A stretch of 64,000 bases of DNA. Origin: Dudresnaya verticillata (Eukaryota). Below the pieces are notes generated by a model, which worked only from the letters and a program-made list of their open reading frames with translations, searched no databases and was not told the origin of the DNA. Numbering within the stretch: position 1 is the first letter of the stretch; every line of letters begins with the position of its first letter. Location of the stretch: positions 744,001 through 808,000 of the forward strand of contig OZ374557.1 in the NCBI GenBank assembly GCA_977862235.1, written 5' to 3'. Shown here piece after piece: positions 1 to 64,000 of the stretch. The position numbers were made by a program, and so were the translations under genes.

Positions 1-1106
1 CCCCGGGCTTCTTGGGGTATAATTGGGATGAGGACCGTATCCTATCGGTACCCCCACTTAGGCCCGGGGTGCGCGAGCCGTATTTCCTTCATCGGGAAGA
101 CCCTCGTCCGGAATGGTTGGTAGGAGAGGTGCAAGCCTATCGGGGTTATGCGCCTCGTAAAGCACCAGGGGATGCATACCGTGACGGTTTGGAGGCGGCC
201 GAAGATTGGGGGCGTTGTCAAGAGACGGTGGGGTGTTCGCGTGCAATCGACCCGCGCGACTCCGTCACGCTGAGGCAGCAAGAAGCTGTCCCCTTCTTGG
301 ACGAACAGGAGGAGATCATGCCCGTCGCAACGATGGCAGCGGAGATCGAGAAGGTGGTCACTCCAGTCCGTCCGGGCGGCGCCGTGCCCATGCCACGCGA
401 TGTTGGTCGCAAGACTACTATTCCTGTAACGGACAAGGCTCTGACGCCCATGGAAGTAGTTCCTTCTATTGTTTCGCTGCCCAAGGCCACGTCGCCATCT
501 AAGCAGCTGGCTCCGAAAGAGCAGATCGTTTCGGAAGCGGCACCAAGTGCTGGGCCGGCGGCATTGTCTCCTGCGACGCAAATTCAGTCCAACGTGGAGC
601 CGCCCCCCGCAAGTTCTTCATTGCCGGCACTCGCACCAGTGGTGTGTGAGGCACCGGTCACCGTAGCGGAGGTGGCTCCCAAGCGCCCAAGTGCCGACCT
701 CGTTGGCGACAAACCTTCGGCGCCTTCAGCGATTCTCGAACCGTTACAGAAGAGCGCTGTCGCTTCGGCAGAGAAGGATACGGAGCTACCTCCTTGGAGG
801 GAAGTAGCCTCACCCGAGTTGGAATTATCCGTGCTGGTGATTTCCTTAACGGAGCGTTCCGTCGAGGCCGGAGTTGTCGGTAGGCCGTCGTTATCCCCAA
901 AGGTGGAGGTGCAAGAAGATGAGGATCCAGCCGTCACGGTTCCGGTTCACTTAGCCGCTACGGAGAGCGGGTTGCAGGTGCTTAGGGGCATTTGCCGTAC
1001 GCAGCGATTTCCGGTGCCGGATTCCGTTCAGGATGCATTAACCTTAACGGAGTGGCTGGTGGAGCAAGTAATTCGCCTCCGCACAGTGGTTCGGCGCCAG
1101 CGCTAG
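1..1106 (+). CDS. 5'-truncated Pro/Ala/Val-rich ORF, probably the C-terminal part of a Gypsy antisense accessory ORF
   Basis: Open 364-aa frame. LSVPPLRPGVREPYFL resembles RSVPPGSRGVIYYI in ORF 57272-58057. Same layout of low-complexity tail plus short helical C-terminus. Confidence 0.45.
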   Translation, partial: PGFLGYNWDEDRILSVPPLRPGVREPYFLHREDPRPEWLVGEVQAYRGYAPRKAPGDAYRDGLEAAEDWGRCQETVGCSRAIDPRDSVTLRQQEAVPFLDEQEEIMPVATMAAEIEKVVTPVRPGGAVPMPRDVGRKTTIPVTDKALTPMEVVPSIVSLPKATSPSKQLAPKEQIVSEAAPSAGPAALSPATQIQSNVEPPPASSSLPALAPVVCEAPVTVAEVAPKRPSADLVGDKPSAPSAILEPLQKSAVASAEKDTELPPWREVASPELELSVLVISLTERSVEAGVVGRPSLSPKVEVQEDEDPAVTVPVHLAATESGLQVLRGICRTQRFPVPDSVQDALTLTEWLVEQVIRLRTVVRRQR

Positions 1107-1298
1107 CGTATGGATTGTGCGATGTGCACCCTAGCTGGCAACACGCAGTGTCCATTCCAATCGGACCCGGAGGAGGGAACCTTTATGCGAACTGGACAGG
1201 GGGTAACGGAGAGGATACAATCACCCCACTCCGAAACGGCGTCGTCGCAACTATTAAAGTTGCGATCCCCTTAACGGATATGAACATGCCCTTACCTT

Positions 1299-1542
1299 AA
1301 TTCTGTTTTTGTAATCGTTGGCTTTTCTTTACTTTGTTTCTGACGTCGGAATAGCTCTTGTGCTGAGTTTCACCCTCCATGCGAACGTGGAATTGAATGT
1401 AACTACTGACAATATTCAGTGACAATTGACACTGCATGCCTGCATGCTTCTCTATCTTGACCACCCATTTATAATCTCCGGCCAAGGCTGGGCCAGATTG
1501 ACTTCGCTCGACGTTCTGTGCACCTGCCCAAGTTGAGCGACA
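1299..1542 (-). repeat. 3' LTR of Copia-1
   Basis: Aligns with 5013-5245; begins TGTCGCTC on the minus strand. Confidence 0.9.
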
Positions 1543-1574
1543 CTCGAAGGTTTTTTCTTTTTGGAGCTTTTGCT

Positions 1575-4500
1575 TCAAATCGATTTATTTCGCGTCCCGC
1601 CAACCCAACCTTCCGGTTTGACTTCTAGCCGGTTGGTAGTCAGTAACTTCCAGAGAGGGTGCGAGTCTCCTACAATTCCTGTCGTTAAACCATCAGCAAC
1701 ATTTTGAGTACCGGGTATCCAGGCTAAGTAGCGAAGTTCCTTGCGTGCATGGCTTTCCCGAATTGCAAAAATACCACTCTGAAGGCGTTTCTCCAATGTC
1801 GAACTGTCCTTGGCAACTATATTAAACAATGTCTTGGAGTCCACATAAGCATCAATGTCTAGCGCTTTCCCAAGAATTTCCTTCATCATCTCTCTCACTA
1901 TGTATGCATTATCAAAACCATACATCAAAGCGTGAAATTCGGGTGCCATAATGGAACGAGTAACTCGTTTGCATCGGGAACTGCCGTAATGAATAATGTT
2001 GGCGTTATTGTGTTCATCAGCCAGCACTAACACAAAACCTATCTGCGATTTGAGGTTTTCGGCGTTAGCAAAAGATGCGTCGGTGAATAAAACTAGCCGT
2101 AGAGATTTGTTGTCCAGCGGAATATAGCTCAACCCTATGTCAGCGGTTTCATGACATCTTTTCACAACGTTGCGCAGCCTTTTGAAATCAGATGGTAGTG
2201 GACTTGGAGCTGAACTAGCGAGTAGTTGAACGACTGCAAAAAGGTCAGGACTGGTACAACATCCAACATACTGTACTTGCACTCGAACGCTAACGAACTC
2301 GCGGTCATTTTCCGGCATCTTGAGCTTTCGGAGCTTATCCTGCTGCGTAATACAATGCTTTCTACCGCCTTTGATGGAAATGGTCATCCCATTGAAAGTA
2401 CTGTGGTCCCCAGATCTCAATATCTTCCGTGGTTTGCATTGAAACCTTCAAGATGCCCTTTCCTCGTCTTGCAGAAATTCATTAGTACCGTTGCTATATG
2501 AGTCATCTACTTGTAATGCTGTTACTCCTTTCAGTACTTCATTTTCCATGCAGTACAGCAGGTAAGGGTCATACTTGGTGGCCTTCATGAAACTTTTCTC
2601 GATATGATGTGTAGAGTAAGTAATGAACCAATACAGTCCACTCTCTGGAATTCCGTAAGGAGGCTTCCTGACGAGAAGAACCATTCCTTTTTCCAAGAGC
2701 ATCTCCCGTGGGGGTGTAAGGTAAATCTTTCGTTTGAGGGGGTACTCAGACTGGAGATAGGCTTGTGAGATGTCCCTGATATAGGACGAAACTTCAGGAA
2801 ACATGGAACCCAGTGCCAATGCGATCCTCTGACCAACTCGGCTTACTGTAGGAGATTTCGTTGGTATCTCGGAAGCTCCTTTGTCACAGAAGTTTTGGGG
2901 TACCAGTCTGGATTTCTCGATCGTTTTTCCTTCTACCGACTTGAGAAGATCAACCCATCTTGAACCATATATCCGTGTTCCTTTTGGGATACTAGCCTCC
3001 TTCACGACCTCAAACACTTCTCGTTCCTCGAGACGCTTCAGCTCTGCTGCTCTGGATTCGGCAAACGTGTGATCGACACTGGGGTTTGCGATGTATATTT
3101 CCTCTCTTAACATTTCATCCCCGAACATATTCTTCAAAACATCTTCAGTCAGGTAGACACTGGTATCATCAATGGTACAAGGTTGAGTTGTTGCATTATC
3201 GACGTTCTTCGCTGGTGAGTCCTCATGCTGAACTTTAGGTTCGATAATGTCAGAGTATCGTGATTCTGTCATAGGCTTGATAACGTTCGTCCGAAAAATC
3301 TTGCGAACAGAAGAGAGTTGTACTACGGCTGTCTCTCCATCCACATGAATAAAGGGAAACGGTCCCTCCACTTTTTGGAGTTAGTTCTATACACGTACAC
3401 TGGGGAACCGGCAGGGATCTTTCTGAGCACGGCGCTGTGTTCTGTTTCCTTCGGACCACCCGAGTGCATTAAACCAAATGATATTCTTCTCTTGGACTGC
3501 TCCTTGTTTATGGCGTCCATTGATTTATCAATAGCACGTGCTCGTGCTAGCTGTGCGTCAGCCGGAGTACTTCTGGCCGGTCTCGGGATAGTCCCAAATA
3601 CAAGTAAACTTGGACATAAACGTTCTGGACCGATGGTGTCATTTACAGCTTTGACGACCATTTGTAGACACGCATTATCTACTTCTTTTCTTGGCATCCT
3701 CTGGCGCATTTTGTTGTAGGCTATGCGAAGTGGACCATGGTATATCTCAACATGAGACATGGTAGACGGAGATTCAATAGGAGCTTGTAGTACGGATATT
3801 CCATCAGCTTAAGCATTGTCCAGGAACTCTTTAGACACAAAGTTGGACCCTTGATTGACACGACGTAAAATTGGGTGGGCCTAAGTATACTAGTGACTAG
3901 CACTTGAGAAGAGGCTTCCAAACGGACGCTGAACTATGGCTTTTTAGGAAAGCTGCAGCGCAGTAGTGCGTTGCCTCATCGACGACATGTAGGACGGCTT
4001 TCCGGTTAATAAGCATCAAGTCCGCCGCAACAATATGATTGAAACGTAGGTCATCAGTACCAACAGTAATCTTGAATCGACGGGGCCTCGATACATTAAC
4101 AGCACAAGTCACACAGGACTTGAAAATCTCTGCCACACTCTCTCGTACTTCTGTGGTCATCTCCGCTGGTCTCGTCTTACGAAGTATATTGATGAGAGCT
4201 GATACGGAAGGATGTCCAAAAACGCGATGGAGCTTCTTGAGTTCTGCCTCGGTGTAGAGCGAATAGGCTACATCTCCGCGACTCCATTTGTGAATAAGGA
4301 AATAGTTCTGTAGAGATAGTCTTTGCCTCAAGTGCTTGTAAAGTACCTCTTTTTGTCGTATTCTGATGTCTAAACCGCTTTCAAGCATATCTTTCATGCT
4401 AAGTAGTGTTGGCACATTATCCGAGACTATCTGAAACTTGACGTCGATAACAAGATATAAATACCTGAAAGGGACCGGGATGGTTACAGTTCCAACGGTT

Positions 4501-4942
4501 TTGCTCTTTCCTCCTATTCCTCGTATAGTTCTGGTATCACAGCGATCAATCTGGCATGGAACCTGGACCTCTTCCCAGTAGGCCTGTACTGGGAGTAAGC
4601 CATCACCGAGGAACGGTTCGCAAATGCGTCAGCATATAACCCCTTGAATGGGATTCGTTCGGCAATTCTCAACTCCGCATGTATTGCTGCCAACTGCATG
4701 TCGAGGTCCTTCGCAAAAGTTTTTCCATGAAGGAATGACACGTTCGCTAAATGTGCCTCCTCATTCTCATTCTTATGCAGACTCATGTCATCTTCGTGGC
4801 AATCTTCAACGATATGAGCGGTGTCATCTTCACTCTCGGCCTCGTCTGACATGAAAATTTTATCCTCGCTATCTGACTCCGAATATCCAATCGTCAATCC
4901 TTCAGCAATAAGAGCAAGGTCTTCCACAGTTAAAGGTGCCAT
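1575..4942 (-). pseudogene. Copia pol (PR-IN-RT-RNase H), frameshifted
   Basis: IN: LHRVFGHP...CVTC, VAADL, VVDEATHY. RT: KSRLV, DISQAYLQS, YGIPESG, QVDD. RNase H: FTDASFA, YVDSKTL, NVADGLT. Confidence 0.93.
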
Positions 4943-5012
4943 GGGGTTCCTCTTTCGTAGCTTCTCAATCGCTGCAGATAGTTCAGCTTTAGAATGGCGA
5001 GTTCGGTCAAGA

Positions 5013-5245
5013 TGTTCTGTTTTTGTAATCGTAGGCTTTTCACTTTGTTGCTGACGTCGAAATAGCTCTTGTACTGAGTTTCACCCTCCATGCGAACGTG
5101 GAATTGAATCTAACTACTAATAATATTCAGTGACAATTGACACTGCATGCTACTCTATCTTGACCATCCATTTATAATCTCCGGCCAAGGCTGGACCAGA
5201 TTGACTTCGCTCGAAGTCCTCTGCACCTGCCCAAGTTGAGCGACA
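5013..5245 (-). repeat. 5' LTR of Copia-1
   Basis: TG...CA ends (tgttctg...gagcgaca); aligns with 1299-1542. Confidence 0.9.
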
Positions 5246-5384
5246 TCGTGACCTTTATGCTGAATTCGTCAAGGACGCTTTCATATTTCTGGAGAACGCG
5301 ATAGCTATTCATGCAATATACGCTTTAGTCATGAAAAACGCTGCGGGATGCAGCCAACCTCTACCGGTGTTTATAGCTTCCTCC

Positions 5385-6110
5385 GAGATTTTGTCGCGAA
5401 GGAACTGGGCTTTAACGGCGTATGCAACAATTCCCTGGACGCCGTTAGTGGTCGCGACTTAGAGGTAGTTTCGACTTGCAGCATTTTAATGATGCATCTG
5501 TCCCGCCTCAGTGAGGATATCATATTCTTGACGAGCCAAGGAGCTGGATGGATTGAAACTGGCGACGCGTTTTGCACGGGAAGCTCCCTTATGCCGCAGA
5601 AAAAGAACCCAGACATGTGTGAGCTGACGGGTGGAAAACTTGCTCGGGTTTACGGAGACCTTATGACTTTGCTTACGAATATGAAAGGAATCCCTGTGGC
5701 ATACAATCGCGACATGCAAGAGGATACCGAGCCCATTTTCGACGCTATGGACACTGTGAAGCTGGTGCTGTCGGTTTACGGGCCAATGGTTGCATCGATG
5801 CGTGTGAATAAGGAGCGCATGTATGAAGCAGCGAGTGATCCGGCTCTAATAGCTACGGAGTTCGCGGAGTGGCTGGTCAAACAGGGCGTTCCGTTCCGGG
5901 ATGCCCACCACCGGGTTGGTCGTCTGGCTGGGTATAGCCGGAAAACTAGTGTGAATCTTGATAAGTTAACCTTAAAGCAAATTTAAATCTCCGTAACGGA
6001 AGCGAACGCTGAGTGTCTCAACTTGTGGAAGCCTGAGCAGAGCGTCTCCCTGCGGAACACGGTAGGCGCCACGGCCCCGGAACAGACCAAGCAGCAAATA
6101 TCCAACACAT
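5385..6110 (+). pseudogene. argH: Argininosuccinate lyase, C-terminal half, with premature stop
   Basis: NSLDAVSGRD, HLSRLSED, the fumarase-family signature GSSLMPQKKNPD, YNRDMQED and GVPFRDAHHRVG. TAA at 5984-5986; the same frame resumes with ...SVSLRNTVGATAPEQ. N-terminal half absent. Confidence 0.92.
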
Positions 6111-7018
6111 GGAGCCATCTGCTGTGGCCAAGCGTGTTACTCGCGTTTCACATCGTTGGCTGGGTCTTCGATTGTGGTTACAGCAAGATCGTTGAAAGCC
6201 AACTCACGCGTTGACCGCTTCGCGTCTAGACTTGCCCTCTCATGTACTGTCTTTTAACCTATAAGTCTATCAATTAAACCATGCGAAGAGTAGCCAGAGG
6301 AATCTCGCGGGAAAGCTGCGTAACCGGACAGGATGTTGCCAAAAAGAACAATTCCCTTGTATGAAAACTCTGAACATCGCCTCAGTGTCTTCTATTTTAG
6401 AGCTCTCCCACAGTGCGGCATGGAGAGCACGGTACAGTCTCCAGAAGACGGGGCACGCACTGTGAAAGCTTCCGCCGAGCTTGTTTGGTAGACCCAATGT
6501 AGCTGTCCGTGACCTCTGTTCCACTAGTGCAGTCGCGGGATTGCTTGCATCATACCGGAAGCTTTTAACACGGTGAAGGACGTGCTGCAGAAAGGTGGCA
6601 ATCTGCGACTCCCTGTCATATTGAGGTTGTTAACGAACAGCGCTCTGGATGATGAGGAGAAGGCGGATGAGGACAAGGTCAAGTTCCTGAGAAATGCCGG
6701 AGCGAGGGCATGCAGCACCGGCGACACCCCGTACAAACGACGTGGTGCACTGCAACGGTGGGAAAGTACTGCGCTCCTGTGCGCGACCACGCGCGTTCAG
6801 CACGGCGGCAGACGAGGCAGACCTCGACCGCAACAGGCGGACGTCGAAGCGGCGCTGCGACTGCAGCATGCTCAGCGCGGTACAGGCAGCTGGGGGTGTG
6901 GGTGTGATGCGCAGGGGGACGTTTTGGGCAGGGATGCAGCAGCAGATATTCTGATGTGTGTCATACCGACCGCGCGGCCGCGTGCCTGCAGCGATGGGAG
7001 GGTGAGGTTCCGAGATGG

Positions 7019-7280
7019 CCGGATAGTTTTCTGCGAATGCGAGCCGCCAGGACCTATCCGGCAATATCGATATTATTTTTTAGGTTTTCTCGACAGCAAA
7101 ACCTCTTATTATAGGTTTTTGTGAAAGTGATTTTGAAAATACCTATATAGGTATTTCCAGATTCAGTGTAGAAATACCTATTAAACAGATATTCGACCTC
7201 ATGCGCCGCGAAAACCTATTCATCAATACTGATATTAGTGTTTAGGTTTCTGCAAGCTCGAGCTGTGAAAACCTATCCGG
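7019..7280. mobile_element. MITE-like element
   Basis: Terminal inverted repeats CCGGATAG-TTTTC / GAAAACCTATCCGG. AT-rich interior with many ACCTA/TAGGT motifs in both orientations. GG flanks both ends. Confidence 0.55.
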
Positions 7281-7614
7281 GGCTCCTGGGGCTCGGTCCT
7301 ACACCGTCCGCCGCCTACCGGCGCATGTCGCCAGATTTGTGCGTGCACCTCGCGCACCATGCCGTGCACCATCCACACTGTCCACACTGCCGCCAGTTAT
7401 TCCTGTTCGCGCTTAATCTATCGTTGCTGACCCCGCACCGGGTTTAGAGCCGGCGCCCATGTGAAGCAGAAACGCTCTCGAAAGTCCAAATTCGCTGCGC
7501 ACAGCGCACAGCGGAGGGAGTCGTCCTCCGCGATATTACCGCCCAGCACGGATACAGGCGCGTGTCATGATGTTCGAGCGTGAGACGACATGGAAAGATG
7601 CTACACAACGCAGT

Positions 7615-7950
7615 TTACATTTCAGTTTCTCGCGAGGCACAGGACCACTCTAAAGATTGCCGATGGCTATACATTTCCGGTATCTCCCCTCCATCCGAAC
7701 CGGGGTTCTGTCGGTTCTGTACTGGACCATACATTCTGGTAATCGCCCTGAATAGGGCCCTGACGCTCCCTCTAATGCTCCTCAGCGCGTTCACAGCTCG
7801 CCTGCTTTTGCCGTACAAAATCTCGCTCACGGCTTGTGCCACGGCCCGAAGTTGCTCATCGAGATGGTTTGCTCTCTTTTGCAGTTGTCGAACCTGCACA
7901 CGGAGTTTGTCAATCTCACCTCTCAGCTCCTGGATTGTTTGACGCGTCAT
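7615..7950 (-). CDS. Small coiled-coil hypothetical protein
   Basis: ATG-initiated 111-aa ORF with heptad pattern IQELRGEIDKLRVQVRQLQKR. Confidence 0.35.
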   Translation of the reverse strand: MTRQTIQELRGEIDKLRVQVRQLQKRANHLDEQLRAVAQAVSEILYGKSRRAVNALRSIRGSVRALFRAITRMYGPVQNRQNPGSDGGEIPEMYSHRQSLEWSCASRETEM

Positions 7951-8213
7951 TCTGATTTCTCTTCTAGCCCCTTCTCACTGGGCACTTCGGTGTGCAGTGC
8001 AATGGAACTCAAACTGGAGGGGCAGGCAAATGTGATTCCGGATCTGAATCCAACTCGATGTCCACCTCTTCTCTGTGTTCAATTCCCAACCTTTCTTCAA
8101 TTGAACGTAGTCTGTCTCGAGCCTGCCTGGCAAAGCTCATCACCTGTACAACCACCTTTTCCACTCGGTTGAAAACATCGCTATATATGACATCCAGGCG
8201 CAGTCGTGTGTCA

Positions 8214-11200
8214 TCAATGAACGACCTCATCTGGCCGAACCTCAGCCCGAAGAGTCTGAACTTCACGCAGCATGGTCGTGGGGTCAAGACTTGGAATTCG
8301 GTCGCGATGTACATGTGCGGGGTTCATGGTGCATGTCGTTTTACATGTTCCAGACATTGCAGGGCCATTGCAGCAAAGCCGCACTCGATCTGGGATAAAT
8401 GCTGCAGACGGAGGATTCTGAAAAGCTCGTGGCAGGCAATTATACCCAATATGCATCTCGGAGGTTGCTCTGACCGTAATATCGTACGACGGCGATTCCA
8501 ACTTGTGCAAATCCCATGCGAAGAACCCCACCAGCCCACTCAGTGTCTCCGGAGATCCCTCTTGGCCTGTGAAACTATGCGGATACTTCCGGGACTCACA
8601 TCCAGGTAATGCGCTGAATCCGTAAAGAGAAACGATATATTCTCCTTCCTTCGCAACCTTCGACAAAGACACTCCGTGAAGGGTCTCAGCTATTTTGGAA
8701 CGCTCAGCATTTCGTTGCACAGATGCTGTTCCGACTTTATCTCTGTCTTGAAACAGGACTACCTTCGAAGCACCCCGTAGAGGATTAGATTCTGAGCCTT
8801 CCGGACTAGTTTGTTTCTGTTTGGCGGGTTGCTGGTCTGTTACAGTTGATGTTATCACATTCTCATCATTCCGTACTACTTTCCGTCTCTTCTCAGCGGA
8901 ATCAGTATCGGTAGTCGTTTCACAGTGTTGCCGTTTGACGACAGTGAGTTTGGAAGAGCGCACCTTTTCATTACACACATCGACTGAGATTTTCTTCAAA
9001 CGATCATATGCCAGTCCGAATGTTGCGGGGTTCTGATCCATGCCCTCAGTCGGATGCCCCGTTCGCAATCCAGCAGTGCAAGTGGTCAGGGTACCTCCGT
9101 AGACATCCAAAACACGTCCACCATCGGGACAGAAAGTTGTCATGACCTCCATTAGAGCCAACACATTCTTCTCCTCTACCAGAACAGGGGATTTGGTCCC
9201 TGGCTTCAGCAGCTTTTGCCTCGATACTGGAACACCTGAGAAGGCTACGAACTTTCGCCGATCTTTGCTTCCCAAGAAGTGAAGTGGACTGGAGAGGTCA
9301 GGCTTGAATTTCCACCACTCGTTCCCCGTCGGCGGCCAAACGCCGCTATTTCCGTAGCATTCTGTGGATAGTCTTTACGATGTCTCTACAATGTCCTCGT
9401 ATCTTTGGAAACGGTGAAGGGATACTCCGGGCAGTCGAGCCCAGCATGAAACAGAGCACGTTGATACTTTGCGAAGTTAATGAAACTGCAGAAGATGAAA
9501 ACCAGTGACCAGGTTTAACGACCCCTCGACAGAATTCTATGAATTGCTTAATCTCCCCATCGCTGAAATAATTGTCGTAGGATGTACCAGCATTCGAACG
9601 AATAGGCGGTATTCCGTACGGAGGGTCCGTCAGTATGAGGTCGGTTAGTGTGCTCGAATCGTCTCGAACGGACTGGGGATACGTCTGCAACCTCATGTGG
9701 TGGTAACTGATGCTCATTGAATTCAGTGCATCAGCTTCTTCAGTACCTGATGTTTCGAGCTTTTCAGACTGTACGGTAGACGCGGACGATCGTGTATGTT
9801 TTGCATTCCCATCCAGATGGCAAGTCGTGTCCTCCCCGGTGTCTCCAGCATGGCTATTGGCTGTCCGTTTCTCGTTTTCATGTGTTCTGCCACAGTTGCC
9901 ATCCTCATTTGTTGATTCTTGCTTGTTTTCCAACGGTTCGGAAGGGTTTGTTCCGGAACCAATAGAACTTTCAACACATCCCGCGGCGACAGACTTGCAA
10001 TACTGTTTATCAACAGGTGCACCAGGTTTTGGTGAAGGAGTGGAATCTCCACAATCATTGCGCTCGACACTATCACAGTGCAAATGCGGCCCTTCCAGAG
10101 AGGCATTATCTGGACACTTGCTGATCTATGCGTTGTCTTATTTCCGCCAATGCTCTTAAGCAAGTCGACGTGCTTCTTCTACTTAACAGCAGCTTCCTCG
10201 GGACAGACATACCTGTACAATTCCAGTATAGATGCCACAACGTCCTTGTCATTTCCTATATTCTCCGAAACCTCATCATCCATCTTCTGTGTATTGAGAA
10301 GGTTCGAGTGAAGCCCCTGCATGGACTCTGGCCACTCGTGACTTTCCCGGAGAGCTTCAAACTTACGAACCTCGCGAAGAGCGGCGGTGGCCTTTGAAAC
10401 TGTTCCACAGTGTACCGGTAAGACAGCGGTTTGAAGTTATGTAAACGACGCAATTCTCTCAAACGGTATAAAGTCGCAATCTGTGCTTGTACACCATCCG
10501 GTGCTTTCGACGCGTTCATGAACACTGTTGCGGACTTAAGAGATGTTGTTGATGAACTTGCGGTACACTCGACAGTCCACACTTTTATTGATGTCCTTGT
10601 GATTCACAGTTTTAGATCGAATCGACACCAAATCATCCCTCTCCTCGTTTATAATGTCTCCGAATGTGTCAATCACTCGCGGTCAAGTCTAAGGACAGTA
10701 TGGGCAGTCTGTTTAACCGTATTGTCCTTGAAATGATTTCATCCGTCATAGGCTTCAGCAATCCTTGTGGCATTCGGAAGTTTTCCGCCATTCCCCGCTG
10801 TGAGACGATCTGCCTCCTCTTTCATGCCTCGAAGGGTATCGAATAAAGTAGTCTAGATGTAGAATGAAGAATCGTGCTTGTCATTCTGGTGATGAGCCAA
10901 TTGTCGAAGTGCCTGCAATTCATGGATCCGTCTAAGAACAGTAACAGGCCATGAAAAAGATTTCCACGTCTCGTAATCCTCCTCCCGGAGTTCTGTGATA
11001 GCTATAAGTCTGTGCATCCCGTCCACTGCCCCATACCACTTGGCTCGATTGCTTGACATTTCCACGGATTCTTTTTGCGAGTATGACGTTCCGTCTTTCT
11101 TCAACTTTTGTTGGAAGTGCTTAATTACCAAAGATCGAAAGGACCCCGACATTGCAATTACAATGGGAGCGTCAAAGCCAGCAACATATCCAATTGAACT

Positions 11201-11440
11201 AGCTCGAGGATCGTGGAGGTCCTTGCGCGACGCATCAAAGCGCCCCTTCAAACGCTCCACTCCAGACCTCGCAATAGGTCGAATGGCCTTCAATGGAATA
11301 CAGGAAGTGGGATCTACTCTTGTGTTGACGGAACCATCTATTAAGTCGGCGAATAGAGCTTTTGCGATCTGTGTCGATCGAGGAATCTGTTTAGGTCCAG
11401 CACCTCTCGACTTTCGCTTCCCACTACCCATTCCGAACAT
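8214..11440 (-). pseudogene. ParB-like domain + beta-class N6A/N4C DNA methyltransferase + TNP1/En-Spm-like C-terminal domain (stops and frameshifts)
   Basis: YGAVDGMHRLIAI (ParB/Srx motif, ~11010). DLILTDPPYG (motif IV, 9616-9627), then VVKPG. EKNVLALMEVMTTFCPDGGRVLDVYGGTLTT...AYDRL (motifs X-I-II, ~9000-9175). LHGVSL...YIVS...ETLSGLVGFFAWD (~8495-8770). Confidence 0.8.
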
Positions 11441-12222
11441 GAAGTTGATTACCTAGAAGGCCGTGAATTATTGTAGAGCGAAGTTAAGAACTTAGGCAAA
11501 CCCCGGAAGGGGCGTGCAAAGTGGCAAGTGAGCTTTCCCGCGTTGACCGCACAGACTACCGCTATACTCTAAGCCTTGGAGACAGGCATCATACTATATA
11601 TCGCATGGAGATCCTGTGTGCTTTCTTGCAACGACGGAATAAAGATAACTATCTTTACGTCATGTAACTGCCCTGGGGACGACCGTACAGTTTAAGTGCA
11701 ACCGTAACGGTGGTGAACGGGAGATTATGATTCTCGTCAATCAAATTTGGGTAGGACAACAACGTGTGCTAATACGAGAGCCAAGTAATACGTGGGCAAT
11801 CCGAATCCCAGGTTCATGTGATGAGTTCGGTCTCTCTCACATATACTTTGTGGAGAGGAGCGGGAACAATATATCCTGTAAGACATCTCTCACGACAGTT
11901 TACGGCACGAAGCAATAATGAAGACCACAGCCCGCCACCGTGATGTTGAGATGACTACTGTAACAGGAAGGGCCCCTCATCGAGTCTCGGAAGTGGCTCA
12001 CGCTCAGTTACTCAGGACTGCATACCATTGAACTTGAATCGTGCATGGCACATGGATGGCACTATCGAAAAGAACAGAATGGAGCACAGAAACCCGGCTG
12101 TACACCGTCAATGTCTGACAGAGCTGCAGGACGTAACATTTGATATGGTGGAAGTGGGCCAGAAAATGGAGTCACTGAATGTAACCGCCTTGTGCAAGGA
12201 CGGGTAGTGTGCGAAGGACATC

Positions 12223-12645
12223 GTGAAACGGATCGTAGTGGCAAGATTGGAGACTATATTGATATACTTCAGCAGCGCAGGGAAGGAAATAACCGGTCTA
12301 GAAACTCTGGGCATCAAGCTCTTTGATAGGTCGCTCTTCAATAGTTTCATAACGGATGTAATAGGGAAAGAAGGACAATACAGTGCGGCAGGGCGCGAGA
12401 AAGATTTCGCATTTAGTAACTTCCTCAGGGATGCAAGGGAGAGAGGAATGCAGAAGCTGCGTGAGATGGCTCCCAAACCTCTGCTTATAGACATGGATAA
12501 GATGTCAGCACGAGAACGTCGACAGTATGAGACAGCAGTTCGCAAAGTCCATGAAGAGAAGCGCAGAATCTCAAGGATGAACATTGTGAACATTCCTCCA
12601 CCAGGTACTCCCATCGATTGGGATTCGCCGCGTCGGCAAAAATAA
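12223..12645 (+). CDS. Hypothetical protein, probably the 3' part of a disrupted gene divergent from the MTase gene
   Basis: Protein-like 140-aa frame; the same frame is open for ~80 more codons upstream of one TAG. Confidence 0.35.
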   Translation: MKRIVVARLETILIYFSSAGKEITGLETLGIKLFDRSLFNSFITDVIGKEGQYSAAGREKDFAFSNFLRDARERGMQKLREMAPKPLLIDMDKMSARERRQYETAVRKVHEEKRRISRMNIVNIPPPGTPIDWDSPRRQK

Positions 12646-12830
12646 TAACAACTAAGGACCAAGAACGGTTTGCATGCTAACGATTCCCGACGTTGCAGTG
12701 GTGTCGCAATAAGGAAAAGGTGTGAAGAGTTGGTGTAAACGAGGTCAACTAAACTTCGGAATGGCGCCCGGTTCCGTCTATAAAAGGGAGTGGTACAGTG
12801 TCGATTTGAGGGTTGGTGGAGACGACTTAG

Positions 12831-13112
12831 ATGGAAAGCTGCGGTAAAGCACAGGAAGCGTTGGTGCTGAAGATGCGGAGCCTGCGCGCTGAGCTAGAAG
12901 AAGCTCTGGCGCGAGCCAGGCGTTATACCAGTGACGCCAAATGGCTTCGTCTAGACTTGGTGGGGCCGCCTTGGGTCATGGTTGCGGATGCGGGCGCAAT
13001 TCGGGAGACAGTGAAGGTGGTTCTGGGGGGAATACTGGTTTTGTTAGAGTAGTGGACGGTGGAGGTCGATGAAGAAGACCTGGAGCCTGAAGCGGACTGC
13101 GGTTTAGGGTAA
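12831..13112 (+). pseudogene. Small coiled-coil ORF, paralogue of 28902-29171
   Basis: RSLRAELEEALARA...WL...*WTVE matches RALRAELDEARALA...WL...EWTVE. TATAAAAGGG lies ~50 bp upstream. Confidence 0.5.
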
Positions 13113-13959
13113 TGGTAGTTGAGGTGTGTTAGGTACAGATAAAGTGCATACAGGAGCGGTTGTGTATGTTTATCATGCTGAGGCGCTTGAAGAGGGGAAC
13201 GGGAACAAGTAAGGAATCGTGGTGCGGACTACTACGGGACACGGCTTTGAGCGCACTTTCGAAGTTGGTTCAAGTGCACGTCTCGAAATGGGCGTTTGTG
13301 ATTTTGAGCAGGGTGTCTATCGAGCTGCAGCTCGCTACATGTATAGGGAACTGCACGGGTGAAGTACGAGGTGTCCGGAGCGGGGAACGAGGTCTAACTG
13401 AGGACCACGGTGAATTCACGGCAATGTGGGACAAAATTCAGTACCGGAACCAAAGTCCAAGCCGCATGGAGTAGGTTGACGGAGAAGACGGTATACACTG
13501 CGAAGAGCGCTACATGAATGCTGTTGCACTGTGCAGCACATGCTGTAACGTTGGTGAAACAGGGATTACAATACTTGGGTGGGGTTTTTGGTTGTCATGG
13601 AGGGCACCGAGCCGATGTGTCGGTGAGGAGGGAGCGTGTAGCGGGCGAGTGCGACTGCGCAGAGCGAGTGCTGAAGCCTAGGGAAGAGCAGAGAGTGCAT
13701 GGCAGTAGAGAGATAGCGTGCAGTTGCGGGTTGGAGAATGCACGAAGCTGCACTGGATTGATTCCGGGAAGGGAACTCATGACAGCGCTGCAGTACTCTG
13801 CATGTCATGGGGAGAGCGGCATTGAACTGACGAGTAGTTCTGCACTGTTAGCGCAGCATATACTGCGCGGTGAGGAGCCCATGGAAGTAGTTTGCACCAG
13901 CGTGCTAAAGAGACGCTCCCCTTTCTAACTAATGTACTTTAGAAGCGTTCTATTTCAGT

Positions 13960-14587
13960 CTGTTTTTGAAAGTAGATTCTGTAACATTGGAAACCAGTGT
14001 TTGTGGTGCTCAGTCACGAACGTGTTATAGACTGCGAGCTTCTCATAGAAGGGGAGGTGGATTTCAGCTTTGTCTAGTTGCGAATCACCAGACACTTCTG
14101 CGAGGCGCTCCAGAAACGACGTTATCACCTCCAGCTGTTCCGTGGAAGTACCACCAACTATCAGCCCCCTCCCTTTCCTTTCGCGGTTCTTGTTCTTTCC
14201 TTTCAGTGCCGACTACAGTTCTCTAGAGAAACCGAAAGCCTTGTCCAGAAATGAGTAACAAACCGGCCGTCCGCTGAAGAAGTACATGTTCGAGGTGGGT
14301 TCCAGTAGTCCCGTGAGGTATCGCTTCCTTTCCGCGCGATTCTTGTCCATCATTTTGCGTGACTCAGCCCTGATGTAGACTGAATCAATGGTTCCGAAGC
14401 ATTGCTTCGTTTGGAAGCAGAACATGTTTGAGATATCCTGAGTCTCCAACACCTCCACTATCTTTTTCCTCTTCGCAGCCATCAAATGCCCCGATGGTGT
14501 TCCTTTCGGACGTGCATCATGTCTACAATTCCTCTTCCGGCTCGTCCTAGCACTATCCTGGCCGCCTCCACGCCCTTCTAGTGCCAT
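13960..14587 (-). pseudogene. N-terminal part of a Cys-rich putative DNA transposase (DUF7869-like)
   Basis: CFQTKQCF...YFFSGRPVCYSFLDKAFGFSR; after a frameshift, SFLERLAEVSGDSQLDKAEIHLPFYEKLAVY. Confidence 0.5.
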
Positions 14588-15173
14588 CTCCTCCCCTTCG
14601 GAGGGGTGCGACTCCGGCGTGTCGGAATCAGCATCCTCCCCATCGTCTGCAGTCCCGACACCAGGATGCTCTTCTTCAGAAGCGTGATCAAGACCCCGCG
14701 CACATCCTTCTGCTGTGTTGTCGATGGGAGCATGGTCTTATTGTGCGCCGTTCCCGGAATGTCCTTTATCCCGTTCAACTTCGGTTGGTTTTGGAGCCGC
14801 GTCATTACTTCCCAGTTTCGATAACACAGCTTCCATGTTTTCTTTGCCGTCTAATTGGTATGGTCGCGGACACATACGGGCGGGAATCTTCGTGGTATAA
14901 ACCAACGCAGTCTGAGCATCTGCAGCAGCAGGGGGTGTAGAAGGCTCACCTGCTATTGCAGCCGGGGGTGCAGACGGAACACGTGGTGTTGCTGGCAGTG
15001 TAGTAGTGCAGTCATTACCTTCTCGGTGTGGCTGACCGCTGGGATCAGACTGACCGGTACGGGTGCTTTTTGTCGTCAATGTCGGCTTACGAGGAAGTCC
15101 CCGACCCCCCTACGCCCTGACCGCCTAGTTGACATCCTAGCACGAACAGTATAACTCCCACTCGGTTGCTCCA

Positions 15174-15767
15174 TTACGGTCGCAGGGAAACTTCCCCGAT
15201 CGCCACGCCCACCTCTGCAGTATCGCCTGTAGGTTGCTGCTTCACAATTCGGATTTTCTCCCTGTCCCATACATGAATGCCAACACTTAGACCAGCTAGA
15301 GTGGTGGGTGGAGACTCTAGATCGGGATACTTATACATGTACCTCTTGTCCCCATGTCCATTCCGAATACGGACATTATAGATGACTATCCATGTCTCCT
15401 TCTTCCGTTGCACGTCTCTTGAACACGCTCCATGCATCTTCACTTTGAATGCACCTGTACTATCTGCCTCTTGCGGAGACGCCGGAGGCATTAGATCAGC
15501 CGTACCCACCTCCTCTCCGTCTAGCAACAGCACTAATTTATTCGACGCTGACATCTTTTGCGTGTCAGGGTTGGTCACTGCGGGCGCGCTTCCGCTTCCT
15601 GTTTTCGAACGGGTTCTTCCACAGCCGTCTCCTTGCCGTCTCCTTACCGATAGTCTTGGCCGTAGATTCGTTCCCTCCCCATCACGGAGAGGGCATGTCG
15701 GCCGGCAGTGACCGTACTTTGACGCAAACCAGTGCGATGTTCTCTCGTCTGAGATATTTCGTACCAC
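15174..15767 (-). pseudogene. C-terminal TNP1/En-Spm-like domain, paralogous to the MTase C-terminus
   Basis: KLVLLLDGEEVGTA...MHG...RYMY...PTTLAGLSVGIHVWDREKI aligns with KVVLFQDRDKVGTA...LHG...KYPH...PETLSGLVGFFAWDLHKL. Confidence 0.7.
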
Positions 15768-18121
15768 GATGGAAGTAAGGGCCTCGTTTCGCCCGGATCA
15801 GTGCCGTAAATAGCGCTGTTGAGTACGCGTTGCACGATCATGAGAAAAGAACGGTTGGGAGGTCAAAAGCGGAAAGTGGCCTTTGGAGGCGGTCAGCGCA
15901 GCCAGGGGGAACTAAAATATCTGGAAGAGAACGCAGTGGATGCCGGAGTGGTGTCGTTGCTGAAACCTCTCTAGATAACTTCATATGCTGTTCTGTGTGC
16001 ATATGCAAAACGGAATCACCAGTGAGTGAGCAACGGTCTACCTATCGATAGTCGTCCAACCCACTCCAAGGAGGCGTTTTTTCGTCCCCCGAATAGCAAT
16101 ATCGCCTTGTACCCGGCATGCGTTCGGAACATGTATGGGCTGGAGGCTGTCATTCACCGATTTCCGGCAAGGAATCTGCTTGTGAAGTGGGATCAGAACG
16201 ACTAGTGATTTTGTGCGCTGTTCATGTGCACCGTGCACGGTTTACCACGATTTGGACCTTGTACTAGTATTACCGGTCTATTATAATACATAGGTATAGC
16301 AAAAGCATCATCGGAGTGCCGGGTTCCATACCCTTCAAGTGGAATCAGAAGGAGCATCTCATGGGATCCCTGCGGCACCCGCACTTCCGAATGGGAGTCT
16401 CAGAATTAGCAGCGAATGGGAGAGCTCTATTATTTTGCAACAATACCCTTGGTACCTGACTTCTGACTCTTACCCGAAAACTTGGGTCAGAGCTGTATCG
16501 TGTGACTCCTGCCCTGGTACAAGCCGGAGCTGTGGCGCAACATGGTTCTGCTCGGCGACTTGGTGAACAGATATTACTATCTCTTTCCGCAACATATGTT
16601 CGCTTGTCCCGCGAGAGCGGCGGCGATGACGTCCGTTCTGCCCTTGTGGGTGAGTGTCTGGAGTATCTGGAAAACACACCGTGCAGACGTTTCACTTCAA
16701 AAAAACCTGCAATTCACGGTTGCAGGCCATCTTGCGTTGTCAACGCCGAAGGAAATTAGTGATACTGCTCCTTTTGGAAAAGGTCTGAACTGGATGCTGC
16801 AGGCCGCTTTCATAGTTGGTTTCTCCTTTAAGACATTTGTAATGTGGGCGTTCTGTCCTGAAAACTGGGCGTTGATATGCGGGTGCATAGACAGGCTCAT
16901 GTTCAATGGTGGATCTACCTTGGTACTCAAGGATGATGATGTACTGGGCGTCTTAAGGCACCCTGTGACTGCTTCTTTTACCCAGGATGGTTTCTCGCAA
17001 ACAAAAAGGCTGGCTCTGGGAACAGTATGAAGTTAGCAATAGGGGTGATTCGAAAAGGATATGTAATAACGTGCGGGTTGCCTAATTCTCCGAGATTCTC
17101 TCAAGCCGTCAGCCACCATTTCAGCCTCATTTTGACAGTTTCGGACAGATTAGCTTAAGAGAAAATGGGGAATACCTTCTGTATAGTACTCTTACATCAA
17201 AATGTCCGCGATGGGAAACGGTCCTGGAGAGATGTGTATCCCAAGGTCACGAGGCCAGCTATTGTTGCACTTGTACGGTTGTCCTAGGACAACTGTACAC
17301 GATGTATCAGCCAGATGTCGAGTCTTTCTCGCACGGCGCTGCAACACACCCGTATACATGAACTGTCTCTCCGAAAGTGTAGTTGGAAACTTTACCAAAA
17401 TCAAGAAGCGTATGGAACGCAAGCCGGTCTCTGTTATCGAACGAAAAGCCTTGCGAGTGCAGGATTTGGTGTTTTCCAGTCTTGCCCTAATAACGCTAAC
17501 TGCAGTGCAGGAAATTGGAGAAACGATGCATTCTAGAGCCGCAGAAGACGAAAGCAGAAGCCATGCTGTTGTACGCGAACACACGTGGAGCTAACGTAGC
17601 TGGATAGATAAGGTTCGCAAGTGCCATCTTCGTGCAAATGCGATCCAGACCTGTCGAGGTGGTGAGCAGAACCAGAGGATCGCTGCTGTGTACATTGCTG
17701 GGAACTATCGTTAGTGATACAAAATTGGCAGTGTATACTTTGCACGTTTACGGTGAAGATGCGAATGGCGGAAGAGGAGACAGGACCGGGACTCAAGGGG
17801 CTCAGAGGGTGAGTTCTGATTGCCTTCAGTGGGTCACGCTCTCCAGCCACAGCCTAAAGAACCTGCTCGTTAGTTTGATAAGGTGTGAGCTGTTCTTTGA
17901 GGATCATGAGCTGGCTTGCAGTGTTAAGAATATCGCCGAGAAGGCGTTGGGGCAGTCAATTGAGCTACAAACAGCGTAGCTGAGGTGTTTTAAGCAGATG
18001 AGAACGTATGATGGCTGACAAGATGAATAGGGCAAGGAGGTTTGGATGGGCGTCTAGTTGGGAGATTGGATTGCCAACGAGATGGAACCGTACTATATGA
18101 CCATCAAATGAAATGTATTAC

Positions 18122-19511
18122 GTAGGTCTCCCCATAGTAATGATTAGTCAGTGTACGAGGCCCCTCGAGGGCTTCGTACACGTAAAACATTTGTAGAAAT
18201 AAACATCCGCCCGCCATTGCCATCCCTTGCCGCCAATCCTATTTCTACGCACGCCTAAAAATATTTCTAGTTCACCCTTTTACGTCCAATAGAAAAATTC
18301 AGCAGCAGCAGCAGCAGCAGCAGCATCAGCAGCATCAGCAGCATCAGCAGCAGCAGCATTAGCAGCAGCAGCAGCAGCAGCAGCAAAGCTGCAACCCCAT
18401 TGGCTCACCGCCAAGCCGCGCCACCCGAGTGGCTGTATTTTGCCGTGGTACCAAATCAACGCGCGCGCATTGGTGCGCTCCGATTTTCTGACAGTAAATT
18501 GACAGACGCGCCGCAGCGCTACAGTGATACGATCTTACAGTCCCGCCGTGCGCCTCCATTCCTAATTTATGTGATTAAAACCGCACCTGTCCTAGGGGCC
18601 TAGAAAGCTACTTTACATAATTAAATTGGTACTGTAGTGCTCATCCGAAGTGAGCTCGCCGTGATCTCGCTGAGGCCGTGTAAATCGCAAACTACAGGGC
18701 CATATCAGCGGCAGCGGGGAACGCTCCCGCACGACTCTTCCCCCCTCTACGCGAGCGAGCAAGCACGGGTGGAAGCCCGGGGCAGGTAGAATGAGTTGTG
18801 GCCCCTTCGCAACGGGTACAGATCCTGCTTGATTCCCGTCGTCGCTGCCCCGAGTGGTAGCAGCGCGCCCTGGGGGGCCGAGAGGGTTCAACGGGTTATC
18901 CGTGGTGGGCGCAGTTCAGAGCGGTGCGAGCGCGACACGCATACCGGCGACGCAGCGACCCGAATTGAGATCCAGCGACGCGAATCCAGATCCAGCGACG
19001 CGCGACAAATTGTTTTTAATTTAGTGCATACGGCATTTACGGTAGGAAAAGAAAAAAAGTAAAACAAAAAAGAAAAACAAAAAAGAAAAACAAAATCAAA
19101 ATCAATAGTTGCCTAATTAGACTCTGCCCGCACGCGCAAAAATAAATCATAAGTCAAAAAAGACTTAGGAAAAATCGCATTGCTGTCCGCGTCCTGGATC
19201 GGGCTCTGAAAAATCGTCATCGGTTGCGTACTAGCGCTAATCATTTTTTGCGGTTTCAGTTTCGCTTTGGTGATGGACCCCTGGTAACCATCGCGACCAA
19301 TCGTCTGCTAGTGCAAGCCCCACAGATTGTGACTCGGGGGGCGGCAATTCGGCAACTCTGAGTACCCTTTGCGTTGAGCCTATTGGTTCCGGGAGGCGAA
19401 AGGGCGACCCGTTTGCTTTTGACAGTGCTTCGGCAGCCCTGTCTAAGTGCGTCTCTTTGGAGGGCAGACGTGTAACGGCAACACCACTCCGGTGTTGTCG
19501 GTTAAAGAAGC
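18122..19511 (+). repeat. 1.4-kb Helitron-associated unit, copy 1
   Basis: Reverse complement of 51966-53399. Contains hairpin GTGTACGA...TCGTACAC, a (CAG)n tract and an A-rich tract. Confidence 0.92.
18300..18384 (+). repeat. (CAG)n microsatellite with CAT interruptions
   Basis: Directly visible. Confidence 0.97.
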
Positions 19512-19865
19512 ATATCTCTCCCCCACTGCCGGGCCCTAGGGGGAGTAAGGCAAGGAGCCCTTGGGTATTTTGCGGTGGAACCACCAACGTCAGGGTATCC
19601 ACACGTTGCCCTGGGGAGCGCAGGACGGTTCTGGGTGCACAAAGGTTACGCTTTGTGTACTTGACGTACGTATTGACCTGCGCCAAAGGAGAAGGCAGAA
19701 GAGAGAAGGCAGAAGGTATAAGACAGAAGACAGTCCGGTGTGCCCAAAATCAACGGTGCGGCGCGCCGTGCTTAAGTGGAAATCAGTGCGGACCAAGGGG
19801 GGACACAGGTTAAGGGGGTTAGAAAAGGGAAGCAGAGAAGACTCCAAGAGGAATCGGTGGTCAAG

Positions 19866-22800
19866 ATGGTTCGCGGAGGCCCCAGACCCAACTCTGGGGG
19901 TCCGCGTCCTAACTCAGGAGGGGCTCGTGCCAACTGTGGCGGCGCCCGTGCCAACTCTGGTGGCGCCCGTGCCAACTCTGGCGGAGCTCGTGCCAACTCT
20001 GGTGGCGCCCGTGCCAACGCTGGTGGCGCCCGTACCAACGCCGGTGGTGCCCGTCCAAGCACTGGAGGTCCACGTCCAAATGCTGGTGGCTCACGTGAGA
20101 ACGCAGGAGGCCCGCGCCCGAATGCCGGAGGGTCACGTTAGCACGCTGGGGGGTCGCGCCCGAATACAGGAGGTCCGCGTGAAAACGCAGGAGGACCGCG
20201 TGATAACGCAGGAGGATCACGTCCCAACACAGGAGGTACACGTCAGAACGCAGGTGGGCCGCGTGAAAATGCGGGCGGGTCGCGGTTGAATACAGGAGGT
20301 CCGCGTGAAAACGCAGGAGGACCGCGTGATAACGCAGGAGGATCATGTCCGAACACAGGAGGCCCACGTCAGAACGCAGGTGGGCCGCGTGAAAATGCGG
20401 GGGGTCGCGGTTGAATACAGGAGGTCCACGGGAGAACACAGGAGGACCGCGACAGAACGCAGGAGGCCGACGTGAGAATTCAGGCGGTGTTCGAACCAAT
20501 GCGGGAGGAGCACGGCCCAATGCAGGGGAGCACGATCGAACGCAGGAGGAGCACGGTCGAATGCAGGAGGGGCACGGTCGAATGCAGGGGAGCACGGTCG
20601 AATGCAGGGGAGCACGGTCGAATGCAGGGGGGCACGCCGAGGGGCCGGGAGACCTAGGAGAAGGACGATTCCGGAGCCGGACCAAGGAAGTGTTGCGGAA
20701 CAAGGGGAGCACGTACCCGTCGGGCCGGCCGTTGAAAGCGTTGAGCCGAACATAGCACAGTCCGTTCCTGGGAGCACTGACAGGACGATGATGTCAGAGG
20801 TTGGGAAGGTGGAACGTGGGCTAATTAAAGTCTACTACGCTTTCGATAGCCGAGCTGAAGAAGCAAAGGAGCAAGACGTAGTTCCGTCGGAATTTGACTA
20901 TCCAAGGGATACAAGGAGAAGGTGTTCGAAGTTCGGAAATCCGACACACAATTCACGACGTTGTCCGCTGAAGGGATGGGTACTGTACATCAGCACTTGC
21001 AAGTACTGTGGCAGTATGCTCGTCGGAAAAGAAAGCGACGGAGTGTGCTGTGGGAAGAGGAGTACTTCAGGATGGGGTGTGACGCTTCGAAGGAGGCATT
21101 TGTCGAGTCAGCTGAAGGAAATGTACAAGATGCGGGCGTTCCGTACGATGTCAGTGCAGCTGAACACACTGTTTGCGACGTGTTTGTCATTTATGGATCT
21201 TAAGTTCATGCCGTCCGGTGGACCGTCGTTCATGAAGCTGGTCGGCAACGCAGCGATCGCTGTACCGAGACGTGATGCGCGCTACACTTTTCTGTGGTCC
21301 AATGACGCCCCGCGTTTGAGAGAGGGAGACCAGAGGTCAAGGCTGTTGCGAGATGCAGTTCGCAACAGCAATGTACGCGCCATGGTTCCTGTACTGTACG
21401 ACAAACTACTGCCTCCCCCACGCATTATGCGTGAAAGGTACCGAACACTGGTTTCGGGAACTGATCGTGCACGAGGCGTGGGAAGTTCAGCTCAAGGCCA
21501 AGCATCGGCAGTCGATACTGTAGAAGTTAATGACCAAGTTGCAAACGACGGTGTGGTTGTAGAAAACTATCGTGGAAGGCAGGTTGGTGAGGTACAAGCT
21601 GTGACAGGAGTTGGACCGCTGCCACAAGACCAAGCAGGAGTTCCGACGCACCTCCTAAGTTGCACTGTTGAACCTTCTGGTCTATACCGATCCGATCAGC
21701 CAGTCGTTCAGTTGGTTGGCAATGCTGACATTGAACCGGATCACGAACGTGGAACACATGTTGTGAAGTATCGTACACTTAACGTGGGCTCGAAGATAGC
21801 GGAGGTGGGCGCGTTCCCGTTACTGTATCCGTTCGGAGATAAACATGAGCCGTTTGACTTGAAACGGTTCATTCAAGCAAAGTCAGATAACATTGAGCCG
21901 TCGAGTACGAGAGAAGCGAATAAGAAGAAGCTCCAGAAGCTAACTTGGGCGGCAAACGTCAAGCGCCGCCTGTACACGGACAATATTCTACAGGAGAGCG
22001 GTACACTATTCCAGGTCTGGATACTGCGAACTGCTACAAACATCGAGCACCAGCGACTCAAGTTCTTGGAGCGGGAGCAGACATCAAGGATCGTAGAGGA
22101 GAGGGAGCTACAGGAAACTGTAATGGATGATGACGACACGTATCTTATTGGGAGACGGTTCCTTCCGGATAACCAAGTGAACTCAGCGTCATATTGGAAA
22201 GGGAAGCTCCTGGACGTACAAGCTATGGTCGCTAGGAGGCATGTCCCTTCTCTGCTCGTGACTGTGACAATGAATCCGTGGGGTGAGGAGATGGGCAGAC
22301 TGGGTTTGGACATAGATCATCGAAGTACGTTGCAGCCTCATGACCGTCGACCACGTGTGTTTGATCCTCCCGATATCACGGCAAGAGTCTACAACCAGTT
22401 CGCCAACGATGTCATGAGGGAGATTGAGTCCAACTCGGAGGAATACTTTGGACGCCGTTGTATCGGAATCGCTTCCAAGTTATAGTTCCGGGAACGTAAC
22501 ACGCCACACACCCACATACTAGTGTTCCTAGAGGGCGGCCTGCTGGAAGACTTGGACGAGATTGACGGGATTATGAGTGCGGAGTTGCCTTTGGCGTCCG
22601 AGGATCCAGAGCTCCGGGAACTGGTGATGCGTTTCAACAGACACCGGCACTCTCCGAACTGTAGAGGGCGTACTCGTAATGGAAGGTGTCGTTTTGGATA
22701 CGACCAGACTGCCGTGACGCCGACAACCTACATGGATGAGACCTGCAATCGCGTGGTGTACCGCAGAAGGAAAGAGGAAGATCTGAAAGTAGTCCTGTAC

Positions 22801-25420
22801 AATGCCAAGTTGACAAGGAGGTATCGTTGCCACATCAACGTGGAACGCACCCAGGGAGGAGGGGCAGTCGCGTACCTGATGAAGTACACATTCAAGCCAC
22901 CGAAACTTCAAGACGTGGAGATTCAAACGGAGCCAGAGAGGCAGGGCACCCGGAACCCAGCTAGGGACAACATTCGCAACGACATCCGCCTACACATGCG
23001 TGCGAGAGTGAGTGGCTCCGTTGAGGCAGCTTGGTCGTTACTCGAGTTCAGGCATGTCAAGTTGAATCCACCGGTGACAGCCTACCCGATGCACTTGGAG
23101 CGAGAGTGCCACATTGTCATTAGGAACCCCAACCTTCCGTGGGGACCGGGACAGCTAGGCGACTCACCGCTGCTGCGCTACTTCAAGCGTCCGTCACAGT
23201 ACAGGTCGAAAACATTTCTCGACTACATGGAAGGCTTCAAGCTGTACAAGACGCTTAAGTCATGATATTCCAAGAGACGACGGCGCGCCTCGAAACTATG
23301 TCGTCAAAAGGGGCTCGGATGAAGACTCGGTGGCACGCATCCGCTTCGTTTCCCCAGCAAACGTCGAGCTGTTCGCGCTTCGGACAATCCTGATTCACAG
23401 GCCGATCGCATCCTTTGCGCAAGCCAAAGGCTTTGAAGGGCGTAACTACGGCTCCTTCCGCGATGTTGCAGTGGCAATGGGACTGTATGCGGATGGAAAC
23501 GAGTACGACAGATCCTTTGACGAGACAGTAAGTATGCATTCGACACCTTCAAGTCTGCGCTTCATGATCGTGACTCTGTACCAGCAAGGAGGAAATCCAG
23601 AACGCATGCTCCACAGACACTCAGAGTACTTGATGTCAGACATTCACCTCGGATCTACGTCGCAGAAGAAGGCAGAGTTGATGCGTAGAATGATTGAGAT
23701 ATCAGATCGCCATGGAGGGAACCTCCTGCGACAGCATCGAGCCTTCCGCTCCTTTGTTACCTCACAGCATAGGGCAACGGAAATGGAGAGGGTACAGAGT
23801 GAGATACAGCAAGCGTCGTCGTCGGCAAGCTCACGAGAAGCGGTAGAAGACAAGTACAGGACGTTGAACTCACAGCAGAAGCGAGTGTTCGATAAGATCA
23901 TGTCTGTCATGTTGGACCGTCGCCGAGAAGACCCACTGGATACGGATAGAAAGGTGTTCTTCCTACAGGGCCATGCAGGGACAGGTAAGACATACCTTCT
24001 GTCTTTGCTTCGGGATATGGCGGAGTGGAGGGGAATGCATGTGTAAATCACCGCTACTACAGGAATTGCAGCGTCTCTATACCGTGGTGGTCGCACACTA
24101 CAAAGTCTCCTTGGACTGGGCGTTGACTACAAGGACAGTTCTGAACGACACGCCCAGCTTTCTAAATACGGTCCACGATCTCAGAGGGCATCGATGATTC
24201 GGAACATGTCACTTCTTATCGTAGACGAGGCCTCTATGATGCAAAGAGTGCTATTTGAGCACGTGGATGCCATCCTCAAAGACTTGCGAGTGCGACCGGA
24301 AGCTCATCGTGGAAACGGAGGCAGTAGCAATGCCTCGAATAGCTCGGGGTCACGTTCAGACAAGCCGCTCTTCGGTGGGTTAAGCATCGTATTTGCAGGC
24401 AACTACCTTCAGCTGTTGCCAGTTGTTCCGTCGCGGAGGCTTCAAGAAGAAGACCATGGGAACAAAGAATACGTCAACGTGTCCTTACTAGACGAACTAC
24501 CTTGGGCATCCTCCCTCTGGCAGGCTGTGAAGGTGCTGCGCATTACTCAACAAGTTCGTCAGGCAGAAGATCAGAGATTCAGCCGGCTGCTCATGTCAAT
24601 CGCTACTGGAAGCTTTCCTACAACAAGCAAGCTTCCACTGTCTTCGACGGGGAACATACAAGCTTCGTACGAACTTCTATGGAAGTGGGCAGTAACTCAC
24701 AACCCTGCACACGTCGAACTTAACCGTATGATTGTGTTCCCGACAAATGCACTGGTCGACGAGCATAACACAGAGTGCTTGGAACGCTTCCCGGGCAGTT
24801 CGTTCTCTCTGTGTTCTGCCACAAGTATCGTTCCAATCCGCGGCCGTAACAGAGATGGAAACCCAGTCGGGAACACCATCGTTCCAGAGATGACCTACGG
24901 CTACATGCCGACTGGGGTACCTTCGCACGAATTGAAACTGAAGTTGGGTGTCCCGGTAATGGTAATACGGAATGTTCTGCACCCGCACATTGTTAACGGT
25001 GCAATGTTCGTCGTCAAGCGCTACAGTAGAAGAATGGTTTATGTGGCCAAGCTGAACGAAAGCGGGGATAGGGAGGAAGTGGAAACGTACGCGCTACACC
25101 GTATCGACTTCCAGTTTGACTTCCACGGCGTTCGAGTTACCCGCAGGCAGTTTCCGCTTCGTCTAGCATTTAGTGCTACAGTGCACAAGGCACAAGGCCA
25201 AACGTTGCGCAAGATGATCGTGGACTTGCGATCCAACTTCTTCTCTCCGGATCAGCTCTATGTCGCCCTGTCTCGCGTTAAGAAATCGAATGACATCCTT
25301 CTCCTGCACAACGAAGAAGACCACCCATCCAGCACCGACCACCCCTTCCACAACATGCCAGTAGTGGTTGGAAATCCATTTCTGCCTGAAGCAGTCACGT
25401 TTCTGGAACAACGTCACTGA
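19866..25420 (+). pseudogene. Helitron RepHel (HUH Rep + Pif1-family helicase)
   Basis: Zn finger CKYC...E...CC. Rep motifs VTVTMNPW, *FRERNTPHTHIL and YLMKY. Helicase motifs GHAGTGKT, DEASM, GNYLQLLPV, QFPLRLAFSATVHKAQGQT and QLYVALSRV. Stops at 22483 and 24044; frameshift near 23270-23330. Confidence 0.96.
19870..20640 (+). repeat. 21-bp minisatellite encoding xNxGGxR heptapeptides
   Basis: GCCAACTCTGGTGGCGCCCGT-type units; higher-order ~126-bp duplication at ~20162 and ~20288. Confidence 0.93.
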
Positions 25421-25464
25421 CATTAAGTGGTTTTGCTGCTTTTACTCTTTGTCCTTTTTTTCAT

Positions 25465-25545
25465 CGGCCTCTTAAAGGCCTTGAAGTTTTTCTAGCGGCC
25501 TCTTACAGGCCTTGATTTTTCTAGCAGCCTCTTAAAGGCCCTCAA
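25465..25545 (+). terminator. Tandem Helitron 3'-terminal hairpin-CTAG units
   Basis: GGCCT-CTTAA-AGGCC-like hairpin three times, the first two followed ~10 nt later by CTAG. Confidence 0.7.
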
Positions 25546-25704
25546 GTCTCTTTTCCGCATTAAATCGTCTTGAAAATATCTCTCAAGACTTTTCACTTCT
25601 GCTTCCGACACACAATCCTACCTTTAACTCAGCAGTACAATCCAGCACCAGAACGTCAGAGACGGCATATCGCGGTGCGCCGCGCCGCGATGTCTTCCCT
25701 TGTT

Positions 25705-26030
25705 TACCTTATAGTAAGAATTTGTATGGGTATGACCGCCCAAAGGGTAGTATTAGCCCGGCCAGGTCTCGAAAAATAAACAAAATTATATATCGATGCG
25801 CCAACAAATCCACTTGGCGCCACAATAGTTTCTACGCATCCGAAATTATATCTAAAATACACGGCCGCAGCGCCAATGAAAAAAATCAGCAGCAGCAGCA
25901 GCAAAGCTCACCATTGATTGGCGGGATGGTGCTCCTTACAGCCGACACCTTTGCTGTGCGCCTGATTTCTTAATTTGGTCCTTTACTTTTGTGCGCGCGC
26001 GACCGCCGTTACACCACGCGCCTGCCTTCG
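25705..26030 (+). repeat. Diverged relative of the 18.1-kb terminal unit
   Basis: ATAGTAAGAATT..., TTTCTACGCA and CCAATGAAAAAAATCAGCAGCAGCAGCAGCAAAGCT are collinear with 18131-18400. Confidence 0.6.
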
Positions 26031-28238
26031 GCGCGGGGATTATCATACCAGCACTCAGTGCCGTCCCGCGCCGAAGGCACGGTGTCTAGCGGCGCGTAGC
26101 GCCGCCACCGCCGAAGGCGGTGCGACTTGTCTTGCACATAACGTTTTGGGCTACAAAGAGCAGTGGGCATGAATGGCAGTCTCCTTCTCGTAAAAAAGAA
26201 AGAGTTAAACCAGTAGGTTGTGTCCAGCCCGCACCCAGCGTGGTGAGTTTGAATGTTTCGGCCTGTCATTAATCCATACGTAAAGGTTGTGCTTCTTGTG
26301 CCAGTAATCCGAGTTTAATGAGAACCAATAAAATCCAGTTGAAGATCCACTACATTCAGACCCAGTCGCTTGTCCTATACGCACGTCTAGCGCAAGCTCA
26401 GTAGGCAGTATTTCCCTTCGGACCCAGCCTTATGTTGAGAGTCAGCCAATCCCTCAACGAGGGAACTTGTGAGTTAGCCGGGGGGCACGGGGCAAGACTG
26501 CTGTGTGTGAGCTCACTCCAGGCCATAAGTTGCCGGTGAGCTGCTGCGAATTTGTTTCGCGGCGATTTATATAAATATTCGGGTTGCGTTACGATCGTAC
26601 CTCGAGCTTAGAGGGAAGAAGTTGTGGTTACGGTTCGGAAAGGATCAGGCCTTATACCCTTATCGCGGAGGCGTCATTTCGAAATAGAGATGAGGGTGAC
26701 TGCGGTGCAGGCATTTGCAGTCCGAAGTCGTGTCGATTCCGCGTCCAGTTTCATCCTCGGAGACAGCCCTCATTTTCATTTACGGTACGTGACATGACGA
26801 ATCGATAGCGTCATCATTTGTGCCATCTTTGAGCGGTGCTGGCGCGGCAAAAACCATTCCATTCACTAAGAAGCGATCCGTGTCAGCGAGCTTCAGGCAT
26901 ACGAAGTGCAATTCAGCTGCGTTGAAGCTGCACCATAGCTGAAACACTAGTGTTGGGAGAGAACCACCAGTGGAACGGCATTTGCCTTATGGCTGAGGGT
27001 GTGGTAAAGAGGTGATGTTTGATAGCAATGCAACGAATATCCACACAAACACACACTTACGAGAACGAATTGAATATAGAAACTTGCAAGTTGTCACCTC
27101 ACGACGTGTCAGCAGCTTCTCTCCTCGCATCGCGCATGTGTGCATGGGGTGATGATGCCGTTTCCTGGTCTTCATGACTCCGAGAGAGATCGCTCGTTAT
27201 CGAGTTCGAGTTTTTATGCAAGATACGCTGAGACATGCTGCTCATCTGAAAACAAAGTTTGTGAAAGACTTTACGAAAATGAACAGGCGCATCGTATGTG
27301 ATGCACTATAGTGCTTCGTTCCAGTACGTTGCATTGAATGATTTGGCTACGGACCGACTGACCAGCCTGAAGCATCAGTTCGTCCAGACGCGTTAACCCT
27401 CCGATCTTTCCGCATAACACGTATGTAATGAAGTCTTTCGTTTTCGTAAAGGCCTATTTCCCGTTCACCAAATTGAGCTCCGTTGACAAAACACGAGATC
27501 CGCTTTCACTATCTGTCTCGCTTGCTCTTGTCTGCGTACAGATTGTGTAGTGCAGTTTATATATCAAGACCAGGCGTTTGCAAATGCTGCAGTGTTGCAT
27601 ACAATGTCTGCTCACACCAGTCTTCTAACAGACCAGAATACCATTATTGCCATAGTGCACAAGATATATCCGAATCGCTCACCCTCCATGCTCGCAAGGT
27701 TCCTAGGACTGAAGAAGCTCGTAAATAAATCACCATCCCCTAACTTTCGCACCCCGATTAGGTATCTAATACGGGAACGCACACTTGCTCCGCTTGTTGC
27801 GCACGAGGTGCTTCTCACACGCCCAGCACCGATTATGGCAGGGATTATGGCACGGCGTACCATAACCGTTCGGCCTCACGCAGTTTCCAAATTTACCCTT
27901 CACCTCATAAAAAAGCCTCCCCTTGTAGTCTTCATCAACGTTGCCATATCCGCACTGGCACTTGCGTGGTGGCTTGCATACATCGCCGCTCCTGCATACA
28001 GACGGACTGAAGTCCAACCTATGTTTGTGATGTTGTACTTTATTGAATCTTTAACGCGCGCGGTTGCCGGGGCGACTAGGGCCCATTTACAGGCACACGC
28101 CCTACCAACCAGATATCTACTGTATGGTACACTAGACGGGCTTACACCCGTAATCTGGAGGCAGTCCAGCCGGCTCCATGAGAAGAATGGGCAAACAACC
28201 CCGGTGGGGAAAAATCCTTGAGAAAAATGTAGAACCAT

Positions 28239-28310
28239 GGGACCTGGCGGTAGTCGAACTCGGTTTCCCGGAATCAACGGCGCAGCGGTGAACCACTGCA
28301 CCACCCGTCC
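28239..28310 (-). ncRNA. Degenerate tRNA-like sequence (pseudo-tRNA or SINE head)
   Basis: 72 nt with A box TGGTGCAGTGG, B-box-like GAGTTCGACT and GGAC...GTCC ends; TTTTT downstream. Stems imperfect. Confidence 0.45.
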
Positions 28311-28369
28311 GCCTCTGCGGGCGGATGTTTGTACGTCCAGCAGTCATCATGGGAAGGAGCCCCCTCGCC

Positions 28370-28650
28370 CCGCGGCGGCGCACAAATCCCTTCTTTAAGA
28401 CCGGGCCTCTTCTTGCAAAACATACCCTGTTTGCAATCAGTGCTTCGAGCACCACGCACATTTCTCTCCACGCTTGCTGCAGAACATGCCAATCTTACAA
28501 ACCAGCCCACCCTTGCACAACCAGCACATATCAGGACATTTCTTACCGAAATCCATACGTTCCCGCTACTTTCGCACGGGTCACCTCTCCTCTCGAATTT
28601 GCACACCTTCCCAGATGCGCAGTCCTTACTACCTCGGCACTTTCCAGAAA
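28370..28650 (-). pseudogene. Cys-rich repeat protein remnant
   Basis: KCRGSKDCASGKVC and RSTDCKQGMFC...GIC; an alternative frame reads KKCPDMCWLCKGGLVCKIGMFC. Confidence 0.4.
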
Positions 28651-28901
28651 ATGGTGCTCGTGAGCGCTCGCCTGTATTACCATGGGAATGTATGGTAATG
28701 CATTGCATCTTATACACCTATTGCTTGCCAAGCACAGATCATGACAATGCTTACCTTCACCCACCTTAAAGGTTTGATTCATCTGCCTTCCAATACCAGC
28801 AATAATAGGACAGGCAACTGTTTTGCGCTTTCACTAACATGAAGTGACATTCATCTATATAAGGAGCTGACTGAGACTGGGGTCTCTCATGCTGAGGCAA
28901 A

Positions 28902-29171
28902 ATGCTACCTACAGACCCAGCCCCGTTGGCGCTGGCTGAAGAAGTTCGCGCGTTGAGGGCAGAGCTGGACGAAGCTCGCGCACTCGCTGTGGAGGAGCTC
29001 GACAAAACAGTCTGGCTCCAGGCGCAGCTGATGGGGTGGGCTCGCGATATGATTGCGAGGGCTGGCCTGGCTGGAGAGAGGGTGATGCAAGGGGCTCTAG
29101 GGGTGATGGCTCTGTTAGGGTGGGAAGTGTCGGGGGAGTGGACCGTGGAGGACCCTGGTTCAGATGTTTAG
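28902..29171 (+). CDS. Small coiled-coil hypothetical protein
   Basis: Intact 89-aa ATG ORF with TATATAAGG ~45 bp upstream; paralogue at 12831. Confidence 0.5.
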   Translation: MLPTDPAPLALAEEVRALRAELDEARALAVEELDKTVWLQAQLMGWARDMIARAGLAGERVMQGALGVMALLGWEVSGEWTVEDPGSDV

Positions 29172-30159
29172 GTAGCAAGAACGTTAAAGGGGTTAGGTCA
29201 CAATTGGTTTCTATATAACACGGAAGTCAATAAGTATGTAGATAAGCGAGACGGGGGTTTTGTGCGTGAGTATGTCTACATACACACAATTCCCGACTGA
29301 AGTAGAAGCAAAGTGCTCATTTCCTTCACACCAGTGTGTAAACAGTGTGTAAACAGTCCCCAAATGCGCGTTACTGAGAATGCAGGCTGAGTATTACGGG
29401 GAAAGCAGTATCCTGCTAGAGGGAAGGTTAAAGGGAGAGGAGAATGCTGGGGGAAGATGTTTAGCTGCGGAGGATGGTTGGGTATGTCTGGGGTGCGGAA
29501 GTGGCCTTTGGAATCGCGGGAAGGCATCGCGCGGCGGAGGCCCGCATCGGGATAGCTAGAGAGCGCCGACAGGGTGATGGTACCCGGAATCAGAGAGTGC
29601 ATGCGGGAGGGCCCCCGCGACGGGAGGGCATGGGCATGGCCACAGCGGGGCGGTGCGGAAAAGAATGAGGAGGCAGTCTGTATGCGTTTCGATACGTTTG
29701 CCTTCGCCAGTTGCGCGCGCGCAGCACTGTGAAAAGGGTGCACCAGACGGGCGACGAGACAGTCTGTATGCGGCGCCGAGCATGCGTGGCTCGCGCAGGA
29801 CTGTGCAAAGGATGGACGAGACCGGCGAAGAGGCAGTGTGTATGCGGCGCCGAGCGCGCGCGTCGCGGGCGAGATGGCCGATGCGGCGCGCATGCAGCGC
29901 GCGCGGCCAGGGGCATGCCGCGGGGCGGCAAGTTCCAATTTGGCCCAGCGCGGACCGTGGAGTGGCCCGCGTGGGCCAAATTGACGCAAGGAAATTGAAA
30001 TTCAGAATACCTGGAAATATTTTGGGTAAATTCACGCAAACCGCCATAACTTTGGCAGGAATGGTCCGTTAGTCAATCGGATTTCTCCACCGTACTCAGG
30101 GAACGCTCTCCTTTCCAACGATTGGAGAAAATAGCTATTCGACTCCAGTCTGTTTTGAA

Positions 30160-30426
30160 AGTCGTAGCTTAGAGGCGTGTGCGCGCGTCGACAGAGGTGA
30201 TCTAGATTCGGATCCCGATCCGTGCCAGCATTGCTGGCGCGTGGTCATTACAGGCGCACGCCTTACATTGTAACTGATCCCGATCTGATCCCGATGTCTG
30301 ATCCAGATCCAATCCGGATCTGGGCCATACTTACAGACGCACGCCTTACACCCCTTGGATCCCGATGGGTGATGCGTGCCGCGCTGGGCGTACAGTGCTT
30401 GAGCCGCCATGCCCGTGCGCGATTGC
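30160..30426 (-). repeat. Old diverged Gypsy LTR remnant, left part (split by Copia-2)
   Basis: Similar to 33955-34240 (GCCAGCATTGCTGGCGC, GATCC repeats). Confidence 0.8.
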
Positions 30427-31052
30427 TGTCGTAATTCCACAGTACTGACTGCTCGACGGAGCAGGACTGTTACGGATAAAGTCATATTGACTTCTAAGGG
30501 CTGCTACGGACAGCAAAATCAGGCCAACGGCCTGATATTCATACAGTGGAGGAGTCGAAAGGCAGCAGAGGTATTATTGATACCTCTATCCTCCTCCACT
30601 ATAGAATATGGGCCAGGTCACCCATGCAGTTTACTTTACCGTCGCTTAAACAAACATTGAACAGCGAAGCCAACTCCACGCTGTAGGAATAGCTTCTAGT
30701 TTGGTAGTGTTTAGACCCATTCCTGGGTGGCGCCATCTAATTTACCCCTCTCCGTTTAGCTTTTACCCCTCTCCGTTTAGTTTTACACAGTCAAGCCTAG
30801 CGCTACAGGACTATAAAGTTGCCGTGAACCAGGAAGCTCCCTACTTCCCAACACCAAGAATTTTACCAACTGCACCTCTCCAGAACTTCGTCAGCTCACC
30901 AGCCGCCGTCGATATCTACCCGGCACTATACGCACCGGCCCTCGCGTGTGTCCCGACCCCTCTCGACTACATACCGTCGAGTAGGGCCGGTTATCATCCC
31001 AACACCAAGACCCGTCCACCTCCGTGGACGAACCCAAGCCGATTTGACTATA
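30427..31052 (+). repeat. 5' LTR of Copia-2
   Basis: Near-identical to 48155-48759 apart from a 21-bp internal duplication. Confidence 0.95.
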
Positions 31053-31288
31053 CAATTCGGATTATACGTCGATCGCAAGAAGACTTCTTTTATTATTTGT
31101 TTCGGGCTACCGTTTCTTCAAGGAATTAACCACTGACTGGTATTCCTTGGAGTAGCAACCCTCAGAATGTTTTCTGGTCTATCACAGACAACAAACGGTA
31201 TTAGAAAACAGTAAATTGATACTTGCTGTATCAAAGCGTCTCTATCAGGAATTAATTACATGGGACTCTAACGTTTTATTTTCTTTTA

Positions 31289-31854
31289 GTGGCGCGTTTG
31301 AAACGAGCCTCTAACGACCCATCTGTTCTGCGAGAGCAACGCAGGAGGGGCGGTATCGAATCGTCAAGTTCATCATCAAGCTACGAAGTACCTACTGCAC
31401 GACCATTAATAGAAGAAGAAGCGCATCAAGCCGGCACGACGAGTATTAATTATACCTCAATCTTCAACTCAGAATCGGATAATAATTCTCATCAAGAACC
31501 AGAGCAGACACAGCGCCAACTGAAGACACTACCTGTTGCCTCGTCTTCAACAATACTGCGCGCTGCTCGCACTATCGAGAAGACTCGCCGTCGACAAAAT
31601 CGCCGCGTTCAGTGCAAGGACTGTGTTCGCGGTTTGTTAACCGGCGCCAATACACAATCCACCTAGGCGGTATCGCGCATCGCAAGGAACTCGACCGAAT
31701 CCACGACGCGCGTTCGAAACACTGCTGCAAACCTTGCGATTTGTCCTTTATTTCCAAGCACGACTACGAAAAGCATATTATAGGCAAGAAGCACAGAAAT
31801 ACGCTACAACGAGCTCGTAATCAAGACCTCGCCGCCAGGCTCAATTATAAGTAG
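31289..31854 (+). pseudogene. Extra ORF upstream of gag with two U1/matrin (zf-met/JAZ-type) C2H2 zinc fingers, one frameshift
   Basis: CKDC.../...QYTIHLGGIAHRK and CKPCDLSFISKHDYEKHIIGKKHR (C-x2-C-x12-H-x5-H). Confidence 0.7.
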
Positions 31855-32011
31855 TAAATAGTTAAACACTTCAAAAAAAGAAAAAAAGGAGGAGGAAAAA
31901 GCGAGAAAAGAGGCGGAAAGAAAAAGGAAGGTAGGACACGAGAAAAACAAAAATAGAAAAAGAACACAAAGTAGAGATAGTCTAATAAAACACACAAAAA
32001 GGCAAGAAAAA

Positions 32012-32977
32012 ATGGTGACTTTAACATCCATCCGAAGTCAATTAAATGGGTATTCCCTGAGCACGGATTTTCAGCAGGATCTCAAAGCGGCCCTCGCTGT
32101 ACACGTTTCAGCCGACCCACAGCCACCTGACGGAGAGACCATTTCAGCTCTCCGCGAGGACTTTCCTGTGGAAACCTTATACGATGAGGATGTGTTGAGA
32201 GGCCCGGCCACACTATTTAGGATTGTCCGGGATTACCTTAGTCTGAAGGGCTTAGTATATCAGCAGCATCCTGATAACAACCGAATCGCCTATGGACTAC
32301 CTAATATGCTCTATACGACCGACGCAGAGCCTAACAGTGCAATCGCCCGTCTTATAGTTGCATCATCGAACGTGAGTCAAATAGGAGAGCAGGGTAACGG
32401 CAGCAATGCACCACACAGTGGTTCTCACTCTTCCACTAGTATAACGGACGAAAAGAAGCTGGCACACAATATTGCCACAAGGTTCAAGAATGCCGACAAG
32501 TTCACGGGAAAACTCGGAGAAGATCTATCCGAACACATCAGCAACTATCTGGATGCCAGTCGCGACTACGATTTGACGAGCTCCCAGAAATTACAGTTCT
32601 TCCACAACGTATTCGATGGAGAAGCAAAAAGGTTTTACCGTGAGAAGGTTTTCGACCACTGCGATACTTTTGGAGCTGCCATTAAACTTATGCAGGATGC
32701 GTTCAACAACATCACGCGTCAGAACCGCGTTCAAAAACACCTCCAAAGCCTACGACTGAACTCCATCGTTAAATCGAAAAGGTGCACCGTAACTGAAGCC
32801 CTTGAGGAACTACGTGAAACCATCACAAAGTTCGCTCCGCAAGGTCTGAAAACCCACCAGTCCCAAGAAGATAAGGTCGAATATCTGTATAAAGCAGTTG
32901 TAGGCGCTAGTTGGGAAAAAGGTCCCCTTACAAACGCCCAGCCTGCTACTCCACCTTGGGACTTTCAGCAACTTTGA
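32012..32977 (+). CDS. Copia gag, C-terminally truncated
   Basis: KFTGKLGEDL...KLQFFHNVFDGEAKRFY gag-like capsid region; position between LTR and RT. Confidence 0.75.
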   Translation: MVTLTSIRSQLNGYSLSTDFQQDLKAALAVHVSADPQPPDGETISALREDFPVETLYDEDVLRGPATLFRIVRDYLSLKGLVYQQHPDNNRIAYGLPNMLYTTDAEPNSAIARLIVASSNVSQIGEQGNGSNAPHSGSHSSTSITDEKKLAHNIATRFKNADKFTGKLGEDLSEHISNYLDASRDYDLTSSQKLQFFHNVFDGEAKRFYREKVFDHCDTFGAAIKLMQDAFNNITRQNRVQKHLQSLRLNSIVKSKRCTVTEALEELRETITKFAPQGLKTHQSQEDKVEYLYKAVVGASWEKGPLTNAQPATPPWDFQQL

Positions 32978-32989
32978 CCTCGATTATCA

Positions 32990-33515
32990 AACCTGGAGAC
33001 CCCAGAGCAAAGACCCTCGCTTCGAAAATGCAAAGAAGAAAAAGATAAAGGGTTTAATAGACAGAGGAACTTGGAAAATAGTTCTAAAAGAGGAGATTGA
33101 AGACAGTGCAAACGTACTAGATGGACGTTTTGTACTCGCAATTAAGGATGAGGGAGCCAACAAAGAAGTTTGGAAGGCCAGGTTCGTCGTACAAGGATAC
33201 AGAGATCGTATGAAAACGTCCTTAGTGCACGATACTGCCACTGCAAGGCAACACTCAACTCACGTTCTTATAGGGATCGCCGCAATGTTCGGTTTCCGTC
33301 TATACACTACAGACGTAACTCAAGCCTACCTCCAAAGCGCCGAGAAACTGATGCGAGACGTATACATAAAACCCTCCGGCGAGTTTGAAGTAGACAAGGA
33401 TCAGTTGTTAAAACTTTTAAAACCACTGTATGGTCTTGCGGATAGTGGAGACTACTGGGGAAACCCCCTTTACGATCACCTCCGGAACGAACTTGGAATG
33501 CGAACAACAGCTTCG
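32990..33515 (+). pseudogene. Copia-2 reverse transcriptase, 5' part
   Basis: GRFVLAIKD...WKARFVVQG, DVTQAYLQS, LLKPLYGLADSGDYW. Confidence 0.92.
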
Positions 33516-34380
33516 TGTGGTGCAAACGTCTGAGACATTAGACCGCCGAGCAGTTCGGGGCTCGGTGGGTAGCTACGCCCTTGGCGGTGGGTAGTCCCGC
33601 CGTGGGCGACTTGTTGGTAGAGCAAAGGACACGCCTTGGGCGGACTGTAAACGCCCGAGGCGGAAAGGAAGGGAAAAGGAAACAGAAAGGGAACACGTCA
33701 ATGACGATGGTAGACGTGGAAGCACGGGAGGTAGACGCTTGAGCCGTAGGCAGCGGTAGGATACGCACGTGCGGAACGGGGAAGTCTGGACTAAGGCCGG
33801 CTTGCCAGGGGTGTACTCAGCGTCTCAGACGGAGTACCTAATATATTACGTGAGCGACGGCGGCGGGCGTGGTGCGCGGGAACTCAGGACGCGTGTCGCG
33901 CCGTCGAGTGTCTGACACGTCGTCGTCGCCATGCAGCCGCGTGCGCGGGAGCTCAGAAGTAGCTTACAGGCGTGCGTGCGAGTAATGGGTGACTTACAGG
34001 CGCATACGTGTAGTAGTGCGGATGATCCGAATTCGGATCCAGATCCCCGCCAGCATTGCTGGCGCGCGGCCATTACAGGCGCGCTCCTTACATCACTGTG
34101 GATCCGGATGCCGGATCCCGATGTCCCATCCGGATCCGATCCGGATCCGGGCCAAGCTTACAGGCGTGTGCCTTGCGCCCGGCCGATCGGGATAATGCAT
34201 CCGGATCTGGCCGTACAGTGTGCATGTGCGCCGCGCCGCGCGGGGTAACGGCGGCCGTATGCCCGTGGGCCAATCGTCTATGACGTGTTCGCGCGCCAAC
34301 GGCGGTTGACGTGCCGTCGGTAGACGTTGGCATATAATACGCTCAGAGCGAAAAAGGGGGAGCCCTCGCCTTGCACCACA
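33516..34380 (-). repeat. 3' LTR of Gypsy-1
   Basis: 10-bp terminal IR tgtggtgcaa/ttgcaccaca; PPT-like GAGGGGG adjacent. Confidence 0.96.
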
Positions 34381-34784
34381 CGACCCCCTCGCAAAACGCG
34401 AACACGTCCGCCGCAAGCTTGCGTTTCTCTGCGGGTCCCACTTCGTCGTGCGTGCGTTCCTGCGTTCCGGCTGTGCCGTGCTAACTTCGCGTGCTGCGCG
34501 TTGCGTCCGGCGAGCTCTCGCTCTCTCGCGCTCTCTTCACCGTTCTTCATCGCCGCTGGCGCATCGTGAATCCCGTCAACGACGCCACATCCAATTCGTC
34601 GCCTGGGGCGTGTCAGTTGCATCGTCGTCGACGAGTTGTGTGAAGTTCATCGCCCAAGGCGCAGGTGCTTCCCGTCTGTGACGCAGCTTCATCGTAGTCG
34701 CCCGTGGCGCGGAACAAAAGGCGTCTTTGACGTAAGCAAAAAGTATAACCGCCTGTGGCGTGGGGCAAGGGTCGTCGTTGACGT

Positions 34785-37408
34785 TTGTTTCACCTTAAGA
34801 GCCAGTGGCGTAAGCGAAGTTGCGTCGTTGACGATATGCCGACGTTCAATGGTGTGCAGGTCGCGGCAGCCTCGGCCGCGCCGGTATACTTATCTCCATA
34901 CGACTTCGTCGGGAAGAACCCGCAGGATCACGGGGACATCTTCGCGCAGGCCCCCTGGTTCGACCAGGAGGCCTTGCGCAATGAGGAGCTCATTGCTCAT
35001 TACGCTACTAGCGGATTTTTGCCGGGGGGACTCCCCCTTGCCGTCGTCTGGACGATGGATTGGAAGTTGCGCGGCGCGGTGCCGGCCGAGTGGCTGTGGG
35101 TTCGCGCAGGGCAATCTCGTACGGGCGTTCATGCCAAGTTCGTCGCAGACGTGTATCGCCGCTCGACGCGTTACCCGTGCTCGGCGTTAACGCCGGCCAT
35201 TTTTGAGTTTGATGCCGGTCAATACCGGACCAATGGCGAGATCGAATATGGGAATCGTCTAGGGACGTTATCGCTCAAACACCTGAGCGTTTCGGCAGAG
35301 CCGCGCATCAGACAGGAGGCCTACCTCCTGGAAGTACGCTGGAAAGCGGATTTCCGTTACCAACACCGAACGGGGACGTTCTTTTGGGAACGGTGCATGC
35401 GTTGGGAATGTGAAACGCGTCGCCGAAAGGGCGTTTTTGTGGCCTACCAGGATATGCAGGTCGATCATATCGAACGCAGTAAGTTGCCTCACTGCTTCGT
35501 GAAGGTACCGCCCGTTTGGCGAGAGTTCGTAATTTGCGAAGGTTTCGCTGCCGAACGTCCTCCGTGTCTCACGTATATCGGGTCGGAGTTAATGACGGAC
35601 CCGTACTCCAAATGGTGGGTGATGTTCTACACCGAATGGGTGGCAAACGTAGCGTACGCATGGATGTGGGAGGTGTATGACACCTTCCGCATGTATTATC
35701 TGCCACCTCGCGTAGTTGCGTCTCTTGGTGGCCTGTACCTAGCTGAGGCGGGTCGAGGAACAGCCAGGAGTTCTGGGATTTGCGCTCAGTAGCGGATGAA
35801 ATTAACTGGAACGACCCGGCGATGGTGCCGTTAGGGAACAACCGTCGTAAGACGAACCGCCCGCGATTCGCGATGAGTCGTACTCACTCCGCCTGTGGCG
35901 ATTGGATCCATTATAATTGTTGAGAGTTGAGAAGTTGGCTTGGTTGCTTACTTGTGTCTACCTCTATTCACTTCAATGTGCGAGGTAACTTATACTACTC
36001 GTGGGTAGCCAAACTCTCTAAAGCTTCAATACTACAAAGGGTAACTCCTACATTTGGTTACCTCCGAATTTGGTGAAGGCCAAATTCGTGTGTATCTCGA
36101 TTGAGGACGCACTGCAGTTGTTACTGCTTTTGACAATAATCCATGGACAAAGCGTCGTACGACGAAGAACGTTGCGGAACGCCATCGCAAAATGGACCGC
36201 TTCACACCGGGTAATCACCCGCGTGGTTTGCGTAAGAGCTGCGACTTTTTCGGTGCTTTTCCTCCGCATTTGAGTGCCTTGATGGCTGAGAAAGATGCTT
36301 TTAACGCCGATGGCGAACCGGGGAACCCGTCTGGGACGGCTGTCGCTACGCCTATGACGGTTCAGTCATCTGCCGAGGCTGCGGCTCCACCATTAGCTGT
36401 GCCGCAAGGGTCTGCTGGTGGTGTTGGGGTATCAGCTGGCTCGCAAGCTGTGGCACCCTTGGACCTTGCGGCTCCCGTCTCGGACGTTGATGGCGATGCC
36501 GTTATGGCGACGCCAATAGTCGAGTCGGCGCCGCCGACAGTAACACCTCAAGGCGTAGTATCAAACGTCATAGACGGATCTGTGAAGGCGCCCTCGGTGC
36601 CAGTCTGGACCGAGGAACAGCGCCGCACCGTGCCCGCCTTATTAAGAGCAGCTGGAGTCGCTACTAGGGGTTTGAGTGGCTCGCCCACTGAGTGGGTGAG
36701 CCAGGCGCTGGCGGCTGCGTCGCGACCCCAGAGTGCTTCGGTGCCGGTGCCGATGGTTGGTGTTGGTTCTGCGTCGAAAGACGGTGCAGATGGAAAGTCG
36801 TCATGCCTAAGGCGACTGGTTCAGCGTCCAAAGACGTAATGGCTACTGTACCGCCAGCGGCGACCGAAGCAGATGTCGCTACAACGTCTCCGACGGTTGA
36901 GGAGGGTCCAGTGGCTCCTGCGTTGATGACGGATATAGAACCAATGACGCCAAATGCGGGTGAGGGGTCAACGTCGGTTCAGACGGTTGCGACAGTTGCG
37001 CCGAAGGCGGTAGGTTCTGCGACGACGCCGAAGGCGAGTGATGAGTTGAACTCTACGCCAAAGGCGGTTGTGGTTGCTTCATCGTCCAAGGGGACAGTCC
37101 CTGCAACGGCGCCGAGGGCGGATGTTATCGGGGCGGCGCCGGAGGCGAATGACCGACTTGGTTCTGCGCCATCGGCGGTTGGCAAAGCCAAAGAGGCTTC
37201 GCCGCCTAAGGCGGGTGGTGAGTCGAACTCTTCGCCAGCGGCGTATATTTCTCCTTCAGCTGTGGCGGTGGCGGTGCCTTTGCGGTCCGTCCCTGTTGCT
37301 GCTGTGGGTGTGCCGTTGGTGACGAAAGACGACCTCTATGAAGAGGCGTTGAGGGAGTCCGCCGAGGGCGATGGTGCGGCGGACTCGGCAAAACCGTCTG
37401 TGACGTGA
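34785..37408 (+). pseudogene. Antisense accessory ORF of Gypsy-1 (Trp-rich domain + Ala/Pro/Val-rich tail), disrupted
   Basis: ORFs 34785-35792, 36192-36839 and 36692-37408; clear homology to 56904-58448. Confidence 0.75.
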
Positions 37409-38040
37409 CCTAGTTAGCGTCGTTTAGGGCGGAAGGCCTTTGCGGGGGTGCGTATTATGGTACCTTGTCGACTCCTTTGCGGAGTCGGGAGGTAGGGCAT
37501 CGTACGTCGTTGACGAATGTGTTGAATGTTTTGCGGCGTTTAGCCGCCGTGGCTTGTAGCTTGGGCGCGGGACTTCCCCGTTGCTTAGCCCGAATACATT
37601 GTATCGTTGGTAACGTAGTTTGGTTTCGTCCCGCTGCAACCGTCGTGTTGCAGCCGTCGCGTTGTAGTGTGTTGCCACCGCGTTTCTTGTTTCATCATGA
37701 CGACGTTATCGTATTAGTCGCCGAGAGACGTTACTTGGGCGTTGTACCTCCCTTCTTTGTTCGCTGCATTAGCGTTGGGTAGCGCGCCAGGGGCGTTTAG
37801 GGGTTTAGCGACGTTGTCGGGGCCGAGCCTCTTGGTTAACTCGCTTAGCGAAGCGTTTCTTTGCGTTGCATTTCCTCCTGCCACGCTCGACGAAGACGTC
37901 ATGGGGGACTCGCTCAGGGCGTTGTTGAGTTCGGACCGCGGCTTGCGCGTGAGTGTGGCCCATTTGCGACGCCTGGGGCGTATTCTCTTCTCGCTTGGTG
38001 CGCTGTACTTAGTTGTGCACGTCGTCGCTGACGGAGGTTG

Positions 38041-38100
38041 GCGTGTGGTAGGTGAGGTCAGCCTGTGGTAGGTGAGGTCAGCGTGTGGTAGATGAGGTCA
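38041..38100 (+). repeat. 20-bp tandem repeat, three copies
   Basis: GCGTGTGGTAGGTGAGGTCA, three near-identical copies. Confidence 0.95.
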
Positions 38101-38877
38101 GAGCCTTGTTCCTCGTCTCTGACGTTTTCTTCCGAGGGTGGGGAATGGTCGTCGCTCGACTGTGGCGGCCATTCCCAGCGGCGGAGCCATTGCGCGATTT
38201 GGTTAGCGATTTGGTTGTGCGTCGTGCACGGAACCGTGATAAACGCGTCCTTGACAAGTCACTCCCCCCCTTTGTCGGCGGGTTTGGCGGCGTGCCCCTG
38301 CTTCGGGAGGTGTGTTGGCGGCGGAGTGCGTGTGTTCGTGCCCGGCCGAGCCGTTCGCTGGCTGGGTAAGGGAAGGCCACAGCGACTTGGCCGTGGCGCG
38401 CGGGCGTGCGGCAACGTCGGAGACGGTTCGTGCGCGTTGCGAAGTGCGTCTGGCGTCGTGCGTGCCGGTAGCACCCGTGTGGCCACCTGGCATACCTTGT
38501 TTGGTATAGTGGTTGATTGTCGGGTAGTGCGCCTCCTCGTTGTTTGCGCATTAAACTTTCGAGCTCTAGTCTGCGTCTGGCAACGGGATTGGTGGGGCGC
38601 GTACCTCTGCGAGTGATCTGGAGCCGCTGTCAGCCACCCTCGCATCCGGGGCGCTGTATGAGGGCCGTTTGGTGTCGCTGTCTTTGACGCCCGCTTTGCG
38701 TTCGGCTCCGTTGGTGACGTGTGTGCTTGGATGTCGCCGACAGCCACGGCGGGTCTGCTCGCGTCCACGTACGTTAGAGGGGGCTTCCACGCCATTGGCG
38801 ACGTTTGCGTCCCCGCGTAGTCTCCGAGTCTCCGAACGTCAGTGCATTCGCTTTTAGCGTTGTTTTCCCGACTGGGG

Positions 38878-40635
38878 TTATCCGCGCTGGGCGTCTTCAA
38901 TATTCGGTGGCAGGCGCGTGTGCTTCCGTCGATGGTACCGCACGGCGTGTGATCGCGGCAAACTGGACACGGGCTCCCAGGTGTTCGCTGAAGCGGGGTA
39001 CCCAAACCACTTGACGCGGTAGAGGATCTCACCATCATCCGCGTATGCGTGCGACTCGATACGTTCGATAACGTATTCCTTCCCGCTCACAGCGATCGGC
39101 TTGGACCGGTGCCCTTCCGGCGCCTTTGGCGGTTCGTCTCGTTGCGTGATGGATGTCTGTGCCGGTTCGGCGAAACGTACTCGACGGGTTGATCGCCGAA
39201 GGCGTTGCGCTTGGGCTTCGGACGCTCGATCAGCGGTCAATGGGCTGCTGCGTCGTGAGACGAGTCCATCGCTTGCAGCGCCTTGCTTCGTGCTTGCACG
39301 GTTAACGTCTTCGTTATCGGACGCGCTTTCAGCGGAGTCGTTGTTCTCATTTGGCGGTGCCGTAGCGACGTGTTCCAAACGGGTGCGAACCCCTGGGGTA
39401 TTGTCGTCGTTGGAGACGGATTGCGAAGCGCGGTCGTCGGGGTCGGCGGCGAAGGGCGAAAGCTCTGCCAACCCACGACTGCGTGGCGTTGCGGTTGTAC
39501 GCTCTTGCGGATCTCCCGCAGTATGCGAAGTCTCTGCGTCCCCCTCCGGGTCCGCTGGTGGCGTGCTTGGGGTAGTCGTCCCTTCGTCCTGTGACGTGGG
39601 GGCGACTGCTTCTTGCTCCTCAGGCGGGCCTGGTGGTACGACGATTGGAGGGGCCGCCTGACCCGGTGGGGTCGGCGCCCAGACCACGCGGTCTCGGGAC
39701 AAACGTTCCCGCTCATCACGTCCCTTGTCGACGGTTACCGTCTCGTTATCAACGTGAGTTACCCGGTATGGTCCGTCCGCCACTTTCGTCAGCTTATGCT
39801 TACGCTCTGCGCGATCCGCGCTCCCGCCTCGGGCGAAGTATTCCTTACGTACGAATACGAAGTCGCCTACGGCGATTGCTTCCTTCGATTTCCTTAATCG
39901 GGTGTCGACGTTTCGTTTGTAACGTGCTTGAGTTTTCTCTAACGACGCTTTAGCGGTTCCCATCAGTGCGGCCAGCCAGGTTCGCCACTTGGTGTAGTAT
40001 TGCCCCGCGGTGGGTACGCTTTCGAGCGAAGGTTCCGCTTCGAGCGACAGTGGCCGTGGTGGCTTAGACAGCACCAATTCAAACGGAGCGAGATGCGTAG
40101 ACGAATGCAACTGTGTGTTGTATGCGAACATCAAGGCATCCGTGAACAGGTCCCAGTCTCTCGGATGATCCGCAACGTAGTGACGCAGTGAGGCCAGGAT
40201 AGTTCGATTAAATCGTTCTACGTGGCCATTGCATTGCGGATGGTACGTCGTGGTGAAGAGATTCTCCACTCCCAAAAGACGGCAGATATCCTGAAACAGC
40301 TTAGCCACAAACTGTGGTCCGTTGACGGACAACAGTTTCTTGGGAGGACCGTACACGAAGACCCAATGTCGTACAAACGCCTTAGCGATTTCCAAGGCCG
40401 TAATACTACGCAGTGGGACCGTCCGGAACAGCTTCGAGAAGCGGTCTACAATGACGAGTAGGAACTTGTTTCCTCGCTTCGTGCGTATGAGTTCGCCCAG
40501 GATGTCGATCGATACGAATTCGAGAGGCTCGGTTGCCGGGAACAACTTCAATTGCTTGGTGTTCTTTCGCAGCAATACGCGATTCTTAGCGCAGGTTACG
40601 CAGTTGCGGACGGTTGCATAGCAGTCCACTGGCAT
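38878..40635 (-). CDS. Gypsy-1 integrase + chromodomain
   Basis: CVTC, VSIDILG, IVDRFSK, YHPQCNGHVERFN and GPY motif; chromodomain EYVIERI...YRVKWFGYPASANTWEP. Confidence 0.95.
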   Translation of the reverse strand: MPVDCYATVRNCVTCAKNRVLLRKNTKQLKLFPATEPLEFVSIDILGELIRTKRGNKFLLVIVDRFSKLFRTVPLRSITALEIAKAFVRHWVFVYGPPKKLLSVNGPQFVAKLFQDICRLLGVENLFTTTYHPQCNGHVERFNRTILASLRHYVADHPRDWDLFTDALMFAYNTQLHSSTHLAPFELVLSKPPRPLSLEAEPSLESVPTAGQYYTKWRTWLAALMGTAKASLEKTQARYKRNVDTRLRKSKEAIAVGDFVFVRKEYFARGGSADRAERKHKLTKVADGPYRVTHVDNETVTVDKGRDERERLSRDRVVWAPTPPGQAAPPIVVPPGPPEEQEAVAPTSQDEGTTTPSTPPADPEGDAETSHTAGDPQERTTATPRSRGLAELSPFAADPDDRASQSVSNDDNTPGVRTRLEHVATAPPNENNDSAESASDNEDVNRASTKQGAASDGLVSRRSSPLTADRASEAQAQRLRRSTRRVRFAEPAQTSITQRDEPPKAPEGHRSKPIAVSGKEYVIERIESHAYADDGEILYRVKWFGYPASANTWEPVSSLPRSHAVRYHRRKHTRLPPNIEDAQRG

Positions 40636-42881
40636 CGATGGCCAATATTATTCGCGTCGAAGCGTATGATACAACTTACGCCCCCTGGGTGCCCTGCCAA
40701 CTTGGCGTGGTGCCGGAGGTGGAGTAAGCGAGCGCGTAACGCGGAGGGTACGACCAATTGCGGACGGACTTCCACTGTTCGGACCAACAGGCCCTGTTCA
40801 TCCGTTGCGAACGGTAAGATTATCCCGTCATCCAGACGTTTCCTGACATCGTTACAGTATTTGTCATCGCCTTGGGCGTGTATCAACTCTTCATGCGTCA
40901 CTTGACGAAGGAGTACCTCATCCGCCGGTGGCGTGTTGTGGATCAACACTTGGTCGAACTCTTCGAACTCTCGTTCGGTGAAGTCGACCTCGCCTTCGGC
41001 GCCTGACAGATCGTCTTGTGACGTTTCATGGCCGTCTTCGACGTAGCTTCCGTGATAGCACGGTATATCATCATCAATGGGCTCGACGGTTTCTCCCTTC
41101 GTCTGTAGACGCGAAAGGGCATCTGCCTGAGTATTCAGGTACCCCTTTTTGTACTTCACGACAAAGTCGAACTCGGAAAGGCGAAGACGCCACCGCATTA
41201 ACCGTCCAGAGGGGTCGCTGATTTCCATCAGCCACCTCAGCGACGAATGGTCCGTATGGACTGTGAACGACTCCATCTGGAGGTAAGGTCGCAGTGTCAT
41301 GACGGACCATACTACTGCGAGGCACTCCTTTTCGGATACCGAGTAATTACGCTCTGGAGTGGTGAGCGAGCGGGACCAGAAGCCGAGCGGCTTACGTTCC
41401 CCGTCGGGCTGCGTTTGAAAGAGAGCGCAGCCGACCTGATACTCGCTTGCGTCACAATCGACGGAATAGGGGAGACCCTGCTGTGGTAGCGCCAGTATAG
41501 GCGGATGAGTCACGGCCTCGACGAGCGTACTGAACGCTTTGGCTTGTGTCTCATCAAACGGTTGTAACCGGAAGTCCTGTTCCTTCCTCAGCAACTTGTT
41601 GAGGGGGGCAGCGACATGCGCGTATCGCGAGACGAACCGTCTGTAGACGTTACAAAGACCGAGGAAACTCCGTAGCTCCTTCTGATCCCGTGGATACTTG
41701 GCTTCGCGTAGCGCGGCAGTGACAGTTCGGTCAACTTCTAACCGTCCTGGACGTATGACGAGGCCTAAGTAGTTGACGGTCGGGGAGAAGAAGTCACACT
41801 TGGTCAACTTCAGAGTCACCCCGGCACGGTGCAATGTCGAAAGGATCTCGTCAACATGACGGAAGTGACTGTCGATATCGCTGGAGAAGATTATTACGTC
41901 ATCGAGGTAGACGAGGCACGAACGCAACTTGTAACCAGCGAGTAGTATGTCCAACGTTCGTTGAAACGTAGCGGGTGCGTTCGTGAGACCGAATGGCATA
42001 CGCTTATAGCGGAACAGTCCGGCGTGGCACGTGAACGCAGTCTTATCGCGGTCTCGCGGATTGATCGGCACTTGCCAGTACCCACTGTTACAGTCTAGGG
42101 TGGTGAAGACGTCTGCTTCGCCTAGACTGTCGATGCATTCGTCGATACGCGGCAGCGGGCACGTGTCTCGTACGGTTACTGCGTTTAAACGACGGTAGTC
42201 TACGCAAAAGCGGAGGGTCCCGTCCTTCTTGGGGGCGAAGACCACTGGTGACGCCCGCAGCGATTGTGCGGGTTCGATAACCCCTTGACGCAGCATGCGG
42301 TCCACTTCCGCTTGAGCGAGTTGTCTTTGCTTCGGCCCAGCTCGGTAGGTCGGGGAAGATATCGGTCTAGAGCCGGGAAGCAAGTCGATGTAGTGCTCCG
42401 TGGTTGAGATTTCTCCCAACGAACCGTCCCACATAGACGAATAGTTGCGTAACATCTCCTTAACCCGGCCTTGATGCTCGGCGGGGAGATGTCCCAGGTC
42501 CAAATCGTCTACTGACGGAGGCTTGGCAGTGGTTGCCTTGATAGACTTCGTGAAAGTATCCGGCTGTGCCGTAGTATCATCGTTCGTTGGAAAACGGAAA
42601 TCTTGGTTCGCCTTCTCTTCCTCGGCCTGTTCCTCTGTGAGGCCCAAAACATCGGCTAGACTTACGTGACTGGGGAACACTGCTGTCGGATGTGGTAACG
42701 CCGTCGCGACGACTTGGCCCTTAGCCAGCGCCTGCAGGCGGGGAGAGAAGTTGGCAACCAGAATGCGAAACGCTTTTAGCGGCTCCGCTTGAGCAATCCC
42801 GTTCGTAACGGCCAGACCTTGTTTGTCGTACAGCGTTCCGAACGGTTGAATTGTGATGATGCCGGCGCGCTCGGTGGTCAC
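40596..42881 (-). CDS. Gypsy-1 reverse transcriptase-RNase H
   Basis: LRFCVDYRRLN, LDCNSGYWQ, MPFGLTNAPATFQR, YLDD, DAS, TDH, ADALSR. Confidence 0.97.
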   Translation of the reverse strand: MTTERAGIITIQPFGTLYDKQGLAVTNGIAQAEPLKAFRILVANFSPRLQALAKGQVVATALPHPTAVFPSHVSLADVLGLTEEQAEEEKANQDFRFPTNDDTTAQPDTFTKSIKATTAKPPSVDDLDLGHLPAEHQGRVKEMLRNYSSMWDGSLGEISTTEHYIDLLPGSRPISSPTYRAGPKQRQLAQAEVDRMLRQGVIEPAQSLRASPVVFAPKKDGTLRFCVDYRRLNAVTVRDTCPLPRIDECIDSLGEADVFTTLDCNSGYWQVPINPRDRDKTAFTCHAGLFRYKRMPFGLTNAPATFQRTLDILLAGYKLRSCLVYLDDVIIFSSDIDSHFRHVDEILSTLHRAGVTLKLTKCDFFSPTVNYLGLVIRPGRLEVDRTVTAALREAKYPRDQKELRSFLGLCNVYRRFVSRYAHVAAPLNKLLRKEQDFRLQPFDETQAKAFSTLVEAVTHPPILALPQQGLPYSVDCDASEYQVGCALFQTQPDGERKPLGFWSRSLTTPERNYSVSEKECLAVVWSVMTLRPYLQMESFTVHTDHSSLRWLMEISDPSGRLMRWRLRLSEFDFVVKYKKGYLNTQADALSRLQTKGETVEPIDDDIPCYHGSYVEDGHETSQDDLSGAEGEVDFTEREFEEFDQVLIHNTPPADEVLLRQVTHEELIHAQGDDKYCNDVRKRLDDGIILPFATDEQGLLVRTVEVRPQLVVPSALRARLLHLRHHAKLAGHPGGVSCIIRFDANNIGHRCQWTAMQPSATA

Positions 42882-42965
42882 CGATACCCATTGCTGCGCC
42901 TTAGGCGGGATGATCGCGCGCTCGGCGACTCGGATCTTGGGCGACGTCCTCCCTTCGGCCTTGCC

Positions 42966-43370
42966 CTATTCCTGTTCCGTTGGCAACGGAGGATACGACA
43001 GGGGTCGGCGCAGCGGGCGGCGCGTTATAGGGACACGAGTCCCGTCATCCAATTCAACCTCGCGACTTCGCGGATATATTGCTTCGACGAAGCGGTCGCA
43101 AAAGTCGCAGCCGAGTATAACCGGCGCAGCGAGTCGTTCGCAAACGATCAGTTCCAACTTGACGACTATCCGTCCTAGACGAACGACCAGGTCGACGGTG
43201 CCTCTTGTCTGGATCGCCTTATTGTTGGCGTCGGCTATGACGGGGAGGCTCTTTGCCACGATGCGCGACCGCGCTTCCAGCGGAATTTCGTCAATGCGAA
43301 TGAAATTCGGACCAGCCCCCGTGTCGAGGACAGTGAGTTTACGTGCCAAGGTCCTAACGGTTGTGCCCAA
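42966..43370 (-). CDS. Gypsy-1 aspartic protease (frameshifted from RT)
   Basis: VLDTGAG and VILGCDF. Confidence 0.9.
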   Translation of the reverse strand: MGTTVRTLARKLTVLDTGAGPNFIRIDEIPLEARSRIVAKSLPVIADANNKAIQTRGTVDLVVRLGRIVVKLELIVCERLAAPVILGCDFCDRFVEAIYPRSREVELDDGTRVPITRRPLRRPLSYPPLPTEQE

Positions 43371-43593
43371 ATCGGCTTACACCCTATAGTTCCTTTTGGC
43401 CATTACGAACAACTGCCCTCGCGCCCGGGGGGCTGGTACCTTCGCCATGGGCGTTTTAATGACGTCTGTGACGACTCTATCCGCCCATTGGCGTCATCAG
43501 TAACTAACTTCGGGCCCTCCTGCCGTGTCAGCACCCGAGGCCTAGGCCTCTCTTCGCGGGGCGACACCCCAGTGTCAGGATTTGGTGCCCGAG

Positions 43594-45968
43594 TTAGTTT
43601 TTCGCCTGCGGCGGTGGTTGTGGCGCTACATAGCGATTGAGCATCGTCGGATGACGTTCTGCCGCGTGCGGCATGGGTCCGCCTCGTGGCAATTGTGGTC
43701 GTGCAGTACGGTGAGCAGCGTCGCGGGTAGCGCGTTCCTTGCAACGTAAATACGCATTAGCGGGGACACCAGCCTTCTCGGCCTCTGTTAGTCCTTCATA
43801 GTTGGTAATAAACTTCATGAAGTCGCTCATGCGGAGGAAGCAGTCCGGCGCGATGTGTCCGCGGGCGTAGCATTGGTGGCATACCAGCTGCCGACGTGCG
43901 TCTTGACGGGGTGGACCTCTTTCTTGCCATCCGGGCCTTGCTCGGTGAACGTGAGGAGCATACTCTGAATAGGGGACGCGTGGCGCGGGTACGACCGAGC
44001 GCCCAAAGGCGAGAGCGGGGTCCATATCCCTTGCTTCTTCGTCGTCGACGTAGCTGTCCGTCGGGAGGGCCGAGGTTGGCACCGACGCTTGCTCGTCTGC
44101 CAAGTACAGATCGCCTTCGGCGTGTGTTTCCATGTCATCGACAGGGTGGCTAACGTCTCGGAACTCGACGGAAGACTCCGCTATCATAGCGCGCGCTCCA
44201 GGCTTTGAGCCTCTCTTCTGTGGACGCAGTACACCTCGGGCATCGCCGATGGCGGATCGCGGTGTGCGTACAGCTTGAGCCGCGGTCAGTAGGTCACGTC
44301 GTGTTGACGCGGAACCGGCCCTGCCGTGTCGTGCGCGGTTAGCATCCCCTTCGTCCTGTGCGAAGTGGACCAGCCGCTCAAATGACAACTCCGTCCTTGG
44401 CGTTTCTTCTCGGAAGCGAGCGACCAGGGACCTGATCGACGGGTCTAACCCGTCGATGTATAGCGTCATCTTTTCCCAGTCGGGATATACGTTACCGCAA
44501 CGAATACACGCACCGGCTAGCCGCATCCCATAGGTCGTCTCGTCCTCGCCTTGCTTCTGGGCAGTCGATCGTAGGGCGAGGACAGCGTCCCTGATCGCCG
44601 CTGGCGTAGCATAAGTACGGAGGAGGTACTGTACCGCCTCCGGATAGAGGACACCCCGCCGCGATGGCGAGAAGACGTCGACTTGACGGAGCGAAATTGC
44701 GTGGCTGCCGTACCTCGCAAGAAGTACGGCAGTGCGACGAACTCTTGGGCTTCGCTCATCTCCAGCGTATCGGCTTCATCCGCGTAACGCGTCAGGAACT
44801 CGAGGACCATGACGGGGTCGCTGCCGTTGAAGGTGGCGTCCTTCATGGTCAGCTCCAAGCGCGTAATATGGTCCTTGACCTTACCCGTGTCGCGCCCTGA
44901 GCGTTTTTGCCCTACGTCTTTGAGACGATAAGTCCTGTACGATAATAACTGATCGAAAAGGGGGTTGGAGGGGCGTAGCTCCTTCAACCCCTTGAACCGT
45001 TTTCCGCGAGGTCTTGCGGCACTGCCGAGAGCCGGGAAGTCGTCGTCTTCAGACGAAGAGTCTGACGACTCTCCGTCACTTGACGAGTTCGACGAGGATG
45101 AGGATGAGTCCCCACGTCGATGACGGTTCTTCTTCCGTCTCTGACGCAGTTTACGACGGCGTCTCTTCCGATCCTTACGTCTGTGACGATCTTCGAATGA
45201 GCTCTCGTCACCCGACGGTGGACTGTTGCGCCACTTGGCGGTTTCGAGACGCTCTAAGCGAGTCGCAAGTCGCTGAAAGCGTTCGCGTGAGCTAAGCTCA
45301 GAATGCGAACGAACCGTTACTGCCGGCGGTGGTTGTGTACCCTCGCCTTGGGCGTTTTGATTCGTCAATAGACGGTCGAGGTCGGATCGAAGCCCTTGTA
45401 GAGCACCGTTCCAATCCTCTTCCAACGTCTGTAGACGACTTGCGATTCCTCCGACACTGTCGTCCAGCAACCCGGCGAATCTAGCGAGCATCGCATCGTC
45501 CTCCCAGACGCACACCTCTCGGATCCGTTCGCGTGGTATCGTTAAGTTACTCACGCGGACGGCCGAGGGTGACGCCGTTGGCGGTTGGCTTTCGCGGTTT
45601 GACCGGTCGGGCGTCCCTTGCGCCCTTTGACTTGGCGACTTCGGCTTAGCCGGCGAACAACCGGCACTGCCGTGGGGAGTGAGGCAACATGCCCCGTGTG
45701 TCAATGGTTCGTCAACGACGTTGCGCTCCACGGAGTGCCCTTGGTCGCCGTAGACGGGGATGGTTGGTTGATCCGGACGTTCCGGTTGTCCCTCGATTAT
45801 TTCGCCTCGTGTTCCGTCTACGACGTCCTGTTGCTCGGCTTGTACTGTATCAGCCGAGTCAACGTAGGAGCGGTAGGTGCGGAGGGCCAATCCCTCGGGG
45901 ACGGAGGTGCGGACGACGACGGGGTTGCGCGTCGGCGGGGGAGGTAATTCTCCTCCGTTGAGCGACAC
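43594..45968 (-). pseudogene. Gypsy-1 gag (frameshifted) with zinc knuckle
   Basis: FNGSDPVMVLEFL capsid-like region; CHQCYARGHIAPDC. Confidence 0.88.
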
Positions 45969-46260
45969 GTGGGAGCCTGCGTGGCCGTGCTCCGGGGTAG
46001 CGTCGGGAACGCCGACGCGATCTCGGGGCTCACGAGGCGCCCAGACCTCGTTGTCATCCGCTGTAGCGACCGTTCAGACACGGGTACACTCCCAGGCGTC
46101 GAAGACGGTCTTCTTGAACTTGGGCCTCGCGACGACGGCGGTCGTGAGGCCATGATACAATCGTAGAGTTGCTTGAACGTCGTGGACGATTAGCGACAAA
46201 CGTTTGAAGACGGAGGGTCGGACGTCGCACGACGGAGTAACTCGTTGAAACGTAGCACAA

Positions 46261-46278
46261 TTCTAGGTTGGGAGACCA
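46261..46278 (-). promoter_or_regulatory. Primer binding site of Gypsy-1
   Basis: TGGTCTCCCAACCTAGAA 2 nt inside the 5' LTR; complementary to a tRNA ending GGGAGA-CCA (Tyr-like, inferred). Confidence 0.7.
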
Positions 46279-46280
46279 GA

Positions 46281-47142
46281 TGTGGTGCGAACGTCTGAGA
46301 CGATAGACCGCCGAGCAGTTCGGGGCTCGGTGGGTAGCTACGCCCTTGGCGGTGGGTAGTCCTGCCGTGGGCGACTTGTTGGTAGATCAAAGGACACGCC
46401 TTGGGTGGACTGTAAACGCACGAGGCGGAAAGGAAGGGAAAAGGAAACAGAAAGGGAACACGTCAATGACGATGGTAGACGTGGAAGCACGGGAGGTAGA
46501 CGCTTGAGCCGTAGGCAGCGGTAGGATACGCGCGTGCGGAACGGGGAATTCTGGACCAAGGCCGGCTTGCCCGGGGTTTACTCAGCGTCTCAGACGGATT
46601 ACCTAATATACTACGTGAGCGACGGCGGCGGGCGTGGTGCGCGGGAACTCAGGACGCGTGTCGCGCCGTCGAGTGTCTGACACGTTGTCGTCGCCATGCA
46701 GCCGCGTGCGCGGGAGCTCAGGAGTAGCTTACAGGCTTGCGTGCGAGTAATGGGTGACTTACAGGAGCATACGTGTAGTAGTGCGGATGATCCGGATTCG
46801 GATCCAGATCCCCGCCAGCATTGCTGGCGCGCGGCCATTACAGGCGCGCTCCTTACATCACTGTGGATCCGGATGCCGGATCCCGATGTCCCATCCGGAT
46901 CCGATCCGGATCCGGGCCAAGCTTACAGGCGTGCGCCTTGCGCCCGGCCGATCGGGATAATGCATCCGGATCTGGCCGTACAGTGTGCGCGTGCGCCGCG
47001 CCGCGCGGGGTAACGGCGGCCGTGTGCCCGTGGTCCAATCGTCTATGACGTGTTCGCGCGCCAACGGCGGTTAACGTGCCGTCGGTAGACGTTGGCATAT
47101 AACACGCTCAGAGCGAAAAAGGGGCCCTCTCCTTGCACCACA
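46281..47142 (-). repeat. 5' LTR of Gypsy-1
   Basis: Near-identical to 33516-34380. Confidence 0.96.
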
Positions 47143-47147
47143 CTTCG

Positions 47148-48128
47148 GATGGTGCACTATGCTTCCAGTTAATGGACGAGAAACTCGCAGGAATGTGTGC
47201 TACATATGTTGATGACTCACTACAAGCAGGAAGCCCTGAGTTCCTAGAAGCCTCCCGAAAAACAGAAGATAAATTTCAGTGTCGAGAAAGAGTCTACGAC
47301 AATTTTCAGTTTGTAAGTGTCCAAGTGGAGACTCACGGATCAGAGTTCCAAGTACACCAGCAAAAGTACATCTCCAAGCTAAAAGATTTGAGTAGTGACT
47401 CTGGCTTCAAGGCGTACCGTTCATTAAGAGCAAAGTTATCATGGGTCACGAACACGAGGCCAGACATTGTTTTCTCAGTCAGCCAATGTGCTCAGGTTAC
47501 TGAAGCTCGCTTCAACAAAGAACCAGTCTAGCACATTAAAACACTGAATGCCATATTACGGAGACTTAGAAGGAAGAAGAACATGCCGCTTCACTACCCC
47601 AAGCTGAAAAAGGACTCTCTTCGAATACAAGTCTACTCGGATGCCTCTTACGGAAATAACTTTGATGGAACGTCTCAGTTAGGCTACATTATATTTCTAA
47701 CCGATGCCGATGACAAATGTCAACCCATCTATTGGTCATCACATAAGTCCAAACGCGTTTCAAGAGCAGCATTAGGAAGTGAGACAATGGCGTTCGCAGA
47801 TGCATTTGACATGGCCTACTCTATCAAACACGACCTCCAGAGAATGATTGGACAAGAAGTGCCTATTGTTTCTCTAACAGATAGTTTGTCTTTATTCGAC
47901 GTTATCACAAAGGCAACTGTGACTGCCGAAAAACGTCTCATGATAGACCTGGCGGTAGTTAAGAATGCTTACAAAGACAACGAACTTTCACAAGTTGGTT
48001 TCGTTCGCTCCGGACATAACCCGACTGATTCGTTAACAAAGAAGACCCCATGCGAAGCTCTGTCCTCCATTCTGGAAAATGCCAGATTCAGCCATCCTAT
48101 CGAACAATGGGTAGAACGTTCCATGTGA
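47148..48128 (+). pseudogene. Copia-2 RT 3' part + RNase H
   Basis: YVDD, TRPDI, YSDAS, TDS and NPTDSLTK; in-frame stop at 47529. Confidence 0.93.
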
Positions 48129-48154
48129 GTTTGTCAAGCGAAAAGTTTTGGGAG

Positions 48155-48759
48155 TGTCGTACTTCCACAGTACTGACTGCTCGATGGACAAGGACTATCA
48201 CGGATAAAGTCATATTGACTTCTAAGGGCTGCTACGGATAGCAAAATCAGGCCGACGGCCTGATATTCATACAGTGGAGGAGTCGAAAGGCAGCAGAGGT
48301 ATTATTGATACCTCCATCCTCCTCCACTATAGAATATGGGCCAGGTCACCCATGCAGTTTACTTTACCGTCGCTTAGACAAACATTGGACAGCGAAGCCA
48401 ACTCCACGCTGTAGGAATAGCTTCTAGTTTGGTAGTGTTTAGACCCATTCCTGGGTGGCGCCATCTAATTTACCCCTCTCCGTTTAGTTTTACACAGTCA
48501 AGCCTAGCGCTAAAGGACTATAAAGTTGCCGTGAACCAGGAAGCTCCCTACTTCCCAACACCAAGCATTTTACCAACTGCACCTCTCCAGAACTTCGTCA
48601 GCTCACCAGCCGCCGTCGATATCTACCCGGCACTATACGCACCGGCCCCCGCGTGTGTCCCGACCCCTCTCGACTACATACCGTCGAGTAGGGCCGGTTA
48701 TCATCCCAACACCAAGACCCGTCCACCTCCGTGGACGAACCCAAGCCGATTTGACGACA
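48155..48759 (+). repeat. 3' LTR of Copia-2
   Basis: TGTCG...CGACA followed by TSD ATTGC. Confidence 0.96.
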
Positions 48760-48764
48760 ATTGC

Positions 48765-48896
48765 AGCGTCCGCACGGCGTTGGGCTGACCGTCCGTGACG
48801 TGTTCGCGCGCGCCAACAGCGGTTGGAGCGCCCGTCGGTCGACGACTCATAACACGCTCAAAGCGTAAAAAGGTGCTCACCCCCGCTTGCACCACA
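48765..48896 (-). repeat. Old diverged Gypsy LTR remnant, right part
   Basis: TGACGTGTTCGCGCG...ATAACACGCTCA...TTGCACCACA matches the end of the Gypsy-1 LTR. Confidence 0.85.
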
Positions 48897-48899
48897 TTT

Positions 48900-50230
48900 A
48901 TGCCTTCTCGGTTGGGTCAAACACGTACTAATACTTTCAATCGGGCTGCATCCGAAACAGAAGAGGTTGAATTTGTCGTTCACTCCGGATGCCCAGCAGT
49001 TGCAAGCAATTGAAAACGTTATGCATAATGCGCCTCGAGGAATTCCGGCAGACAGGGGCAGACCACCATTGGAGCTGCAGTACCTCGGGGTTACAAAGCC
49101 GAAGATTTTAAGATGTTTGGTCTATTCCACGGAAATGCACTGTTTCACGCCCTCGAGTTGAATCGAACTACTTGTATGATCTGGGCTCCCACGGCACAAA
49201 TTCTTCAAGTTGTTTTAAATCCAACGCCTGAGGACAGTGGGGTGGACAAGCTTCGCTTGGTGGTTCAAAGACTGCATGCGTATTTCCCATACCTCTTTTT
49301 CAAGAAGAAGGAACAAGCCTTCTGCTTCACACCCACTACTCAGTTTGTTCTGCACCTGCCAAACCTTATCCAGCAGTGCGGCCCGCTTTATAACACGTCT
49401 CAGTTTCTGATGGAGGACCTTGCGGGCGAGGCAAAGTCGCGAGCAAAATCGAATATCATGCCGGACTTCAATCTCTTCCACAAGGACCACAAACGTTTTG
49501 CGTCCGTCTCGCTCACGGTGGAATATGGCCGTCCGTGAAATCATCAATTGGGAATATGGAAGTAATTGATATGGAAATGGCTCGGGGAATCTGCCAGCTA
49601 GGAGGCGGGGATTTATTCACACAAACTACTCTACGAAGACAGACGGAAGAGTATTTGAATGAGAATAGGGGTGCAGGGCTCTCTAAAGTTCTTCTCAAAA
49701 GCCTTCAACGGCACAAGCGTGCTGTGCTGTCGAAAATTGGCCAGAAGCTTGCCATCGAGTGTGGGGCGGAGTTTTCGAGAAGAGAGCAACGGCTGGGGAA
49801 AGGATCAGCGAGACAGGAATATTGCGTCACGGCACTTTTCAGGGTGTCCCCTGAGGACTTTGAGAGCGAGAATGTTACATCTGAGCCCAAGTCGGAAGAT
49901 GGAGGGGAGGAACAGATGCCGAAGGGCAAGCTAGAGACATACTACGGCTACATTGATGACATTCTGGAGGCAGAATTGTCGATTGTTACAAGTGAAGGAA
50001 AGTCTCTAGAAGACAACAAGGTCTTTATTCACGTTTCATGTCAATAGGATCTCAGGCGCAATAACAGTTTTCAAGTAGTCTACTTTTTATTCGAAAGCAA
50101 GGACAACGAAGAGCATCGAAGATATATCCTGTTTGGATAGGCTGATTGGTTTCTTAGACGTAGCACGTAGGAGGTATTTCTTGGATCCTCGATCGAATAG
50201 AATATTTGGGTACAATAGCCAGGAAACCTT
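48900..50230 (+). pseudogene. CACTA/EnSpm-like transposase, C-terminal remnant
   Basis: LHLPNLIQQCGPLYNTSQFLMEDLAGEAK matches the HL...GP....F.E...G..K catalytic-Glu region; YYGYIDDI downstream. Confidence 0.65.
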
Positions 50231-51965
50231 ACTGGGACTTATAGTGTAGGCTATTATCTTCTATCAATGGATAACATAGATGTGAACAATTTGTGGGAAC
50301 TGCAAAGCTTGGGTATGAGCATAATAATTTTGTCCTACTGGACCTGCATCCCTGAGGTCGGCTACGGCGAGTGCGGTGGACTGGGGGAGCGATGGCGGCG
50401 GAGAGGAGGAGATGGGGTACCAGGGCATGGCGGGGGTTGGATGTTGATGTGGATGGGGAGGTTTGGATGATGATATGGAATGAGAGGGTTGGGGAGGGTT
50501 GGGGAGAGGACGGGGCGGAGCGTCTCTCTCTCTGCTGGCTGAACAGCCTCCTCAAAGCGGAGCAGACTAGACCGGCTTGGCCGCGAGTCGCCGGGACAAA
50601 CTTGGGACAGACATTCCGAGTAAGAGAAAAGGCCGGCCGGTCGGTGAAAAATGTCACGCTGCCCGGCTACACCGTTCCATATCGGTCCTTCATCTACTAT
50701 TTCGACCGCCACAAATCCCGCGAAAGCTTTTTCGACAAAGAATTTCTGTTTAACAGGAGCCGTTTTAACACGCGTGAGACTGATAGCGACGGGCGTGTAC
50801 ATGGTAATTTCGTTCACATGTTTACATATAACTTGTTAACGGCACGTCATTTTGTATTTCTGAGTCCATTTTTGGACTTCTCGGGCTCTGCTACAGCTCT
50901 AATGTTACCTCATAGTTGGCCCCTTGCGCCGGAAGGCCTTTGTTTTTATACATGCCAGGGTGTATTTATACTGATTTCGGGGACTGTATATCGCGACAGC
51001 AACGACCGTCGCGGGTATCGCGATGACGAAGATCGTCGGTCCAGAAGAAACCGCCGTCGTCGATCAAGTTGAAGCAGCGATCGAAGCAGAAGCCATTCGC
51101 CGCGACGCGCAACGAGGCGGGACCGTTCTCACCAGCGAGACCACAATAGCTCACCAGGCGACAGTATCGTCGTTTGAGTAATAATGAGAAGAAAGCGGAC
51201 CTTGGTTTCTGCGATGTTGCTCCGGCTATCCCAGGCGATGCTATGACTGCCGCACATATTGAGGCCCCATCAAAGGCACCCTATGAAATTATTGCACCAG
51301 TGGGAACTGCTGCGGAACCGCCAGTTGCAGGCCAATGCACCTACTACTACCCTCAACCGCCGCCAGGTCATCTATTACACGGCCCAGAAGGTCATGCACA
51401 CCAACCAGCTTATAACGCACCACAGCCTGTGAATTCCGCTCCCGCCAATACACGCCAAGCTGGGTCACATATGTTGCGCATGACACCCCAAGGTAGATCC
51501 GGCATTGAGATTCTGCCGGGTAGCGAGTTTCGGAGTCGCAGCGTCGCGTCAGGAAATAGAGCTCGAGCTTCCCGCTCGGAGACGCGAACCTGCGACCTTT
51601 CACCCTGTGCTGGGCTACTCCAACAGCTCACAGACGACTAGACCAGATAGGTTCTAGTACGCTCTCTCCTTCTCTTTCAGAGCGGAATGATGCGTTTATA
51701 GTGCGGGGCGTTACATGCCGTCCGACCGTGGCGGAAATCAGATATACCCACCCCCGCTGCCTTCTGCCGCAAAAATGGCCTCCATGGTGCGTCAGTCGCT
51801 GTCGCAAGCACAAGGTGCTATCACAAGAGCTCCAGCAAATATTTTTCCCATTCGGGTCCGCAATCAGGGCGACAGGCGGCTCCGCATGTCTATGGAGAGC
51901 CTCGGCTCGCTTCGGGGCCAATACCTGCTGCACCTGGCCCCGACAATCCCCTTATTGTGGAAGGA

Positions 51966-53399
51966 GCTTTTTTAACCGACAACACCGGAGTGGTGTTGCC
52001 GTTACACGTCTGCCCTCCAAAGAAACGCACTTAGACAGGGCTGCCGAAGCACTGTCCAAAGCAAACGGGTCGCCCTTTCGCCTCGCGGAACCAATAGGCT
52101 CAACGCAAAGGGTACTCAGAGTTGCCGAATTACCGCCCCCGAGTCACAATCTGTGGGGCTTGCACTAGCAGACAATTGGTCGCGATGGATACCAAGTGTC
52201 CGTCACCAAAGCGAAACTGAAACCGCAAAAAATGGTTAGCGCTAGTACCCAACCGACGACGATTTTTCAGAGCCCGATCCAGGACGCGGACAGTAATGCG
52301 ATTTTTTCCTAAGTCTTTTTTGACTTATGATTTATTTTTGCGCGTGCGGGCAGAGTCTAATTAGGCAACAACTATTTTGTTTTTTGTTTTTTGTTTTTTC
52401 TTTTTCTTTTTCTTTTTTCTTTTTCTTTTTCTTTTTCTTTTTCTTTTTCTTTTTCTTTTTCTTTTTCTTTTTCTTTTTCTTTTCCTACCGCAAATGCCCT
52501 ATGCACTAAATAAAAAACATTTGTCGCGCATCGCTGGATCTGGATTCGCGTCGCTGGATCTGGATTCGGGTCGCTGCGTCGCCGGTTTGCGTGTTCGCGC
52601 TCGCACCGCTCTGAACTGCGCCCACCACGGATAACCGGTTGAACCCTCCCGCCCCCCCAGGGCGCGCCGCTACCACTCGGGGCAGCCACGACGGGAATCA
52701 AGCAGGATCTGTACCCGTTGCGAAGGGGTCTGCTCTCGCCACAACTCAGCTTACCTGCCCTGGGCTTCCACCCGTGCTTGCGCGCTCGCGTAGAGGGAGG
52801 GGGGGAGGAGTCGTGCGGGAGCGTTCCCCGCCACCGCTCATATGGCCCTGTAGTTTGCGATTTACACGGCCTCAGCGAGATCACGGCGAGCTCACTTCGT
52901 ACCAATTTAATTATGTAAAGTAGCTTTCTAGGCCCCTAGGACAGGTGCGGTTTTAATCACATAAATTAAGAATGGAGGCCCACGGCGGGACTGTAAGATC
53001 GTATCACTGTAGCGCGGCGGCGCGTCTGTCAATTTACTGTCAGAAACTCGGAGCGCACCAATGCGCGCGCGTTGTTTGGTACCGCGGCAAAATGCAGCCA
53101 ATCGGGTGGTGTGGCTTGGCGGTCAGCCAATGGGGTTGCAGCTTTGCTGCTGCTGCTGCTGCTGCTGCTGATGCTGCTGCTGCTGATGCTGCTGATGCTG
53201 CTGCTGCTGCTGCTGCTGCTGAATTTTTCTATTGGGCGTAAAAGGGAGAACTATTAATATTTTTAGGCGTGCGTAGAAATAGGATTGGCGGCAAGGGATG
53301 GTAATGGCGGGTTGATGTTAATGTTTTGTAATTTTTTACGTGTACGAAGCCCTCGAGGGGCCTCGTACACTGACTAATCATTACTATGGGGAGAACTAC
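51966..53399 (-). repeat. 1.4-kb Helitron-associated unit, copy 2 (inverted)
   Basis: Reverse complement of 18122-19511; expanded (TTTTTC)n at ~52395-52484 and (CTG)n at ~53146-53220. Confidence 0.92.
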
Positions 53400-54673
53400 A
53401 GCTAGAATAGCTTAGAATAGCTAATAGGAGGTAAGCGATTTTCCGGCTCTGCTATACTTAATAGGCGCCTGAGTAGCAGGAGCCTCCTGAATAGAAACCC
53501 TCGGTGGGTTTGCGTTTTTCCTTGTTTTCTAGAACTCACGTACTCACCGTACAATCGCGTTCAGGTGCTTTACAGGCACTAGACACGCAAGACAGCACAC
53601 ACACACACTGCAGCCAAACCCCATCCACCGTTTTGGTTTCTTCCCAAAAGTAGCTAAGAAACAGGATTGTTGCAAATCCCATTTGCTGCAACTGTCGAAG
53701 GCGACGCTTGAACGTCAAAACAGCTCTTTCCACCACTATTGACCGTGGACGATACAGTACTGTACGGCTATCAACGGTACGGCAGGTACGGTACACGGCA
53801 AATAAAGCGTAAAGAGGTCTAAGAAACCTACGATACCTCCCGCTCTAGTGCAACCTCCGGCTAATCGCAACAGGACCCCATCTCCCGATAGGTTGCAGCT
53901 ATCGGGATTCCACTGTACTCCAAAAAAATCATACAGAGCTCCGGAACTAGAACGGCGCCCAGCCGGACCCGCCTGCGGCATTGCGCTTCAGTATCAGATC
54001 TACAAGAAAGAACAAGGGGGTTAGCTTCTTCGATGGAAGCCGACCAAGAAACGCCTAGTGTCTATTCGACCGGCGTTTTGCCTCACCTGAGGCCAGAGTT
54101 GGCCCCACTTGAGGCCAGGGTGCTCCGCAGGGCAGTTCGGGGGTATGCAGTAAACGGTGGTGTAAAAAACCTAAATCTTTTAGAAATAGCGAGGCAGGGT
54201 AAACGGCCGGGCCAAACAAATCACCTAGTATTTTCGCGGTGTAAACCGCTTCCTTACTACGCATTTATCTATACAATCGACCCTCCATCGACCCTTTATA
54301 TAGAATGAAGTTCAGGAAAGTTGGCGGGCTAGCAGCTTCACTCTGGGGTTGCGGGTTCAATCCTCGCTGAGTTCATAACAACTTGAAAACTCCTTCGGGA
54401 GCTCGACGGTTTTTTTATGCTCTTACCACAGGAAGCCACAAGGCGCTCTCTTGAACACTGGACAGAACACGGTAACATCCAGTAAAGGAGTATTACGACA
54501 GGTAAGTAGCCAATCCAGCTAGTCAAATAACGCGGATACTAAACTGTAGGGGGCTTAAGGATTCCTTTTTCTTTTGTACGTGGAAAGGCCTGTCACGCTT
54601 ATAGTTTGCTTCATTTGCGGCTCAGTACCCATAAGAGATTGCACTTTTAGAGTATCAAGACCCATGTTTAAAC

Positions 54674-55835
54674 TTACTTAAGACACAATCCATGAACTTG
54701 GTCATAATGCTTTTTAAAGCAACCCCGTTTCGTGTCACTGTGACAGATGTAAACCTCCTTTTTAAAAGTCCGCAAGCATCCGGTACAGAAATACTTTGAC
54801 TTCTTCGTACCTATGCAAACATTGCACCGGGCTTGGTATTTGCATTTTGTCGGACTTCCATCCTTCTTTAAACGCATTCGACTAGTGGAAACAAGGTTAA
54901 TGCCTGTTCCAACATAAACACCAGCGCAAAAGTCTTCTTCCTCATCCGATGATTCCTGAGACCGTCCCCGTTGCTTATTTCGTCGCATTTGTTCTCGATG
55001 AGACCCTCAGCCAGTTTCGAATAGAATTGATGCGGTGCCATCGCCGACCTGTTTCCTTGACAACCCTTGTAGAGCTTCCATGAATCGACAACACAAATGC
55101 CAAAAAGTGTAGTGTTGACGCGTGTTGCCCAATCCTTCACCTCGAGTTTCTTCTCAAGAGCATGGTCATCCTGTCGGCACCTGTTGTGTATGTCAACCTG
55201 AGCACAAGTGTTATAGTAGGACTGACACACAGTTGGAATGTTGACTTCCAATTGCTCCATCTAGTGGCTCCATTACTGGTTCTCCAGCGTTCACGGCAGA
55301 TTGGCGTAGTGTTGACTGATGTTGATGCCGTACTGATAAAGTAGCATCGATTTCTGTCAACCCACATTAGTGCCATCATTTCAAGGTTTCCAGAAGATGA
55401 GACCAGAGAAACATGATCACCCTTATTTGGCACCTCAACCTTGGAAAGGTAATCCATGGGATACGTTTTGGTAGATATCTTGACAACTCCCATAAATCGT
55501 AGCCCTCTCTCATGGAGTGCTTCGGCTCCCTCCACAGTAGCAAAGAAAGAATCAGCACAAACCAATCGGTTTGTTTTAAACCAAGGCTGCAAAAGTCCTA
55601 ACATAACAGCTGTTCCATGTCGGAATTCCCTTTCATGCATCCTCTGGGAACTTTGGTCAGCACAAACAGTCAGTTCCCGTTGTAACATGATTCCACTTCT
55701 CCCGCATGCAGCGGACTTCAGCTCATGCCCATTCCCCGGCTTCCTGTCCATGGCCACATAATGAGGAAAACCCTTATTGATCCAGTCCCCACCCAGCCCA
55801 TACCATCGTGACATACTCTCGTCAACACAGATTAC
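54674..55835 (-). pseudogene. piggyBac-like transposase, 3' part (frameshifted; 5' part displaced by Gypsy-2)
   Basis: ICVDESM, RKP, VCADSFFATV, YYNTCAQVDIHNR and C-terminal CNVC...CTGC...CH...CFKKH. Confidence 0.9.
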
Positions 55836-56613
55836 TGTGGTGCAATCCACTCGGTAGAATCGAGGATGCACCTCAGGCGGTTCGGGGGCCTGGCGGTAGC
55901 AGGTGAGGTAGTAGCGGTAGAGCAGGGGAATAGCCCCGTAGTGCGACTGTAAAACACTGCAAGACCGAGAAAGGGGGTTACCCTAGAAAGAAAGAGAAAA
56001 CAAAGGAAAAATAAGAGAAAAACAGGATTCTGTACGATGAAGAAGGGTAGCGTACGTACTGAAGTCCAGCCTAGCGACGGAGTCGATAGGGTAGGAGAGT
56101 ATGTCTCGCTGGGCCCAAGCTTGGCCGTTTACTGTATGAGGGCGCACCTCAGGGCCCTAGTATACTATCTAGGAGGCGGGTGCGCCTTGGTGGTGGATTA
56201 AGGTAGTGGAAGGGGGGCGCGCCACTTGGCATTACGTGGCGCGCGCAAGTCTATAATTATCTACTAAAATATCAACTGTCAGCCTATTGGTAGTGTGGCT
56301 TGATAGTGTGCGCCAAGGAGGCGCACGTACGCACGTGTACGCGTTGTCGTCTTGCGGGGCCATCCTTGCTGGCAGCGGGCGTCGGGCACTGTCAGGCCGG
56401 GCGCCTTACAGGGACACTTCCCCAGTGTCATTGCTGGTGCACTCGCGCGGTGCCAGAGCCTATTACGAAAATTGACTCTGAGCTCAAGCGTACGCGCAGC
56501 GGGTGATCCGCGGGTATCGGCCGTGATGGCTCGTCGTCCGCAGTCGCGTGAGTCGCGGGCGACGTCCATCATGAAGAATTCTTCAGTAGGGCGCGAAGGC
56601 GATTTGCGGCACA
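55836..56613 (-). repeat. 3' LTR of Gypsy-2
   Basis: tgtggtgcaa...ttgcggcaca, adjacent to the polypurine tract; begins exactly where piggyBac homology ends. Confidence 0.8.
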
Positions 56614-56903
56614 TCTCCCCCCGTTAAGCGGCGAGTATCCGCACGAGCCCACACGCTTATTGTCCAGCCCGCGCACTCTGCGACTTGGTGCAGGACGTTT
56701 GGTGTCGTATCGCATTTCGTAACTGCGGAATTTCCGCGTGTTGGTCTTGCGGCGGGCGTTTCACACGATGCCGCCGAACTTCTCGCTTGCGGAGTTGGAC
56801 CGCGTACTACTCACCGCAGAGTTCTGCATTATACCCTACCCCTGCCGACTTCGAGGGCAAAACGTCGTAGCACGACATCATCGAGTTTGCCAACACGCCG
56901 TGG

Positions 56904-58448
56904 ATGTTCCACACGAACTTGGGTAAGCACGACTTGATTGAGCAGTACGTTTCTGCTGATGGTTTCCTACCTGGGGACCTTCCCCTTCGCGTCTTGAGAA
57001 CGCCTGACTGGCGCCGGCGCGGAGCGATTCGTCCTGAATGGATCCGTCTCCATGGCGGTGAGGACGTGCGTAAAGCGTGGCTGCGGTATATCCGCTTGTT
57101 GTTACAACGCTTGACGCGTACGCCGGGTCGTGAGGTCATCCCCCATGGGTATTGGTTAGACCTTGGTGTATACCGCACCGATCGGGAAATCCCCATGCTG
57201 ACGCCCTCGAGTACCTTCCCATCCCGCATGAGTGGGATGGTGTGGAGCCACGTGTCCGTTAGTCTGCCCTCTTGATGGGCATGCAGCTGCGTGCCGAATT
57301 CCGCTTTGTGCGTAAGCGCGATAATAACGCATACTGGGATAAGGTGCGTTGGGAGCGGCGCGCTCGTTCCCGTTTGGGCTCCTTAGTGCCGTACCCAAAT
57401 GTCGAAATCGACGCGATACATCGCAACTACCGGGAGCGGTGTTACGTGCGCCTGCCGGTCCCACAATGGGGTTTGGTGGAGAGTTGTGAGGGATTCCTCG
57501 TTGAACTGGCGCCGGCGGTGAGCTACACCATATGCTCTGTCGTGGGCTACCCGCAGTCGGGACTATGGGTCGTCTATTACACGGAATTAGTGGCGAAGAC
57601 GGCGGTCCAGTGGCTATGGGAACTCTACGACATGTACCGTATGTGGTACGTGTCACCCACAGTCGTGGGGTTCTTCGCCTCGTTGGACTTGAAGATCGTC
57701 CTCGGTGGGATAAACAACGAAGCGGAATTCCGCGTCTTGCTGGGGTTCTACGCCCAGGTTGACTGGGATCGTGACGAGCAGCGCGTCCCGTTACGCAATA
57801 ATAAGAGGAGTTCCTCATCGACCAACTTCTCTCCTGGTCGCCGCCATCCGGTATGTGGCGACTGGGCCTGGCTCGACCCGTGGTCGAGGACCTTCGTTTC
57901 TGTGGACCGTGCCGCTTGGTTACGCAATAATCCGCGCTCGGTGCCCCCGGGCAGCCGCGGGGTTATCTATTATATCCCGAGGCTGGCGGCGTCAACATGT
58001 CGGACCGTGTGGGGGAATCCTCCGACGTGGGTAGCAATGGGAAATCCCCGAAGATGATGCAATGACGGTCGATGCGTCTGTGGAGAAAGACTGCCCGGTC
58101 GCGGCAGCGCCTACCGCAGCGGATGTCCCGGTTGTGACGGCGGAAGCGGCGGTTGACACGGGTGAGGCCAGTGGCGGCGCCAGCGGCACTGTGCTTGCGA
58201 GCGTGCCAACCGTTCGGCCGCCAGCCATTCGGCCGCCGTCTCCTGACCCTGAGAGCCAGCCTCGCGCACGTCGCGTGCGACTGAGCTTCAGTCAGCGTAT
58301 TGCCGTGATCGGCTTTCTGCGTCGGACGGGAATTCCCGAGATGGCCATCCGCGTCAGCGACGAGGAGCTCCTCGAGGCTGCTGTGGACAAGGGGTATAAC
58401 CCGGATGCCGAGGATGAAGCGGGCCCAAGCGGGCCTGCAGATATCTAG
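56904..58448 (+). pseudogene. Antisense accessory ORF of Gypsy-2, frameshifted
   Basis: Homologous to 34785-37408 (GFLPGDLPL, DWRRRGA, CEGF, YTE, CGDW). Confidence 0.78.
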
Positions 58449-59394
58449 TCGAGCGCCGACATATGGTGTGGGGCAACCGACCCTGTGGGAGTAGCCCATG
58501 CGCTGTAGTAGGGAGAGCGTCGCCATGATCAGGACTTATTAATTTGCTTGTTTGTTGCCTTGTTTGCCGTAATGCGGCGCGTCGCTTTTAGGGGAGTTTC
58601 CCTGAGAGGTGGTGAGGCGTAAAGATTCGCATAGGCAGCTGTCGGCGGGCGACGGGGTCGCGATATGTCGTCATTGAGGCATATGCCGCGCAGCGTGGAA
58701 GTCCACATATCGTAAGGGGCTTGCACGTAGATGTGCCCCGACCACTGGGCGTGCGGTTGCTCAAGGCTGTTGGCGGCTAAGAGCGGTATGTACGGATTTC
58801 CGTTTTGGGCCTGGCTCGCAATTCCAACTTAGTCGTGAACGACTTGGGGGAGGAGGTGAGGTGTACTTGCGGTCGTCCACTAGGGTGGGCCGCTGTGTGG
58901 GCACACGACAGGTGATTGGTGCGGGATGCGTCGGCACCATGATTATCCAATGGGTATTCATGGAGTGGCGCACGGCACGTGACTTGAATGCCCACTGCGG
59001 CGGGCACAGTAGACCAAACGCGTACTGTGGTCTAGCCACATTAATTGGGTATACAGAAGTCTGTTGTCGCGTTTGTTTGCCTATGTTGCATGCTGACCCG
59101 TTCGCGTCAGCGCCTACCTGAGTAGTTGGGCGATAGGGCGATCCAGCCCGTCAACGTCGAGTCGAGTTCGACGTGAGAAAGGGCGTAGCCGTCTAGATAA
59201 GTGGAATGCCACGCTAATTAGTGGCATGCCCACTGTAGGGGTGCCGAAGGGCTTAGGCGCGAACGCTCGGTCGTGTGTAATACCACTTATGTCAAACGCT
59301 TGTAGCGGTAGATGCCACATGAGCACACGCAGGCGGAGGTACCCCCTTATCGTTGGAGAAGGGGCACACCTGTCTACCAGTGGCTCGTGGTTAG

Positions 59395-60075
59395 CGTTTA
59401 CGGAATTCCGTTCAGCATAGTTTGCTTTTGTAGCGTTCGCCGTAGACGCCAGGGAGGTGGCGGCAGTAGTCGGCTGAGGCCTTTGTAGGGGTGTTCCCCA
59501 GTTGTTGTGTGTAAAAGGGATTTCGTGGGACTCCACATCTTAGCGAGGTAGGGGGGTCGCGTCGGGTCCGATGAGTGCACATTGCGGTGTGGAATTCCAC
59601 TTTTTGTATACACTCTGCGTGAAGGTGCCCCCTTCCCATGGGGGAGCGGATGCCTAGGGCCATCGACGGCTCACGGTAGGGGCTACCGAATACCATGTGA
59701 GGCATAATTGCATTTGGGTTCGCTGACCCATGCGTGGCGGCATCGGCCCTATGATTACGGAATTCCATTGTAAGCATAACTGCTTTGGTAGAATCCGCCG
59801 TAGACGGCTCGGGGGCAGCTGTGGTGCGCGACTGCGCTTTGCGTCGGTCTGTACAGGGTTGTTCCCCTTTGTATTCGCCAACAAGGGCGTTGTGGGGAGC
59901 CTCATATCAGCGGGGTATTGAGCGTGGCGTTGGTTTGACGCGAATGTCCCGCGATGCGGAATTCCGCTTTTTGTGTACAACCTGCGTCAAGGCGTTCCCC
60001 TTCGTATGGGGGAACGCCAGCTCAAGGCCGTTGGTGGCTAGGAACAATCGTCACGGAATCCCGTTTTGTGCATGC
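59395..60075. repeat. Diverged ~360-bp tandem duplication in the Gypsy-2 3' region
   Basis: GGAATTCC-anchored blocks at ~59401/59759 and ~59591/59958 align. Confidence 0.7.
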
Positions 60076-60369
60076 TCGCGTCGTTGACTTAGTCGTATCC
60101 GACTTTGGGAGCGACGATGGCGATCAATTGCGGCAGACCGCTAGGGTGAGTGGGTGCGCGTGGGGAAGCTCTGATTGGTGCGGTGATAATTATTATCGTG
60201 GCCGAGCAATGAGATACGATATTGTGGCGTACAGTACTCCCATCGTGTGTGCGGCAGCTACTGTGGCATCGACTCCCCAATGTGGTATGTCCACTCCATG
60301 TGTGACTTAGCAGATATCTGCACACTTGCTATTTTGGGAGGCTAGCCCACCATGGCCTTTGTAATGGTG

Positions 60370-62629
60370 GCGGGGACGCCGAGGCGTCTCCTTTTACAAT
60401 AGGAGATGACTTGGCTTCGGGGGAGGTGTTGTATGGGCTCCCACGTATTTTGGGATGACGGGTACCCGTACCATTTGACTTCAAACAGAAGTTATGTATT
60501 ATCATAACTGTGGTTCTCCACTTTTTCGATGACATACTCGTCACGTGGCGGAGTGCCTTCATTGTTTCGGCGCCTTGCGCATTGATGACAGGGTGTCATC
60601 TGGCGCCGGTGCTTGAGGTGGGTTCTCTGGCCGAGTGTCCAGCTGTGACACGCGTGGCGCGGCGGTGGCAATACGGCGACTCCGTCTGGGGCTTGGCGTG
60701 CCAATGGTCGCGGTTGTGACTTGATTGCGGTCTGCCGCTTCTGGTCCGAGGCGCCGGCTCACGAGAGGCCGCGTAGGGATTTCCCTAATGATGTCGTCAA
60801 ACGTGACGCTCTTTCTTGGTGGGCGTGAAGCATTCTCCTTGTGGTGGTCTTGCGTTCTCAACGCGTCTGGCGCCACATCGCGTGTCGTGCTTTCAGGGGT
60901 AATCCTTCCCCTCAGCGGGTCGGGTTTCGGCCTGACTAGGGGGCCCTGGCGCGGAGCTCTGGGTTACTCGACGAGTAGGCGAGTCTTTGCGGAGTATGTC
61001 CGGCGTGGTTGCTTCTTGAGGAATATCCACATTATCAAGGGTAGTTCTCGTTGGTTGCGAGAGGGGCTTCCCTCGAGGAGTATTTCCCGGGGCGGAAGTT
61101 GTGCCTGTGTGGTGTGCAGATTGCCGTTGACGAGGCATTTCCTCCCCTACTGTACCGTTGACGGCCTTGGCGCTTTCCGAACCGGCGTGCGGTTGATACG
61201 CAATGGGGTGCCGATTTGCGCGGGCGTCGTTCGCTGGCATATATTCCGGCTCCGCACTTGCGGGCGCAGGCGTTGGTGTGGAGGCGGTGGCTTCAGCGCG
61301 TGTGGTAGGTGGTGAGTGAATTGCGGTAGTCCACGTGCGGACGCCAGAGGTGCATCCGGGTACTATGGGCGGCGGTAAATCCGCCAACCCGAGATCATTG
61401 CGTGGCTGTATGGCTGGCGCCACAGCATGAAAGGTAATTGGGGCAATTTCCCCGTGAGGCACAGTAGCTACGGCGGGGTACGGTACTCGAGTCTGATCAT
61501 TATCGGGATCGTTCGTTGGCGGTAAATCCGTATTTGTCGGGTGTGCCGTCCCCTCGGCGTTGGCTTGGTTGGTCGCGTCCCTTGGTGGGGCGGGTGCCAA
61601 CACGACCCTGTCGCGGGAAATCCGCTCGTATTCAGGCCCGTCCTTCTCGACGGTGACCGTCTTATCATTTGCGTCACTCACGCGGTAGGGGCCGTCGGCG
61701 ATAGGGACCCGTTTGCGTTTTGGGGTATCCTTCCCATAGTAATCCTTGCGTACGTAGACGTAGGAGTCTACTCCAATGACGTCGCGTGAGGGACGTACCC
61801 TGTTATCGAAATTACGCTTGTATCGCGCTTGTGTGTGGTCAACGCCTTTGGTGGCCATTGACAGTAGTCCTGTGAGCCAGGACTGCCACTTGGCGTGGAA
61901 TGTAGCCGAACTCGGCACTGGTTCCAGTGAGGGATGTGCCTCGACACTTAGTGCGGGTGGATGTCTGGAACGTACCAGTTGGAAGGGGGCCAGGTTAGTG
62001 GTAGAATAAACTGGCGTATTGTACGCGTAGGTGATGGCATCTGAGAATAGATCCCATTCACGCGGATGGTACGCAACGTAGTGCAGTAGCGCGGCGCGCA
62101 TTGTGCGGTTGAACCACTCAAACTGCCCATTGCATTGGGGGTGATAGGTTGTAGTAAAGAGGTTTTTGATCCCCAACGTTCCACATAACGACTGAAACAA
62201 CTTTGCGGCAAATCGTCCGCCATTGTCCGATAGTAGATACAACGGAGGTCCGTAGACGTAGACCCATTGCGTAATGAACGCTTCGGCGACTTTCGCAGCC
62301 GTGATCTTCTTCATCGGAACTGTCCGAACGAGTTTGGAGACACGGTCTGTGATGACCAAAAGGAACCGATTACCTCGTTTTGTGCGAATTAGTTCGCCAT
62401 AGATATCAATGGAGACAAACTCCAGCGGAGCTTTTTCTGGAAACAGCTTCATGTGCTTTGTATTACGGCGTAGCATAACTAGATTGCGTGCACAGGTTGT
62501 GCAGTTTCGTACGGTGGCGTAACAGTCCACAGCCATGGAAGGCCAGTAGAATGATCTACGGAGTGAGTAATATATCTTGCGACCACCGGGATGTCCGGAT
62601 AGTTTCGGGAAGTGTGCCAAGTGTAGCAC
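60370..62629 (-). pseudogene. Gypsy-2 integrase + degenerate chromodomain
   Basis: GHPG...CTTC, VSID, SDNG, YHPQCNG and GPY; EYVIEKVENH...*...VKWYGYPSSQNTWEP at ~60430-60545. Confidence 0.92.
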
Positions 62630-62652
62630 ACGTGCGCGAAGAGTAAATGGTA

Positions 62653-64000
62653 TTACAATTTGAGGAAGTGCCTCTCGTGTGCGGATGAGGACTCCTGTCT
62701 CGTCCAGCGCGAAAGGTAACCCCTCCCCCCGTTAAGACGAGAACGCAGGGAGGTGCAGAGAGCATCGGCTAATTGCGTTTGAAGAAGCTCTTCCGTCGTG
62801 ATTGGGCGCAAGAGCTCAGTTTGGGTTGACGGCGGATTCGCCAGAAGGAGTTGGTCGGAGACTTCGTCGTCCAATTCGAGGAATTCCTCCTTATATAAAA
62901 CGGCGCAGGTTGAAGGAACGTCCGCCTCAACGTGGAGACACGGAATTTCGCCGTCGATATCGACTTGGGTTTCGCCAAGCGTTTGAAGACGCGAAAGGGC
63001 GTCCGCTTGGGTGTTGATGCGTCCCTTCTTGTAGCGGACGTCAAAGTCGAATTCCGACATACGTAAGCGCCAGCGCATAAGGCGCCCGGAGGGATCATTA
63101 ATCTCCATTAGCCAACGAAGAGAGGAGTGATCGGTGTGTATGGTAAACGTTTCCATTTGTAGGTAGGACCGTAAAGTGGTATCAGCCCACACCAATGCCA
63201 AACACTCCTTCTCAGAAACCGAGTAGTTCTTTTCGGCGGCCTGGAGAGAACGGGACCAGTACCCGAGGAGTTTCCTCGTACCGTCGGTGTGCGTTTGGAA
63301 TAAGGCGCAACCGACCTGGTAGTTCGACGCGTCGGTATCGACAGAATAGGGCAAGCCAGGTTTTGGCAGAGATAGTACCCGTGGTTCCGTGACAGCTTTG
63401 ATCAGCGTCTGGAACGCGGCCTCTTGTTTGTCGTCGAGCGACTCAATATTGTCCGGGTGATCCTTTTTCAGGAGCTGGTTCAGTGGTCCTGCCACATGAG
63501 AGTAATTGGGGACAAACCTCCTATATACGTTGCACAATCCGAGGAAAGACCTCAATTCAGTTTGTGTACGTGGGTATTTTGCTTTGCGGAGTGCCGCAGT
63601 GACCGTTGGGTCGACCCGCAGTTCGCCGGGCGGATGATATGGCCCAGGTAGTTGACGGTGTTTGTGAATAAGTCACATTTCTTCAGTTTGAGGGTAACCC
63701 CGGCTTGGTCCGATGCAGTCAGGATCTGCTCTACGTGTTTAAAGTGGGATTCCACGTCCTTGGAGTAGATGATAAAATCGTCCAAGTAAACGAGGCATGT
63801 CTGCCACTTGAAACCTGAGAGCAGGATATCCAGGGTCCGCTGGAAGGTAACGGGTGCATTGGTAAGGCCAAATGGTATTCTCTTGTAGCGGAAGGATCCC
63901 GCATGGCATGTAAACGTGGTTTTGTCACGATCGCAACCGTTGGTGGGGATTTTCAAATACCCCGAGTTGCAATCGAGTGTAGTAAAGACGTTTGCTTCGC
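62653..64000 (-). pseudogene. Gypsy-2 RT-RNase H, frameshifted
   Basis: PFGLTNAP, YLDD, DTDAS, TDH, ADALSR. Confidence 0.95.

What the first reader, a model, noticed from the sequence alone, without database searches (positions are those of the whole stretch)
8214..11440. ParB-like + beta-class DNA amino-methyltransferase + En/Spm TNP1-like fusion in a eukaryotic TE field
Seen: one disrupted minus-strand gene of ~1000 codons with, in order, VDGMHR, a helical region, an acidic linker, LILTDPPYG, VVKPG, YPQNATE, EK...PDGGRVLDVYGGTLTT...AYDRL and a C-terminal VGTA...LHG.SL...YIVS...TL.GLVG.FAWD domain. Established: motif IV before X-I-II defines beta-class N6A/N4C MTases, DPPY usually indicating N6A. 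ParB-MTase fusions are typical of phages and prophages. The C-terminal pattern resembles the TNP1/En-Spm (PF03017-like) domain of CACTA accessory proteins. Inference: a DNA transposon carries a prokaryote-type methyltransferase joined to its own accessory domain, i.e. a TE-encoded writer of 6mA or 4mC that could mark or protect the element. This copy is dead.
Basis: partly seen in the sequence, partly recalled or inferred. Interest (0 to 1): 0.88.

Follow-up and report, generated by a model that had tools for sequence, protein, structure and literature searches.

The report
Seaweed transposon's dead ParB-methylase gene
This broken gene, likely from a red seaweed, belongs to a large family of bacterial-style DNA-binding-plus-methylase genes that likely ride on jumping genes and would let them mark their own DNA, a design already reported from algae.

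Summary
In detail: a 1,072-codon minus-strand gene with 6 frameshifts and 4 stops. It has 123 relative clusters. Of the 37 long ones, 36 join a ParB/sulfiredoxin-fold domain, a helical domain and a beta-class amino-methyltransferase (model matches CcrM at Z 23). The family is expanded in the red alga Asparagopsis, where three contigs carry it head-to-head with a gene like the transposase-like ORF 2.5 kb upstream in this window. An array of 11 palindromic half-sites lies 0.9 kb downstream. Transposon cargo is therefore well supported. The element is more likely Sola-like than CACTA (transposase label recalled, no profile hit), and no ends were found. The TNP1 label got no Pfam support. The C-terminal domain is an SH3-like barrel, found again upstream of the transposase-like ORF; relatives end instead in a PHD-like finger, SET or nothing. 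The window copy sits in a DPPY-keeping clade, but 32 of 54 relatives lack a canonical motif IV, so catalysis is unproven. The design and the self-marking idea are already in print (Ectocarpus Sola1-1; Bostrychia PAG2/PAG3). Verdict: new member of a known kind, interest 0.4.

The parts
8214..11440 (-). Disrupted ParB-helical-methyltransferase-SH3-like gene (1,072 codons, 6 frameshifts, 4 stops); true 3' end probably near 8490
10860..11340 (-). ParB/sulfiredoxin-fold domain with DGMHR motif (limits approximate, mapped from P0135 residues 11-170)
   Evidence: fold matches to PadC, pNOB8 ParB, KorB, sulfiredoxin; tblastn map
10140..10850 (-). Conserved all-helical domain following the ParB domain (limits approximate); predicted DNA-binding/dimerisation part
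   Evidence: AlphaFold2 pLDDT mostly above 90; pNOB8 ParB aligns over model residues 6-343; function inferred
9740..10122 (-). Acidic, disordered linker
   Evidence: pLDDT under 50 in the relative
8960..9738 (-). Beta-class N6A/N4C methyltransferase domain (DPPY motif IV before motif I), split by two frameshifts and a stop
8496..8780 (-).
   Evidence: model pLDDT 89; best Z 4.4, weak; no Pfam match
7021..7280 (.). Array of 11 TAGGT(A)TTT-type half-sites, five of them in inverted pairs; candidate binding site of the ParB protein or subterminal repeat of the element
   Evidence: role inferred
13976..14482 (-). N-terminal fragment of a transposase-like gene (CF, GRPVC and IHLPF motifs), one stop, C-terminal part not recognisable
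   Evidence: by-eye match to Asparagopsis Ata00413, Ata02042, Ata02196, each beside a family gene; no Pfam match; 'Sola/DUF7869-like' is recalled
15246..15554 (-). Second copy of the SH3-like domain, upstream of the transposase-like ORF; same gene or a separate one is unresolved
   Evidence: tblastn from independent relatives E 5e-7 to 5e-9; 29% identity to the C-terminal domain, E 8e-12 pairwise

Best explanation
This is a dead copy of an accessory gene that likely belongs to a Sola-like cut-and-paste DNA transposon of a red seaweed, and its intact product is predicted to bind the element's own palindromes and methylate adenines on the element. Shown: the fused ParB-helical-methyltransferase architecture, the size of the family, its dispersed near-identical copies in Asparagopsis, and repeated linkage to the same neighbouring gene. 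Inferred mechanism: the ParB and helical domains dimerise on the inverted half-site pairs (7021-7280), which places the beta-class methyltransferase on element DNA in cis; the DPPY enzyme writes N6-methyladenine; the variable C-terminal module (SH3-like barrel here, PHD-like finger or SET in relatives) couples this to chromatin or to the transposase. The mark would favour expression or mobility of the element, or keep host silencing off it. My odds by step: methyltransferase fold 0.99, ParB fold 0.9, transposon cargo 0.9, Sola-like carrier 0.7, array is the binding site 0.55, DPPY clade is an active 6mA writer 0.55.
For: 123 clusters at 50% identity, E up to 0.001. 36 of 37 hits of 780 aa or more carry ParB, helical and methyltransferase parts (profiles built from the family itself). 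PF01555 above cut-off in 32 of 42 scanned. Model of P0135: CcrM Z 23.0, rmsd 3.2, 228 aligned; PadC Z 8.2, rmsd 2.4, 97 aligned; pNOB8 ParB Z 7.5, rmsd 4.6, 216 aligned. Asparagopsis has 66 PF01555 genes; all 8 of 8 PF01555 rows in the held part of its gene table look like this family by eye, with near-identical pairs on different contigs. On 3 of the 9 contigs looked at, a gene like window ORF 14482-13976 lies head-to-head 1.5-1.9 kb away. Array: 9 of 34 window-wide matches to the 8-mer fall within 195 bp; 0 of 1000 shuffles reach it for 5- and 6-mers, 1 of 1000 for 7-mers. The window copy groups with DPPY-keeping relatives (96-97 SH-aLRT; 96/94). The same design is in a curated Sola1 element.
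Against: No terminal inverted repeat partner or target duplication found in the window. The neighbour has no Pfam match and no database hit; its Sola label is recalled. In the window the two genes are on the same strand, not head-to-head. On the other 6 of 9 Asparagopsis contigs no close neighbour of this kind was seen (one has a fragment resembling, by eye, the neighbour's C-terminal part 10 kb away; rows for two contigs were seen only in part). Motif IV is canonical in only 22 of 54 relatives, with at least 8 changes on the tree. None of 115 relatives has both glycines of the usual FxGxG motif I. ParB Z-scores of 6-8 are in the range the tool calls common. The array motif was picked by eye before testing, and other elements in the window have stronger arrays. 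No expression or methylation data.
Confidence: 0.55

Rival explanations
1. Same transposon cargo, but the methyltransferase domain acts mainly as a non-catalytic DNA-binding or base-flipping module; the protein organises or shields the element by ParB binding alone.
For: 32 of 54 relatives lack a canonical motif IV; a 19-member clade has none left yet keeps full-length frames. Motif I lacks its second glycine family-wide. DIRS1 retrotransposon methyltransferases are described as likely inactive (PMC4738411 passage).
Against: DPP[YF] is kept in 22 of 54 clusters under 50% identity to each other, across several branches, which needs selection on the motif. The window copy and its nearest relatives keep DPPY.
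Confidence: 0.25
2. It is an active writer, but of N4-methylcytosine, like the bdelloid N4CMT and Marchantia DN4MT1.
For: The fold also matches N4CMT (Z 19.2) and M.PvuII (Z 18.7). Some D-motif beta-class enzymes make 4mC (recalled).
Against: Motif IV is DPPY, not SPPY; the best fold and profile matches are N6-adenine enzymes.
Confidence: 0.1
3. One reading: a CACTA/En-Spm (or Plavaka) element in which the methyltransferase is fused to the element's TNP1 accessory domain.
For: By-eye likeness of the C-terminal domain to TNP1/DUF8039 (recalled). Red-algal giant EnSpm/Plavaka elements carry PF01555 and ParB accessory genes that move between transposon families. The methyltransferase groups with a methyltransferase-SET fusion of PAG2 type (97/99).
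Against: No PF03017 or DUF8039 match. No Plavaka or EnSpm transposase match in the flanks scanned (14738-15176 not scanned). The linked gene in Asparagopsis is of the other type.
Confidence: 0.07
4. A domesticated host gene, or prokaryotic or phage DNA in the assembly.
For: Best annotated matches are bacterial and phage methyltransferases.
Against: Prokaryotic, phage and plasmid matches cover only the methyltransferase domain, mostly at 21-29% identity; 0 of 1,722 ORFs in those loci match the ParB, helical or SH3-like profiles. The window is a eukaryotic transposon field. Many dispersed, often broken copies in Asparagopsis.
Confidence: 0.03

Closest known systems
Accessory gene of Sola1-1_Ec32, Ectocarpus (PMC12477816; passages and supplement rows read; figures and protein sequence not seen)
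   Same: About 1,100-aa protein with a ParB-like domain and an N4C/N6A methyltransferase, beside a transposase; the authors propose that it binds and modifies its own transposon. Opposite-strand layout recurs in three Asparagopsis contigs.
   Different: Different host group. The window copy is dead, same-strand to its neighbour, and has no recognisable ends. No C-terminal SH3-like or PHD-like module and no palindrome array is mentioned in the passages read. Sequence homology to the Ectocarpus protein was not tested.
Plavaka accessory genes PAG2 and PAG3 of Bostrychia and other red algae (bioRxiv 10.1101/2025.02.11.637652; sections 8 and 21 and passages read; supplements closed)
   Same: Red-algal transposon cargo with PF01555 (PAG2) and with a ParB domain beside tandem inverted repeats (PAG3). 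A methyltransferase-SET protein (P0122) falls in one clade with this family.
   Different: PAG2 is described as methylase plus SET and PAG3 as ParB plus 2OG oxygenase, on separate genes; here ParB and methylase are one chain and SET occurs in 1 of 123 hits. No Plavaka transposase nearby. PAG sequences were not seen.
Prokaryotic beta-class amino-methyltransferases (CcrM, M.BceJIV, M1.HpyAVI, M.MboIIA; PF01555), including phage ParB/terminase-locus methylases
   Same: Fold and motif order. A top phage match lies beside a terminase large subunit gene.
   Different: Only the methyltransferase domain matches, at under 30% identity; no prokaryotic match to the ParB, helical or C-terminal parts was found; motif I lacks its second glycine.
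Bdelloid rotifer N4CMT (PDB 8s9n; PMC8885841, abstract start and a term search only)
   Same: Bacterial-type beta-class enzyme in a eukaryote; a small barrel-type reader domain at the C-terminus (chromodomain, recalled).
   Different: N4CMT is a domesticated host enzyme making 4mC (recalled); it has no ParB domain and is not described as transposon cargo.

Membership tests
Beta-class amino-methyltransferases (PF01555) | Motif IV precedes motifs X-I-II | tested here: met
   DPPY at 9624-9613 precedes DVYGGT near 9107 on the minus strand
Beta-class amino-methyltransferases (PF01555) | Profile and fold match | tested here: met
   32 of 42 relatives above the Pfam cut-off; Z 23.0 to CcrM. The broken window pieces alone score only E 0.12
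Beta-class amino-methyltransferases (PF01555) | Catalytic [DNS]PP[YFW] motif | tested here: met
   DPPY in the window copy; 22 of 54 relatives
Beta-class amino-methyltransferases (PF01555) | Canonical FxGxG SAM-binding loop with both glycines | tested here: not met
   0 of 115 relatives have both glycines; the usual form is D-x-[YF]-[AG]-G-T-[LMF]. Effect on SAM binding unknown
Beta-class amino-methyltransferases (PF01555) | Methyl transfer to adenine or cytosine in DNA | not testable with these tools
   needs an assay
ParB/sulfiredoxin superfamily | ParB/Srx fold | tested here: met
   The four best non-methyltransferase matches are all ParB/Srx proteins: PadC Z 8.2, pNOB8 ParB 7.5, KorB 6.8, sulfiredoxin 6.3; modest Z values; domain not folded alone
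ParB/sulfiredoxin superfamily | Pfam ParBc-type profile match | tested here: not met
   0 of 42; one DndB match at E 5e-4, below cut-off
ParB/sulfiredoxin superfamily | Nucleotide (CTP) binding and site-specific DNA loading | not testable with these tools
   DG-x-HR is intact in 16 of 38 relatives counted; activity needs an assay
TNP1/En-Spm domain (PF03017) or DUF8039 | Pfam profile match | tested here: not met
   0 of 12 alignment members at E up to 10;
TNP1/En-Spm domain (PF03017) or DUF8039 | Remote homology by profile-profile or fold comparison | tested here: inconclusive
   No such profile or structure could be compared; fold searches give only generic SH3-like barrels, best Z 4.4, no Foldseek E under 0.001
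CACTA/EnSpm (incl. Plavaka) transposons | EnSpm/Plavaka transposase in the element | tested here: inconclusive
   No Pfam match in the flanks scanned; frames are decayed and 14738-15176 was not scanned
Sola1-type transposons with a ParB-methylase accessory gene | About 1,100-aa ParB plus N4/N6 methylase gene | tested here: met
   1,072 codons; intact relatives 786-1,186 aa
Sola1-type transposons with a ParB-methylase accessory gene | Sola-class DDD transposase | tested here: inconclusive
   Only an N-terminal fragment is present; no profile or database hit; class assigned from recalled motifs
Sola1-type transposons with a ParB-methylase accessory gene | Accessory gene on the strand opposite the transposase | tested here: not met
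   Same strand in the window; opposite strand on 3 Asparagopsis contigs
Sola1-type transposons with a ParB-methylase accessory gene | Terminal inverted repeats and 4-bp target duplication | tested here: inconclusive
   No partner for the left flank anywhere in the window; no second copy or genome available
PAG2 (methylase plus SET) | SET domain fused to PF01555 | tested here: not met
   SET in 1 of 123 hits (P0122), none in the window gene

The most novel reading that the evidence does not exclude
A modular, transposon-encoded epigenetic writer. A ParB clamp loads on the element's own palindromes and spreads 6mA (or 4mC) along it. Interchangeable C-terminal modules (SH3-like barrel, PHD-like finger, SET) tie it to host chromatin or to the transposase, and catalytically dead subfamilies persist as partners or mimics. 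With dozens of copies per genome, it could be a main source of amino-methylation in red seaweed DNA.
Probability: 0.2. Interest if true: 0.8.

Novelty: new member of a known kind. Interest (0 to 1): 0.4.

Why it matters
A transposon that writes a bacterial-type methyl mark on itself would be a rare case of an element editing its own epigenetic state; the Bostrychia preprint names only VANDAL as known to do so. The idea is in print, and the passages I read report no test. This work adds what a test needs: intact DPPY-type members (P0135, P0149, P0008), naturally altered members as controls, a candidate binding array, and the link between the unexplained 66-gene methylase expansion in Asparagopsis and a transposon. 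It also shows C-terminal module swapping, which the passages read do not mention.

Tried and rejected
No genome held; no sequencing run was listed. Word-index search with the 3' ORF found nothing although HMMER later found 123 clusters, so that tool's blanks are weak. One search was wasted on a wrong reading frame; the corrected search for the neighbour found nothing. Locus scans of metagenomes, viral contigs and prokaryotic genomes returned only distant methyltransferases, so I have no DNA context for any database relative; linkage rests on the Asparagopsis gene table. The ESM Atlas gave no answer. A complex prediction for the two SH3-like domains was never queued: no verdict. A shared 20-mer at 32870 lies inside a gag-like ORF and is chance. 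Iyer 2016 section 8 lists no red-algal permuted clade; the 2025 6mA survey has no occurrence of 'red alga' or 'rhodophyt'. The Sola superfamily paper, the journal version of the Bostrychia paper and Iyer 2011 were not read. Literature searches. The quick tree left P0122 unplaced; one row (P0106) was dropped before tree building, and one search used 20 of 65 family rows.

Full report
Observation. It reads as seven frame pieces, 1,072 codons, with six frameshifts and four in-frame stops. Four intact relatives map along it in order by tblastn. Relatives end shortly after the final WD motif, so the last ~90 codons are probably read-through. The window is a eukaryotic transposon field with copia, gypsy, Helitron and piggyBac-like remains. 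No genome or sequencing run was available. That the host is a red seaweed is inferred from the family's match to Asparagopsis genes.

The family. A HMMER search with the 3' ORF returned 123 clusters at 50% identity. With profiles built from the family's own alignment, 36 of the 37 hits of 780 aa or more carry the ParB-like, helical and methyltransferase parts in one chain, and 15 of 37 also carry the C-terminal domain. The three parts are therefore not separate genes. PF01555 scores above its cut-off in 32 of 42 relatives scanned. An AlphaFold2 model of P0135 (mean pLDDT 78) matches beta-class enzymes (CcrM Z 23.0, M.BceJIV Z 22.1). Its best other matches are ParB/sulfiredoxin proteins (PadC Z 8.2, pNOB8 ParB Z 7.5 over residues 6-343, KorB 6.8, sulfiredoxin 6.3). 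These ParB scores are modest and no ParBc profile matched. Prokaryotic, phage and plasmid relatives cover the methyltransferase domain only, mostly at 21-29% identity, and none of 1,722 ORFs in the fetched loci matches the other domains.

The C-terminal domain. It folds with confidence as a small beta-barrel (pLDDT 89) of SH3/KOW/Tudor type, with only weak matches (best Z 4.4). It has no Pfam match, TNP1 included (0 of 12). The by-eye likeness to TNP1/DUF8039 is recalled and could not be tested by profile comparison. A second copy lies at 15554-15246, upstream of the transposase-like ORF; whether the two are one gene is unresolved, and the Asparagopsis models of that gene do not show the domain in the text seen. 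The tail varies: ten hits end in a Cys/His-rich, PHD-like finger by eye, one (P0122) in a SET domain, and many in low-complexity sequence, some perhaps cut by contig ends.

Catalytic state. Motif IV is canonical in 22 of 54 relatives; a 19-member clade has lost it entirely, and at least 8 changes are needed on the tree. The window copy has DPPY and groups with DPPY relatives. Motif I lacks its second glycine throughout (0 of 115 with both). Activity is plausible for this clade but not shown.

Transposon link. The Asparagopsis genome paper (PMC12115072; section 7, passages and supplement rows read) reports 66 PF01555 genes against 4-6 in three other red algae, without explanation in the section read. 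The held supplement is cut at roughly the first 2,900 of 10,474 genes. All 8 of 8 PF01555 rows in it look like this family by eye; several are split or partial, and two pairs on different contigs are nearly identical. On three of nine contigs looked at, a gene resembling window ORF 14482-13976 lies head-to-head with a family gene, 1.5-1.9 kb away (Ata02042, Ata02196, Ata00413). The first two are near-identical duplicates of the whole gene pair; the third is a different subfamily. The comparison is by eye, over the CC/CF, VC and HLP motifs. On the other six no close neighbour of this kind was seen. That this gene is a Sola/DUF7869-type transposase is recalled; it gave no Pfam or database hit. 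In the window it is on the same strand as the methylase gene, truncated, and 2.5 kb away.

Palindrome array. At 7021-7280, 934 bp beyond the stop, lie 11 half-sites, five pairs in inverted orientation 17-26 bp apart. Nine of 34 window-wide matches to the 8-mer are here; shuffles reach the score 0, 0 and 1 times in 1000 for 5-, 6- and 7-mers; the strand folds at z -4.5. The motif was picked by eye first. No inverted partner exists elsewhere in the window, so the element's ends are undefined.

Mechanism. Most likely the intact protein binds the element's inverted half-sites through its ParB and helical domains, methylates adenines in cis, and uses its tail to engage chromatin or the transposase, which would help the element stay expressed or mobile. 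Architecture, family and linkage are shown; binding, catalysis, base specificity and benefit are inferred. The main rival is a non-catalytic binding role (0.25).

Prior knowledge. [quoted passage not shown] The Bostrychia preprint (sections 8 and 21 read) describes PAG2 (PF01555 plus SET) and PAG3 (ParB plus oxygenase, beside inverted-repeat arrays) on Plavaka and other elements. In a mixture-model tree, 20 family rows and P0122 form one clade against 14 prokaryotic rows (97/99); P0122 is on a long branch and the outgroup is small. Neither paper's protein sequences were seen; the preprint's supplements are closed and may already list this family as PAG2 homologues. Eight earlier, unchecked notes of this scan describe the same design in other genomes; they are leads, not support, but they lower the surprise.

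Verdict. Real and correctly spotted; transposon cargo well supported; TNP1/CACTA label unsupported; activity untested. New member of a known kind. Interest 0.4.

Noticed in passing
window 1328-5245: Decayed copia retrotransposon with LTR-like direct repeats at 1328-1542 and 5039-5245.
   Followed up: no
window 5264-5986 (+): Argininosuccinate lyase C-terminal part (PF00206, PF14698 above cut-off), directly beside the copia LTR.
   Followed up: no
window 20476-25417 (+): Helitron Rep/helicase (PF14214) preceded by a 21-bp tandem array at 19875-20547; by eye similar to Asparagopsis Ata00651.
   Followed up: partly
window 18122-19511 and 51966-53399: A 1.4-kb element present twice in inverted orientation, 85-97% alike, with a CAG-repeat core.
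   Followed up: no
window 30176-31048, 34023-34358, 46788-47123, 48155-48873: Another repeat family with its own palindrome arrays (ATCCGGA, up to 10 copies in 300 bp); ORFs at 49029-50044 look EnSpm-transposase-like from memory but have no Pfam match.
   Followed up: partly
window 55140-55982 (-): piggyBac-like transposase fragment (PF13843 above cut-off).
   Followed up: no
window 7615-7974 and 8009-8323 (-): Two short ORFs between the methylase gene and the array; the first is coiled-coil-like, the second overlaps the methylase read-through tail.
   Followed up: partly
window 11950-13800 (+) and 16200-17600: Decayed ORFs (e.g. 12208-12645) with no Pfam match; possible further cargo or an insertion that truncated the transposase-like gene.
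   Followed up: partly
proteins P0022, P0029, P0038, P0039, P0041, P0060, P0069, P0077, P0083, P0088: Family members ending in a Cys/His-rich PHD-like finger instead of the SH3-like barrel (by eye, no Pfam match above cut-off).
   Followed up: partly
Asparagopsis gene Ata01925 (PMC12115072 supplement): ParB/sulfiredoxin-superfamily gene without a methylase annotation; a possible PAG3-like gene.
   Followed up: no

Follow-up and report, generated by a model that had tools for sequence, protein, structure and literature searches.

The region between the integrase gene and the 3' LTR of Gypsy-1, a retrotransposon found in the 64,000-nt stretch of DNA analyzed here (the window), carries a gene oriented antisense to gag-pol. 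Our results show that this antisense gene is real and was once selected, and that it is broken in both copies present in the window, those of Gypsy-1 and of a second element, Gypsy-2. By its layout, the ORF belongs to the aORF-3R class, and it is conserved across diverged elements. We interpret its product, with a probability of roughly 0.45, as a nucleic-acid-binding accessory factor that likely promotes expression of the element against host silencing.

Gypsy-1 occupies positions 33516-47142 on the minus strand and is delimited by paired LTRs with TG..CA ends (3' LTR, 33516..34380, with repeated GGATCC and TTACAGGCG motifs; 5' LTR, 46281..47142). The LTRs are 96.5% identical and differ by 16 transitions, 9 of which fall in CpG, and 11 transversions. 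The target duplication CTTCG lies outside each LTR, a purine run (polypurine tract, PPT, 34381..34393) immediately precedes the 3' LTR, and a PBS-like sequence starting with TGG (46261..46278) is present. A putative gag in two overlapping frames (43597..46073) was assigned from its location and a zinc-knuckle-like Cys/His motif, and gave nothing above noise in a Pfam scan. Pfam identified protease, RT and RNase H (40599..43376), with a frame shift into the integrase ORF, and an integrase with a C-terminal chromodomain (38881..40647, chromodomain at about 38956-39075; PF00665, E 8e-10; PF00385, E 5e-10), all on the minus strand. The best matches of pol among PDB sequences include Ty3 Gag-Pol (E 6e-84), and the chromodomain can be aligned to those of Clr4 and HP1. 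The order PR-RT-RH-INT, spread over several frames (Pfam matches to PR, RT, RNase H, rve and chromodomain), is the Ty3/Gypsy arrangement and, together with the LTRs, target duplication, PBS and PPT, identifies Gypsy-1 as a Ty3/Gypsy LTR retrotransposon. An earlier note on this DNA had called it a chromovirus. The chromodomain-bearing Ty3/Gypsy element is confirmed, but a chromodomain by itself does not prove membership in the chromovirus clade, because chromodomain Gypsy lineages exist outside the chromoviruses in Ectocarpus, according to the accessible part of PMC12477816. The distance separating the integrase stop from the 3' LTR, given as ~4.5 kb, was measured at 4,496 bp.

The window is repeat-rich and contains Copia, Gypsy, Helitron and DDE remnants. 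Gypsy-1 is the innermost part of a three-level nest (30198-48896): a Gypsy-1-related LTR, 76% identical to that of Gypsy-1 and split into two parts at 30198-30426 and 48761-48896, contains a Copia element (LTRs 30427-31053 and 48155-48760, ATTGC duplicated), and Gypsy-1 sits in the Copia pol. Elsewhere we observed a plus-strand Helitron (19800-25417) with Rep and PIF1 helicase matches in several frames, preceded by a long 21-bp tandem array, as well as a 1.4-kb repeat in two inverted copies (18122-19511 and 51966-53399, 89% identical) with CAG and T-rich tracts. A plus-strand argininosuccinate lyase fragment (5264-7121; PF00206 and PF14698) directly follows a Copia LTR (1301-1542 / 5015-5245).

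From position 55836 onward, the arrangement of Gypsy-2 is that of Gypsy-1, its 5' part lying beyond the window. Its minus-strand 3' LTR (55836..56613), whose partner also lies beyond the window, was bounded by inference from its TG..CA tips and the adjoining purine tract. The frame of a minus-strand piggyBac-like DDE transposase remnant (54871-55982; PF13843, E 8e-14) runs into the end of this LTR, and because of this overlap Gypsy-2 likely landed in the remnant. The LTRs of the two elements had been described as dissimilar except at their tips, and indeed only the 10-bp tips match, all other local matches having E>=0.08.

Short repeats were found in the Gypsy-1 LTR and in the non-coding spacer of Gypsy-2 (58449..60330), which carries a repeated GGAATTCC-type palindrome. 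In each, the top 8-mer occurs 5 times, a count that none of 100 shuffles reached. The same shuffle test gave no motif enrichment in the Gypsy-1 spacer or the Gypsy-2 LTR, and in a Copia LTR used as a control the top count was reached in 3/100 shuffles. The GGAATTCC-type palindrome recurs every ~170-200 bp at 59400-60100 in the spacer, and these repeats are a possible candidate for a protein-binding array. CpG depletion was seen in neither Gypsy-1 nor Gypsy-2.

The antisense ORF lies on the plus strand, opposite to gag-pol, between the integrase stop and the 3' LTR, in agreement with the earlier note. However, the segment 34785-37408, taken at that time for one ORF, actually consists of four frame pieces and a 218-bp insertion. 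The first piece (34836..35746) encodes the first ~300 aa of the conserved domain, matches the leave-out profile (the family profile built without the window rows) with E 1.4e-96, and shares 36% identity with an intact relative, P0005. A frame change occurs near 35745. The frame of the first piece stays open, out of register, until a stop codon at 35790-35792, and the CGDW motif is found in a different frame, at the end of the second domain piece (35747..35917; leave-out profile E 6e-8; tblastn to Gypsy-2 E 6e-7). The insertion (35918..36135) has TG..CA ends and a 5-bp target duplication, ATAAT; it is likely a solo LTR from a different element, and no further copy was found within the window. 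The third piece (36136..36839) holds the end of the domain, followed by a low-complexity linker; a candidate two-helix motif lies at about 36600-36725. It shares 35% identity over 40 aa with another relative, P0015 (E 0.006), and matches the whole-family profile with an E of 2e-7 that is in part compositional. A second frame change is located near 36800, and translation in a further frame (36692..37408) gives an Ala/Pro/Ser-rich tail that has no match in a Pfam scan.

The Gypsy-2 copy (56768..58448, plus strand) is likewise in pieces (leave-out profile E 3e-29 and 2e-81) and shares 49% identity with P0005 over 225 aa. Two in-frame stops (near 56869 and 57261) interrupt it, and its frame changes at three points, near 56815, 57190 and 58035. 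Of 22 columns that are strongly conserved in the family, 4 have a deviating residue in the Gypsy-1 copy. Both window copies are likely pseudogenes, like their pol genes. At the start of the window, a 367-aa plus-strand open frame that runs off the edge (3-1103) has an aromatic N-terminal part and an Ala/Pro-rich tail; by eye it resembles the C-terminal half of the family, neither the family profile nor blastp matched it, and it could be the ORF of a distant third element.

The motif pairs quoted earlier for Gypsy-1 and Gypsy-2 are all present, and the two antisense proteins share 38% identity over 307 codons (pS 0.75, dN 0.62). Identity at codon positions 1, 2 and 3 is 0.54, 0.62 and 0.36, with a 95% bootstrap interval of 0.20-0.33 for the gap between positions 2 and 3; the alignment was made at the protein level, which somewhat favors this pattern. 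The match of 62% at second versus 36% at third positions indicates past protein-level selection. Where the residue is identical in both copies, 27 of 55 fourfold sites still agree, so that dS is high but has no exact value. Furthermore, the three aligned blocks score 196, 261 and 107, against 50, 58 and 45 for the best of 300 codon shuffles each, that is two to four times the best shuffle. The spacers of the two elements show no similarity at the protein level (best scores 49 and 56). The codon-position pattern and the shuffle tests thus agree with the earlier proposal that conservation between Gypsy-1 and Gypsy-2 implies selection. For integrase and RT/RNase H, the same pair of elements gives a dN of 0.23 and a pS of 0.83-0.85. 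With a dN of 0.62 versus 0.23, the antisense gene has evolved about 2.7 times faster than pol. Accessory genes often evolve faster than pol.

To recover relatives, a four-sequence profile was run against 1.84 billion representatives of clusters formed at 50% identity. This search revealed 795, 325 and 95 clusters at E<=1e-3, 1e-10 and 1e-30, respectively, and the account of members below draws on the best 150 of the 795. With 795 clusters at E<=0.001, the term lineage-specific used in the earlier note understates the extent of the family. Many members are intact, and of the best 150 plus P0001, 48 are 480 aa or longer. The family consists of a ~385-aa core with variable low-complexity flanks, and 76 core sequences have a median pairwise identity of 30%. 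The ~300-aa alignment reported earlier holds for the 307 codons aligned here, but in intact relatives conservation extends further, over about 385 aa. The protein is also only moderately Trp-rich (14/302 residues, 4.6%; family median 3.9%). One cluster contains six full-length members of 648-659 aa on separate contigs, 5-9 residues off the representative and 98-99% alike, which would fit either a young multicopy family or one species sampled repeatedly. Lookup of 21 clusters yielded only two named relatives, the Agarophyton chilense "unnamed protein products" CAN8076099.1 and CAN8075293.1. These point to a likely red algal host but, sharing only about 30% identity with the window protein, not to a particular species. 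Word-index protein searches with the antisense ORF returned 1, 0 and 3 proteins, and locus scans with the ORF found no relative in metagenome, viral or prokaryote genome contigs.

We then considered the fold of the protein. AlphaFold2 predicted the structure of intact P0005 from an input of P0005 and 103 of 151 sequences, mostly the longer ones, with a pLDDT of 92.7 and a pTM of 0.91 (five models, 91.4-92.7). In this model residues 1-385 are ordered as one large single domain made mainly of helices and long loops. Foldseek returned no PDB entry at E<=0.001. A wide VIA search among 48,161 chains gave a best Z of 2.3 (rmsd 5.5 over 98 residues), and a second look gave 0/67 at Z>=2. The typical best VIA Z for unmatched models is 7-8, and this unusually low value therefore suggests a new fold, with the caveat that a missing match is no proof of one and that small domains may go unnoticed in a model of 411 residues. 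The model thus suggests that the ~385-residue domain adopts a fold absent from the solved structures searched. A homodimer prediction run without an alignment scored 0.00 and gave no verdict.

Sequence libraries gave a similar picture. Among 103 members, Pfam gave only two single-member scores, to MBD (E 0.0039) and GGN (E 0.0052), both taken as noise, with no TRP28 (PF04195 Transposase_28; 0/103 at E<=0.01), no SMC, and no second domain beside the core in any of the 103. The best E was 0.04-0.05 with NCBIfam and PHROGs (6 members) and 0.17 in a profile search of PDB sequences, and the ESM Atlas gave a best value of 0.81 and otherwise no usable match. The domain had been described as unrecognized, and family libraries and fold searches alike gave no significant match; the structure search suggested at that time and the comparison with described retrotransposon domains (Foldseek, VIA and Pfam) found none either. 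Distinct from TRP28, the domain seems to be undescribed and forms a large new family within a known architecture.

The most distinctive feature of the core is an arginine-rich conserved segment (family positions 156-183; 35340..35432 in the window, plus strand), which forms a helix at 167-182 in the model. Positions 150-210 have a median net charge of +7 in 96 members, compared to about -2 to +3 for other segments, and R160, R/K164, R173, R176 and R179 are basic in 84-92% of these members, around an invariant glutamate. We regard this segment as a putative nucleic-acid contact. Taken over its full length, the core is close to neutral (median net charge +2 in 76 cores) and conserved acidic columns are nearly as numerous as basic ones, so the arginines may alternatively be buried in salt bridges or catalytic. 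NLS-like motifs occur in 18/48 long members, which is no enrichment given shuffles with a mean of 13.75 and a maximum of 21.

A two-helix motif near the C-terminus is present in only 27 of 57 long members and was folded as two helices with a pLDDT of 77.9. Among 50 rows of its fold search, five were SAP/LEM/Rho-N chains; with Z 3.5-3.8 these tie with unrelated hairpins, and the best row (Z 4.9) is an unrelated protein. At the sequence level, one of 30 members matched Ish1 (E 0.066), and the window tails were missed by a profile of the motif from which the window rows had been left out.

The segment between the LTR and the antisense ORF of Gypsy-1 (34381..34835, plus strand) is a putative 5' UTR with 0 ATG in 454 nt, compared to a shuffle mean of 2.9 (P(0)=0.027). 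In both elements the ATG of the ORF is the first plus-strand ATG past the LTR, over 154 nt in Gypsy-2 (P about 0.23). This ATG-free leader fits a putative transcript starting at the end of the LTR.

In the mechanism that we favor, the once-selected accessory gene, antisense between pol and the 3' LTR of a chromodomain-bearing Gypsy that is likely of red seaweeds, would give a transcript that starts within the 3' LTR or close to it and is translated from its first ATG. The product would be a soluble ~385-residue domain, predicted without a known fold, whose arginine-rich helix may contact DNA or RNA, and whose disordered linker and two-helix tail may recruit or tether it to a chromatin partner. 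Intact copies would act in trans, so that single inserted copies such as these two could decay. We favor an anti-silencing role because of the conserved basic helix, the faster evolution compared to pol, the element-specific repeats and the existence of precedents. Against this role stand the lack of NLS enrichment, the near-neutral charge of the core as a whole, the presence of the two-helix tail in fewer than half of the long members, the missing motif enrichment in the Gypsy-1 spacer and the Gypsy-2 LTR, and a CpG content that is not depleted although 9 of the 16 LTR transitions fall in CpG. A broader version, in which an ancient and very large accessory family with a new fold, borne by Gypsy elements of red seaweeds, recognizes element motifs or RNA and counters silencing, is proposed only tentatively.

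Antisense 3' ORFs have been described in Grande, RIRE2, Retand, PvRetro13 and Boty, with their function and origin left open in the accessible parts of PMC7264820 and PMC11963269. The same sources mention that nucleic-acid binding has been proposed for such proteins, and PMC7264820 describes the Grande antisense protein as nuclear, with its own promoter. Like the aORF-3R elements (Grande gene23, RIRE2, Retand TRP28 PF04195, PvRetro13 and fungal Boty), Gypsy-1 and Gypsy-2 carry the antisense ORF between pol and the 3' LTR, with family-wide conservation and short repeats in this region (PMC11963269, PMC7264820, as far as accessible). The pol-LTR region is also long, 4.5 kb in Gypsy-1 and 2.9-6.6 kb in Retand according to these sources. 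Unlike Retand, a non-chromovirus of flowering plants, Gypsy-1 and Gypsy-2 have a chromodomain and likely come from a red alga; unlike Retand TRP28, their product lacks PF04195 and has a ~385-aa domain with a confident predicted fold without structural match.

More distant precedents come from other elements. The anti-silencing protein VANC, an accessory factor encoded by VANDAL DNA transposons of Arabidopsis, also involves element-specific short repeats in non-coding DNA according to PMC5735166. The present element is a retrotransposon, and its protein showed no conserved Cys/His set and no similarity in the Pfam and PDB searches, a result that leaves room for a family relationship; the analogy is functional only. 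Red algal Plavaka DNA transposons carry putative chromatin-modifying accessory genes, PAG1-3, of which PAG1 has no known domain, according to the part of 10.1101/2025.02.11.637652 that is accessible. The antisense family resembles them as an accessory gene of red algal transposable elements; unlike PAG2 (methylase/SET) and PAG3 (ParB/2OG), it has no such domains, and the comparison with PAG1 is by description only. We also propose an analogy of layout with HTLV HBZ and APH-2, antisense regulatory genes driven from the 3' LTR region in the accessible accounts of PMC11963269 and PMC7264820, to which no sequence similarity was found. In the literature outside Repbase and subscription journals, we found no description of the antisense ORF, nor is it described in the accessible parts of PMC6317226, PMC6431247, PMC6338049, PMC9861306 and PMC2774666.

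It is unlikely that the protein instead binds genomic RNA or the particle and serves export, packaging, nuclear entry or passage between connected algal cells. The basic helix would suit RNA binding by such a factor, the protein is soluble and without a transmembrane segment, and retroviral accessory factors are cited as models for antisense ORFs in the accessible part of PMC7264820. However, none of 19 rows from the viral proteins of BFVD reached E<=0.001 in the Foldseek search with the P0005 model, and a transcription unit of its own on the antisense strand, as proposed here, would point to expression that is independent of gag-pol.

That the protein is an enzyme with a new fold, whose substrate would be nucleic acid or chromatin, is rather improbable. 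Its catalytic site would be drawn from near-invariant Asp, Glu, Arg and Tyr residues: D112 (92%), R117 (97%), E121 (93%), E175 (97%), R176 (91%), R179 (92%), E216 (93%), Y231 (98%) and D343 (86%). Conservation of 86-98% from D112 to D343 at a median identity of 30%, within a large single domain, speaks for this reading. Conversely, no Cys or His column is conserved above 45%, there is no known catalytic motif or fold, and many conserved positions are Trp, Pro, Gly or Leu, as expected of a folding core.

A mobile cassette or captured host or viral gene common to several transposon types, of which PAG1 would be an example, and whose link to Gypsy would be only partial, is distinctly improbable. 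Plavaka accessory genes move among red algal transposable element families and PAG1 is domainless, in the accessible part of 10.1101/2025.02.11.637652. In addition, the two Agarophyton relatives are annotated as gene models, and the context was seen for 3 copies as compared to 795 clusters. The third copy comes from a metagenome scan with the integrase, in which 14 loci were recovered and one (L009) carried an ORF fragment; the 8 close integrase loci are only 1.0-3.0 kb long, most stopping short of the place of the ORF. Scans of viral contigs with integrase and RT found none. The 1,044-nt L009 locus encodes an integrase core, a chromodomain and then, on the minus strand, the family fragment. 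Its fragment, a weak case, scored E 0.004 among 4,230 segments, with a best shuffled value of 0.22, and was overlooked by the four-sequence profile (E 0.57). The locus is internally deleted (16-1044), the integrase core jumping to the chromodomain, and the antisense fragment lies ~130 nt beyond. Against the cassette, all three copies with context (Gypsy-1, Gypsy-2 and L009) lie on the same strand and at the same place, antisense behind a Gypsy chromodomain integrase. Moreover, the ORF is as synonymous-saturated as pol (pS 0.75 vs 0.83-0.85), which fits a long joint descent, and 0/103 members carry another domain.

The location between pol and the 3' LTR is that of env, but an envelope-like or membrane protein is highly improbable, because the ORF is antisense to pol and simple hydropathy screens found a transmembrane-like window in only 2 of 76 cores and no signal-like N-terminus among 48 long members, in line with the earlier view that it is not env-like. 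Both window copies are broken, as they might be were there no gene but only chance similarity or the shadow of conservation on the other strand, an idea whose probability is negligible given the plus-frame scores (in both blocks the plus frame scores highest and no other frame is free or nearly free of stops), the shuffles, the intact relatives, the confident fold and the 0 matches in an Rfam scan of 33000-64000.

Even if the anti-silencing reading were wrong, the family would still contribute what is likely a new fold, as well as a marker with which red algal repeats now listed as unnamed genes could be annotated. With hundreds of diverged members and naturally intact young copies, it constitutes a tractable case for antisense 3' ORFs, and it also comes with a confidently modeled structure and a small set of conserved residues. 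If an accessory factor acting against host silencing is indeed what these genes encode, they would form an anti-silencing system encoded by the retrotransposons themselves, and such a system could help to account for the growth of red algal genomes driven by LTR elements.
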